NCBI RefSeq assembly: GCF_035594765.1
Contig: NC_085842.1
Span: forward strand, 206,781,747 to 206,845,746
Length of the DNA: 64,000 nucleotides
Reading direction: 5' to 3'
DNA from: Anolis carolinensis
Taxonomy: Eukaryota
Shown: one piece after another, positions 1 through 64,000 of the stretch
Layout: the number at the start of each line of letters is the position of its first letter
Position numbering within the stretch: the first letter of the stretch is position 1
The notes under the pieces: generated by a model
The model's database searches: none
Told to the model about the DNA's origin: nothing
The model's input: the letters and a program-made list of their open reading frames with translations, nothing else
Program-made: the position numbers and the translations under genes

Positions 1-162
1 AAAGTCTGGGCCAGCTTGGCTCTGTGATTGTGTGTCTATCCATGAGAATGACTCTTTATAGTGATCCAGGGCTCCTAAAACAAGGGTATTGTAGAAGTGG
101 AGCACTGTATGTCTGAGACCCTCTCTCTCCTCAGTTTGTCCCAATCCTTTTCTACGTTGCAG

Positions 163-309
163 AGTGGCTACAATTTGGCGGTGATGAATGTGGGGGCACC
201 AGCAGCTGGCATGAATGCAGCCGTGAGGTCTACTGTTAGAATCGGATTGATCCATGGCCACAGGATGCTGGCTGTGCATGATGGGTTTGAAGGCCTTGCT
301 GAAGGAAAG
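163..309 (+). CDS. PFKM: ATP-dependent 6-phosphofructokinase, muscle type; internal coding exon (gene begins upstream of window)
   Basis: ttgcAG|...AAG|GTaatt; encodes [49 protein letters not shown], the start of the PFK C-terminal regulatory half. Confidence 0.95.
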
Positions 310-1363
310 GTAATTCCATCCATTCATTGATTTATTCATTTTACAAAGAAAGTTTCTTTCTTTCACAATAGTTGTGCTGTTGTTTGGCAGAGTCATGTTT
401 TCTGCATTGCCATTCTCAAACAGCTGCTTGGTTATGTTTCACAGAAATGCACCGTGATGCTGCAGTTATTTGTACTGAATATGAATCTGGGAAGGCAGGT
501 AGCTAAGCTAGTCTATTGCAATGAAGACAGACAACAGAGAGTATTTTGACTAACACGTTTTACTTAGCATCAGCTTTCACAAATGCCAGTCCACTTATTC
601 AGATGCCTGGAATGTTGCCTTTCTTGGAAGAAATTGTGTCTGTAGACACACCTGGAACTCCGAAGAACACCCCAGTTGTCAAAAGTGGGCCATCGTGAAT
701 GAAAAGTTATGCCCGTGAAGAGATTGTCTCCAGTCCACAGGCCAAATTCAGTCTACTAGGTTCCCTCATTTGTGTTTTCCAAATTGCCCCTCTCCCATCC
801 TGAAGCGCCATGTCTTCTCAAAAGAGGAGATGAGGCTTCCAGAACTGATTTAGCTTTCCCTTTCCCTTTCTCTGGCTGAGAAAGTAAAGGGAAAATCCAT
901 TGCATGAAGGTTACAGTTTGAGAGCTGGCTGACTCCTAGATGAAGTCTGAGCAGTTATTTAGCATTTAACAGCTGCTTTCGAGAAAGAAATGTGAAGTAT
1001 AAATAAATATAATAGTAACAACAACTAGGCAGAAGTTCAGACAGTCTGGCTTTTAAACTCCATGCTGTTGCAATAGATATTTCCAATTTTGAGGCAGCAG
1101 CGGAGCTATGTCCACAAGCTGTAGTGCTATGGGGAAATGGGGAGTTGCTTGCCAAAAGGGCTATTAGATACTTCCTTGTGCTTTAGTGCAGCCAGGACAT
1201 ATACTGGTGTGATGCCCCAAAGGGATTGCAGTCCAGGACTCAGCTGGTTCCCAAAGAATAGACAGAATATTCCTGGGAAGTTAAGCAGTGGGAGCCAATC
1301 CTATTCAGTCAACTCCTAAAGTGCTAGCTTTCCCACATGGAAAAAGCAAAGGGAAGACAAATA

Positions 1364-1836
1364 TGTTGTTGAAGGCTTTCATGGCCAGAATGAATGGGTA
1401 GCTGTGATAAGTGCAGATCTGAGGAAGTGGTTGCCAATTTTTTTTTTCCGGTTTTTGTTTTTCCATACCATAGGAAACATTCCCTCTTGATGTTTCACCC
1501 ACATCTATGACAGGCATCCTCAGAGATTGTGAGGTCTGTTGGAAACTAGGCAAGTGGGGTTTATACATATACTGTGGAAGGTCCAGTGTGGGAGAAAGAA
1601 CTATTTTCTGCTTGAGGCAAGTTTGAATGGTGCAGTAGGCCACCTTAATTGGCATTGAATGGCCTTGCAGCTTCAAAGGCATTCCACAGAAGGACCTTCC
1701 ACAGATATATAAACCCCACTTGCCTAGTTTCCAACAGACCCCACAACCTCTGAGGATGCCTGCCATAGATGTAGGTGAAACATCAGGAGAGAATGCTTCT
1801 GGAACATGGTCATACAGCCTGGAAAACTCACAGCAA
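1364..1836. mobile_element. Penelope-like element 3' end / pseudo-LTR, two fragments in inverted orientation
   Basis: Same repeat as 5661-6318 and 52704-53170, where it is attached to GIY-YIG-type coding remnants; orientation switches near 1681. Confidence 0.8.
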
Positions 1837-2110
1837 TCTGGAAAACAAATACATCAGGAGTCATTGCATCCTCTTGGTATTGGAAATATGGTTAAGGCCT
1901 CTACATCTTCTTGCCAAGATAGGAACTGGGAAAGAACCAGCCTGCCAATGCAATCTGGTTCTACATCCTTGTGTCATGCCATTGCAAATGTGTTCATTTT
2001 GAGGGTATCACAGGGGTTTTTGTTGTTTTTGCTGTGACAGATTTGCCTTTAGGAAACTGAGCCTTTCCCCTAATCAGCCTGCCCCTATCATCCAATCACT
2101 CTTTTTCTAG

Positions 2111-2181
2111 GTTGAAGAAATTGGATGGAGTGGAGTTGGTGGCTGGACTGGAAGGGGTGGATCAAGCCTTGGAACGAAAAG
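2111..2181 (+). CDS. PFKM: PFKM coding exon
   Basis: tttctAG|VEEIGWSGVGGWTGRGGSSLGTK(R)|GTattg; phase matches neighbouring exons. Confidence 0.95.
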
Positions 2182-2789
2182 GTATTGAGACGGAGGACAG
2201 AGAAATGATTAAGGACATAGAAATGTTGGAAGTCACATGTAACTCTGTGTTAGGGCTATTTTTTAAAGCAAATACTTTATAAACTTATGTATAAGCCTAG
2301 AAATTTTAGTCACAAAAGGTGCCAAAAAAAAACAAAAACGGGTCAACTCATCCAAGATTCAATGTGAGTACAGTAGCTTAAATCTGAATTTTTTAAAAAA
2401 GACCACCACCACCCCTTCTGCAGTCTATGCAGGGATGGAGATGCTCCTTTTTAAAATGGAAGATCATACTGTACCATAACATTTGAAAAGGTGGCAGCAG
2501 TGTAGCTGGCCCCTTGAAGTAGCACTGACATGATCCACTCTTTGTGGAGTGACCATAGACTTATCCATGGGTCTATAGTTTTGGCCCCAAAACCTGCCAT
2601 CAACTTATACATAAGGTTGACTTTTACAGCAACCCCAAAGTAGCTGAAACTCCAAGTTAGCATGATTTTCTAACTTTGAAGGCTTGTGTATAATCATAAT
2701 CTGTTCTGATTCACAGCGGAATTAGCCCCAGTGGAGCCTTATTTGAAAGAATTAATCTAGATGAGTGTCATTGAAGAAAAGCATCAGAG

Positions 2790-3162
2790 AGAGAACAAGC
2801 CCTATTAGGAGTGGCTTAAAGAGCTGGGCATGTTTAGCCTACAGAAGAGAAAATGGAGAAGAGACATGATGAGGGCCATGTATAAATATGTGAGGGGAAG
2901 TCATAGGGAGGAGGGAACAAGCTTGTTTTCTGATGCCCTGGAGACTAGGACGCAGAACAATGGCTTCAAACTACAGGAAAGGAGATTCCATGTGAACATT
3001 AGGAAGAACTTTGGAGTGTGGTGGAGGCTCCTTCTTTGGAGGCTTTTAATCAGAGTCTGGATGGCCATCTGTCGGGGGTGCTTCGAATGCGATTTTCCTG
3101 CCTCTTGTCAGGAGGTTGGGACTGGATGGCCCGTGAGGTCTCTTCCAACTCTATGATTCTAT
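2790..3162 (+). mobile_element. CR1 LINE 3' end with internal deletion
   Basis: LKELGMFSLQKR...TRTQNNGFKLQERRF; tail tcttccaactctatgattctatg. Confidence 0.9.
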
Positions 3163-3385
3163 GGTCTCCTTAAAAGCACAGGCTATATCAGGAATGAACT
3201 GTGTCTTTCAGATCATGAACTGAAGCAGCTGAAAACACCCAAATTTCCAAGAGAACATTGACTGGAAGCAGATTAGAAATCGTAGGATCATGTTGTGGAT
3301 GCGCCAATATTAGGGTTTTCTGTAAGACGTCAAACAAAGAAAGGGGTGCCATTGATTTTCTCTGGTGATTTTTATTCACTCACAG

Positions 3386-3473
3386 GACACTGCCCAAGAA
3401 ATACTTTGAGGAAATCAGCAACACAATTGCCAATTTTAATATTCATGGCCTGATCGTCATTGGTGGCTTTGAG
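3386..3473 (+). CDS. PFKM: PFKM coding exon
   Basis: cacAG|[29 protein letters not shown]|GTatgt. Confidence 0.95.
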
Positions 3474-4033
3474 GTATGTCTCAAGCAATTATGGACAAAA
3501 CGTAAAGGAATAAATAAAGAAGTCAGTCATTCTTCACTTATAGTATTAACAACATGATGCATGAATGTGCAAGTTTTCAAGCTCCACAAAACTTCTTTCC
3601 CAGGCAGCGTGTGCTAATTTTTGGCTGTGGATCAGAAGAAGCAGGGGTGGGAATTGTGCAACCCATTTGCTTTATGAGACTTTTTATGGTGGTATGTGAA
3701 AATTACAGCATTCTCTCCCGCTCCCCACTTAATAAATTATCCCCAAACACACATTAAAAAGACCACAAACATTAAAAAACAAAACCAGGAAATGATCAGA
3801 ACATGTTTTTGGTTGTAGGAAATGGTGAAGTGTACTCTGTGGGATGAATAAAAGCCACCTAGTCTACACTAATACACTAAAAAGAAGTCAGTGGCCCCAA
3901 TTCAAACCAAGCCCGGTTTCAGTATTGATATTGTGATGCCACAGGTCACCAAAAAAGATTCTGATCTTTCTTTCAAAAAGTTGATGTGAAGGTGCCCTCC
4001 AAACAATCCCTTGGTCTCTTTTCATTTCTTTAG

Positions 4034-4186
4034 GCTTTCACTGGCAGCCTGGAATTGATTGAAGGCCGAGCCAAGTTTGAAGAGCTCTGCATCCCAATCT
4101 GTGTGATCCCTGCCACCGTCTCTAACAACATTCCTGGCTCTGACTTCAGCATTGGGGCAGACACAGCCCTCAACACCATCACGTCG
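4034..4186 (+). CDS. PFKM: PFKM coding exon
   Basis: tttAG|[51 protein letters not shown]|GTaaga. Confidence 0.96.
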
Positions 4187-4473
4187 GTAAGAGCTTCACT
4201 GAAAGAGCCTCATTTTCCAGAGGACCATCTGCGGAGACTGCTTGAGTGTTCTGCACGACAGAAAGGGGTTGGGCTGGATGGTTCTGGTGGTCTTTTGCAA
4301 TTCTAGGATTCTATGAGTCTTGAATGACACCCTGATACAAATGTCAACATTAGAAGAAGTGATAATACCAGGAGAAAGCTAAAATTAAGGACAGTGTTTC
4401 AGTTCCTTACACAATCTCTTATATTTCTGACAACTAGCAGGAGTTGGAGACCCATAACCTCACCAATACTGGC

Positions 4474-4704
4474 TTGTTGTATGTTTTCCAAGCTTTATGA
4501 CCATGTTCCAGAAGTATTCTCTACTGACGTTTTGCCCACATCTGTGGCAGGCATCCTCAGAGGTGGTGAGGTACCTCACCACCTCTGAGGATGCCTGCCA
4601 TAGATGTGGGCAAAACGTCAGGAGAGAATGCTTCTGGAACACGGCCATACAGCCCAGAAAACATACAACAACCCTGTGATCCTGGCCATGAAAGTCTTCA
4701 ACAA
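4474..4704. mobile_element. Penelope-derived fold-back inverted repeat
   Basis: Arms 4474-4572 and 4573-4671 are reverse complements with no spacer, centred on GGTACC. Confidence 0.85.
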
Positions 4705-4970
4705 GTCATCAATACTGTCATCCCACTACTAGTGCAAATTTAATTCAGTACTGATGTTGTGTTCAGAGTTGTTGTAACCCAAGCAGCCAGTCTTCTGCAT
4801 CACTCCATGCATAGGCTGGTCCTTCAGCTGTGGACATGCTATTTGCAAACCATGGGCATGCTTTACATTTATCTCCTCTTGAAGGGATCCTAGAGGAATG
4901 CTCCCCATACAGTCTTCTTTGTGTTGTTGTTCTTTAGTCTTCATTCAGAGAGGTGGCCGTCTTTCTGTGA

Positions 4971-5210
<240 letters not shown>

Positions 5211-5314
5211 TAAAAAGGATTATCTGATCCACAGAGTGTAGGGGGATGCAACCTCCCAGACCCAGAGAAAACCTGTGGCTCAATGGTGGAGAAGAGATGA
5301 GGCATAGAATAGAG

Positions 5315-5450
5315 CAGTGGTTCTCAACCTGTGGGTCCCCAGATGTTTTGGTCTTCAACTTCCAGAAATCCTAATAGCTGATAAACTGGCTTGGGATTTC
5401 TGGGAGTTGTAGAGTAAAACACTTGGGGGGCCACAGGTTGAGAACCACTG
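5315..5450. mobile_element. Same hAT MITE family
   Basis: Same TIRs and body; TSD not clear. Confidence 0.85.
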
Positions 5451-5660
5451 GCATCTTTAAGTACGCCTTGAAAAGCCCTTGTTGAGAACCCCAGAAAGCT
5501 GCTATCCACAGACTAAGCAAGGGAACAATGTGGTAAACTGCAACTCCTATTAGCCTTAGCTGATGAGACCATGGGAGCTGCAATCCAACACCTGAAAGGA
5601 TCCTTCATCCCCCACCTGCAGATAATACAAAACTAAGTGAACAATAAAGTATTACACAAC

Positions 5661-6318
5661 TGGGTTGCTGGTGAGTTTTCCGGGCTGTATGGCCATGTTC
5701 CAGAAGCATCCTCTCCTGACGTTTCGCCTGTATCTATAGCAGGCATCCTCAGAGGTTGTGAGATCTGTTGAAAACTAAACAAGTGGGGTTTATATATCTG
5801 TGGAAGGTTCAGGGTAGGAGAAAGAACTCTTGTCTGTTTGTAGCAATTGGCCACCTTGATTAGCATTGAATGGCCTTGCAGCTTCAAAGACTGCCTGCTT
5901 CCTGCTTGGGGGAATCCTTTGTTTGGAGGTGTTAGCTGGCCCTGATTGTTTCATGTCTGGAATTTCTCTGTTTTCTGAGTGTTGTTCTTCATTTACTGTC
6001 GTGATTTAACAGTTTTTTAATACTGGTAGCCAGATTTTGTGCATTTTCATGGTTTCCTCCTTTCTGTTAAAATTGTCCACATGCTTGTGGATTTCAGTGG
6101 CTTCTCTGTGTAGTCTGACATGGTAGTTGTTAGAATCCTCCTAACAAAGGATTCCCCCAGGCAGTAATCACTCTTTGAAGCTGCAAGGCCATTCAATGCT
6201 AATCAAGGTGGTCAATTGCTACATTAACATTTGCCTCAATCAGACAAGAGGTCTTTCTCCCATCCTGGACTTTCCACAGATATATAAACCCCTTTCCTGG
6301 TTTTCAACAGACCTCACA
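5661..6318. mobile_element. Penelope-like element fragment (minus) with inverted partial copy (plus)
   Basis: Minus strand encodes the ...HREATEIHKHVDNFNRKEETMK... endonuclease tail; orientation flips near 6135. Confidence 0.8.
5715..5755 (-). ncRNA. Minimal type-I hammerhead ribozyme motif (Penelope-associated), intact core
   Basis: Minus strand: CCU CUGAGGA U GCCUG cuauagaua CAGGC GAAA CG UC AGG; stem I CCU/AGG, stem II GCCUG/CAGGC, palindromic ACGU stem III. Confidence 0.75.
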
Positions 6319-6580
6319 GTCTTAATGTTAACATCATAGGCTTCAGTGCAATGTTCCAGCCTTCCTTCTTGCCCAAACTACTAATAATCTTGGTACTAAC
6401 TAACATGTCTTTCCATGCAGAAGACATAACGTAACCACCCGGAAAACGTCAGGGGCTTTAAATGTTATGGCAGAATCTATATCAGAGATTATTTTTATAG
6501 TTGTGCATAGACACATTCTCCCTGCTTCCTTGCATATGAATTCGCAGAAACGATGTTATTTTTCTTTGGACTTTTAACAG

Positions 6581-6642
6581 TTAAATGTGTCACATCTGAC
6601 TGAAAAAATGAAGACCACAGTGAAGAGAGGTCTGATATTGAG
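6581..6642 (+). CDS. PFKM: PFKM coding exon
   Basis: aacAG|LNVSHLTEKMKTTVKRGLIL(R)|GTacct. Confidence 0.93.
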
Positions 6643-7257
6643 GTACCTGGTACTATTTATCAGCTATTAATAGAAAGGGATTTGAGGCTTATGAAGTATT
6701 TCCTTTTTCTTACAAGGATGAAGAAAGACTGAATGTTTTCTGTCCCTCTATATGACTCCACAGACTTCAAGGACACTTCACAGCTCTATATAATAATAGC
6801 ATTTCAGAATGAAAAGTAAATGGAGAGTTACTAACCTCGAGATCCTTTCCTTGCAATGGAATTGTTCATTTCTGGGTTGGGGTTTTTTTTTCATCACATG
6901 GAGGCTGTCTCCTCCATTTCTACAAAAGCATTTGTGTAGGCTAAATAGGAGTCATTTAAGGTTAACTTCACAACAGCCCTTTCAGGTTGTAAAATGATGT
7001 TTGTCAAAGCTTATTAATGATCAAAATCAAAATATAGCCAGATCAGGAGCAGGTATTGGGAGCAATGAGATATTTTTTTTGTAAATAGTAAGATATAAAA
7101 ACAAGTTAAACTCTAGGGCCAAGAAACTATGTGAAATTCCTTTCCAGTTCCAAATATGGCAGCCACCTAGAAAAACAGCAAGAATTGTCTTAGTGCTATG
7201 TCACATCAAATCCACATTATTCTTTCTTATTTGACCTAATTTGCCACAGTACATTAA

Positions 7258-8961
<1,704 letters not shown>

Positions 8962-9098
8962 ATAATAATAATAGTAGTAGTAGTAGTTTTATAAATGAGG
9001 GGAAAGAGTTGAATTGCAATACAAGACAAGTTAACCAAGAGAAAAATCCCGGAGGGAGTGGCTCTCTAACTAGACACACAAGCCTTCGTTGTTTAGGG

Positions 9099-9233
9099 CA
9101 GTGGTTCTCAACCTGTGAGTCCCCAGGTGTGTTGGCCTACAACTCCCAGAAATCCCAGCCAGATTACCAGCTGTTAGGATTTTTGGGAGTTGAAGGCCAA
9201 AACATCTGGGGACCCACAGGTTGAGAACCACTG
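9099..9233. mobile_element. 135-bp palindromic hAT MITE (SPIN-like TIR)
   Basis: CAGTGGTTCTCAACCT...AGGTTGAGAACCACTG; TSD GTTTAGGG. Confidence 0.9.
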
Positions 9234-9381
9234 GTTTAGGGTGTTTTAGTGTAGCAAAAAGCTGATTCACTGCTATGTGAACATTGTCTGGGTTTGTCTG
9301 TTTTCTACTAGAGAAGAAGGCTGAAAGCTTCTGCTTCCTCATAATGTCCAAATTGTGGCGTATTTAAACCATTGTCTATGA

Positions 9382-9633
9382 CAGGGGTCCCCAAACTTTT
9401 TAAACAGGGGGCCGGTTCACGATCCTTCGGACCGTTGGAGGGCCGGACTATAGTTGGCCACCAAGCAATAATAATAATAATAATAATTAATATTAATAAT
9501 AACAACAACAACAACAATAATAAAAAAGAGGGTTGGAAAAGACCCTTTGGGCCATTGAGTCCAATGCCCTTCTGCCTTTGTGCATTGAAAGCACAAGCAA
9601 AGCACCCCTGACAGATGGCCAACCAGACTCAAT

Positions 9634-9680
<47 letters not shown>

Positions 9681-10092
9681 AGGGTTTTGGAACACAATAC
9701 TCCTGACCTCACAATCGTGTTAAAAAACAAAGTAATGATTGCTGATGTTGCAATACCAGGTGACAGCAAGATTGAGGAGAAACAACTGGAAAAGCTGACA
9801 CGATATGAGGATTTAAAGATCGAATTACAAAGACTCTGGCACAAGCCAGTCAAGGTGGTCCCAGTGGTGATCGGCACACTGGGTGCAGTGCCTAAAGACC
9901 TTGGCCTGCACTTAAACACAATCGGCGCTGACAAAATCCCCACCTGCCAGCTGCAGAAGGCCACCTTACTGGGACCTGCATGTATTATTCGCTGATACAT
10001 CACACAGTCCTAGACACTTGGGAAGTGTCCGGAATATGATCCAGTACAACAGCCAGCAGAGTGTCTGCTGTGGACTCATCTTGTTGTGTTTC

Positions 10093-10133
<41 letters not shown>

Positions 10134-10240
10134 CCATTGGGTCATTTAGCCCAACCCCTTCTGCCCTTGTGCCATGGGGGCCGGATAAATGGCTTCGATG
10201 GGCCGCATTCGGCCCCCGGGCCTTAGTTTGGGGACCCCTG
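9382..10240. mobile_element. hAT non-autonomous element (OC1-like TIR) hosting the R4 insertion
   Basis: TIR CAGGGGTCCCCAAACT...AGTTTGGGGACCCCTG; 8-bp TSD GTCTATGA (9374-9381 / 10241-10248). Confidence 0.9.
9679..10093 (+). mobile_element. Second R4/Dong 3' fragment
   Basis: HNTPDLTIV..IADVAIPGD..EKLTRYEDLKIELQRLW; flanked by (AAT)n at 9636-9678 and 10094-10132. Confidence 0.9.
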
Positions 10241-10766
10241 GTCTATGAGAACAATACAGGCCCAAACGATGGTTCTGGATTGTGGCTTGTTAGGCAAGCC
10301 ATCATTTTGCAACTTCAGCCCAACCTAATGATTTCCCATTCTCTCTGTATCTTCCAGCAGCATCTTGCACATGTTTCTGGGGCAGATTGGGATTGAGCCT
10401 GAAGAAAAAGAAGGAAATCAGAAATATAAATCTGCCTCCTCTATTTCTTTCCACAGGAGTATAACATTCATAGACATCATTTCCCCACAGTGTGGAACCT
10501 AACCTGATTTATTTAACTGAGCAGTTGCCTTATGGGATGAAATAGTATCTATTAATTCTCAGCAGAATCTGGAAACTTTTTTTAAAATTCAAGGAAAATG
10601 AACTCCATGCATTTGTTGGCCTTGATCTCAGTGGGCCGTTGCAGAGTCCTATGTGTTGGTTTCCATGTTTATCAACTCCACCAGTTTAACAGCATCTTTG
10701 TGAGCTTGTCCACATTCCTCTGGCTACAATTCTAGGAGTAAACTTACCTCCCTCTGCTTTTCACAG

Positions 10767-10866
10767 GGTGGATCGCCAACTCCATTTGACAGGAACTTTG
10801 GGACGAAAATGGGTGCCAAAGCCGTGGCATGGATGTCTGGCAAGATCAAAGAATGCTCCAGACATG
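10767..10866 (+). CDS. PFKM: PFKM coding exon
   Basis: cacAG|[33 protein letters not shown](G)|GTaagg. Confidence 0.96.
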
Positions 10867-11592
10867 GTAAGGAGCAGCTTGCCATGGGAGGGTCTGCTCT
10901 GTAGTAGGTTAGCACCAGCTGCTGCTAGCAGTGAAGTATGGATCTCTTAAGAAAAGGGGGGCCAACTGAATCTGTCACCTTCATAGGGTATTCATTGTGT
11001 CAAAGTTGGCAAAGCAAAGCATGGATGCTGCATTTGCAGAATGATGAAAACTTTCGGACCTGCTTCCAGCCCTCATCACTACTGTCTCAAAATAGCTCAC
11101 ATTAATCAGTTTTCAGGCAATAAAACCCAAAGCAGTTTCCCCATTCCACTAACATTGTGCTGCCAGCTTTTCACAGCAGTCCTGCAACTCCCAAGTCGTT
11201 TTCATCATAGAAGTTAATGTGGTATAAGGGGCTGCAGCCAGTAAGGAGCAGCATTGCCCATGCTGGTATATTTTGCGGCTCTTTAAAGCCTAACCTTAAT
11301 AAATATATCAGTTCTCTTTTAGCCTGAGCCAGACATTTGTAAAACATACTGCATAGTCATGTATAAGTTTAGAAATTTTAAATAAAAAAATTGACCCCCC
11401 AAAATATGGGTCAGTTTATCCATAGATCAATGTAACCTTAACTCATGTATAAAAGAAGGAACCATCCCCTTCTCTGAGTAAAATGGGAAAAGGAAAAAGC
11501 TTTATTTGTCCCAAAAATGGTTGATTCCATGGAAACAAAGGGCTGGCTGTATTTCAGTTATAGAACTCTAACATTGTTGTGCTTGCTTTTAG

Positions 11593-11698
11593 GCCGTATT
11601 TTTGCCAACACTGCCGATTCAGCTTGCCTCTTGGGCATGCGCAGACGGGCACTTGTTTTCCAGCCTCTCATTGAACTTAAACAAGAGACAGATTTTGA
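11593..11698 (+). CDS. PFKM: PFKM coding exon
   Basis: tttAG|[34 protein letters not shown](E)|GTaagt. Confidence 0.95.
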
Positions 11699-12241
11699 GT
11701 AAGTACCTCTCCTTTCTTCTCTGTGGGTGCAGTCATTGAGTAAGCAAGCCCTTCAAACTTGGGATATAATAACTTTCTTCCAACCGATCTGTTAGAAGCC
11801 AAAAGAATCCCACTTTAAAGAAGTCCCCTTAAAAAGTTACTGGTGTTCTGGGAAATGTGAATCAAAAACTTTCTTCTGCTTTGATACATCCCTAGAATAA
11901 GGAAAGAACTATGGAAAGCTTGAAGGTGCTGCAGTTTTTTTTTTACTTCCACTATTCTACATCTTATTTCTACAAGAAGCCAGTGAGATTTGACATATAA
12001 AGAAATCTTTTCCAGGCCTTGGAGCACTAATAATATAGCTAATGAATAAAACTTGTTGCAGATTTAACCAATAACATCCCAGTTAAAGTAACTATGGCAA
12101 GCTAGTTATTTATCTTCAGAACTTCCCATGGCCTTGAGGAATAACCTGGAAAAGGTTGAGCAGCTGCAACAGCCAGAATGCAAGGCCAAGGAAAGGATAA
12201 CTCCTTTGTGAAGGGCTTTATCTTCTTTTTTTCTCCAACAG

Positions 12242-12389
12242 GCACCGCATCCCCAAGACTCAGTGGTGGCTGAAGCTTCGTCCCATCTTGAAGATTCTTG
12301 CCAAATACAAGATCGACTTGGATACCTCAGAGACAGCCCACCTAGAGCATATCACCCGCAAGAGAGTATCAGGTGAAGGCGCTCTGTGA
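12242..12389 (+). CDS. PFKM: PFKM last coding exon
   Basis: aacAG|[48 protein letters not shown]; the C-terminus matches the muscle isoform; candidate AATAAA at 12449, 12937, 13730, 14202. Confidence 0.95.
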
Positions 12390-12961
12390 ACAGCTCGTGA
12401 GGCTGCTGCAGCTCTCTTGAAATTATGATGCTTTAAAATATCTATTAAAATAAATTCTATATTGGTATTTCCTTCCCCAGTTTAGCATGCAGCTGTCCAT
12501 CTAGTGTCTTTGTGTCCATTGTTGGGGCTGCATGCATGCATGCTATAACTGAAGGAAGAAAGTACATCATAATGGAGTACCACATTTAAGCATATGGGCA
12601 GAAGATAAACATTTACTCTTTATTATATCCTGCCCTTCTTTTATAAAACTCTGGGAAGCTTATAATGGGTTCCTAGTGATCTTCCATCCAGGCACTGGCT
12701 GGTCTATTTGTTTTGCTTCAAAATTAGTTGCTCCGAGTCTATTCACCAAATTCTGCAGAGCTGTAAGCCATGAATTTCAAAAGGATGTAAATGCACGAGT
12801 TGACATTTGAACTGGACTGACCTTACTATTAGGATACATCCACTATTTGAACAAAAAAATGTCAACAAGCCCAAAATGCCTTCTTGGGTTCAATTTACAG
12901 TTGTGCTTTAGAATGCAAAGTCTTGTAAGTGCTCAAAATAAAGCAAACTGTTTGACTAGAG

Positions 12962-13420
12962 CAGGGGTCCTCAAACTTTTAAAGCTGGGGGACGGTTCAC
13001 CGTCCCTCAGGCTGTTGGGGGACCAGACTAGAGTTTGAAAAAAAATGAACAAATTCCTGTGCACACCTTATTTGTAGTGCAAAAAAATGAAGGAATATCA
13101 TATTGAAAATGAAGAATAATTTTAACCAACACAAACTTATCAGTATTTCAATGGGAAGTCTGGGCCTGCTTTTGGCTGATGAGATAGTCTTAATTGGGGT
13201 TGGTTTTGTGTGCCTTCAAGTTAGTTGAGACTATCACAAAGTTTTCTTGTCAAGATGTATTCAAAGGGAGCCTACCTTTGTCTTCATTTGAGGCTGAGAG
13301 ACTGAATTAATGAAAGTCAACCTTTCTTTCTCTCTCTCTTTCTTCTCTCTCTTTGGGAGAGCCAGATAAAAGACCTTGGCAGGCCTATCTGGCCTGTGGG
13401 TCATAGCTTGAGGACCCCTG
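12962..13420. mobile_element. hAT non-autonomous element (OC1-like TIR) downstream of the PFKM stop
   Basis: TIR CAGGGGTCCTCAA...TTGAGGACCCCTG; TSD GACTAGAG on both sides. Confidence 0.9.
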
Positions 13421-16400
13421 GACTAGAGTTTACAATATGGATTTCCTGTCATAGCAGCCCCATCTGGTGGTTGCTTGCAGGTTGAGTGCACTGGAAAAAC
13501 TAAGCAATCAATCAGTGCTTATTTTAAACTGGATTGCATGTAGACTCTCCCTTTCATTACATGGAACCTCATCCCTGCTGTGCTTGAAGCACTGTCACAA
13601 ACTATTCTGAAGGAGGGGGGCAACTGACATGCCAAGAGCTTAATCTGTCCTTCCTAGAATGCTTCTTCTTTGCTAAGATTTTCCATCCCACATTTGTAAG
13701 TTCAATTACTTTCTTCAAAACTGTCAAACAATAAAGCTTTCTAAGCCCTCAACTGGGAAGTGTAGGAGAGAAGTCTGCTTTGATCTGCCTTGTGTTTCAG
13801 TAGGCAAGGCCAATTCAACTCAACAGTTTGGTTCCTAGCAAGTCAAGGTGCTTGTGAGGTTACCAAAAGAAAGCTATGAATGTGAGGGCTCACACATCAA
13901 ATGTACACAAAAGCCTGAGGGGAACTATCTGCCTGGAAGACACTAATAGGCTCACCTATTTGGAGGGGCGAACAGCTATCAACAGTCCACCTGATACAGG
14001 GGGATCATTGCATACCCTTTGATCTGAGCTGCTTTTCCTCACTGGCAACATTTCACATTTGATGCTCTTTCTGCAGCAAGAGGCATATCATCCACACACT
14101 TTGTGTATGTGTGTGTACTTATAGTGTCTGCCAGAGAATTTCAAGAGGAAATAAGAGATTAGTATGAACTATAAGAAGCTATTGTTACAGAGTCTAAAAA
14201 CAATAAAAACACGTAATGCCATATAAAAGCTGTTCAGTACACAACACATTTAATCAACAAACTGTTAATATCTCACACAAGTAATTCGCTCAATAACCTT
14301 CCTCAGAGTAACAATATTCTTGGAAAGGGATACTCGAAGCTTACATCATGATTTGTTCCTTGCAAAAGATCTGCTAGGACAGATTCAAGCCCATGGGACA
14401 GAAGACTGCAGGCAAAGAGGATAAATTCTCTAAGGAAGACAACTGCAGCAGTGGTTCGACCTTTCCGTCCTGCATTTAAATGTATTGGACTACAACTCCT
14501 GTCAAACCAGACAGCAAAGCCAAAAGCCAAGCTGGCTGAGGATGGTAGGTGCTGTTCCATCACATCTGGAGAACACTGGACTTGAGAAGGATCAGTTGAC
14601 AACAAAGATTGTCTTGATTGAAGGCGATCATTATGCCCCTGTTGCCATAATTAGTGGGTGCATCTGCTCAGTCTCCTTCCGACAGAATTGCATCCAACCC
14701 ATCCCACTCAGTTGCCAGCATCACTCTGCAAATGTCCAACCAATATGCCATCTTGAGGGAGGGGAGACACCCAAGAACTCTCCAAACAGCTATGCTTTAA
14801 GAGTTGAAGACTCTCAGAAGCATACTCTGTTCTTAGAAATCAAAATCCTAATTAAACCCCTGGGTTTCTAGATAGCAGCCCTTGTTCTGGTCCAAGAAAA
14901 GGCTGATTTGTCCAATTATTCAGGTCTAAGACTTGTTTAGGCAGAGACCTAAGGCAGCAGGTAGAAATTGTGAAGACAGCAATATCAGAAGCATGCAGTA
15001 GTTGCTTGGCACTAAGGGACCTGTACCCAATGGAGATGGGAGAGGGAGCAAATGCACGTTGTAGCTTTCAGGGTTTTTTTTTTCTCCAATTCATAATGTC
15101 CAATATATAAGTTTAAAAATACAACCACCTCTATACGTATATACATAGCTGCTGAAAGAAAAGTTGTACAAGTGTCAAGGCATGAGTGAAAGCAAACCAG
15201 TAAACACCTGAACAGATTATAAAACTACTGCTGCAAAACTTGATGAAAAGAGCCCAGAAATGCTGTGGCCCTACAAAAGTTAAAAATGTGCTTCTTCAGC
15301 TTTAAAGCCATCAAACACACAGTGTGGACAGGAATTAACTTCCATATCACTACACAATGCATGGAGTCTATTGATGTACTGAGAGCTGTCTCACTAGTGA
15401 TTTTTACAAGGAAATTAAGGGAGGGGGGAAGACTTTGACTAGCTTTGAAACAATTTTACCTGACTTCTTTTGAAGGAATCCTCTGAGACAACTTCAATAA
15501 GGCTTAGTCTAAACATAGAATGAGGTGGGAATATAATCTATTACTTTACACTTCCAATTCTCATATTCATATATATTTCTGAATACTTGTTTACTGCACA
15601 AACAAAAACCAGAGCAGCTTAAGAACCTATTTCCTGTGAGCTATTAGCTTTCTATTTGCAGCAAGCTTGTGCTTCTCCCTCACTCACAAACCAACCTCCA
15701 ACTAGACTGAAGTAACATAAAACCATCACATCAGGACTCTACCTTTTTATTCTGTAGAATAACAACAAAACCTGGTCCAGGAATTGTGAGATAATTCTTC
15801 TTGTCGAGATCAATTTGGCACCTCTCACTGGACAAGAAGATGGTGTACTAGAAAAGGATCCCCTGATCTGGACAGGTGTAGATTAGCTTTTCAGATTGTT
15901 TAAATCCATCAAGCCCGCATAACCCTTAGAAAACCTTGTTCCTGGTAGCAAACCAGTTGGCAAGACAGGCCTGTCATCCCTTAACAGCTTGAATCAGGGT
16001 TATTAAATCACTGAACTGCTTTGCTATAACAAAATTCATTGGTACTTTTTTGTCCCACCCCAACTCATTAAACAGCTCTGAGAGAAGATGCCTCTATTTT
16101 CTGTCCATTAAATATTAGAGAACAGAAATCTGCAGAACTCTGCTGCAGTAGCTGAACAGTACTCTTTTGAGGCCACAAAGTTGCAAAGAGTGAGGAAAAA
16201 TATCTTCCACCCTCCTTCATTTGGGAAAAATAATCCTACACTAATTGTAGCACAAGGAAAAGCTGAGGGAAATTGACTGAGAGCAGAGGGAGGAGGATTC
16301 ACATTTGCCTGTGAGATTACAGACAGTGCTGTAAAATCTATCCATGTCACTGCAACGATCAGTGCAAAGTGCCCAGAAAGCAGCTGCACAGAAATCAACC

Positions 16401-16440
16401 AATCTGCACGATTAACAGACTCCAACAAAGCTTTCAGCTG

Positions 16441-17070
16441 TCACTTAAGCAGCACATATTCTTTCAGCGATTCAGGCAAAGGCAGTTCCTTCACGGCATC
16501 TGGCAGGAATTGCACTCCCAGGCTGTGGCGCACTGCATACCGTGACAGCGTCTTTAAGGTGCCTGGGGCAGAGCAGAGCGTGGTCAGTTTCTCACACAGC
16601 TGCTGATCCCGCAGGACTTCCCGGGGCATGGCCCCGTTCTTACGCAATTCAAAGTGTCCAACCGCTTGGTGGAGGAGGTCAAAGCAGGAGTCTTCCCTCT
16701 CAGTGCCAAGTCCTCTGACCAGGAGGGCAACCACCCTCGATATTGGGGTCTGCCCTTTCAGGTTGACCACCCGGACCTCAGCCCCATATTCCAGAAGGAT
16801 GCTCACGCTTTCTAGGTTCCCCTTCATTGCTGCCCAGCTCAGGGGGGTGTCATTGTTGTAATCCAGAGCATTGACAAAGGCACCACTTTCTAAGAGTGTT
16901 CGGACGCATTCAGCATTGTTCTTAAAGGCGGCCCAGTGGAGGGGTGTGTCCTTGTTGCCATCCAAGGCATTTGGATTTGCCCCGTATTCTAAGAGGATTT
17001 CCACACAGGTCTCATCCTTCTCTGCCGCATAATGGAGAGCTGTTCGGTTGTACCCATCAAGGGCATTGAC
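16441..17070 (-). CDS. ASB8: Ankyrin repeat and SOCS box protein 8, last coding exon
   Basis: ttgcAG|VNALDGYNRTALHYAAEKDE... ankyrin repeats followed by SOCS box (PGTLKTLSRYAVRHSLG...LPLPESLKEYVLLK*). Confidence 0.96.
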   Translation of the reverse strand, partial: VNALDGYNRTALHYAAEKDETCVEILLEYGANPNALDGNKDTPLHWAAFKNNAECVRTLLESGAFVNALDYNNDTPLSWAAMKGNLESVSILLEYGAEVRVVNLKGQTPISRVVALLVRGLGTEREDSCFDLLHQAVGHFELRKNGAMPREVLRDQQLCEKLTTLCSAPGTLKTLSRYAVRHSLGVQFLPDAVKELPLPESLKEYVLLK

Positions 17071-17810
17071 CTGCAAAAACAGAAAGGAGATGTTTCAGCA
17101 TTCGAATGTAAGGCCGTTTGAGCATCTGCAGGGGGTGGGTGGGGGTAAATGTTCAACCCAACCTGTCAATTGTACCAACATGCCTAACACACGCAGAGGT
17201 GTCATGGTGCTGCATATAGTTTGGAATTTTAGCTGATTGTTTATCTTTTTTTTAAAAAGGAGTTGGCTGCTATTATTACATGGGGTACTTGAGAGAGCCA
17301 TTTGGTGAAAAATCCTGTGGAAAAAAATTACATATTGGCAGATTCTACATTATGGGCCACATGCACCCAGAGGGCCACATTTTGTCTATGCCTGATTTCA
17401 ATGCCTTTGCAGGGGGGGATGTTTTTGGATACCCACTCTTCCAATACACAAGGTCTGAATACAGTACTGAAAATTTCTGCTGAAAACTGACACTGAAAGT
17501 ACAACCTTCATCTTCCCAATGCCGATGCTGCTGAAAATTTTCAGCTGGACTAAGGACAAGGAGGGAATGGGGGACATTAAAAGCCTCTGCAAAAATGGGG
17601 CTTGTTTATCAGAATCTTTGTTAAATGAGGTACGTCTGTCCAGTAAAGAGAAATAATGAGTGCGGAAGTACTTTAGTTCAGTTGTAATACAAAAGTATGA
17701 CTACACATGAAAAATGTCAATTAATCTATCATATGGTAAAAAAGATTTTAAGAATATGAATGTGATAGAAACCAAAGCTGAAAAAGCATCTATCAACATC
17801 AGTGTTAATA

Positions 17811-18918
17811 CAGTAGAGTCTCACTTAGAATCATAGAATCATAGAATAGTAGAGTTGGAAGAGACCTCATGGGCCATCCAGTCCAATCCCCTGCCAAGAA
17901 GCAGGAAATCGCATTCAAAGCACCCCCGACAGATGGCCATCCAGCCTCTGCTTAAAAGCCTCCAAAGAAGGAGCCTCCACCATAGTCCGGGGCAGAGAGT
18001 TCCACTGCTGAACAGCTCTCACAGTCAGGAAGTTCTTCCTGATGTTCAGGTGGAATCTCCTTTCCTGTAGTTTGAAGCCATTGTTCCGCGTACTAGTCTC
18101 CAGGGCAGCAGAAAACAAGTTTGCTCCCTCCTCCCTATGACTTCCCCTCACATATTTGTACATGGCTATCATGTCTCCTCTTAGCCTTCTCTTCTGCTGG
18201 CTAAACATGCCCAGTTCTTTAAGCCTCTCCTCATAGGGCTTGTTCTCCAGACCTTTGATCATTTTAGTTGCCCTCCTCTGGACGCATTCCAGCTTGTCAA
18301 CATCTCCCTTCAACTGTGGTGCCCAGAATTGGACACAGTATTCCAGGTGTGGTCTGACCAAGGCAGAATAGAGGGGGAGGACTTCCCTGGATCTAGACGC
18401 TATACCCCTATTGATGCAGGCCAAAATCCCATTGGCTTTCTTAGCAGCCGCATCACATTGCTGGCTCATGTTTAACTTGTTGTCCACGAGGACTCCAAGA
18501 TCTTTTTCACATGTACTGCTGTCTAGCCAGGCGTCCCCCATTCTGTATCTTTGCATTCCATTTTTTCTGCCGAAGTGAAGTATCTTGCATTTGTCCCTGT
18601 TGAACTTCATTTATCCAAGACTCGCTTATCCAAGGTTCTGGATTATCCAAGGCATTTTTGTAGTCAATGTTTTCAATATATCATGATATTTTGGTGCTAA
18701 ATTCGTAAACACAGTAATTACAACATAACATTACTGCTTATTGAACTAATTTTTCTGTCAAATTGTTGTATAATATGATGTTTTGGTGCTTAATGTGCAA
18801 AAACATAACCTAATTTGATGTTTAATAGGCTTTTCCTTAATCCCTCCTTATTATCCAAGATATTCACTTATCCAAGGTTCTGCCGGCCCATTTAGCTTGG
18901 ATAAGTGGGACTCTACTG
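17811..18918. mobile_element. Tc1/mariner (pogo/Tigger-type) MITE split by the CR1 insertion
   Basis: TA|CAGTAGAGTCTCACTTA...[CR1]...TAAGTGGGACTCTACTG|TA. Confidence 0.88.
17828..18610 (-). mobile_element. CR1 LINE, 5'-truncated, ORF2 tail open for 231 aa
   Basis: MKFNRDKCK...EKDLGVLVD...YSALVRPHLEYCVQFW; (ATTCTATG)n tail at 17828-17846. Confidence 0.95.
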
Positions 18919-19753
18919 TATACGCGCCTTGATTTGATGTGATTTCACAGTTCCTCTAAGAAGCTGAAGTTTATGGGAGGGAGTAGATCATCCCATGTTA
19001 ACGCTTTAAAACCTATTTCACCACCTTTTGATGGGGTGACAAATTCTGATACACATTTTGTTAGTTTTTCCTTTCACTGCTATGAGGATCTTTTTTCACA
19101 ATGAAAGAATTTAATAAAATATACATTATCTTGCTTTGTATTACGGAGACAACCAAACCTAACATATTAGCTGTAATTCAGTAGATAATGTGGCAAGCTC
19201 ATGGTTAAACTGCATTCTCAAAGACAAAGAGGAACACTTCAATCATAAGCCAATTGATTGGAGCCAAAAACCAAAGAACTTCAAGTAGTTTATCATGCCC
19301 CAAAGGGCCTGGGATCCTTGAAAGTGGCAATTTTTACTCTGCCATACTGGTTGGCACTTTTGAAACTTGGGGAACTTCCAGAATCAAACTATAAAAAATA
19401 GAAATACAATTTCCCCTTCTATAAAATTCTATCTGTGAGGATATACTGCCAGATAAATAATGTGATTTCTGAAAAAAGTGACATGTAAAAGTGACATTTT
19501 GCTGGAAATGTTATATGTGTTACTTAATAAAATGATAGTTTTACTCTAAATATATTTTCCAAGGCATTTTGAAATTTATAAACCAAAAATGTATAGAGTG
19601 ATAGGCTGCTGTCCCCAAAAGTGAAATTTAATATTTCTTCCCTATTAACCTTTGGCTCTACCTACTGGGTGTCCAGGTGTTGCTACCTGGAACATTTCTC
19701 CTTTCCTGGAAATGATAATCAGTACTATGAGTTCCCTAGAGGAGATAGGGCAG

Positions 19754-19798
<45 letters not shown>

Positions 19799-20683
19799 GA
19801 ACAAGGACAGAGAAATAAAGTCATGCCATCTGGGCACAAGATATGTTGTGCTAAGTGACCTGGAAAAGGGGAAGGAAGCTTGAAAAGAGGCTGCTCTCTG
19901 TCGCTGTTTTAATAAGCAGGGCCTCTTTCCGGTAAGAAAAAATATCAGTAACTTCAGTGCAGACACAAAAATCTATGAGCATAACTAAAGGATTTCAGTT
20001 GTATACCTAAATATAAAAATTATGTCTCAATAATTTTTATATCTCAATAAGTACTTTAACACAATTGGACAAAACCGTTCTTCAGTTGTGAAATAAACAG
20101 TAGCTTTCCTAAAATCTGTATTTAATTTGTTTTATAAATGATTTTTATATCCAACTTTTTCTTTATTCAATTCAATTTTCAATGTATGCTCTACTCCTCC
20201 CCATTTTTTCTCATAAAAACTCTATTAAACAGGTTCAGCTGAAAAAACATGACTGGATCGAACATCACCCAATAAGTTTCATGGCTCAGGGAGACCACCA
20301 CCTGAATTTTTCAAATCCAAATTCAACATTCTCATCACTCCATCAAAGTATGTGCCATACTTTTGGCTAATTATGATTTCCAGTTTGCCCAGATATATAG
20401 TGATGAAGGGAAGTACACACCAGCAGATTGTCCAGTGCATTTCATACTTATTATGCTGGACTTTGGATGCACTAATAGAGCTCAGTTGGATAACAATGAT
20501 GCATGTTTTACAAGAAAAGGAAAACCCATACTCCAAAAAAAAGTTACTTTCTCTCAGCCTCATCCTAGCTGCAATATTAAGGTGAAAATATTTTAAAATC
20601 TATTACAAATCCCATCATAATTGCATACATCAGCCTAAAACAGGTTCCCTGGATTAGTTCTTAAGCTGTAATTAAGTTCTTAC

Positions 20684-20788
20684 CTCAGCTCCTTTTTCCA
20701 ACAACAGCTCAATGCAGTCGGCATCGGCAACCATGCAAGCACAGTGTAGTGGTTTCAATGTACCATGCATACAGTTAACATCCGCACC
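20684..20788 (-). CDS. ASB8: ASB8 coding exon
   Basis: tattAG|GADVNCMHGTLKPLHCACMVADADCIELLLEKGAE|GTaaga; 105 bp, phase 0-0. Confidence 0.95.
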
Positions 20789-21787
20789 CTAATAGAACAA
20801 AGTAGAGAAAATGAGGGAAGTTTAGCAATTACATCTATAGTGGACTACATTCGAAGTCAAATATTGACAACTTACTCTTCCCACTGAAAAGCAACTGATG
20901 CCAATCAGAATGCTTCCTATCTATCTAGGATAAGATAGGGGGCATAAAACAATCAAAAAGTCTAGTTCATTAGAACCTCATCATACATGTTGCTATTTGT
21001 TTACTGCAAAAAAAACCAGCCAAAATTGGACAGAATCCAAAGGTATCTACAAAGGAAAATGAGATTTATGTTGCAGGGTGCTAAAAAGATGGCCTTTATT
21101 TACTGAAAAGACCCAGGTTATCCCCAGACTAGTTACATTTAGGGAGAGCCAACTCATTATTGAAACTATTGTACAAAAACTGGGATAAAATTAATGCACC
21201 CTATGGCCATCCCAGCCAATGGATTGACTTACCACCTTTCTAATAGTTGCTGGGAATTAATAAAATGAAGCACCTGGCAACATCAATCAAGCCTAACATG
21301 GAACCTCCATCTGTAACATCTGAGTAATTGAAAGCTGAAGTAATCTTAGCACTGACCTTTGGAGCTAAGTGTTACATTTCCTTTGAAGATGAGAAATGTC
21401 ACATTTAAATAAGCTTGAGGAAAAGTGGTCACAGAATTCGGAGCACTTTGTTCTGCTAATGAACTAAACCAACTTCATTTTGTTTATTTTTATGGAGTCA
21501 AAAAAACTCTTAAAGACTACTTCTTCCTTCTAAATCTACCAGTGATAAAGTGTAGTTTTCTGGTCACAAATAATTGCTTCAAAACTCTGCCCCTTCCAGT
21601 ATTTTTTAAAAACTATTTTCTTCCCTATAAATTGTTTTTCATGTAGTCTAGAACTAGTTGTAAAAAGAACTGCTGCCTAACATCTGCAGGGTCACCTAAC
21701 TGGATTCAGATCCAGAGCTTTTTAGAGATTCTAAAAATAACAAGCTTTCAAAATAAAGCAAAATGCTTCCACAGGTTTGTCACATAC

Positions 21788-21904
21788 CCTCCTGATAAGG
21801 TCTTCAACATTGTCATGTGGGAAGGATCTGATAGCTGCTATAGTTCGGATCAAACGCTCTGACAAAGAATATTTACTCTGAATGCTCTGCATTATATACC
21901 ACAT
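21788..21904 (-). CDS. ASB8: ASB8 first coding exon (exon acceptor at 21948; first in-frame ATG at 21904)
   Basis: MWYIMQSIQSKYSLSERLIRTIAAIRSFPHDNVEDLIRR|GTatgt. Confidence 0.92.
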
Positions 21905-22162
21905 ACTGGAACTCAGTTCCTCAGCTTGCTTCACATGCTCCAAGTGAGCTGGGGAAAAGAAATCAGACATAAAATAAAAATTTAAGTTTACATCTTCCTT
22001 TCTACAAATGTCTGGCCAAGCCACCCCATAATAACGTAATTACAGGGTGGCTAGAAACCATTTGTCAACAATAACATAAAGCATAAGAGCTGTCTGATTC
22101 TCTCATGTTCATTACTTGGTTACTGCAGCTTCAAGTAGTGACTTCATAAAATAATAATAATG

Positions 22163-22209
<47 letters not shown>

Positions 22210-22213
<4 letters not shown>

Positions 22214-23870
22214 TATTTTTCTATCCCGCCACCATCTCCCCCAAGGGACTTGGGGTGACTAACATGGGGGTGCAGCCCAAAACAGAACAAAGTATAACTG
22301 TTTAAAACACATGTCAAAAATTAAAAACAAAGATACAACAATCAAATAAAATGATTGATTAAAACATTACATACAATAAAACATATAATAACCAGGCAAG
22401 TGAATTAATAATACAAACATCAACCACTATGGGTAAAAGGGAGTCGGGCCTAAGAAGATACTTGATTTCAAGGCCTTTTAATAAAGTGCATGGACAGTGT
22501 CAAAGAGTCAGCTGAAATAATGTGGAATAGGGTAAATAGGAAGGGAAACAATGAGTTAGGAGGCAAAGTGTCAGTGATAAGGTCTATCATGTTGATGGCT
22601 GTTCAAATGCACACTGAAAGAGCCATGTCTTCAGCTGCTTGATGAAGGCAGACAGGGTTGGGACCAATCTAATCTCCCTAGGCAGGGAAATCCAGAGCCA
22701 AGTGGCCACTACAGAGAAGGCCCTCTCCCTCGTTCCAGCAAGCCGAGTGTGCGATAGAGAAGGGAATGAGAGGAAGGCCTCCCCTGAGGATCTAAGAGAT
22801 CGTGTAGGCTCATAGGGGGAAAGGTGGTTGCAAAGGTAGGCGGGTCCCAAGTCATTCAGGGCTTTGTAGGTGAGTACCTGCAGCTTGAATTGGGATGGGA
22901 AAATGACCGGCAGCCAATGGAGCTCCTTGAACAGGGGGTTGACCGCTCCTTGTAAGTTGTTCCGGTTAACAGTCTGGCTGCCGATCGTTGGACTAATTGA
23001 AGTTTCCAGGCCGTCTTCAAGGGGAGCCCCACGTAGAGTGCATTGCAATAATCCAACCTGGAGGTAACTAAGGCATGGACCACCATGGCTAGTCAGACTT
23101 CACGAGGTATGGTTGCAGCTGGTTTTAGTTGTGCAAAGGCCCTCCCAGCCACTGCCGACACCTGAGCATCAGCGATGAGTCCAGGAGGACCCCCAAATGG
23201 CGGACCTGCGCCTTCAGGGGGAGTGTGACCCCATCGAGCACAGGTTACCATCCTATGCCCTGATAGGTCAAGCAACTGACCTGGAGGACCTCTGTCTTGT
23301 CAGGATTAAGCTTCAGCTTGTTTGTCCTCATCCAGCCCAGCACAGCGGCCAGGCACTGGTCCAGAATCCGAGGGGCTTCCTTGGAATTCGGTGGAAAGGA
23401 GTAGTAGAGTTGGGTGTCATCTGTGTAAAGATGGCATCCAACTCCAAAACCCCGGATGACCCCTCCCAGCGGTTTCATGTAGATATTAAAAAGCATGGGG
23501 AACAGAACAGAACCTTGCGGGACCCCACAGGTCAATGGCCAGGGGTCCGAGCAGGAGTCCCCCAGCTTCACCAACTGGGAATGGCCCTCCAGGAAGGACT
23601 AGAGCCAGTACCCCCAAGGCCCATCCTGGAGAGCCGTCCCAGAAGGATACCATGGTCGATGGTATCGAAAGCCGCTGAGATCAATTTATAGAGAAATGTG
23701 AACCAGCAGGGTCACACTCCCCCTGTCCAGTTTCTTATGGAGGTCATCCACCAAGGCGACCAAAGCCTCTGTGACTGGTCAAGGAAGTCGGTGTCCTCTA
23801 GGAATCCCTGGAGCTGGGAGGCAACCACCCGTTCAAGCACTTTGCCCAAAAATGGGAGGTTAGAAATTAA
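22210..23870 (-). mobile_element. L2-clade LINE, degenerate RT and 3' UTR
   Basis: ISNLPFLGKVLERVV; GVPQGSVLFPMLFNIYM; LYTDDTQLY; [15 protein letters not shown]; tail abuts (AAT)n at 22150-22209. Confidence 0.9.
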
Positions 23871-24168
23871 GGAATCTTGGGCAAACCATGTTATCTCAGC
23901 CTCAGAGAAAGGCAAACCCACTCCAAACAAACCTTGCCAAGAAAACCCTGTGATAGGTTGTTGTTTTTAAATTGTAAATTATACAATGTAAAAAGTTACA
24001 AAACATAAATAGTAAATTGGAATTAAATATTACAATTTTAAAATACTGATCAAGACAAGTGAAAACTGTTAAAAACCATTCCTAACTGCATGGGAAAGGC
24101 AACCGGGGGGGGGGGGGAGGGTTGTCTTTGAGAGGGTGGTGGGACTTATGAGAAGCTGCACTTTAGGG

Positions 24169-24303
24169 CAGTGGTTCCCAATCTTTGCGCCTCCAGGTGT
24201 TTTGGACTTCAGCTCCCACAATTTTTAACATCTGGCAAGCTGACTGGGATTTCTGGGAGTTGAAGTCCAAAACACCCGGAGGATCAAAAGTAGGGAACCA
24301 CTG
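24169..24303. mobile_element. Related hAT MITE
   Basis: CAGTGGTTCCC...GGGAACCACTG; TSD CTTTAGGG. Confidence 0.85.
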
Positions 24304-25174
24304 CTTTAGGGTGCTTTATCACACTAGAGCTGAAAAAGTAGGCAAAGAGTATGAATCCCATCTGAAATTCTGTGGCTGCGTCCTGCAGAATTCTGGGGCT
24401 TGTAGTTTAGTGAGACCCAGGATCTCTCTGGCTGAGCATTTAAAGGCCCTTTCCCTAAACTAAAAGCCCCAGAATTCTGCAGGAGGCAGCCACAGGGTTT
24501 CAGATGGAATGCGTATTCTTTGAGCTCTGATGTGATACAGTGTTGGTTTCCATGAGTCAAAAAGTGCTTGAAAGTATACCACAACTATGTTTTATTAAAG
24601 GTCAACCTGACTGTGTAATGAGTATGCACTGAATTTCTTCAGAACTCATGTTATTAATATCCAATCTGTTCTGTGGACTTTGAAAGCAGGCTCACATCAC
24701 CTGCATAACATTTCAATATCAGTTTTTTATTTCAGTATGCTGGGCAATTAGCTTATTTGTTGCATATATAAAAATGTTTATTATCAACACTGTTTTCTGA
24801 ATAGCCACTATGCTTTAAAAACACACACAGTCCCATATTTAAGCATTAGCTCAATTACCAGAGTCAACAAGGAATTCCACACAAGTGAAAAAGCTGGCAA
24901 AGGAAAGAGAAGTCCTCCTACGCTGAGCACAGAAATACAGCAGGAATTGATGTTACAGGAGAGAGGGATCTCTTTGTTTTTCCTCAGCCAGATTCCATTA
25001 GGCTGGTGATTCAGGGGGAGGGCAGAGTTGCAGCACTTACTTTCAAGGTACAATTTAGTTTTAACCAAAGTGGTATTCCTTGCCTGAGAAAATCCCATGA
25101 AGCACCAATATAATCATACTCATAGAATAAAAGAGTTGGAAAAGATAATGTGGGCAATCTAGTCCCAACTGCAC

Positions 25175-25525
25175 TTGGGACTGAGAGGAGATCTTAGTGC
25201 CCCTGCTGGTTCATAGAGATGTGGTCTCGAAGATAGGCTGGACCCAAAGCATATAGGGCTTTATAGGTAATAACCTGCACTGTGAATTGGGTCTGGAAAC
25301 TCATTGGCAGCCAGTGGAGCTGCTTTAGTAGGGGCATGGTACGCTCCCTATAACCAGCTCCAGTTAGTAATCTGGCTGCCAACCTTTGCACTAAGTGCAG
25401 TTTCCAAGCCGTCTTCAAAGGCAGCCCTATGTAGAGTGCATTGCAGTAGTCCATTCTAGATGCAAATAAGGTGTGGACCACCGAGGCCAAATCAGGCTTT
25501 TCAAGGTACAGTCACAGCTAGCGCA
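25175..25525 (-). mobile_element. L2 LINE fragment
   Basis: VVHTLFASRMDYCNALYIGLPLK...LKQLHWLP. Confidence 0.85.
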
Positions 25526-26114
25526 CATAGCCAGAAAAAAAATTCGGCGGGCTTTTTGAAAAATTGGGGGGGGGGGGGTTGAACCCCTAACCCCCCCCCC
25601 CCCCCCCCCCCAGCTACAGACCTGTCAATATCTGCTTGAGATAGTGCCTGGATTTGGTTAACCAGTTAAAATTCATGAGTAAACCAGGTTTTTTTAAAAC
25701 CTGAAAAATTTCGGGGGTGGTTTGAACCCCTAACCCCCCCCCCCCCCCCACACACACACACACACACACTACAGGCCTGCCTCCCAGCCACCATCAATTA
25801 CAATCAAAATACTTAACAGTTCATAATTCTGTATATTTTTGCATTTCCCTCCCCCCAAAAATATAGACATCTTTAACAGGATGAGTAACATTCCAAGAGG
25901 AGAGAAGTATTGTGAGAAACTACAAGTGAGACTCCAAGGAAGAAACTGCAATTGCTGCGCAGGGAGGACGATTTGAATGCCTTCCATAAAATCGAAATTT
26001 AGGATGGATTCTGTCCATCATTCTTATAACATTTCTAATCACCGGTGTATTCACGTAGCCTGAAAACCATCACCATAACAATGTTTACTTTGGGAGTGGG
26101 GGCATTTCAAATTA

Positions 26115-26240
26115 GGGCCCTTCTATATTGCCATATAAAATCCACATTATCCGCTTTGAACTGGATTATAGGGCAGCGTAGACTCAGACAATCCAGTTCA
26201 AAGCAGATAATGTGGATTATATGGCAGTGTAGAAGGGGCC
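26115..26240. mobile_element. Palindromic PIF/Harbinger-type MITE (also ~29252-29400, 29985-30112, 30456-30599, 57460-57577)
   Basis: GGCCCTTCTA.A.TGCCATATAAAATCC...TATATGGCAGTGTAGAAGGGGCC fold-back structure. Confidence 0.75.
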
Positions 26241-26449
26241 TCATTGATGCAGAATCCATGGAAAAGAGAGGCCTCTTTTGAGGTGTGTCTGGTGCTCTCT
26301 GCTTGGAAAGGAATACCACTCTATCCTGTTGCTTCTGAAAGTCAATACACACCCTACGCTTTTCTGTTTGCTTCGGAACCCCAAAAACAAGAACGACACG
26401 GCCATAAGTAAATTGAACCGGCAATATCCCTCACCCTGCCCCCCCCCCC

Positions 26450-26690
26450 CCATCGCCATTTTATTCACCTCAGTTTCAACTCACCAACCCAAGGACCCTC
26501 TGCTTGCTGCCTGCCTTATCCGGAAGTTCCCGCCCACCGGAAGCGAATGAGCTGTCATCGCGAAGGCTAGACAGGTCCGTTATTGCCACTCAGACCGTTC
26601 TCTTTTAGCCCCGCCCCTCAGGCCGTGCACTTGTCACGCGTCTTCTCCAATCACGTCCGCGTATGGCCCATAAGGACCGCCTCCAGTACA
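26450..26690 (-). promoter_or_regulatory. ASB8: Probable ASB8 CpG-rich promoter and non-coding exon 1
   Basis: Local CpG enrichment; two ETS CCGGAAG sites (26520, 26537); GC box (26608-26617); CCAAT (26647); YY1-like CGCCATTTT (26454); minus-strand donor TTG|GTGAGT (exon end 26485). Confidence 0.75.
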
Positions 26691-27046
26691 AAGAAGGCTA
26701 CCTGGCTCCCCCTCCCAATCTCCTGAAGAGTGGATAGACATATATTGGGTATATCAACGCTGCAAAATGAATGCAATGGCTCAATGCTATGGGATTTGTA
26801 GTTTGGGAAGGCACCAGCTCTCTTTGGCAGAGGAAGGTATTAGAGAACATAACCTTTTAGAGAAGAGCCAAAAATCTCTTTGGAGCAGAATCTCTGTTTT
26901 AGTATACAACCAAATATAATTATGCTAGGCAGTGGTTTCAGTTGTTAGACTGAATAACCAGTTATCTTTGAATCTGTTAGGAATTTGCCTGTGCATAAAA
27001 TCAGCAGAGCTTTTGAAGTGTTTTTCAGTGCCCAAAATATATAAGA

Positions 27047-27366
27047 GGTAAAAAGGTAAAGGTTTTCCCCTGACGTTAAGTCCAGTCATGTATGACTCTG
27101 GGGGTTAGTGCTCATCTCTATTTCTAAGCCGAAGAGCCGGCGTTGTCCGTAGACACCTCCAAGGTCATGTGGCCAGCATGACTGCATGGAGCACCGTTAC
27201 CTTCCCGCCGGAGCGGTACCTATTGATTTACTCACATTGGCATGTTTTCGAACTGCTAGGTTGGCAGAAGCTGGAGCTAACAGTGGGCGCTCACTCCACT
27301 CCCGGGGTTTGAACCTGGGACCTTTCGGTCTCCAGCTCAGTGCTTTAATGCACTTCACCACCGGGG
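27047..27366 (-). mobile_element. Sauria SINE
   Basis: tRNA-like head, AAATGGAGATGAGCAC body, (ACCTTT)n tail. Confidence 0.9.
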
Positions 27367-28304
27367 TACTTTCCCATAAAACAACTTGTTTCATATCATG
27401 CATTCAAGAGACAAAAATGAAGCAGACTTTGATGGAAATATTAGGTTTACTCACAACTTTCATGTGTTCAGCATACAGAGTTACAAAAACTTATTAGCCC
27501 AGTTTCAAATATCTTTGAGATGGTTCCCTGTACCAGCCGGCCGGGGCATCTGTCTTGTAACAAAACAGCTATTGACAGGTCACATAGTTAAAAGGAAGAG
27601 AGAGGAGAAAGAGGAGAGCATGTGGTCTGCAGCCCCTTTTATAACTTCTCAGAAACCATAGAGTAAAGGAAACTGCACACCAGAACAAACATACAGGAAA
27701 CAGTAAGCAAAATGATCATAGACAAACAGATTGCTAGAGAAGGCTTGATGAAGGTTATCATTTTCAACAGAATGGAGTTAATTTCCTTAGAATCATAGAA
27801 CCATAGAGTTGGAAGAGACCTCATGAGCCATCCAGTCCAATCGCCTGCCAAGAAGCAGGAAAATCGCATTCAAAGCAGCCCCAACAGATCTTCCTGATTT
27901 TGTACTGCAATTTCTGTCATGGCAAAAGGCTACTTACATTACTCCTTTCCCAGTAACATAGAGAAAGAGTCCTTTGCACCTGACAGAGTCTAGAAACCTC
28001 TTATCAAGAAAAAACCCCCCACAGAATTATTTGATGGTGCATGCTTCTGGATTGGCAATGCACCATGTCTTTAAGAGGCAGATATGATCTTCCAAGTATG
28101 TCTACTGTCACACATGATCCCATATAGGGCAATTATGATATAAGTAATTATATTTATCTGAGAAAGGGCCTAAATACCCTCAGTGCATAAGATCCTGTAG
28201 GCTATGTTTCAAAGAAACTGGCAATACCAAATTTTGAGTATTCCTTTCCTAAGAAAACCCCATGATATTTATGGGGTCTGCCCAAAATGTAAATTGATGT
28301 TCAA

Positions 28305-28690
28305 TGTGTTGTCAAAGGCTTTCATGCCTGGTTTTTCATGGCCGGAATCACTGGGTTGCTGTGCGTTGTTCAAGTTGTATGGCCCTGTTCCAGCAGCATT
28401 CCCTCCTGACGTTTCGCCTGCATCTGTGAGGATTGTTGGAAATAAGGCTAGTGGAGTGTATACATATTTGGAATGTCCAAGATGGGAGAAAGAACCCTTG
28501 TCTGTTTGAAGCCAGTGTGAATGTTGCAGTTAGCAAGATTGATTAGCATTTAGTAACCTTGCAGCTGCAAATGCAATCAGTGGGGGGCTGTTATTTACTT
28601 AATACTTTGTTCAACTTGATTGTTTGCTGTCTGGAATTCCCTTCTTTCTGTGTGGCGTTCTTTATTTACTATCTCGATTCTTGCATTTAC
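28305..28690 (-). mobile_element. Penelope-like fragment, divergent, with internal deletion through the hammerhead
   Basis: tgttgtcaaaggctttcatg...cctgacgtttcgcctgcatctgtg matches the other Penelope ends. Confidence 0.7.
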
Positions 28691-30115
28691 ATTCATTAAC
28701 ATGAATAACGTAAATATATAAAACATAAATAAAGGTAACAGGTATTTTCCATCCTTTGGTATGCTAGAAAGTGAGAAACTACCTTGCCTAAGTAGACATC
28801 AAAAGCGAAGTATGCACCATTCATGAAGAATAAAGGAAACCTGGCCAGTAATCAGAAGTATTAGTGACCTTGCAATATATTTCACATTTATAATTTATTG
28901 TCTTGCCTCCAATTTTTGAAAACGCCTATTGCGCCCGGCTATTGGTTGTTGTTGAGCGTATGCTTTTATGATTTTTCTATGTTTTTCTGTATTAATTCAC
29001 TGTAATTGAATATATCTTATATTGTTGTATTTTATTGTTGTATTACTCGGCTTGGTCTCCATGTAAGCCACCCCAAGACCCTTCGGGGAGATGGAGGTGG
29101 GATATAAGAATAAAGTTATTATTGTTGTTATTATTATTATTGTTATTATTATTATTATTATTATTAATGTTTTATTCATAGAATAATAGCAGAGCACCCC
29201 TGTGAGATCAGAAGAAAGAACCAGAAAGTCCATCACCTTGCTTCTCTTAGAGGCCCTTCCACACAGCCCTATATCCCAGAATATCAAAGCAGAAAATCCC
29301 ACAATATCTGTTTTGAACTGGTTTATCTGAGTCCACACTGCCATATATCCCAGTTCAAAGCAGATAATATGAGATTTTATTCAGCTGTGTGGAAGGGGCC
29401 TCAGTGACACCTAGGGCAAGTCACACTTTCTCAGCCTCAGAGGAAGACAAAGGTAAAGGCAAACAAATCCTCCTCTGAACAAATCTTGCCAAGGAAATCC
29501 TGTGGTTGTAAATCACCTGAAGGCACAAAACAACCACAAATGCATATAGTGGTGGGCAAGACCACAGCCAGAACAATTTTTTGGGGGAGGGGGGTTGAAA
29601 CTTTTTTTAGCGAATAATGAAGAGTAGTTGCATAATGCAAAATAATTTAGAAATCGGACTCCATCAATAAACTTCAGTGGACACTTAAGACAGATAAACT
29701 TCAGTGAACGCTCATAATAATTTGGTTAATCAGTTAAAATTCATGAGTAAACCAAATTTTTAAGGAAAAAACTGAAAAATTGGGGGGGGGGTGAACCCCT
29801 ACCCCCCCCCCCCCCCTTCCCAGCTACAGCCCTGGTTGTGAGACAAGAGTTCATTCCACATTAGCGGATGGTTACTGTTCTGGCTATTGCAGAGTATCTC
29901 CACCAGCTTTTTCTCCTCCAATAGCTTGCTTTTTGTCAAAGAGGACAAAATCCTCCAAACAACCTTATAGCATAGGCTAGGCAGAGGCCCCTTCTACACT
30001 GCCATATAAAATCCAGATGATCTGTTTTGAACTGGATTATATGGCAGTGTAGGTTCATATATTCCAATTCAAAGCAGATAATCTGCATTTTATATGGCAG
30101 TGTAGAAGAGGACTA

Positions 30116-30442
30116 GGAGCCCCGGTGGCACAGTGTGTTAAAGCACTGAGCTGCTGAACTTGCAGACCGAAAGGTCGCAGGTTCAAATCCCGGGAGCAGA
30201 GTGAGTGCCCGGTGTTAGCTCCAGCTTCTGACAACCAGCCGTTCAAAAACATGCCAATGTGAGTAGATCAATAGGTACCGCTCCGGCAGGAAGGTAATGG
30301 TGCTCCATGCAGTCATGCTGACCACATGACTTTGGAGGTGTCCACGGACAACGCCGGCTCTTCGGCTTAGAAATGGAGATGAGCATCAGCCCCCAGAGTC
30401 AGACATGACTGGACTTAACATCAGGGGAAACCTTTACCTTTA
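30116..30442 (+). mobile_element. Sauria SINE inserted at the end of a Harbinger-type MITE
   Basis: ggagccccggtggcacagtg...aacctttaccttta; flanking tagaagagg duplication. Confidence 0.9.
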
Positions 30443-30816
30443 TAGAAGAGGCCTGGGGCCCCTTTTACAAGGCTGAATAAAATACCTGGAAAATCACTGG
30501 AATATATGTCAGTGTGGACTCAGATAACCCAGTTCAAAGCAGATATTGTGTGATTTTCTGCCTTGATATTCTGAGTTATATGGCTGTGTGGAAGGGCCCT
30601 GAGATGGTTGAATGGATGGATTTGAAACCAAACCTTCCCAGACTTTAAAAAAATCCCAACCACTATTCTACACTTTGCAGCAAATATCCACAGACTCTGA
30701 AAGACAACATAGCACGATGCTTACCGTCTCCCTATGATCTTGAAGAAACTCCTCCTGGGGACCTTTTGGCAGAAGAAAATGCATGCAGTTTTGGTACCCA
30801 ATTGCATCTTTCTCTA

Positions 30817-31028
30817 GGTGTATCTACACTGTAGAATGGATGCGGTTTGATCCCACTTTGATTTCCCTGGCTCAAGGCTCTGGCATCCAGGGAGCTGTAG
30901 TTTGGTGAGGCACCAACAGGGAAGGTTAAAGAACTTGCAAAACTACAGACCCAAGGATCTCATAGCGTTGAGCCCTGGCAGTTCCAAGTGGGATCAAACT
31001 GCGTCCATTCATCAGTGCAGATGCACCC
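30817..31028. mobile_element. Second Harbinger-type MITE (also 31914-32118, 50042-50243)
   Basis: GGTG(C/T)ATCTACACTG...CAGTG(C/T)AGATGCACC termini. Confidence 0.7.
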
Positions 31029-32120
31029 TGCCTATGTATGTGCGCTTCTAGACACTTCCAGGAAAGCGTGCTAAAGATAGCTCGCCTGAACCATAGAGCG
31101 AGCAGTTCCTCTGCTTTCCTAGCGATCAGCAGGAAATGCAACAGAGGCAGGAGGAGGAGGAGGGATAGGGGATTAAATTAAACTGGGACCTTCCTGTTCC
31201 CAGCAGCCCCTTGAGCCAAGAGTTGTGAGAATCGTCGCCTGTTATCCTTTCGTTTCCGCCCGGCCTCCATCCCAAAGGCAAGTGAGTTTTAATGCATTGC
31301 CTGCAGAAAGGGATTTTTTTTTTGGAGGTGGGGGGATCTGGACTGCAAGAGCAGAAGGTTTGTTTATCTTTGGATATTGCCCAGCTTTGGAAAATAATGG
31401 GCAACATGGCTTTGCTTCCCTTTGATCCTTTGGAAAATATTATGCATGGCTTTGAGAGGATCAGATCTTGCTACTGTCACCTTTGTGGAGACAAGGACTC
31501 CCCCTCGCTCCTCCTCTTTCCATCACTGCCTCTCTCTCTCTCTCTCTCTGATCTTGCAATTGTTGCAGAATTTTGGGAATTGCTAAAATTTGGAAGCGAT
31601 CTGGGTCTCTGCTTCTCCCTCCCCCCACCTGCTTGCCCCAAATGACATTGCTGGGTCCCAAGATGGCCACCCCGAGATAGAGAGCAAGCTGTCATTTAAA
31701 AGTTGCTTCTTCTAGGAGAGAGAAGATGATGTGGTCCCTTATCCCTAAAGTCAGGGGTTGAACAGTGTTCAGACTCAGGAGGGCTGGTTTGGAAAAGTTC
31801 AAAAATGAAATGTCTATATAGACTTTAAAATGAGTCCTGTGCATGCCTATTCAAAGGTAGTCCCTATTGAATACAAGCTTTGTGGATAGCGTTGCAACAT
31901 ATTTGTGGCTTACGGTGCATCTGCACTGCAGAATTAATGCAGTTTGACAGCACGAACTGCTGTGGCTCAGTGTTGTGGGATCCTGGGAGTTATAGTTTGG
32001 TGAGGCATTAGGACTATTAAAAACTTTATAAAGCTACAACTCTGATAGTTCCATAATCTTGAACCATGGCAGTTAAAGTGGTGTCAAACTGCATTAATTC
32101 CACAGTGTTAATGCACCTAT

Positions 32121-32452
32121 GGAGCCCCCGGTGGCACAGTGGGTTAAACCTCTGAGCTGCTGGACTTGCTGACCGAAAGGTTGGCAGTTCGAATTTGTGG
32201 AGCAGGGTGAGCTCCTGCTGTTAGCCCCAGCTTCTGCCATCCTAGCAGTTGGAAATCATGCAAATGTGAGTAGATCAATAGGTACCACTTAGGCAGGAAG
32301 GTAACCGCTCCATACAGTCATGTCGGCCACATGACCTTGGAGGTGTCTACAATACAACACTGGCTCTTCGGCTTAGAAATGGAAATGAGCCCCACTACCC
32401 AGAGCCGGACACGACTAGACTTAATGTCAGGGGAAAACCTTTAGCTTTTACC
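32121..32452 (+). mobile_element. Sauria SINE
   Basis: Same consensus; flanked by a tgcacctat duplication. Confidence 0.88.
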
Positions 32453-32664
32453 TGCTGCACCTATAATCTACTGGTGTGTATATACATACATACACATACA
32501 TGAACATAAAAGGGGTTGTGATGACTGTTTAACCTTGGAGATTCCTGATGGAATCCCATCTGAAAGGCATGTTTACAGTAATTTCACCATAGTTTTTTTG
32601 GCCAAAGAGCCCAATATATTCAGCGGAGTTTCCTCATTAGTGCAACTGTTACCCAAAGAGGATT

Positions 32665-32888
32665 GTGTGCACATATGCCTTCAAAATCACCTGTTGACGT
32701 ACTGTGTTCCCATATATTTCATAGCTTTTTCTTAAGGCAAGGAAGATGCAGAGGGGTTTTTTCGAATTGCTTCTTCTGAAATGCAGTCCACATCATATTC
32801 ATGTTTGTTGCTGGTCTCCCACCCAAGTACTAACCTTGTCTGACCTTGCTTAGCTTCAAAGATGAGGTGAAATCCGGAGCCTTTAAGA
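32665..32888 (-). mobile_element. 5S rRNA-derived SINE (SINE3-type), degenerate
   Basis: Minus strand GAAGCTAAGCAAGGTCAG..GGTTAGTACTTGGGTGGGAGACC resembles the 5S internal control region, followed by a non-5S body. Confidence 0.7.
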
Positions 32889-32926
32889 TTAACACTTGTA
32901 TATTAGCTGTACATATGTATGTTGGG

Positions 32927-33256
32927 TGGAGCCCCTGGTGGCGCAGCGGATTAAATTGCTGAGCTGCTGAACTTGCTGACCAAAAGGTCGCCAGTTTGAA
33001 TCAGGGGAGCAGGATGATCTACTGCCGTTAGCCCCAGCTTCTGCCAACCTAGCAGTTTGAAAACATGCAAATATGAGTAGATCAATAGGTACCTGTCCGG
33101 TGGGAAGGTAACGGCGCTCTGTGCAGTCATGCCAGCCAATGACCTTGAAGGTGTCTACAGACAACGCCGGCTCTTCATCTTAGAAATGGAGATGAGCACC
33201 ATCCCTCAGAGTCAGACATGACTAGACTTAATGTCAAGGGAAAACCTTTACCTTTA
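32927..33256 (+). mobile_element. Sauria SINE
   Basis: Same consensus; TSD tatgttgggt. Confidence 0.9.
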
Positions 33257-33261
33257 TATAT

Positions 33262-34556
33262 GTTGGGTGCCTTCAAGTCATTTCTGATTTACAGCAACCC
33301 TATCGCAGGGATTTCTTGGTCGAATTTGTTCAGAGCAGGTTTACTTCTTTCTAGGCTGAGAGTATGACTTGCCCAAAGTCACCCAATGTGGTTTCCTTGG
33401 CCAAGCATGAATATGAACCCTTGTTTTCCAGTATTCTAGTCCAACACCCAAACCACTACATCACAGAGTGTCTTTAATCCAGTGTTTTTCAACCTGTGGG
33501 TCCCAAAAGTTTTGGCCTTCAACTCTCAGAAATCCTAACAGCTGGTAAACTGACTGGGATTTCTGGGAGTTGTAGGCCAAAACACCTGGGGACCCACAGG
33601 TTGGCAATCACTGCTTTAAGCAATTGGTTGATCAATTTCCACATGAGAAAGGCGATCCTTTGAAGGTGGAGGAAGTATAGTATTTTTATAGGAATTATGT
33701 ATGTAGGAAGGATTCAGATAGCATAGTGGCAACACCGCCAATGGAAATAGAGCCATGTAGCAGGTGATGGAAAAGAGCCTTCTGCTTATGAGAAGTTACT
33801 AGCAGTCAGAACAGGTTTTATTATCCTATGTTTTTACTCATCTGAGGCTCAATGGATTGAGTTCCTTTGTGTCTTCCAAGTTGTTTCCTATCACAGATTT
33901 TCTTGGGAAGATATGTTCAGGAGAGACGGAACCTTGTCCAAGGTCACCCAATGGGTGTCCATGTCTGAATGTGATGTCACAGTAGACTCTGTAATTGTAG
34001 TCCAACGTTCAAACCATTGCACCACGCTGGCTCGAAATACAAATGGCACCCAGGGATCTGAGAGTCCTGCTAGAAAAGGAATGAGTGTCTGACCACAATG
34101 TCAACTTCATCTGTTTCCTTCATGTTCCATGTTCCTTCCCATAGCACATTCTCAGAGGTAGCTGTGTTGAGTATGCAGCAAAATACAACAGAATTCAAAA
34201 TTCATAAACTCAAATGCCTTTACTGGGCTACCTCAAGAATTGGCAATTGGTAGTGGTTTCTTTTTGGATGTAAAAGTGGAGTGTGAAAGCTTTGTATAGA
34301 AAGACACTTGTCATCTGCATTTTATATTTGCTGGCTAAGGCTGTTGTGTATTGCAGTCCAATAATCTTGAAATTATATTCAATCTTGTGTGCTTTCAAGT
34401 TGTTTAGATTTACGGCAACCCTATTACAGGTCTTTCTGAAGCCGAGTGTGTGTGACTCGCTCAAGGTCACGCAGTGGGTTTCCATGGCCTGTGGAATCAA
34501 AGTGTTGATCTAAAGTGTTGTAGTCGAACACTCAAACCACTACACTGTACTGGCTC
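33262..34556 (-). mobile_element. Cluster of three old tRNA/CORE-like SINE copies (33262-33465, ~33860-34032, ~34385-34556)
   Basis: Repeated tgccttcaagt...gacttgcccaaggtcacccaatgggt...tagtccaacactcaaaccactacac; related pieces at ~13200, ~23880 and ~29400. Confidence 0.65.
33480..33613. mobile_element. Same hAT MITE family
   Basis: Degenerate TIRs; TSD CTTTAATC/CTTTAAGC. Confidence 0.8.
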
Positions 34557-35614
34557 TCTGGAAACTACATGCCTCCCTCCAATCCCTGCTGTAAACCTTA
34601 TTTCATGTATATAATCTGTGCCTACAGCAATGTGGCAGCCAATTTGGATAAAGAAATATTTTATCCCTTAGGATTTGGTTGTATAAAATGGGTATATTGC
34701 TGGGGCTGGAATCTTGGGATAAGTAGACACCCCCTCCAGGGGCATGCAAACCACCTTTCGTTCTAACCAGGGTAATCTCAGCCAAAACCGGTTTATCTGG
34801 GACACAGCAGGAGGTCCGCAAGCAGGGAAGGACTTCTAAGTAAGCTTTAGACTGAGCTCTTCTGAACAGTCTTTCCATTAAATCCACAAGATTACTAACC
34901 CATAATGATGTATGGTAGAAGCACAACACACTACCAAAATACCCAGTGTCATTTTCACTGATCAAGTACTTCAACATCATCTATTATTAACTTCAGGACT
35001 TTGGACAGGAGTTTTGCCCAGCCATATCCGGAGAGACCAGGAGACACACTGGCTAAATACCTGTAACTTTGATTCAGCTTATTCTAAAGGGAAAAAAATC
35101 AGCCCTACATCCAACAGTCATACACAAATATGTTTAAGTTGCTGTAAAAGGTACATTTGCAAAAATGGATTGCAAAATCCACCTTTTTGCTGTAGATGTA
35201 AGGAGTTCAATCACATAAGATAAGCTTGCATAATTATTATTCAATGACATTTTGGGGATTCTCTGCTTTGTCAGATTCCGGATTCTGGCTGAGGAGCATA
35301 CATTCATGCCAGCAAGTCAATATGGTCCATTTGATTTATATTTTCTATCAATACTTCTCCTCTGAGTTTGGTATGTTATGAAAGCTGCTGTGATTTTTTT
35401 TTTAATTCTGGCACTTTTGTTATGTCTCTGATGACTGCCAGCATGGCAATCAAATGAGTGTGTGTTGAACCTCGATTTTAGTTGGGTATGCTCATGTTGT
35501 CCTTTAACACAGTATTGCTTTGTTTATAGGGTATTACTAGCTCTATAAACACCTGCAATTTCTCTAACTTCAGTTCTTTCCTTCTCCCCAAAACAGCAAC
35601 ATCTCTGCTTTGAG

Positions 35615-35690
35615 ATGGAGTGTGGAGATCCAAGCCTTGTGGAGATTCATGACGCAGATGATGGTGGAATGGCAAAGAGAGTCTATGTAG
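35615..35690 (+). CDS. Putative first coding exon of the C2H2 zinc-finger gene
   Basis: Acceptor aaacAG at 35596; ATG at 35615 in gagATGg context; MECGDPSLVEIHDADDGGMAKRVYV then G|GTgagc (phase 1), which joins in frame to the 36791 exon. Confidence 0.65.
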
Positions 35691-36790
35691 GTGAGCAGCT
35701 CAATGCTATTACAAAGCCATTGAACCTTTAGTTTATCCCACCCTCCCTAAACGTCCAGTATGGCAGGCAAGCTTCCCATTTCATACTTTATCTTCAAAGC
35801 AATCCTATGAGGTAGGTTAGACTAAGCGGAAAATCACTTGCACAAATGTGGATATGTAAATTTGGGGCTCACAGATCATATTCTAACACTTTAGCTGATT
35901 TGCCATGCTGGCTGTTAAAGGTATAGTTTGATATGTGATCAGACTTAAAAAGATTTCCTTTTTTGCATGGCCCTTCAGTAGAAGATTTAGAAGCTCACTA
36001 AAGTTTACTTATTAACAGGAGTGAATATGTACCAGGTTTGTGCGACCTACTTTGAATTTACTTGAAAATTTCCAACAAGAGCTAGGGCCAAAATTCCAGG
36101 GAGGAACATGGTTGGAAGTAAGGAACAGGGATATTTCTGAACATATGCTCAACCTAAGCATATGCTAAAGTCTAACTCCCAGCACCCCTTGTTACACACT
36201 ACATTGGCTAGGAATTGCAACCTAAAGCATATGACTCACATATTCCCCCAACTGTGCTGTTCATGCTAAATATCATCTTGGGGTTCAAACACTCTTATTA
36301 ATAACTGATTTTATTTGGGGGGGGGGCAGCAGGAAACTAGGAATCCTGGAGAGAAAACGTTCATTCTGGGGTCTCTATGTCCAAAAAATGGCTGTATTCA
36401 AAATTGACATAGCCCAGTCAAAACCAATCTTCTGTTGCTTGGCCAATCACAGAAATGATTGTGTAAACAGTGCAAAAATGAGAAATTTACAAAGCTCAGT
36501 GCTAACTGGGGAATTGGTTCTTGTACAATACTGGGTTTGCCTGAATACAGGATACTTCTGTTATTTTTTACTCCAGCACCACCCAGAGAGACAGGGATCC
36601 TTTGTCCTTCCATAGGATGTTGGCAGTTTATCAGTGATGATGAGAGTTGTACTCCAACAATATGGAGAGCCATAGGTTCCCCATCACTGTGATATACTCT
36701 TATACTCATACATTTCTGGCTGCTGAAGATAAGCTGCCAGGTCCTGATCTCTGGTTCTGGCAACAACTGAATTATTTGGCTATTTCTCAG

Positions 36791-37626
36791 CAGCTGATCA
36801 AAGTGGAGTGAGCGAGGGTGAGGAAGATGACCACATGGAGCACAAGACCATCCAACCTGGTATCCACCATGGACGATCCCCTTGGAAGGCCAGTTCACAG
36901 CAAGAAGGTTCAGCGATAGAACGGCAAGGGGGCCTGCTAGCTCCTGGCAGCTACATTGAGGGTGAGGTGACGGTTGCAGCCAACATGGTTTCACGATCCA
37001 GCAAGCAGCGTCCTTTCATATGTAATGAGTGTGGTAAGAGCTTCAGTCACTGGTCTAAACTGCTCCGGCACCAGCGTACACACACAGGTGAGCGGCCCAG
37101 CACCTGCACTGACTGTGGCAAGAGTTTCTCGCAGAACTCACACTTGGTGCAGCATCGCCGCACACATACTGGTGAGAAGCCCTATGTCTGCCGCGACTGC
37201 GGCAAAAGCTTCAGCTGGAGCTCCAACCTGATCCAACACCAGCGCATCCATACAGGGGAGCGGCCTTACACCTGTGGGGACTGTGGCCGCAGCTTTACCC
37301 AAAGCAAAAACCTGGCCAAGCACCGGCGGACACACACGGGAGCCCGACCATTCCGTTGTCCTGAGTGTGGGAGAGGCTTTGCACACACGGCTGGCCTGGT
37401 CAAACACCAGCGCCTTCGTCATGACACAGATTCTCCCATAGGTCACCCCTGTCCAGAATGTGGCCAACGCTTCCGCGCCCCGTCTGAAGTAGAACGTCAC
37501 CGGGTTGCTCACCATGGTGTCCCTCCATCTGAGCCCTTTATCTGTGTGGAATGTGGAGAGTGTTTCACTAAAAGCACCACATTGGTCCGACACAAGCGAG
37601 TACACAAGCCCATCTTCGTGCGTTAA
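36791..37626 (+). CDS. C2H2 zinc-finger protein, 7 fingers, no KRAB/SCAN domain seen (ZNF629-like array)
   Basis: tttctcAG acceptor; open frame with 7 CxxC...HxxxH(H) fingers and TGE(K/R)P linkers; AATAAA at 38198. Confidence 0.9.
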
Positions 37627-39244
37627 AACATTTAATCCCTCCAGGGGATAAGCATTCTTAACAGCATCTGGTAAGGTTTACAGCCTGAAGTGTACGGGTT
37701 GAGGGGCCAAGGTGAGTCTCTAACTGCAACCTGTGTCTTGCTTGGGCAGACCAAAGGCTCTGTTAGACCCACCATACGAAACCATTAAGCAGTGGCAAGG
37801 GAAGGAGGGAGGAAGTTGGGTCCCAAAGTTGGACTTCAGCCACATGTTAGAGGTTGTTTTGGAGGCAAGATTTTGATTGCATTTGGTCAGGACCAAATGC
37901 AATCTCCCTTTTGATGATATACAGGTACTACTGCTGTACATTACATTGAGATGGGAGTATTCTTTAGTTAGAAGCCAAATAGAAAGCCACAAGGAGGAAG
38001 AAAGAACTTCAGACAAAAATAAGGCTTCTTGGTACTTTGGTGCACAAATAGACTCTCAGTGGAGAGAGTACTATGCAGAAGAACTGAGTTCCCTCAAGGA
38101 AGGAGCAAGGATGGGAAAGAAAGAAAGGCAGACAGACAGAAGGAAGGAGAGGACAGATGATATGGGTGGGGAAGAGAGGTTGGAATCAACCTAGAACAAT
38201 AAACTATTGTGTATCCCCTATCTCTTAAGTGCCAGTCTCTCTCTTTCTCTCACTAACCACTTCTCACTTCATACATTTCTGACTAAGAGGGGCTGTTCAA
38301 AAGACAACAGAAAATCAGTGGACCAAGTTCTGAAGAGATAGCAGTACACAGCTAAAAAAGCCAGAAATACAGAAGAGACAAAAGCCCATAACTTGAAAAT
38401 AATAAATGAAAAAGAATGGGTTATTGTAATTCTTTCTCTTTTTTGTTGTTGCATAACTACATTGCATTACAATCGTAACTTAATGAAGAATACCTTTGCT
38501 GGGTTTTGCAATATAATTGTAACTGTTTTAGTTGCTCTTATAGCAATCAAGTATGTGGTCTCACTAGATGTGTTTTGTACAACAATTCAGGATGGCTTGA
38601 GACTCATAGACAAATTGAACTACGTTTTAAAAAATAGCATTCCCAGCTCTGGGAAGGATTAAACCTCTATGTCCATTTATCAATTTATATAAGCAAGTAC
38701 AACTTGCTTGCTGTAGTTGTGTTCACTTCCAGTTTCTTAAAAAATATTTTTGCTCAAAGAAAGATGGGAGGGAGTGAAATTAAAAACACATGTCATATTC
38801 CTTGATGGTAAATAGGGAGGGGGTGTGGGCCAGGGGATGTATAAAAGCCTAGGTGGCACACTGTGCTCTTATCTGGCTTAATATTACAAAGTGGGAGTCT
38901 CTGGCTGACATCCTCTACATCACTGCTTTCCTTTCCTTCTCTGGCATAGCTGCACGAAACTATGCAATTCAGAATCAGAAAACTAACTTGCTGAATTTGT
39001 CCTAAGGATTCTGCAAGCCCCAGGCTAAGCTGCAGCTTGTTCTTATTAATGCTAAATTACAATTTACTGTTCAACAAAAACATGCCAATCCTTCTCCAGT
39101 ACTGCAGCTAAATTCAGCCACTGGCCATCTTGCTGGAGACAATGGGAGTTATAGTTTAGAGTCCAGGTCAGTGAAGCCTATGTGAAAGTTTATATGGTTA
39201 AGAATATCACGCACAGAAATGATATTCAGCTTAGTCCTAATGCC

Positions 39245-40088
39245 AAAAATACAACTTAATGGTGTAACATTAGAAAAAGTTGACCATTTCTGCTACCTTG
39301 GCAGTCACCTCTCCACAAAAGTCAACACTGTCACTGAAACACAACACCATCTGAGCTCTGCAAGTGCAACATTTCTTTTTGAATAAAGCAAAGTGTTTGA
39401 GGGTCAGGACATTTGTAGGGGTACCAAAAAGCTTGTTTATAAAGCTATTGTCCTTCCAACCCTGTTATATGCCTCTGAAACATGGACTGCCTACAGACGT
39501 CACTCAACTTCTGAAACAATTCCATTAACGTTGCCTCTGAAAAATCCTGCAAATCTCTTGGGAAGACAGGCAGACAAATGACAGCATTCTGGAAGAAGCA
39601 GACTACTAGCACTGAAACGATGATCCTTCACCATCCACTTTGCTGGACTGGCCATGTTGTCCAAATGCCTGATCACCGTCTCCCAAAGCAGTTATTATAC
39701 TCTCAGCTCGAGAACAGAAAACAGAATGTTGGTGGACAGGAAAAGAGATGAAAAGATGGGCTTAAAGCTAACTTTAAAAACTGTGGCATAACTGAGAACT
39801 GGGAAGTTCTGGCCCTCCAGTGTTGTAACTGGAGGTCAGCTGTGACCAAGAGTGCTGTGGAATTCGAAGAGGCATGAATGGAGGGCAAAAGGAGAAAAGT
39901 GTCAAGAGGAAGGCGTGTCAAGCCAAATCTTGTTGGGATCACTTTCCATCTGGAAACAAATGTCCTTACTGCAAAAGAACATGCGGATCAAGAATAGGTC
40001 TCTACAGTCACGTATGGACCCACCGCCAAGACTCTACACTTGGAAGGCAATCATACTCAGCCACAAGAGGTAGCCTATGATGATGATG
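39245..40088 (+). mobile_element. RTE-clade LINE 3' part, degenerate
   Basis: LEKVDHFCYLGS; VYKAIVLPTLLYASETWT; C-terminal CPYCKRTCGSRIGLYSH; (ATG)n tail. Confidence 0.85.
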
Positions 40089-40541
40089 GCATTCATTCCA
40101 CACACATCTAGTTCAAACGTAACCTGCAATCCATCCCGGGAAGTTCACTGCTCCCCGCCATCCTATCCCAGTTCTCTGCAGTGATCTCACATGTTTCTGA
40201 AGACCAGCCATAATGTTACATGCTCTGTAAACCTGTCTGTTTATTTTTATACAATTCCATTTACAAGTAACAAAGTTTTCACTGGAGTTGGGAATTAGAT
40301 CACCAGAAACACAATGCCTTTCTAGCCACAGAGCCACTGAAAGGTTGCAAACAAATGGATCTGCAAATGTCATCATTTCCAGATGAGGGCCAAACCAGAA
40401 TTCCACACACATTCAAGGAAATAGAGACCTTCCCCCCCCCCCCCAAAAAAAAACCCAGTTGGCTGGATTGCTGCACCTTGGGGTGCAATGTTGGACTGTA
40501 TCACAAAGAGACGAAATAGATACATGAATGACCTGTGTTTG

Positions 40542-40621
40542 CTAGGCCTTTGTTGCTGCTGCTTGTGAAGCCCCTGCTGCTGTTAGCTGCTGAATCTTCT
40601 GGCTCATCATCTCCATTACGG
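40542..40621 (-). CDS. PFDN5: Prefoldin subunit 5, exon 6 (last)
   Basis: tttacAG|(A)VMEMMSQKIQQLTAAGASQAAATKA*; minus-strand AATAAA at 40240-40245. Confidence 0.94.
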
Positions 40622-40710
40622 CTGTAAACGAAGAGATAAAAAGAGGGTCAAGAATTGAGCTAGTTGGAACTGCTAAAGTCAGCTGGGAAACTGTCAGCTC
40701 CATGTCCTAC

Positions 40711-40816
40711 CTTGCTTCATTCCATGTTTCTCCTGTAGTGCTGGCTGGATCTTTTCGATCTGTTTGGTTAGGAAATCGATCTTCCTCTTGAAGAAGTCTC
40801 TGGCATCATCCACTGA
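40711..40816 (-). CDS. PFDN5: PFDN5 exon 5
   Basis: ttgcAG|[35 protein letters not shown]|GTagga. Confidence 0.95.
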
Positions 40817-41535
40817 CTGCAATAACAAAGTCACCATAACACCTCTGCATGTCAACAATCTGTCTTTCATTCTAATTCAAAAAATGCCAAGTTGGAAACT
40901 TGCATTACAAAGGTTCGTTCAATCAGACCTCCCTAACTGGATTCTCCCAATATTTTGAACCACAGCGCTCTCACAATCTCTGACCACTTGTGTGCTTGAT
41001 AACAAAGTATCTGTGGAGATTGACCATTCTGGCATGCCTCCTGTGCAGGGCAGCTATAACCCCAAGTTTTTTATATTCATAGTAGCATATATACCCAGTG
41101 TTGGATGAGTGTTGTAAGGGGCTAGTGCCTCTCCTTTCATCCCTCTCATCATGCCTTTTCCCCATTCCTTTCTCTTCCTTCCTTCCCCCCTTTTTCTCCC
41201 CACTCCCTCCCTTTCCTTCTGCTCCCCGTTATCCCTTCTCCAGTTCTGAGAAGGCCTACTGCACAACATCTTCATTGCAAAATGGCTCTCTTTGTGGCTC
41301 TTTCCTCCCTTCCTCCCTTCCCCTCATACACACTAGCAAGAGCTACTTCACTGCCTTCTTTCACTTGCCTAGAAACATCCAATCTAGTGACATCACAGAA
41401 GGCCAATCCTTCACCTAGCAACAGCTTTTGTGGTACAGACGGGTGGATGAACAAACTGACAGAGACCTGCATATGTGTGTGTATACTCTCTCTCACTGTG
41501 AATATATGGTTACTTTGCAGATTTTTTCCCTAGGG

Positions 41536-41670
41536 CAGTGGGTCTCAACCTGTTGGTCCCCAGATATTTTGGCCTTCAACTCCCAGTAATCCCAACAGCT
41601 GGTAAACTGGCTGGGATTTCTGGGAGTTGTAGGCCAAAACACCTGGGGACCCACAGGTTGAGAACCACTG
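41536..41670. mobile_element. Same hAT MITE family
   Basis: TSD CCCTAGGG/CCCTAGAG. Confidence 0.88.
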
Positions 41671-42615
41671 CCCTAGAGATATGTGAAATATAGCTACCTT
41701 GGTGAGACGTTTTTAAAATTAGCTAGACATTTTACTGGAAGTGGCACATCTAATTTTAAGATGCATTCCACCAAAGCCTTACTTTAAAATTTATTCTCTA
41801 TGAAGCCCACTTCATCTTGAATGCAAGTAGTATGGGTGCTAACAAAAAAATGGATGCACAGGAGGGACTAGTAGGATAAATCTGATGCAGCAAATGGGAA
41901 ACAAGAGGGGCTGTCTGAATAATAGTATCTTTACCAGAAGTCATTTCCCCAAATCTGATGTTTCTGCTGTTAGCTAAAGCACTGTACAGTCTCAAGAACT
42001 ATCTTCCTTCACAAACCAGATTATACCAGAGTCCATTATTGTCCTCTTATTCAAGGGCAAGTCCACACTTTGGACCATTTGCATCATGCTGAAGAATTCT
42101 AGAGATGCCTTGTTTACTTCAAGTACCTCTGAGTACAAACTTAAAGTGTTGATGTTTAGATCAGTTTTAACACAGAGTACATAGTATTACATAAGAAAAG
42201 ACAGACTTGGCTCAGGGGAAGTCTCAATCTATTGTTTACCAATGGATCAAAGTATCTGAAAAATTAATGCATTTTGACCAGTATAGAATGGGAGGGGAAA
42301 TGATGACTCCCCAGATTTTGCTGGATGGGACTGATATAAAACATCTGGAGGGGCCCAGATTTCTTACCTCTGCTCTTCACTTAAGACAATTTTGGCAGAC
42401 TACATAAAGTCACAAACCATGAACTGCCAGGATACAAAACAGTGATCTTCAAGCTGAGCTCACTGAACATTGTGAGGCTGAAAATGGTGGAGGCTCAAAC
42501 CTCAGCAGAACCCGCCCCCAAGGTTTCACATGAAGATCAAGTATGTGTTACTACTTATTTAGATTACGGCTATCATCAAACCAATTTACATAAATCAGAA
42601 ACATAAGTACCTTAC

Positions 42616-42690
42616 CTTTTCTACATAGTAACCCGTTCCTACATCGATTAAGACATTGCCAACATCTGAAAGTTTCCCGGGAACATACAT
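42616..42690 (-). CDS. PFDN5: PFDN5 exon 4
   Basis: [25 protein letters not shown]|GTaagg; preceded by U12 branch point TTCCTTAAC. Confidence 0.95.
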
Positions 42691-42840
42691 CTACAAGAAA
42701 AGTTAAGGAAGTGCACACAAGCCCGGGGGGAAAAACCAAAATGATAAAAGATGAATTCAATTTGCATTCCAGGACTAAAGGAGAAATATTGAGAAGAAGG
42801 GCATCGTGGAGAACCTCAGAATCATTTCACTTGGATAATC

Positions 42841-43123
42841 GAGCCCCCGGTGGCACAGTGGATTAAACCCTTGTGTTGGCAGAACTGATGACTTGAAGAT
42901 TGGGTTGCTGACCTGAAGGTTACCAGTTCAAATCCAACCCAGGGAAAGTGCAGATGAGCTCCCTCTATCAGCTCCAGCTCCATTTGGGGACACATGAGAG
43001 AATCCTCCCACAAGGATGGTAAAAACATCCGGGCATCCCCTTGGCAGCGTCCTTGCAGACAGCCAATTCTGTTACACCAGAAGTGACTTGCAGTTTCTCA
43101 AGTTGCTCCTGACATGGAAAAAA
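42841..43123 (+). mobile_element. Second tRNA-derived SINE family (also ~47590-47845 minus and ~53547-53806 minus)
   Basis: Sauria-like head with a different body/tail: cttgcagtttctcaag..gctcctgacatg(A)n. Confidence 0.8.
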
Positions 43124-43466
43124 CCTTGGATAATGTATAGAAATATGAAATAATGAATTATTATGATAGATGGAATCATTTTGTTAACTTCTATGGTATG
43201 TTTTGGGTAGCCTTCAGCTGTTTTAGCACTCCCATAATTCCCTCCCCAAATGCCAAATGATAATGGATTAGGGGAGCTAAATTTAAAAACCTCTGGAGAT
43301 CAAAAGATTTCTTACTATAGGATAACTTGACAAAAATGTCTTAAATAATAACAATACATCCTAAAACACCTGAGCGATTCTATATAATAATGTAACAGAT
43401 TTATGTCTGGCTGGATTATATTATGGGTTTTCAGAAGCCATCAATAGGTAGGTATACTCAATAAGG

Positions 43467-43586
43467 CAGTGGTTCTCAACCTGTGGGTCCCCAGATGTTT
43501 TGGCCTTCAACTCCCAGAAATCTTAACAGCTGGTAAACTGGCTGAGATTTCTGGGAGCTGTAGACCAAAACACCTGGGAACCACTG
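43467..43586. mobile_element. Same hAT MITE family (short deletion in right arm)
   Basis: CAGTGGTTCTCAACCT...GAACCACTG. Confidence 0.85.
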
Positions 43587-45567
43587 CAATAGAGGCTTTG
43601 AGAAATATAGTTATCCTAATATGAACAGTATCGCGGAAAAAACAATTAGAACTTATATCTCCAAATCATGGCTAAGATTTTGAAAGCAGGCAAGTGCAGA
43701 AAAAGAGGCAATTGAGTGCAATGTAGATCTCTGTTAATTGGCAAAATGTCTTTTTCCCACACCAATTCTCTTTCCCCCTTGATCCTAACAGGCCCGATAC
43801 ACATTTCAAAATTTTATTTTGGGATTTCCTGGGTCCGTTTCAAATAAATAAAGAAGTGACTGTAAGGCTATGTTTGGTTTCCTTTAAAAGGCTGAAATAG
43901 GATCGCCAACTGCATCTGTTGACTTTAAATGAACACGGCAGCCACCACTCCAGCTTCCTATGCATGCTTTGTTCTGTATATGCTCATGTGAAAAGTGTCT
44001 TTTTGGTCTCTGGGGAGCAGAAATAGTCCAAGATGCCCCACTAGTGGTTGTCTTTACCCTGCCCTGAAGCAAAGTGTTGCATTTCGCTGCTGCTAGGTTA
44101 CAGACCAGAAGACATAGTTCTCAATGCTAGTTAGCAATTTTGACTCCCAGCTACTTTGATTAGATCTTGCCTGTTTCCTGCTGGATTACTTGTAAACTCT
44201 TTGTTATGGAATTGATAATACTGCTCATTTTTTCTTAAAGCAGCTCTCAAATTATGTAATTCTAGTCCAACAGGAAGGTAAATAATGATGATGATGATGA
44301 TATTTATTTATACCCTGCTTTATCCCTTCCGAAGGGGACTCAAAGCAGCTTAACATAAAAGCATCAGCATAACAATGTAAAAATATACAAAGATACAAAC
44401 ATTAAAACAGGATTAAATATAAACAGTATTTTAAAATTCCCAGTTAAAAATCATTAAAACACATTCAAAGTTAGATTGTGAGAATTGAAAATGAAGTACT
44501 TTTTACAGAGGCAGACATGAGAAGGCTCTCTCTGATAGAGTTGTACTCAACTATTACAAGAAAAGAAGCCCAAGTGCAGTAAAATGGTTAGGATAACCCA
44601 TGCAAACACAAATTACTTAATGTTTCCTCAGCAGTAGTACAGAGTACTTTACCTTGCTCAGACATTGGCAACCCTGGGGAGATGCTGATTTAGTCTGCAC
44701 AGTGATGTCACTGTGAAGAGGTGTGACATCATTGTATGCAAAGGTCTGTGAACTCAAATAATCATTATGATATCTTGCAGTCCTTATGAGAGGCAAGTAG
44801 TTTCTAGGCGAAGAACAACTTCAGATACAGCTGGAGTTATATTTCTGGGGATCCTGGGGAAAATGCAGGTTTTATTTTCCTTTGGCTATGTTCTCAGACA
44901 ACTGACTGCTTATATGAAATTACTGGCATTAAAAAAAACTGGGTACTGTTTTATTCCAGAACTGAGGAACTGCTGCAAATAAATGACATGGGACATAAAA
45001 TTCCAGATTAACTGGGCGGGGGGTCTAATTCTGGACATTAGGCAACCAGTTACCTAAAGCAATATTTATCTTTACTGGAGGCTGAAAGACTCCCAGTGAC
45101 CACTTAGGAACCTGAAAAGAAAACTCCAGAGAGAAATGAGGGCTTTTGCTGATCTGATAGCCTTTCATTGGAGCACATGTACAGATGTCCACAGCTCAGG
45201 CTAGCTATCCAAAAAGACTGTTCCGAAATACAAACAAACATAAAAGAAAGCGGGGAAGGGGGCACAGTGGTTGCCATGGGATTTGGGAAATCCATATTTA
45301 GTTATGAAACTCCCTGGCTCACCTTGGCCCAAGACAATCTCTTTCAACCTGAGAGAAAATTAGATAAAGTGTACTTTAAGAGAAACCTCATTCACCACCT
45401 TGCAGTCATTATTGAAAAGGAAGAATATAAATGTAACTCATATATTACTGAATAAATAAACAGTAATATTCCCTGCAGATGAGCCCTGCTGTCAAGTTAC
45501 TGGGTGGAAATGCTGTTTTTTGAAGTGGAAGTTTTAATAGATTGCAGCATTTTCAGAAAAAGGATAC

Positions 45568-45599
45568 AGAGCTGGAGAGTGGAACCAGGAGCTCTTTAC
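45568..45599 (-). CDS. PFDN5: PFDN5 exon 3 (32-nt micro-exon)
   Basis: ttgtAG|(G)KELLVPLSSS|GTATCCTTT. Confidence 0.92.
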
Positions 45600-46797
45600 C
45601 TACAAAAGAAAAAACACAGTTATTTTGCACAAGAGGAACTTTCTAAAACTAGCCTAACTCCTGACTGAAATCTTTTTAAAAAGGTTTCAAGTGATGCTAA
45701 AGCTTAGTTCAGCATAATACACCAAGTACTTCTTATAACAAAATTTAAATGATGGGTCATGTGGACTATTTCTGAGTTCCTTCTAAACAACTTTGATGAG
45801 AGTGTGTATTCTATTCCTCTTTTGTGGAACAAAACTAAGGAGAGGAGAAAGAAGAACATAAGTATATGACTCCAACATCTTCCAATCACAGCTTCCTGAA
45901 TCTAGAGTTTATCATAACCCAAAACCAGGTGAACAGAAGTTCTTCCTCAGCCCCCATCATACAACTGAATTGTTTCAGTAGACCGCTGAAAGTCACAAGT
46001 AAGCCCAGAAATGTTTATGCATTTTTCATATATGCAATCACTGAACAGATGGAGTAGTTTCACTCAAAGATAGAGAAGCAAAATAATCAAGATAACAAGT
46101 GGAGTAGAGGACAAGCTCAAGCTTCACCTTTGTCTCAAAATTAGAGACTTCAGGCTGAAACCTATTAACCCCTCATGTGGGGGCAAGATCAATTAAATTA
46201 AATAGCATTTACTTCTGTGCAGACATGTGCAGTATAAATATTATTTTGCATCTCTCGAAATCACATTAGCTTGTACTGGTATTCGCATATTTAGTACTAT
46301 GCGCAGTCATCCAAGTGACATTATTCTGTATAAGGAAAGAAATGCACAGATTAGTAGAAGATGTTGGCCAGACCACAAAATTCATTACTCAAAAGAAAAA
46401 TCTAGGGAAAATCAAGTGCTGTTCTATCATCTATGCTTTAACCAGAACAATTCTGGATAACTGAATAATCTGAAACATAAAGTCCACCACTTTCAGAATT
46501 TTAAATCGTAGGATCTTGACATATTACTGCTTGTTAAATGACATGTTTTATATTGGATTGCTGTGAGTTTTTCAGGCTGTAGGGCCATGTTCTAGTAGCA
46601 TTCTCTCTAGCTGATTAGAAAGATGGTTAGAATTTACATCTGTCCTCACTCACTTTTTAAAAGGCACATCAATTGTTCCTATTACATCTACTTACTAAAA
46701 AGTGTGTCCATTGAATTCATTGATTCTTGCTGGCTTTACTTTCATAGCTCATTCTGAGGAGAATAGCATATATATTTGAACAACACACAGTACTTGC

Positions 46798-46900
46798 CTT
46801 CGTTGCTTTTATTCAAAACAGTCAAGCAGTCCTTTGCTTCCACATATTTTGTCTGTACCACTTTAAGTTGTGCAATGGATGAAGAAAGGAATTCCACTTC
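46798..46900 (-). CDS. PFDN5: PFDN5 exon 2
   Basis: ttctAG|[34 protein letters not shown](G)|GCaagt (GC donor). Confidence 0.93.
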
Positions 46901-48009
46901 CTAGAAAAAGGCATACAAAATTCAGACCCATCACCTCCAGAAGTCAACTTTATGTGAAGATGGTGTTCTGAAATACATTAACTTTGTTGCCACCAGTAGC
47001 ACTACACCATGAATATCTATACCACAGATGGGGAAATTGTGGTCCTTCCAAATGTTGCTGAACAGTATTTCTAAACAACAGGCATTGTGGAAAGCCACAT
47101 TCATGACCCCAGTCTAGAAGTACAGGACTGAAACAACGACTTCATTACAATAATTCCAAACAATCTGGCTAATGGTGATGGATGATGGGGGCTAGCAGTT
47201 TAATATCTGATCAAATTCCTAGAGTGGGAAGGATGTGGCCCTCTTACATGTTTTTGACCGCAATTTTCACCATCCTTGGTCCACCAATATCTGAAAACTA
47301 CAGATTCTCCAACCCTATTTGACATTGTGTTATGGAAGGGAAACGATTTTGTCATTTGTTTAACACTGGCGTATCTATCTAGTGTCTAGGTGTCAGAGGG
47401 GCCACTGCACCTTTCTTTCATCTCATCTTTCTCTTTTCCTTCTCTTCATACACATGTCAACTTTCTTTCCCAGTGACATGACAGAGGGACACTGCCTAGC
47501 AACAGCTTACCCTGTGGTATCAATAAGTCCGCTGGATTGTCATCTAGCAACAGCCTGGTACAGACTGGCAGTCATACTATGACTTTTAAAATATTTTTTA
47601 TTGTATCATGTCATAAGCAAATTAAGGCAAGTCGCTTCTGGTGTGAGACAATCGGCCATCTTCAAAGATGTTGCCCTGGGGACAGTCGGATGTGTTACCA
47701 TCCTGCAGGGGGCTTCTCTCATGTCCCTGCATGAAGCTAGGGCTGACAGATAGAAGCTCACCCCATCTCGCGGAGTCAAACTACCAACCTTTGGGTCAGC
47801 AGTTCAGCCGGCACAAGAGCTTAACCTACTGCGCCACCGCAGCTCCTATAACTTTAATATAAATAGATAAACTAGCAGGTATACCCACAGCTGCCTGGAT
47901 GTCAGAGGGGCTACTGCCCACCTACTTTCTTCCATCACCAGCTCGGACGGGCTACAGCACAATATCTCAATGGCAACACCCTTGTAATAGTGGGAAGTCT
48001 CTCTTTGTG

Positions 48010-48240
48010 ACTCTATCTTTCCTTCTCCTATTTCCCTAACACACCTTCTCTCTTCCTTTTCCCCTTACTTTCCCTCATACATTTTTCTTCCATTCTTTTT
48101 CTTCCCTTCTTTCTCTCTTCCCTTCCTTTATCCTTCCTTCATCCTTCCTCCCCCTTTTTCTTTCTTTTACCATTCCCTCCCTCCCTTCTCCTTTCCTTCC
48201 TTTCCCTTTTTCTATTTCTTTCCTTCCTTCATTTCCTTTA
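48010..48240. repeat. CT-rich low-complexity tract (similar tract at ~41130-41330)
   Basis: Almost purely pyrimidine on the + strand. Confidence 0.9.
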
Positions 48241-48320
48241 TACACATGTCATCTTTCTTACCTAATGACATCACAGAGGGCCACTTCATCAAGTAACAGC
48301 TATTGTGGTATAGACAAATA

Positions 48321-49530
48321 TAGAATCATAGAATCACAGAATAATCACGTGGGCCATCTTGTCCAACGCCCTGCTATGCAGGAAAAGCATAAAGTACCCT
48401 CACAATGGCTATCCAGTCTCTGTTTAAAAGCTTCCAAGGAACTTCTGAGGCAGAGAGTTCCACTGATGAATAGCTCTTACAGTCAGAAAGTTCTTCCTAA
48501 TGTTCATGTGGAATCTTCTTTCCTGTCATTTAAACTCACTGCTCAGAGTCCTAGTTTCCTTATGGCATCCTTTCACATATTTACACATGGCTATCATGTC
48601 TCTTCTCAACCTTCTCTCCTGCAGACTAAACATGCCCAGCTCTTTAATACACTATTCATAGGAATTCATGGTCTTCAGACCTTTAATCTTTTTAGTTCTC
48701 CTCTAGACACCTTCCAGCTTATCAATAGCTCTTTTGAACTGTGGTGCCCAAAGTTGGACACAGCATTCCAGGTGAGGTCTAACTAAAGCAAAATAGAGAG
48801 ACACCATGGCTTCCCCCAATCTATACACTATACTCCTTTGATGCAGCCCAAAATCCCATTGGCTTTTTAAACTGCTGTATCACACTGTTGGCTCATGTTC
48901 AACTTGTTGTCCACAAAGACTCCAAGGTCTTTCTCACATGTATTGTTGTCGAGCTAGGCATCACCCACCCATCTTTGCTTTTTATTTTTTTCTGCTTAAG
49001 TGCAGTATCTTACATTTGTCTTTGTTGAAATTAATTTTGTTAGTTTTTGCTCAGCTCTCATATCTGTTGAGGTCTTTTGGAATTCTGATCCTGTCCTCTT
49101 GAGTATTAGCTATCCTAATTTGGTGGCATCTCTAAACTTGATAAGCACTCCCTCTAAACCTTCATCCAAGTCATTAATAAAGACATTGAACAGAACTGGG
49201 CCCAGAACCGAACCCTGCAGCACTCCACTAGTCACTTCTTTCCAGGATGATGAGGAACCATTGGTGAGCACCCTTTGGGTTCGGTCGCTTAACCAATTAC
49301 AGATCCACCTAATAGTAGTATTGCCTAACCCAAATTTGAATAGTTTGATTGCAAGAAGGTCATGGGGAACCTTGTCAAAGTCGTGGCTGAAATCAAAATA
49401 TGCTATATCCACAGCATTCCCTGCATCTACCAAGCTTATAACTCTATTGTAAAAAAGAGATAAGATTAGTCTGGCATGACTTGTTTTTGAGAAATCTATG
49501 CTGACTTTTAGTAATCACAGCATTCCAACA
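48321..49530 (-). mobile_element. CR1 LINE, degenerate, includes RT motifs
   Basis: [39 protein letters not shown]; CR1 tail at ~48321-48340. Confidence 0.9.
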
Positions 49531-49577
49531 CTCAAACCAAGACACAATATTGGCGCCATTAAAACAAATAGCCTATA

Positions 49578-49898
49578 CAGTAGAGTCTCACTTATCCAAT
49601 CTTCTGGATTATCCAAGCCATTTTTGTAGTCAATGTTTTCAATATATTGTTGTATTTTGGTGCTAAATTCATAAACACAGTAATTACAATATAACATTAC
49701 TGCGTATTGAACTACTTTTTCTGTCAAATTTGTTGTATAACATGATGTTTTGGTGCTTAATTTGTAAAATCATAACCTAATTTGATGTTTAATATGCTTT
49801 TCCTTAATCCCTCCTTATTATCCAAGATATTCGCTTTTATTTCGATATTATCCAAGCTTCTGCCGGCCCATTTAGCTTGGTTAAGTGAGACTCTACTG
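49578..49898. mobile_element. Tc1/mariner MITE, uninterrupted copy
   Basis: TA|CAGTAGAGTCTCACTTA...TAAGTGAGACTCTACTG|TA. Confidence 0.9.
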
Positions 49899-50318
49899 TA
49901 TATATGGTCTGAAAGATATCCATCCTTGAGACTATAACCTTCCCCTGGAGATCCTAACTGGCGAGGAGGCCTCATTGTGTCCTGGTAAGGTGACACAGTG
50001 GGCCTGCCCTTAATCCCGCATCCTGATCCTGGGGGGGGGGGGGTATCTACACTGCAAAATTAATGCACTTTTGACACCACTTTAGCTGCTTCATGGCTCA
50101 GTGGCTATGAAATCCTAACAACTGCGGTTCAGTGAAGCACCACCCTCTTTGGCAGGCCGGGTAAAACGACAACTCCCATTATTCCATAGCACAGAGACCT
50201 GGAAGTTAATGAACCACTTTCATTCCACAATGCAGATACACTCTAGGGAGACCTGTCCAGAAGGAGACCAGGGCCTCGGTGGGCAGTCCCCTGTTTCCCC
50301 CGCTTTCCGCTTCCTCAC

Positions 50319-50390
50319 CTGGTCCAGCTGGTTCTTCAGCACTTCCAGCTGCGGCAGGGACAGCTCCGAAATGTTCACCTGCTGCGCCAT
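50319..50390 (-). CDS. PFDN5: PFDN5 exon 1
   Basis: MAQQVNISELSLPQLEVLKNQLDQ|GTgagg; the six exons sum to 468 nt = 155 aa + stop. Confidence 0.95.
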
Positions 50391-50580
50391 CTTAGAAAGA
50401 AGGAAGGAAGGAGTCGTTCCTCCTCGGGACGCGCTAGCAACGGAGTCTATGGTCACTGCGTCTATGACGTTGGCCCAATCCCCGCCCTGTCGCCATCAAG
50501 CGGCAAAGATTGGTTATGAGGGCAAGAAGGTTTGCCACAATGACCTCACTTCCGGCCGCGAACGGGACGCCGCCTAGAGG
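50385..50580 (-). promoter_or_regulatory. PFDN5: PFDN5 promoter / short pyrimidine-rich leader
   Basis: CpG-rich; YY1-like AAGATGGCG over the ATG; pyrimidine run 50394-50413; half-CRE (50465); CCAAT boxes (50475, 50509); GC box (~50480); ETS CACTTCCGG (50547). Confidence 0.75.
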
Positions 50581-50747
50581 GTTGGGAAGGAAGATGAATC
50601 AATGGAAACGCTGGGATACTCCATTGTAGAATTATTCATGCACTTTGGCACCTATTCAATTGCCGTGGAACACTGCGAGTTGTAGTTTTACAAGGTCTTT
50701 AGCCTCCTTGATCAAAGAGTGCTGGCACCTCACCAAACTACAAATCC

Positions 50748-50908
50748 CAGGAAGAACTTTGGAGTGTGGTGGAGGCTCCTTCTTTGGAGGCTTTTAAACA
50801 GAGGCTGGATGGCCATCTTTCGGGGTGCTTTGAATGTGTTTTTCCTGTTTCTTGGCAGGGGGTTGGACTGGATGACCCGTGAGGTTTCTTCCAACTTTAT
50901 GATTCTAT
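50748..50908 (+). mobile_element. CR1 3' fragment (same deletion junction as the 2790 copy)
   Basis: aggaagaactttggagtgtggtggaggctcc...ccaactttatgattctatg. Confidence 0.8.
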
Positions 50909-51049
50909 GCCTTATAGTCCTTGTATGGGCAAACTTGGACCCTCCGGGTGTTTTGGACTTCAACTCCCACAATTCCTAACAGCCTAGGAATTCCTAACAA
51001 CTCATGTTTGCCCATGCCTGATCTAAGTCATTAGTAAAGATGCTGAACA

Positions 51050-51330
51050 GGCCCAGCTCTGGAATTCCTTTATCTTCTAAGTGTTGTTCTTTATTTACTG
51101 TCCTGATTTTAGAGGTTTTAATACTGGAAGCCAGATTTTGTAGATTTGCATGGTTTCCTCCTTTCTGTTGAAATTGTCCACATGCTTGTGGATTTCAATG
51201 GCTTTTTCGTATAGCCTGACGTGGTTGTGAGAGTGGTCCAGCATTTCTGTGTTCTCAAATAATATGCTGTGTCCAGGTTGGTTCATCAAGTGCTCTGCTA
51301 TGGCTGATTTCTCTGACCTGGACACAGCAT
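51050..51330 (-). mobile_element. Penelope-like GIY-YIG endonuclease C-terminal fragment
   Basis: ORF 51095-51325: KSAIAEHLMNQPGHSILFENTEMLDH...EKAIEIHKHVDNFNRKEE. Confidence 0.8.
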
Positions 51331-51369
51331 ATTATTTGAGAACACTTTTTTGTTGTCTTTGCCCTCTTG

Positions 51370-51445
51370 GTTGCTTCTGACGTCATAGGGGTCCCTGACA
51401 CTCCGCGGGGCGTGGCTTTCGCCTCCCTCGCTATGCGCATGCTCA
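51370..51445 (+). promoter_or_regulatory. MYG1: MYG1 promoter
   Basis: Full CRE TGACGTCA (51378-51385); GC/KLF box GGGGCGTGGC (51407-51416); NRF1-like TGCGCATGC (51434); start of a CpG island. Confidence 0.72.
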
Positions 51446-51603
51446 GAGCCCTGGTCGAAGCTCCACGCCGTCTCTGCCGACTCTTCCTCTCCATGCCGGG
51501 CCCGAAGCGCCCGCACCCGGCCCGCATCGGGACCCACAGCGGCACCTTCCACTGCGACGACGCCCTCGCCTGCTTCCTCCTGCGGCTCCTGCCCGCTTAC
51601 CAG
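51433..51603 (+). CDS. MYG1: MYG1 exonuclease (C12orf10), exon 1; start could be 51433, 51439 or 51493
   Basis: MRMLRALVEAPRRLCRLFLSMPGPKRPHPARIGTHSGTFHCDDALACFLLRLLPAYQ|GTacgc; MYG1 IGTHxGxFHCD motif. Confidence 0.9.
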
Positions 51604-52029
51604 GTACGCAGCCTCCTCCCCGCGTTGCAGTTAGCCGGCCTCTGTCGCCGTAGAGCGGTGGGACTACAGCCCCCATGATTCCTCGCGGCCAGCTGGCTGC
51701 GCTTCCAAAGGAAGAAATACGCGCAAGGGGTGATGGGAATCGTAGGCCAGAATTACTCTCTTCATCCTGGTATCTAGAGAGGGAACGAGATTGAAATATG
51801 GGCAGCTTTTAAGTCTGGAAACAAATAATAAGATACAGTTTAAAAAATACTTTTTAAAACACTTTCTCGTGGCTTCCAAATCTTTTAATTTGACTATTTC
51901 TACTGAATTTTAGCAGTTTTAAAAAATCTTATTTCAGTGCAGTTCTTCAATTATGGTTAATTTTTACTACATTACGGTAACAATTTAACTGAATTTTAGC
52001 ATTTTTAAAGGTTTTCAAATACTAATATT

Positions 52030-52032
<3 letters not shown>

Positions 52033-52060
<28 letters not shown>
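52033..52060. repeat. (TA)n microsatellite
   Basis: Read directly from the sequence. Confidence 0.95.
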
Positions 52061-52074
52061 CATTTTCTATATAT

Positions 52075-52327
52075 AATCCAGGGAGCAGGGGAGCTCCCGC
52101 TGTTAGCCCCAGCTTCTGCCAACCTAGCAGTTCAAAAACATTCAAATGTAAGTAGAGCAATAGGTACCGCTCCGGCAGGAAGGTAAGGGCGCTCCATGCA
52201 GTCATGCCAGCTACGTGACCTTGGAGATGTCTACAGACAACGTTGGCTCTTCAGCTTAGAAATGGAGATGAGCACCAACCCCCAGAGTTGGACATGACTA
52301 GACTTAATGTCAAGGTGAAACCTTTAC
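52075..52327 (+). mobile_element. Sauria SINE, 5'-truncated
   Basis: Body and tail match the other copies. Confidence 0.85.
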
Positions 52328-52388
52328 ACATAATGGAGGTGAGACCTAATCCATTGATGGTTCACGTCAACCCTATAATTTGAATGTA

Positions 52389-52700
52389 CAGTAGAGTCTC
52401 ACTTATCCAAGCCTCGCTTATCCAAGCCTCTGGATTATCCAAGCCATTTTTGTAGTCAATTTTTGCAATATATCATGATATTTTAGTGCTAAATTTGTAA
52501 ATACGGTAATTACAACATAACATTACTGCGTATTGAACTACTTTTTCTGTCAAATTTGTTGTATAACATGATGTTTTGGTGCTTAATTTGTAAAATCATA
52601 ACCTAATTTGATGTTTAATAGGCTTTTCCTTAATCCCTCCTTATTCAAGATATTCGCTTATCCAAGCTTCTGCCAGCCCGTTTAGCTTGGATAAGTGAGA
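52389..52700. mobile_element. Tc1/mariner MITE with right TIR clipped by Penelope sequence
   Basis: Same family; ends at ataagtgaga. Confidence 0.85.
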
Positions 52701-52703
52701 ATA

Positions 52704-53170
52704 TTAAAGCCATAGAGAAGCCACTGAAATCAACAAGCATGTGGACCATTTCAACAGAAAGGAGGAAACCATGAAAATGAACAAAATCTGGCTACCACTA
52801 TTTAAAAACTCTAAAATCAGGACAGTAAATAAAGAACAACACTCAGAAAACAGGGGAATTCCAGACAGAAAATAATCGGGGCCAGGTAACACCTCCCAAC
52901 ACCTTCCCCCAGGAAGGAAGCAGCCAGGCTATGAAACTGAAATGCCATTCAGTGCTAATCAAGGTGATTAATTGCAACCTTCACACTTGCCAATGGACAA
53001 GAGTTCTTTCTTCCACCTTCCTGGACCTTTCACAGATATATAAACCCCACTTGCCTAGTTTCCAACAGACCTCACAACCTCTGAGGATGCCTGCCATAGA
53101 GGTGGGCAAAACATCAGGAGAGAATGCTTCTAGAACATGGCCATACAGCCCAGAAAACTCACAGCAACCC
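52704..53170 (+). mobile_element. Penelope-like 3' fragment with degenerate hammerhead (53078-53118)
   Basis: REATEINKHVDHFNRKEETMKMNKIWLP followed by the pseudo-LTR repeat. Confidence 0.8.
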
Positions 53171-54316
53171 AATATCATTAATAGATTTGTGCATGAACCA
53201 AAGCTTGTGTACATTGAATTGTCAGAAAGGAAAGTAAACGAAAGCCTCTGTTCTATGACACTAATATGATCTTGTCGATTGTTGGCTTCTGGGGCTTGAA
53301 TAGAGTTACATCTACTAAAAATACATGCTCCCCCTTTGGGATCAAAGAACTTGGCCATAATTCCCTTATGCTGTCTGAAAGTTACTATGAAAAGCATTTG
53401 CTGCATTGATGGTGGTCCAGAAATCTCTATGTCCACCATATACAGAACAAGGCTGATGGTATACCAAATAGGTATAAACTTGCAGATAAGACAGAATGGT
53501 TCATTATACAGACTCATGATGCACATCTGATAATTTTCAAACATGCCTTTTTTTCATGTCAGGAGCTACTTGAGAAACTGCAAGTCGCTTCTGGTGTGAG
53601 AGAATTGGCCATCTGCAAGGATGTTGCCCAGAGGATGCCTGGATGTTTGATGTTTTACCATTCTGTGGGAGGCTTTTCTCATGTCCCCACATGGACCTGG
53701 AGCTGACAGACGGGAGCTCACCCTGCTCCCCGGATTTGAATTGCTGACCTTTCGATCAGCAGTCCTGCCAGCACAAGGGTTTAATCAATTGCACCATTGG
53801 GGGCTCCTCAAACGTGCATGAAAGACAATTCTAGTGATACCTGGTTGTGGGAGGGAAGACAGTATGACCAGATGAATGGTCAAGGTGGCAACAACAACAA
53901 TAATAATAATACAAAAAATATTTATTGCCTGCTGCTCTTCGCACCATAAGGCCGTGACACTGTTAGAATATATTATAATAGAATGCATTCAATAAAATGC
54001 ATATATTAAAATATAGTTCTATAAAATACGCATATTAAAATGCATACGTCAAAGACTGACACCAGTACCAATGACATGCAAGTTAAAATTCCTCATTTAA
54101 AATTGACTAATTAGGCCTGCCAGAAGAGATGATTTAGCTGTCGGATCTCTTCTGGCAGGTTGTCCCACAGTCTTCATGACGTGACCTATGAAAAGGTCCT
54201 CTAGGTGACAGTTGCCGCTTAATAATAAGAATAAGAATAACTTTATTTTTATACCCCACCTCCATCTCCCCAAAGGGATTCAGGGCGGCTTACATGGGGC
54301 CAAGCCCGGGTAATTA

Positions 54317-55088
54317 CAAGGGTTGAATGAAAAGTAATGCCTCCACCTTCGTAACTCCTCAACAGATGGCAGTACTGGTATGCGGCAGGGACTGCCTTGT
54401 TCAGTAGACTCTCCTCTAGTTCCATTTGGCGGGAAGCCTTAGAATTGAACGGTTGTGTTGTTAAAGTGCGAAGTATGGAACCCTGCGCAGATGGTCGGTC
54501 AATGTGACTTAAGCAACGTCCAGTCATTGAATTCTTGAAAAGCAGAAAATGTCACCCCAAAGGAGAGTCATCAGAAAATGCAAGCTGTTTATGGTGATTG
54601 TGTTGATGTGAGTACTGTGCGTCATTGGGCGAGTAAGTTTAAAAATGTTGAGGTGGGAACATCTGACTTGCGTGACAAACGAAGAGTTGGACGCCCTTTG
54701 ACAGCAACCACTGAGTTTCACAAGTAAAAGGTTGACAGATTGATTCAGGACGATCGTCGTATCACTCAGAGAGATACATATAATCGGCATTTCACAAGAA
54801 TGTGTGGGTCACATTATTGCTTTGCTTGGCTATCGGAAGATCTGTGCATGATGGGTACTGTGAGACGCTGGTTCCAGAAACAGAGTGTAGACTTCTTCCG
54901 TGACGGCTTCAGAAAACTTGTTCATCGTTGGCAGAAATGTATCCAATTGTCTGGTGATTATGTGGAAAAGTGAATAATTATAGTTAAAGAGCACATTCTA
55001 AGGATTATTTCTGCATTTGATTTATTAAAATATTCCCATCCAAATCCAAGTAACGAAGGTGGAGGCATTACTTTTCATTCAACGCTCG
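54317..55088 (+). mobile_element. Mariner internal-deletion derivative
   Basis: TA-flanked TIRs CAAGGGTTGAATGAAAAGTAATGCCTCCACCTTCG; transposase remnants KQRPVIEFL..QAVYGDCVDVSTVRHWASKF..GRP..RLIQDDRRIT and FFRDGFRKLVHRWQKCIQLSGDYVEK*. Confidence 0.9.
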
Positions 55089-55586
55089 TACACTAATCAG
55101 CAGATAAAAACACAACAAGTAAAACACAGGTATACAATAATAATCTCAAAATATAATTCAACACAATTAAAAAACCCAAGCAGAGTTCATAAAAATGAAC
55201 TGGGCAGAGGTGCATGGAGTATATCTTGTAAACTTAGAGAATTAATTAGATGACTGAAGTACTGCAATTAATAGGAGACTTGGATGGGTAGACACTAGAA
55301 ACATTTCCAACTGATGGAATAGAATAAACTGCATCAAATATCATAGTAGTCACTGGAACAGGACCTGTCATGGGGTGAATATTCATTCTCTAAAAGCCTG
55401 CTGGAAAAGACAAGTTTTTAAGCTTTTCCTAAAGACTAATAGGGTGGGTGGTTGCCTAATCTCCCTGGGGAGAGAGTTCCAAAGCCGGGAGGCCTTTTCT
55501 CATCCCCACAAGCCGGGGGGGGGGGGGGGGGGGGGGCTTCTTCCATCCCATTACTTCTCCATGTTGTTACTCCTCTGTTCCTCCAG

Positions 55587-55699
55587 GATGCGGAGATTAT
55601 CCGGACACGGGATCCCCAGTTGCTGTCGGATTGCGATGTGGTGGTGGATGTTGGAGGGGAGTATGACCCCCAGAGGCATCGCTATGACCATCACCAGAG
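55587..55699 (+). CDS. MYG1: MYG1 exon 2
   Basis: ctccAG|[37 protein letters not shown](R)|GTacta; DHH motif. Confidence 0.96.
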
Positions 55700-56065
55700 G
55701 TACTATTAGAGGTCCCAACAGTTGCATGTTTTGTGGGAGGGCCTCTTATTGGAGGGTTTGGTTGGCCCCATGGGGACAGATCAAAAGATCAGATAGGGGG
55801 ATCCTGCGGCCCTCTAGATATCAGTGACTTGGCTAGTTGGAGCTAATGGGAGCTGGAATCTAAAGACTTCTGAAAGGCTTCCATTGTGGTAGGCGAACAG
55901 GCATCAACCACATTTCCACCTGCATCTTGGCTCCCCTGTTACTTTTTATTCTATCCAAAGTGCTGGTTATGCCTATACAGCTTGAGTTCAGACTGTCTGA
56001 AACATGGTTGTCGCCCAATATTGCCTGAGTTTTCAAATCCTCAGGAGAAAATATTGAATCTTTTT

Positions 56066-57044
56066 ACACTATGTAACACAATTTTTGTTCCTGATCTATA
56101 AATGTCATTTCCTAATTGGTTCTATCATAAAAACATAGGAAAAGTTTATTAAACTAAAAAACTTTGGTTTTGCAGGTCATCCTGCAGCACATTTTGCTCT
56201 AGTTTTTCAATGAATACCTCATAGAGTCTTAACTGATTCAACATGGCGAGAGTCACATCCACTGTTTCAACGTCCACGTTAAAATAGTGGATGTGGCTCT
56301 TAATGAGAAATACCACATTATCACAGGAGGTCTACGCCCCACACCAGTGGAGAAATTATACTGTTTAGCCGGCATTGCACCACCTGACATTCGCCGGAAA
56401 GTAGCAGCCAGTAATGAAAGGACTAAGGCATTGACATCTCCAGCCCATCTCCTGTTTGGATATCAGCCAGCACACCAACACCTTAAATCAAGAACTAGTT
56501 TTCTAAGATATACAGAGATACTCACAGGAACACCTCAGCAAGCAAGAGTCCAAAAGTGGCAGGTACCTCAACCCATGGCTGATACCAGATGAGAAACTCC
56601 CTCCTGGGCAGACAGAAAACAGACTGCGCTCTGGCACCACAAGATGCAGAGCCAACCTTCAAAAATGGGGCCACGAAGTGCAAGTGTGGAGAAGAGCAAA
56701 CCACAGACCACCTATTACACCGCAGCCTGAGCCCTGCCACGTGCACAATGGAGGACCTTCTTATAGCAACACCAGAGGCACTCCAAGTGGCCAGCTACTG
56801 GTCAAAGAACATTTAGTATAATGCCAAGTTTTTAACTTTGTGTTTTCAAATATATTATAACTGCACTCTCTGTTTGCTTTTGACATGATAAATAAATAAC
56901 CAATTCAACATAATTTGTGGCAGACACAAAAACGAAGTTTCTGAAGTATAACAACTACTTTTGAAATAAGTACTGCACAGTTAAAAAGGAAATAACACTT
57001 TCAAACCAGGAAGATAATCTTTTTCAAATTTTGTTACACAATGT
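56066..57044. mobile_element. Non-autonomous DNA element (termini ACACTATGTAACA/TGTTACACAATGT); other copies ~58550-59210 (split by a SINE) and ~60803-61070
   Basis: Three homologous copies in MYG1 introns with short terminal inverted repeats. Confidence 0.7.
56245..56897 (+). mobile_element. Vingi/Ingi-type LINE 3' fragment nested in a MITE
   Basis: IITGGLRPTPVEKLYCLAGIAPPDIRRKVA; CKCGEEQTTDHLL; (TAAA)n tail; TSD ATTCAACAT (56236-56244 / 56903-56911). Confidence 0.75.
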
Positions 57045-57782
57045 TATCATTGCAGACACATTGTTAAGGGCATGGGAAAGAGCCTTCTTGGTGTTTTTTT
57101 TCCAGACGAGAGCTTTTCAAACTGTGTATCACAGTATGTTAGCGTTGCAGTGTGCTGTGTAAATGTAAGAAGAAATAACACAAATTTTGGAAATTAATAT
57201 AATTGTCTTACAAGTCATATATTTTTTAAAATATAAATAAAAGGTTTTCATGAAGTATGTTGTACCCACATACATTTTGTTATTACAAATGTATGAGTGT
57301 GTCCATATCCCTTATAAGGAATTGGTTTAACCTCCAGTTTGCTATCAAAAGTGAATTTCTGTGTCACGATAATGAGACATGTCTAAAAATGTGTCACCAG
57401 CATGAAATGTTTGGAAAGCTCTGCCCCAGACTGTGGAATTCTTTTCCATGGTAAGCTAAGGCCCCATCTACAATGCCATATAAAATCCAGATTTTTTTTT
57501 AACTGGATTATATGGCAGTGTAGACTCATATAATCCAGTTCAAAGTAGATAATCTGGATTATATGGCAGTGTAGAAATTCCCACTTGCTTCTATGGCTTT
57601 TAACAAGTTTTTGAAAAATGATTCCACTGGTCCACAAGCAGAAGAGATACGTTCAGATTTCCTTTTGTCAAGACACTGGGAAATGTTTGCTTCTGTGCAG
57701 TGGGAGTTGTCATCTGTAGTTGAGGGGAAGTGGGTTTCTTTCTATGTAATTGATCTCCTCTGATCTTTCCTTGTCCCCTCAG

Positions 57783-57942
57783 GTCGTTTGGAGAGTCAAT
57801 GCATAGCTTGAAACCAGATAAACCATGGCAGACTAAGCTGAGTAGTGCAGGGCTGGTCTACTGCCATTTTGGCTCCCAGATCCTGGCCAACCGGCTGGGT
57901 CTCAAAGAGCAGGATCCCGTCTTGCACGTGTTGTATGACAAG
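57783..57942 (+). CDS. MYG1: MYG1 exon 3
   Basis: ctcAG|SFGESMHSLKPDKPWQTKLSSAGLVYCHFGSQILANRLGLKEQDPVLHVLYDK|GTatgt. Confidence 0.95.
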
Positions 57943-58639
57943 GTATGTATGGGAGATGAGGGAAGAGGAGCCAGAAGGGCCACTCCTCTGAGAATGGAAC
58001 AAACTCACCTTGGGCCATTGCTTTCAGTCTTAGGGCCAAACCTATTATAAGTTGAGTTTCCCTTAGCCAAAATGCTTGGGACCAGAAGTGTTTCAGATTT
58101 TAGATTATTTCAGATCTTGGAATATTTTCATATACATACACAACTAGACATATTGGAGATGAAACCCATGTCTGAACGCCAAAGTATGAAGGTGCTGTTT
58201 TTCTTCCATTCTAAGATACACTTTCCCCCCTATATAAACAGATCTAAAAATGGTGAGCATCTTAGAATCACAGGTGTATCTTATTTATTTTTAGTGGTGG
58301 TGGTTCCAGTGGCACTGGAATTAGGGTATGTCTTGCAATCTAAGAAATATGATCATTGTGTACACCACATTTTTAACCATTTTGTGCATGAAAGAAAATG
58401 TGTGTACCCTGAATCATCAGAAAGCAAAGGCATTGCAACCTCAGCCACCCATGTTGATGTTTTTGGTTTTGGAATTCCAGATAAGGAATGTGAAACCACT
58501 ATCAGGTTGAATGAAGCAACAAATCTGGGGTGTCATGAAAAAGCATCAAAGTTACACAATGTACCAAAATTTGAAAAAAAAAATCTGTTCCTGGTTTTAA
58601 AATGTTGTTTCCTGTTTAATTGTGCAGTGCTTCCTTTGA

Positions 58640-58975
58640 GGAGCCCATGGTGGCGCAGTGGATTAAACTGCTTGTTAACTTGGGAGCGGGGTGAATCTGT
58701 TTGAATCTGGGCAATTTGAATCTGGGCGGCGGGTTGAGCTCCTGCTGCTACCCCAGCTCCTGCCAACCAAGCAGTTCAAAACATGCAGATGTGAGTAGAT
58801 CAGTAGGAATGGCTCCAGCAAGAAGGTAACAGCGCTCCATGCAGTCATGCTGGCCACATGACCTTGGAGTTGTCTATGGACAACACTGGCTCTTCAGCTT
58901 AGAAATGGAGATGAGCACCAATCCCCAGAGTTGGACACAACTAGACTTAACATCAGAGGAAAACCTTTACCTTTA
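58640..58975 (+). mobile_element. Sauria SINE nested in a DNA element
   Basis: ggagcccatggtggcgcagtgg...aacctttacctttac. Confidence 0.88.
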
Positions 58976-59364
58976 CTAGTTACTTTGAAAGTAGTTGTTA
59001 TACTCCAGAAACTTCATTTTTGGGTCTGCCACAAACTATTTTGTATTGGTTGAGACTCTATGAGATATTCGTTGAAGAACTATAGCAAAATGTGCTGCAG
59101 GCTATCTCGCAAAACCAAAGTTTTTGCAGTTGAAGAAACTTTTTCCATGTTTTTATGATAGAACCAATTGGGAAATGATATTTAAAACCTAGGGACAAAA
59201 ATTGTGTTATTTGCATTTTCATTTATTACAAGTTTAATGTTAGGACAGGAGACAGGTGCTTGTAGAATTTGGCTAGAGCTGGGTTGTTTGCACCTTGACT
59301 TTGAAATGGTTTTTGCTGCTTCACCTGAACTGGTCTTGACAAATAATTACATACTATCGTATAG

Positions 59365-59745
59365 CTGGAAGAAATGCCAAGGGTCATCCAGTCCAACCCC
59401 CTTGCCATGCCCGAATACACATTCCCAAAAAACGGCCATCTAGCATCTATCTAAAAACCTCCAGGGAAGGAGACTGCACCACACTCTGGGGCAGCAGCAT
59501 ATTCCACTCTCAAACAGCTCTTGTTGCCAGGAGGTTCTTCCTAATGTTCAAGTGGAGTGTCTTTTCAAGCAGTTTGAATTCATTGCTCCATGTGCTAATC
59601 TCCGAAGCAGCAGAGAACAAGTTTGCCCCACCCTCAATGTGAGATGCTTTCAAAGATTTAAACATGGCTTTTGCCCCCTCTGCACCTTCTCTCCTCCGAG
59701 CTGTTCCTCATAGGGCTTGGCTTCCAAACCTTTGATCATTTGCCC
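59365..59745 (-). mobile_element. Old CR1 3' fragment
   Basis: catccagtccaacccc...aggttcttcctaatgttcaagtgga...ctcatagggcttgg, similar to the 17828 copy; short CR1 tails also at ~25100-25170 and 27789-27889. Confidence 0.75.
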
Positions 59746-59856
59746 AGCTTGCAGAATAAAAGGAAGGCTGAGTAGGAGAAAGCTCCCATTGACCTTGTGT
59801 CCTGGTAGTGGTGGTTCTCAGGTGGTTCTACCTGACTTTTTCCTCTTTCCTCCCAG

Positions 59857-60006
59857 ATATATGAGAACTTTGTGGAGGAGATTGATGCAATCGACAATGG
59901 CATCTCCCAGTGGGATGGAGAGCCTCGCTATGCCATGACCACGAACGTGAGTGCCAGAGTGGGATACTTGAACCCCCGCTGGAATGACAAAGATCAAGAC
60001 ACAGAG
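59857..60006 (+). CDS. MYG1: MYG1 exon 4
   Basis: cccAG|IYENFVEEIDAIDNGISQWDGEPRYAMTTNVSARVGYLNPRWNDKDQDTE|GTaagg. Confidence 0.95.
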
Positions 60007-60164
60007 GTAAGGATATGGAAGCTTGGGAGCTGTTTATATGGTATTTCTGTGTTTTAAAATACATGTGGTGACTTTCATCCCCATGTCCAGAATTTCTTAC
60101 ACAATACAGAGAAGATGAGGTACAGAATTAATCAAATGGCAATTTTTAAAAATAAAAGTACAGT

Positions 60165-60743
60165 TGTGCCTCTGCTAGACTACGCACTATGTACTCCTGT
60201 TAAACCTTCATTTAGTTAGAGATTAGTATTTTTTGTATAGTTTGTGGGGCTAATCTAGATAGCCTCTTTCTTCATATATTTGAAACCTCCCTCACCATGT
60301 CCTTTTAAGACTTCTCTCAGGCCTTAGCCAAGACCTTTCTGGCTCCTTGTGGAGTCAGGCAGTGTGGTATTGGAAGATGAAGAGTAAGGAAGGTGGAAGA
60401 ACCACAAAATAGAAGGTCATGTCGAAGCACCACAAGTTACATCAAAGCCACACAAGTCAAACCACACAACTCATATAAGTTACATCAAAGCTGTATAAAA
60501 GTTAAGACACAAAGTAAAGCCACGTGGGAGATATGACAGATTGAGATCCAAATGAAGCTGTATCATCAAGTCAGAATTGTGATTGTGCTTCAAAGACTGG
60601 CAGTAAAACTCTGAAGAAGAGGAAGTTTGAGATCTGTTATTTAATAAATTATTGTTTTTACGTCACATGTTTAGCATTCGATCTGTTACCTGCATCACAG
60701 ACACCTTTCAGATAAATAGCTAAGGTAGTGCAGGGCTAGAACA
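60165..60743 (+). mobile_element. Solo LTR
   Basis: TGT...ACA termini; 5-bp TSD ACAGT (60160-60164 / 60744-60748); internal TATAAAA (60494) and AATAAA (60643). Confidence 0.75.
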
Positions 60744-61893
60744 ACAGTAGATCCGCATATTATGCGAGGGATCATTCTTTGTGTAACACGATTTATGCAT
60801 ATAACACTTTGTAACACATTTTTGTTTTTGGGTTATAAATGTCATTTCTTAATTGGATCTATCATAAAGACATGTAAAAGGTTTATTGAACTGCAAAAAA
60901 AAAAGACATCCTGCAGCACATTTTGGTATAGTTTTTCAGTGAATATCTCATCGTGTCTCAACCAATTCAATATCATTTGTGACAGCCAAAAAACCCAAAG
61001 TTTCTGGAGTAGAGCAACTGCTTTGAAAGTAAGCACAGCACAATTAAACAGGAAATAACACTTTCAAAGCATAGCATACATTGTGCAGAAGGACCTAGTG
61101 AAGTGTTTGTTCTGGACCTCTAGCACAGTTCTTTGGTCAACTTTCACTGGAAGTTTGACCATAGAATCGTTCTCTAGGCATTGCCAGGTCCTCCTGTGCA
61201 ATTCTATGGTATGTATAAATGAAACTGTATGGAGAGAATTCATGTCATAAGTGGTTCTTTTGTAGTAGAAGTAGCCTTTAAAACTTTTTTAAAAAACTTT
61301 TAAGATCTGGGAGAAAAAGCAGACCTGCCTGGTATCAAAAAGGCTAGCAGAGAAGACACCAAGAATTCTCTTTCAGGAGAGTGTACTGTAACTGGGTTTT
61401 GATGGAGAAGATCTTTTCTTCAGTCACTGCACACTTCAGATGATGAGGGGAATCAGGAGCAGACACTTTGCAGGAGGGGAAGTTGGAGCAAATAAAGTGA
61501 GGCGTGTTGGCATCTGTCCTTGTTCATTCTATCTTATTCTTGTTTTTAAGGAAGACAGTCTAATGGATAATCAAACCCCTTTCCCCCATAAACAGGCCCA
61601 GCTCCTCTGTGTTCTCACTTGGTGGAAGGCTGTGTGAACAGCAAACAATAGCAGTCCCCCAGTAGGCAGCAAGAATCTGCCATTTTTAATTTCCCTGAAC
61701 CCCTGCTGGAATAACAGCTCCGTGTCTTCATTAGTTTTTAAGAGAATCAGACCCCTTGAGAAAACTGTTGAATGGATATTTGTCTGCATGGCATCCATTG
61801 GGTATGAGATGGCTTGTCCCTATCCTTTCCACCCACCTGCAGCTAACCTTAGCTGATAAAAGATCAAAAAAAGGCAGCATGGTTGTTTTAAAT

Positions 61894-62028
61894 CAGTGGT
61901 TCTCAAGCTGTGGGTCCTCAGGTGTTTTGGCCTTCAATTCCCTAAAACCCTAACAGCTGGTAAACTGGCTGGGATTTCAGGGAGGTGTGGAACAAAACAC
62001 CTGGGGACCCACAGGTGGAGAACCACTG
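61894..62028. mobile_element. Same hAT MITE family
   Basis: TSD TTTTAAAT on both sides. Confidence 0.88.
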
Positions 62029-62225
62029 TTTTAAATGCAATAATTTAAAGGACCCTTGGTTTGTTTAGCTTGGTACTGTGAGAGGTTGGCCAACATAATC
62101 ATCTTGCCCCATTTGAATCCCCCGAAAGATCAGATACTTAGAGGGAAGGACCTACTGTATTACCCAATGGAGCGAATGAGCCTGGCTGAAGGGTTTGAGC
62201 TCCAATTCTCTGCTGTCTTCCTCAG

Positions 62226-62348
62226 GCAGGTTTCCAGAAGGCCATGGAGCTGGTTGGCAAGGAGTTCATGGACCGCTTGGATTACTATTACCACGCCTGG
62301 ATTCCTGCACGCAGCCTTGTAGAGAAGGCCATCCAGCAGCGCTTTGAG
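62226..62348 (+). CDS. MYG1: MYG1 exon 5
   Basis: ctcAG|AGFQKAMELVGKEFMDRLDYYYHAWIPARSLVEKAIQQRFE|GTaccc. Confidence 0.95.
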
Positions 62349-63420
62349 GTACCCATGACTTCCTCCGGCATCTTTCTCATATGATTTCAAAAGATTGGGC
62401 AAGGTGTAAGGCAGGCCTGCAACAACCCGGTGGCCCTCCAGGTGTTTTGGACTTCAGCTCCCAGAATCCCTGGCCATTAGACAAGCTGGCCAGGGCTTCT
62501 GGGAATGGAGTCCCAAACATCTGGAGGGCCACAGGTCTGGTGTACAGTATAAGTAGTCTATGTTGTTACAACTTGCATCAGCCCTGGATGGTGACAAGAG
62601 AGAACTATTCCCAACAAATCTGAAAGCCATGAATGCCCTGGGGTACATCCATATTACACTATCAAAGTGCTTTGATCCCACTTTGTAGGCACAAGAACTC
62701 TCTGGCAGAGAATTCTGTCTATCATTGTATTTCTTGTACCATCAAAACATGAGAATTCATCATATAATACACAACACAAAAAGTATAAAATAGAAAACGG
62801 AGCAAGTAGCTATTCAGTTTTTTGTAATCTTGAAATGTAATAAATGTACTGGTATCATGACAATTTAAAGTGTTCTCAAAGCACTATAATAGCCAGGTAT
62901 AGATGTTATCAGGTTCATCAATACACTTTTCCACATCCTTTAAAACACTCTGTTGTAAGTCCACACTGACCTCTTATAAAGAAGCAACTCCCACAAAGGT
63001 AATTGTATAAATTTTGATGTAATGCATGATGTGAACTAATTTGCTGTCTGTGCATAGCTAAGACAATAGAAATGAAATGACACACAGAGCAGCCCAAAAG
63101 CCGTTATTTTTGTTATCACTCTAATGGAGGTCTACTTTTAACTTCTCAGTTATTAAGATTATTAGCAGAAAGTTACATATTTCCATGTCTCCCTCCAATA
63201 TAATCATGAATACTGTATTTGGAAGCTAAAAGAAAGAGGCAAAGGCCTCTCTCAGCGGACAGTGTCATTAGACTTTCCAGAGTGTAAACTCATAGAAAAT
63301 GCCATTTGCCCTGATGTCAAGTGTGAGTAGAAAGTTATTCTACTCATAGCGTATCCTGGCATATGAGCCCCTGACATGGTGTGGCCCTGAATGACATTGA
63401 CAGGTCTTTTTCATTGACAG

Positions 63421-63602
63421 GTCGACCCCAGTGGTGAAATTCTGGTCTTGGCCCAAGGTGGTTGCCCATGGAAGGAGCACCTTTTCACCCTGGAGCAAGA
63501 GATGGACTTGAAGAAGCCTCTGAAATTCATCTTGTACACAGACCAGGGTGGCCAGTGGCGAGTGCAGTGTGTTCCCGCTGGCTTGCACACTTTCCAAAAC
63601 CG
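63421..63602 (+). CDS. MYG1: MYG1 exon 6 (gene continues past the window)
   Basis: gacAG|VDPSGEILVLAQGGCPWKEHLFTLEQEMDLKKPLKFILYTDQGGQWRVQCVPAGLHTFQN(R)|GTaagc. Confidence 0.95.
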
Positions 63603-63740
63603 GTAAGCAGGGATCCCAAGTGCCCTCGCCATTGTTTCATGTCTGAGGGTGGCAATGGTGGGAGAATGCTCTGGTAATGACCCAGATCTTCATCTTATGA
63701 TAAAGGAAAAACCAGGGAAGATTTTGGTTTCACCTTAAAG

Positions 63741-63875
63741 CAATGGTTCTCAGCCTGTGGGTCCCCAGATGTTTTGGCCTTCAACTCCCAGAAATCCTAA
63801 CAGCTGGTAAATTGGCTGGGATTTCTGGGGGTTGTAGGCCAAAACATCTGAGGACCCACAGGTTGAGAACCACTG
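63741..63875. mobile_element. Same hAT MITE family
   Basis: TSD CCTTAAAG/TCTTAAAG. Confidence 0.88.
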
Positions 63876-64000
63876 TCTTAAAGGGTTGTGAGTATATCAT
63901 TTGAAGTGCAGAGAAGTTGGAGGAAACTGGACAAGGGAAGATGGAAGATACGACAAAGCACATCCACAAAGGCTAAGATCCTCCTTGTTTTGAAGGAGAC

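What the first reader, a model, noticed from the sequence alone, without database searches (positions are those of the whole stretch)
5715..5755. Family of minimal hammerhead ribozymes carried by Penelope repeats; one copy has an intact catalytic core
Seen: a 41-nt motif recurs at 1486-1526(-), 1747-1787(+), 4523-4563(-), 4582-4622(+), 5715-5755(-) and 53078-53118(+), with a half copy at 28405-28428(-). The 5715 copy reads CCU-CUGAGGA-U-GCCUG..CAGGC-GAAA-CG-UC^AGG. That is the hammerhead core (CUGAnGA / GAAA / UH) with a 3-bp stem I, a stem II, and stem III reduced to the palindrome ACGU. The other copies have changes at the two CpGs of GCGAAACGTC (GTGAAACATC, GCAAAACGTC), as expected from methylation decay. 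Established: Penelope-like elements carry such minimal type-I hammerheads in their pseudo-LTRs, and these cleave mainly as dimers through the palindrome. Inference: five motifs lie in PFKM introns and one in MYG1 intron 1. The three copies sense to a host pre-mRNA are all damaged and the only fully intact one is antisense, which could reflect selection against self-cleavage of host transcripts. The sample is far too small to show this.
Basis: partly seen in the sequence, partly recalled or inferred. Interest (0 to 1): 0.8.

Follow-up and report, generated by a model that had tools for sequence, protein, structure and literature searches.

The report
Penelope retrotransposon hammerhead motifs, known kind
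The 41-letter motif is the already published minimal hammerhead ribozyme of the lizard Penelope-like retrotransposon Poseidon_Ac, scattered through gene introns as broken transposon ends; one copy has kept all its key letters, most likely by chance, so the finding is real but ordinary.

Summary
The copy at 5715-5755(-) is the only one that passes a minimal-hammerhead descriptor (0 hits in 300 simulated windows).

The majority sequence of the copies matches, letter for letter, the end-to-start junction of the published Poseidon_Ac consensus (Anolis carolinensis Penelope-like element). The element's ATG is A9, the extra U and G10.1, and the cut site lies 26 nt downstream. That ribozyme has been tested in vitro and cleaves only when the element's protein is added.

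The copies are 5'-truncated insertions. Three are head-to-head pairs, and they end at about ORF +88 or +115, the published Penelope "tail" signature.

The host-gene claims also hold: PFK introns on the + strand and MYG1 intron 1.

Every damaging change is a CpG transition. The window's CpG observed/expected ratio is 0.25. One copy in six keeping both hammerhead CpGs is expected about 60% of the time. The selection idea therefore has no support here, and paired inverted insertions weaken it further.

Rfam hammerhead models find nothing, and six copies show no covariation.

The scan holds 88 notes with the words hammerhead and Penelope; the eight shown are from this genome.

Verdict: already known, low interest.

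The parts
5715..5755 (-). Minimal type-I hammerhead motif with every defining position intact. Layout: helix I CCU/AGG, core CUGAGGA, extra U, helix II GCCUG/CAGGC with a 9-nt loop, GAAA, ACGU palindrome, C17 at 5718. The predicted cut lies between 5718 and 5717.
5659..6127 (-). 5'-truncated Poseidon-type Penelope-like insertion that carries the 5715 motif. It comprises the 3' end of the element ORF and UTR (pLTR) at 5756-6127, the hammerhead, and the first ~88 nt of the next ORF unit. That ORF starts at ATG 5746-5744 and reads MPAIDTGETSGEDASGTWPYSPEN.
   Evidence: by-eye comparison with the Poseidon_Ac consensus printed
6137..6319 (+). Inverted (head-to-head) partner arm of the 5659-6127 copy. 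It is pLTR sequence that stops at ...CCTCACAG, 7 nt before where C3 of the hammerhead core would begin, so this sense-strand arm has no hammerhead.
1474..1678 (-). Left arm of a head-to-head pair. Its hammerhead at 1486-1526 has C11.1 to U, G16.2 to A and two helix I changes. The core boxes are intact.
1692..1836 (+). Right arm of the same pair. Its hammerhead at 1747-1787 has C11.1 to U and G16.2 to A. It is sense to the PFK pre-mRNA and ends at about ORF +88.
4468..4572 (-). Left arm of a spacer-less palindrome. Its hammerhead at 4523-4563 has G12 to A and G1.3 to U. It ends at about ORF +87, without a tail.
   Evidence: (I18)
4573..4705 (+). Right arm of the palindrome. Its hammerhead at 4582-4622 has G12 to A as its only change. 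It runs on to about ORF +115, which adds the ~30-nt tail. It is closest to Poseidon_Ac itself (1 difference in 81 non-CpG positions) and is sense to PFK.
52711..53171 (+). 5'-truncated copy in MYG1 intron 1, in sense orientation. Its hammerhead at 53078-53118 has G12 to A, G16.2 to A and one change in loop 2 (U to G).
28317..28679 (-). Old copy (about 20% diverged) with a 22-nt deletion that removes the 5' half of the hammerhead. It keeps GCGAAACGUC and carries the tail.
46548..46608 (-). Tail-only fragment of about 60 nt. Its similarity to the element begins at AG(G)AGAGAAUGC, within 0-3 nt of the hammerhead cut site, and ends at about ORF +88.
   Evidence: (D15)
51058..51228 (-). Isolated fragment of the 5'-most part of the same pLTR/ORF-end sequence, without a hammerhead.
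3384..5162 (+). Host phosphofructokinase exons at about 3384-3473, 4034-4186 and 4998-5162, with the next exon from about 6581. They define the introns that hold the copies and fix the gene on the + strand.
   Evidence: spliced contig, GT..AG joints; PF00365, exon by exon

Best explanation
These are dead, 5'-truncated insertions of a Poseidon/Penelope-type retrotransposon of an anole-like lizard.

In this element the minimal hammerhead straddles the junction between the pseudo-LTR and the ORF. The start codon is A9, the extra U and G10.1, and the cut site lies 26 nt into the ORF. Reverse transcription starts inside the next ORF unit, at about +88 or +115, and runs back through the hammerhead. 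So nearly every insertion longer than about 100 nt carries one motif, and head-to-head insertions carry two in opposite orientation.

In the parent element the motif is a weak ribozyme. It has no stem III hairpin, needs a partner copy (the ACGU palindrome) and needs the element's protein. Its role in transposition is still unclear.

In these host introns the copies are relics decaying neutrally, mainly by deamination of the two methylated CpGs that lie inside GGCGAAACGUC. The copy at 5715 has kept both CpGs, most likely by chance. I expect little or no cleavage from it as a lone antisense-strand monomer.

Shown here: identity with the published element, the anatomy of the insertions, their positions in host genes and the decay pattern. 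Inferred: neutrality and lack of activity in place.
For: - The majority 41-mer of the six copies equals the last 9 nt plus the first 32 nt of the Poseidon_Ac consensus printed in File S1 of PMC11167929.
- The ORF start and the 26-nt distance to the cut site match that paper's description. Translation from 5746(-) gives MPAIDTGETSGEDASGTWPYSPEN, against the published MPAIDVGETSGENASGTWPHSPKD.
- The copies share 3' ends at about +88 (5715, 1747, 53078, 4523 and the 46548 fragment) or about +115 (4582 and 28405). This fits the reported start of reverse transcription at 111-118 and the optional 30-40 bp tail, which is often present at one end only.
- There are three head-to-head pairs in 6.5 kb. 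This arrangement is described for Penelope-like elements and fits the cleavage and extension of both DNA strands seen in vitro.
- All core-region changes are CpG transitions. CpG retention is 8 of 21, and the window's CpG o/e is 0.25.
- In the nearest-neighbour energy model the double-hammerhead fold scores -15.1 kcal/mol against -27.0 for two monomers at their minimum free energy. This agrees with the published weak, protein-assisted activity.
Against: - No Rfam hammerhead model scores the motif, even at E<=10.
- The six copies show no compensatory changes, and pairing is no better than in column shuffles. Within this window the structural reading therefore rests on identity to a published ribozyme and on a descriptor match, not on covariation.
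- No cleavage data exist for this variant of helix II (GCCUG/CAGGC, which differs from the published GCCUGC/GUGGGC at four positions).
- All sequencing runs were available only as contigs, so neither antisense transcription nor RNA ends at 5718 could be examined.
- The 5715 copy keeps 3 of 3 ancestral CpGs although it differs at 8% of non-CpG positions. That is mildly unusual, and could mean a separate source subfamily or local low methylation.
Confidence: 0.87

Rival explanations
1. Orientation-dependent purifying selection. Intact hammerheads on the sense strand of introns cut host pre-mRNAs and are removed or survive only when mutated. Intact copies would then persist mainly antisense.
For: The three sense copies (1747, 4582, 53078) are damaged and the fully intact copy is antisense. 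The sense-strand partner arm of the 5715 copy lacks the hammerhead altogether. A 2026 preprint reports that Penelope-derived retrozymes are depleted from Xenopus introns relative to intergenic DNA.
Against: - With six copies the pattern is what chance gives: about 60% for at least one intact copy, then 50% for its orientation.
- The antisense copies 1486 and 4523 are just as damaged, by the same CpG transitions.
- Head-to-head pairs fix one copy in each orientation per insertion.
- The published ribozyme does not cleave without the element's protein, and no RNA-seq reads end at its cut site.
- The preprint did not analyse orientation.
Confidence: 0.07
2. The 5715 copy is a working ribozyme kept for a host or element function, for example processing an antisense transcript of the PFK locus, or it comes from a still-active subfamily whose helix II variant is functional.
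For: All defining positions are intact. In helix II the two wobble pairs of the consensus (U-G and G-U) are Watson-Crick pairs (U-A and G-C) in this copy. All three ancestral CpGs are kept.
Against: - The copy is 5'-truncated, has no RT/EN ORF and has no same-strand intact partner. The nearest same-strand copy, 1.2 kb away, has G12 to A.
- Transitions opposite U or G keep pairing automatically, so the helix II changes are not evidence of selection.
- No antisense transcript is shown.
Confidence: 0.04
3. A chance resemblance to a hammerhead inside an unrelated repeat.
For: Rfam hammerhead models do not score it, and the local copies show no covariation.
Against: There are 0 descriptor hits in 300 simulated windows and 0 pattern hits in 100 shuffles. 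The motif is identical, letter for letter, to a ribozyme whose C3G and G8C mutants lose cleavage and whose double mutant partly regains it.
Confidence: 0.02

Closest known systems
PAc hammerhead of Poseidon_Ac, the Anolis carolinensis Penelope-like element (Mob DNA 2024, PMC11167929)
   Same: The majority sequence of the window's copies is identical over the whole 41-nt motif and on into the ORF. [quoted passage not shown] The copies share the same two 3' end points, with and without the tail.
   Different: The 5715 copy differs at four positions in helix II and its loop: GCCUGCUAUAGAUACAGGC here, GCCUGCCAUAGAUGUGGGC in the published sequence. Most copies here belong to an older sister subfamily, whose tail reads CUCACAGCAACCC rather than CAUACAACAACCC and whose pLTR is very roughly four-fifths alike by eye. 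Only the palindrome at 4468-4705 looks like Poseidon_Ac proper. None of the copies has an RT/EN ORF.
Minimal hammerheads of metazoan Penelope-like elements (Cervera and de la Pena 2014, PMC4209133; Lunse, Weinberg and Breaker, RNA Biol 2017, known to me only through citation in PMC6765202)
   Same: Type-I order of the parts, no loop 3, palindromic ACGU for dimer formation, an extra nucleotide before G10.1, the G10.1-C11.1 pair, a short helix I, and a location in the pseudo-LTR. Many solitary copies, and pairs on opposite strands 100-700 bp apart, are also as described.
   Different: Helix I here has only 3 contiguous pairs, whereas 4-5 are reported for Schistosoma. A possible closing stem (CUC/GAG) lies beyond an internal loop. 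Activity of this copy has not been tested.
Double-hammerhead ribozymes of newt satellite 2 and avocado sunblotch viroid (Forster et al. 1988, cited)
   Same: Stem III is too short for a monomer. Activity is expected only when two copies pair through stem III.
   Different: Those RNAs are transcribed as tandem multimers. The copies here are solitary or inverted, with same-strand neighbours 1.2-3 kb apart.
Animal non-LTR retrozymes (PMC7229834; bioRxiv 10.64898/2026.07.22.740005)
   Same: They are derived from Penelope-type pseudo-LTRs and carry type-I hammerheads.
   Different: Retrozymes are head-to-tail tandem repeats that give circular RNAs. This window has no tandem array of the motif.

Membership tests
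Minimal type-I hammerhead of Penelope-like elements (min-HHR) | Core boxes CUGANGA, GAAA and UH in type-I order | tested here: met
   The 5715 copy reads CUGAGGA ... GAAA ... GUC. The boxes are also intact in copies 1486 and 1747. GAAA has become AAAA in 4523, 4582 and 53078.
Minimal type-I hammerhead of Penelope-like elements (min-HHR) | One unpaired nucleotide between A9 and G10.1, and a G10.1-C11.1 closing pair on a helix II of 4 bp or more | tested here: met
   U at 5745. Helix II is GCCUG/CAGGC, 5 bp with a 9-nt loop. C11.1 is lost in 1486 and 1747.
Minimal type-I hammerhead of Penelope-like elements (min-HHR) | No loop 3, with positions 15.1-16.1 forming a palindrome (ACGU) that can pair with a second copy | tested here: met
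   ACGU lies at 5722-5719. A nested double-hammerhead structure can be written and evaluated, at -15.1 kcal/mol. The palindrome is broken to ACAU in 1486, 1747 and 53078.
Minimal type-I hammerhead of Penelope-like elements (min-HHR) | A short helix I that closes the three-way junction | tested here: inconclusive
   Only 3 contiguous pairs (CCU/AGG), whereas published families have 4-5. A further CUC/GAG stem beyond an ACAA/A internal loop is possible by eye. There is no covariation to judge it by.
Minimal type-I hammerhead of Penelope-like elements (min-HHR) | Location at the pseudo-LTR/ORF junction of a Penelope-like element | tested here: met
   The motif is identical to the end plus the start of the Poseidon_Ac consensus. 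The ORF N-terminus matches.
Minimal type-I hammerhead of Penelope-like elements (min-HHR) | Site-specific self-cleavage after C17, as a dimer or with the element's protein | not testable with these tools
   This needs an in vitro assay. The consensus sequence was tested in PMC11167929, but not the 5715 variant.
Rfam hammerhead families (Hammerhead_1, _3, _II, HH9, HH10) | Covariance-model score at or above the gathering threshold | tested here: not met
   No hammerhead hit at gathering score, nor at E<=10 on 1-8000 or on the 91-nt stretch. My inference is that these models expect a stem III hairpin, which this motif lacks. I do not file the motif under an Rfam family.
5'-truncated insertion of a Poseidon/Penelope-type element | Common 3' ends inside the ORF start, with an optional 30-40 nt tail | tested here: met
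   The ends fall at about +88 and about +115.
5'-truncated insertion of a Poseidon/Penelope-type element | Variable 5' truncation, often with an adjacent inverted 5'-truncated copy | tested here: met
   Copy lengths run from 61 to about 470 nt. There are three head-to-head pairs, at 1474-1836, 4468-4705 and 5659-6319. No RT or GIY-YIG ORF of 130 aa or more occurs in the window, as expected for fragments.

The most novel reading that the evidence does not exclude
Two readings are not excluded.

(a) Genome-wide, intact Penelope hammerheads may be depleted on the sense strand of introns, because protein-assisted or dimeric cleavage damages host pre-mRNAs.

(b) Tail-only fragments such as 46548-46608(-), whose 5' end falls at the hammerhead cut site, may be cDNA copies of RNAs that were cleaved in vivo. 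If so, the genome would hold a fossil record of ribozyme activity that RNA-seq has so far failed to show.

Neither can be judged from one window.
Probability: 0.1. Interest if true: 0.5.

Novelty: already known. Interest (0 to 1): 0.15.

Why it matters
It matters little as a discovery. Minimal hammerheads in Penelope-like elements have been described since 2014, and this very sequence was characterised in 2024.

The window is a tidy textbook example. It shows why the motif is so abundant: it lies just upstream of the point where reverse transcription starts, so even very short insertions carry it. It also shows how the motif dies, through two methylated CpGs that sit on C11.1/G12 and C15.2/G16.2.

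Two cheap genome-wide tests follow from it. One is an orientation-by-integrity count in introns. The other is a look for a pile-up of 5' ends at the cut site. Either could say whether this weak ribozyme ever cuts in vivo, which the literature leaves open.

Tried and rejected
- Rfam covariance models at gathering score and at E<=10 gave no hammerhead hit. They returned only sub-threshold microRNA-like hits on the palindromes at 4505-4640 and 5315-5450, which I take to be hairpin artefacts of inverted repeats.
- Covariation among the six copies showed no change on both sides of any pair and did no better than shuffles.
- Nearest-neighbour folding does not favour the active double-hammerhead fold. 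This is uninformative for a ribozyme that depends on tertiary contacts and protein, and I report it only as consistent with weak activity.
- A metagenome scan for the motif found 0 matches. I ran no other collection scan: genome contigs holds only bacteria and archaea, so it cannot hold lizard copies.
- Sequencing runs were all held as contigs and their RNA/DNA kind is a guess. Depth over the repeats sums copies from the whole genome. Nothing can be said about antisense transcription or RNA ends. One spliced contig did give the PFK exon structure.
- Lunse et al. 2017 (PMC5785218) is not held, so I cite it only through PMC6765202.
- The Poseidon_Ac consensus exists only as printed text. I compared it by eye over short stretches and ran no machine alignment of the whole element, because it has no reference id.
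- I built no full-length consensus or mended copy of the element.
- The host exons were searched one by one by reference.
- I rejected the chance-motif reading and the idea of a conserved host function; see the rival explanations.

Full report
**Observation**

The minus strand of 5755..5715 reads CCT CTGAGGA T GCCTG ctatagata CAGGC GAAA CG TC AGG. That is the hammerhead layout in type-I order:
- the 5' strand of helix I;
- C3-A9;
- one extra U;
- a helix II hairpin closed by G10.1-C11.1;
- G12-A14;
- A15.1-C15.2-G16.2-U16.1 with no loop;
- C17;
- the 3' strand of helix I.

The pattern CTGANGA..GAAACGTC occurs once in the window and in none of 100 shuffles. I wrote a descriptor in the style of Cervera and de la Pena's RNAmotif search. 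It requires 3 or more bp in helix I, CUGANGA, an optional extra base, 4 or more bp in helix II closed by G-C, GAAA, palindromic 15.2/16.2 and UH. It finds only this site on either strand, and nothing in 300 simulated windows.

The half copy at 28405-28428 is a copy with a 22-nt deletion.

**What it is**

The 41 nt are part of a longer interspersed repeat. File S1 of PMC11167929 prints the Repbase consensus of Poseidon_Ac, the Penelope-like element of Anolis carolinensis.
- Its last letters are ...cctcacaacctctgagg. Its first are atgcctgccatagatgtgggcgaaacgtcaggagagaatgcttctggaacatggcca...
- Joined, they give the majority sequence of the window's copies letter for letter across the motif.
[quoted passage not shown] Here ATG is A9, the extra U and G10.1 (5746-5744), and C17 (5718) is the 26th base after it.
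- Translation from that ATG gives MPAIDTGETSGEDASGTWPYSPEN, against the published MPAIDVGETSGENASGTWPHSPKD.
- By eye, the sequence upstream of the motif in the 5715 copy also follows the published 3' UTR and the last codons of the ORF.

The genome is therefore an anole or a close relative (inference). The motif is a published ribozyme.

**Anatomy of the insertions**

A BLAST of 5500-6500(-) against the window and alignments of the 3' parts show the following.
- The copies have different 5' ends but shared 3' ends.
- The 3' end falls at about ORF +88 in 5715, 1747, 53078, 4523 and the 46548 fragment. It falls at about +115 in 4582 (which runs to 4705) and in 28405.
- The paper places the main start of reverse transcription 111-118 nt into the ORF. 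It equates the optional 30-40 bp "tail" with the interval between two start sites.
- Craig et al. note that the tail is often present at only one end, and that an inverted 5'-truncated copy often abuts the insertion.

All of this is seen here. There are three head-to-head pairs: 1474-1678(-) with 1692-1836(+); 4468-4572(-) with 4573-4705(+), which has no spacer and a tail on the right arm only; and 5659-6127(-) with 6137-6319(+).

This explains the abundance of the motif. It lies 60-115 nt upstream of where cDNA synthesis starts, so any insertion longer than about 100 nt carries it.

No RT or GIY-YIG ORF is present among ORFs of 130 aa or more. These copies are fragments.

Two subfamilies are visible. 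The palindrome at 4468-4705 matches Poseidon_Ac itself (tail CATACAACAACCC; 1 difference in 81 non-CpG positions in the right arm). The other copies share CTCACAGCAACCC and are 3-20% diverged.

**State of the copies**

| Copy | Changes |
|---|---|
| 4523, 4582, 53078 | G12 to A. G12 is the general base of hammerhead catalysis (established knowledge). |
| 1486, 1747 | All core boxes kept; C11.1 to U and G16.2 to A, so the palindrome is broken. |
| 53078 | Also G16.2 to A. |

Every one of these is a transition at one of the two CpGs in GGCGAAACGUC. The window's CpG observed/expected ratio is 0.25.

Over the three CpGs that are ancestral by comparison with the published consensus, the seven copies keep 8 of 21. 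I discount the ACACGG site that the script also flagged, because the published sequence has ATG there. At that retention rate a given copy keeps both hammerhead CpGs with probability about 0.15. At least one of six copies does so with probability about 0.6. The one fully intact copy therefore needs no special explanation.

**Host genes**

One run holds a spliced contig that lies on about 3384-3473, 4034-4186 and 4998-5162 and jumps on to about 6581, with GT..AG introns on the + strand. Searched one exon at a time, these exons match Pfam PFK at successive profile positions.

An ankyrin/SOCS-box ORF on the minus strand at 16441-17076 fits the ASB8 neighbour of PFKM known from human. That synteny comes from my own knowledge.

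MYG1_exonuc matches place exon 1 in 51340-51675(+) and exon 2 in 55443-55706(+). The 53078(+) copy therefore sits in MYG1 intron 1, in sense orientation.

**The selection idea**

It is not supported here, for four reasons.
- The pattern is what chance gives (see above).
- The antisense copies 1486 and 4523 are damaged in the same ways as the sense copies.
- Two of the three PFK insertions are inverted pairs, so each delivers one sense and one antisense motif whatever selection does.
- The published ribozyme does not cleave without the element's protein, its catalytic mutants do not affect insertion in vitro, and no RNA-seq reads end at its cut site. Earlier work also found very low activity, even for dimers.

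A 2026 preprint reports depletion of Penelope-derived retrozymes from Xenopus introns, but it did not examine orientation.

**How it most likely works**

In the parent element the RNA has no stem III hairpin. Two copies must pair through ACGU to build two composite active sites. This is the double-hammerhead geometry of Forster et al. 1988, as cited. In such a dimer, the core of one copy acts on the C17 of the other; that step is my inference from the geometry.

The nearest-neighbour model gives -15.1 kcal/mol for this fold, against -27.0 for two separate monomers at their minimum free energy. This is consistent with the need for protein or chaperones.

In place, the 5715 copy is on the strand antisense to PFK. 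Its nearest same-strand neighbour, 1.2 kb away, has A12 and a weakened helix I strand. I expect no meaningful cleavage there (inference).

**Limits**

- Rfam's hammerhead models do not recognise the motif at any threshold tried.
- The six copies carry no compensatory changes.
- All sequencing runs were held as contigs of uncertain kind, so transcription and RNA ends could not be read.
- The published consensus could only be compared by eye, because it has no reference id.

**Earlier notes of this scan**

A word search returned 88 notes that hold "hammerhead" and "Penelope"; the eight listed are all from this genome. Two follow-ups reached the same verdict: a published motif of an abundant lizard transposon. 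I reached the identification independently, from the paper's supplement.

**Verdict**

The kind is already known. The selection idea is untested and somewhat undermined. Interest is low.

Noticed in passing
window 46548-46608 (-): A Penelope fragment of about 60 nt. Its similarity to the element begins at AG(G)AGAGAAUGC, within 0-3 nt of the hammerhead cut site, and ends at the usual +88 point. It could be a cDNA copy of an RNA cleaved in vivo, or a chance truncation point. A genome-wide look for a pile-up of 5' ends at this base would tell.
   Followed up: partly
window 6137-6319 (+): The inverted partner arm of the 5715 copy is pLTR sequence that stops at ...CCTCACAG, 7 nt before where C3 of the hammerhead core would begin, rather than running on to the usual +88/+115 end. 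I cannot tell whether this is a later deletion or an unusual insertion end.
   Followed up: partly
window 4468-4705: A spacer-less head-to-head palindrome of two very short Poseidon_Ac ends. The left arm ends at about +87 and the right arm at about +115, so the tail is on one side only. Both arms share G12 to A, which suggests they were copied from one template. The palindrome gives sub-threshold microRNA-like Rfam hits (mir-2041, mir-1295, MIR158) that look like hairpin artefacts.
   Followed up: partly
window 5308-5451, 9086-9249, 24156-24319, 33466-33629, 41523-41686, 43454-43617, 61881-62044, 63728-63891: Eight copies of a palindromic repeat of about 150-164 bp with terminal inverted repeats (CAGTGGTTCTCAACCTGTGGG...CCCACAGGTTGAGAACCACTG). 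It looks like a MITE and gives sub-threshold mir-5408 and mir-875 Rfam hits.
   Followed up: no
window 30113-30442, 32119-32448, 32926-33255, 52110-52331, 58753-58974, 27049-27330(-): A repeat family that looks like a tRNA-derived SINE (head GGAGCCCCGGTGGCACAGTGGGTTAAA...). Several copies, in both orientations.
   Followed up: no
window 54539-54724 (+): An ORF fragment matching the Mos1/mariner transposase HTH domain (PF17906, E 1.9e-05). It is a DNA-transposon remnant in MYG1 intron 1.
   Followed up: no
window 16441-17076 (-) and 36808-37626 (+): An exon encoding ankyrin repeats plus a SOCS box (ASB-type, tail-to-tail with the PFK gene) and an ORF with multiple C2H2 zinc fingers. Another note of this scan covers the zinc-finger gene.
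   Followed up: no
window 7811-8485 (+): A 224-aa ORF with a weak zf-RVT match (E 1e-3, below the Pfam cut-off). It may be a remnant of another retroelement and is not the Penelope ORF.
   Followed up: no
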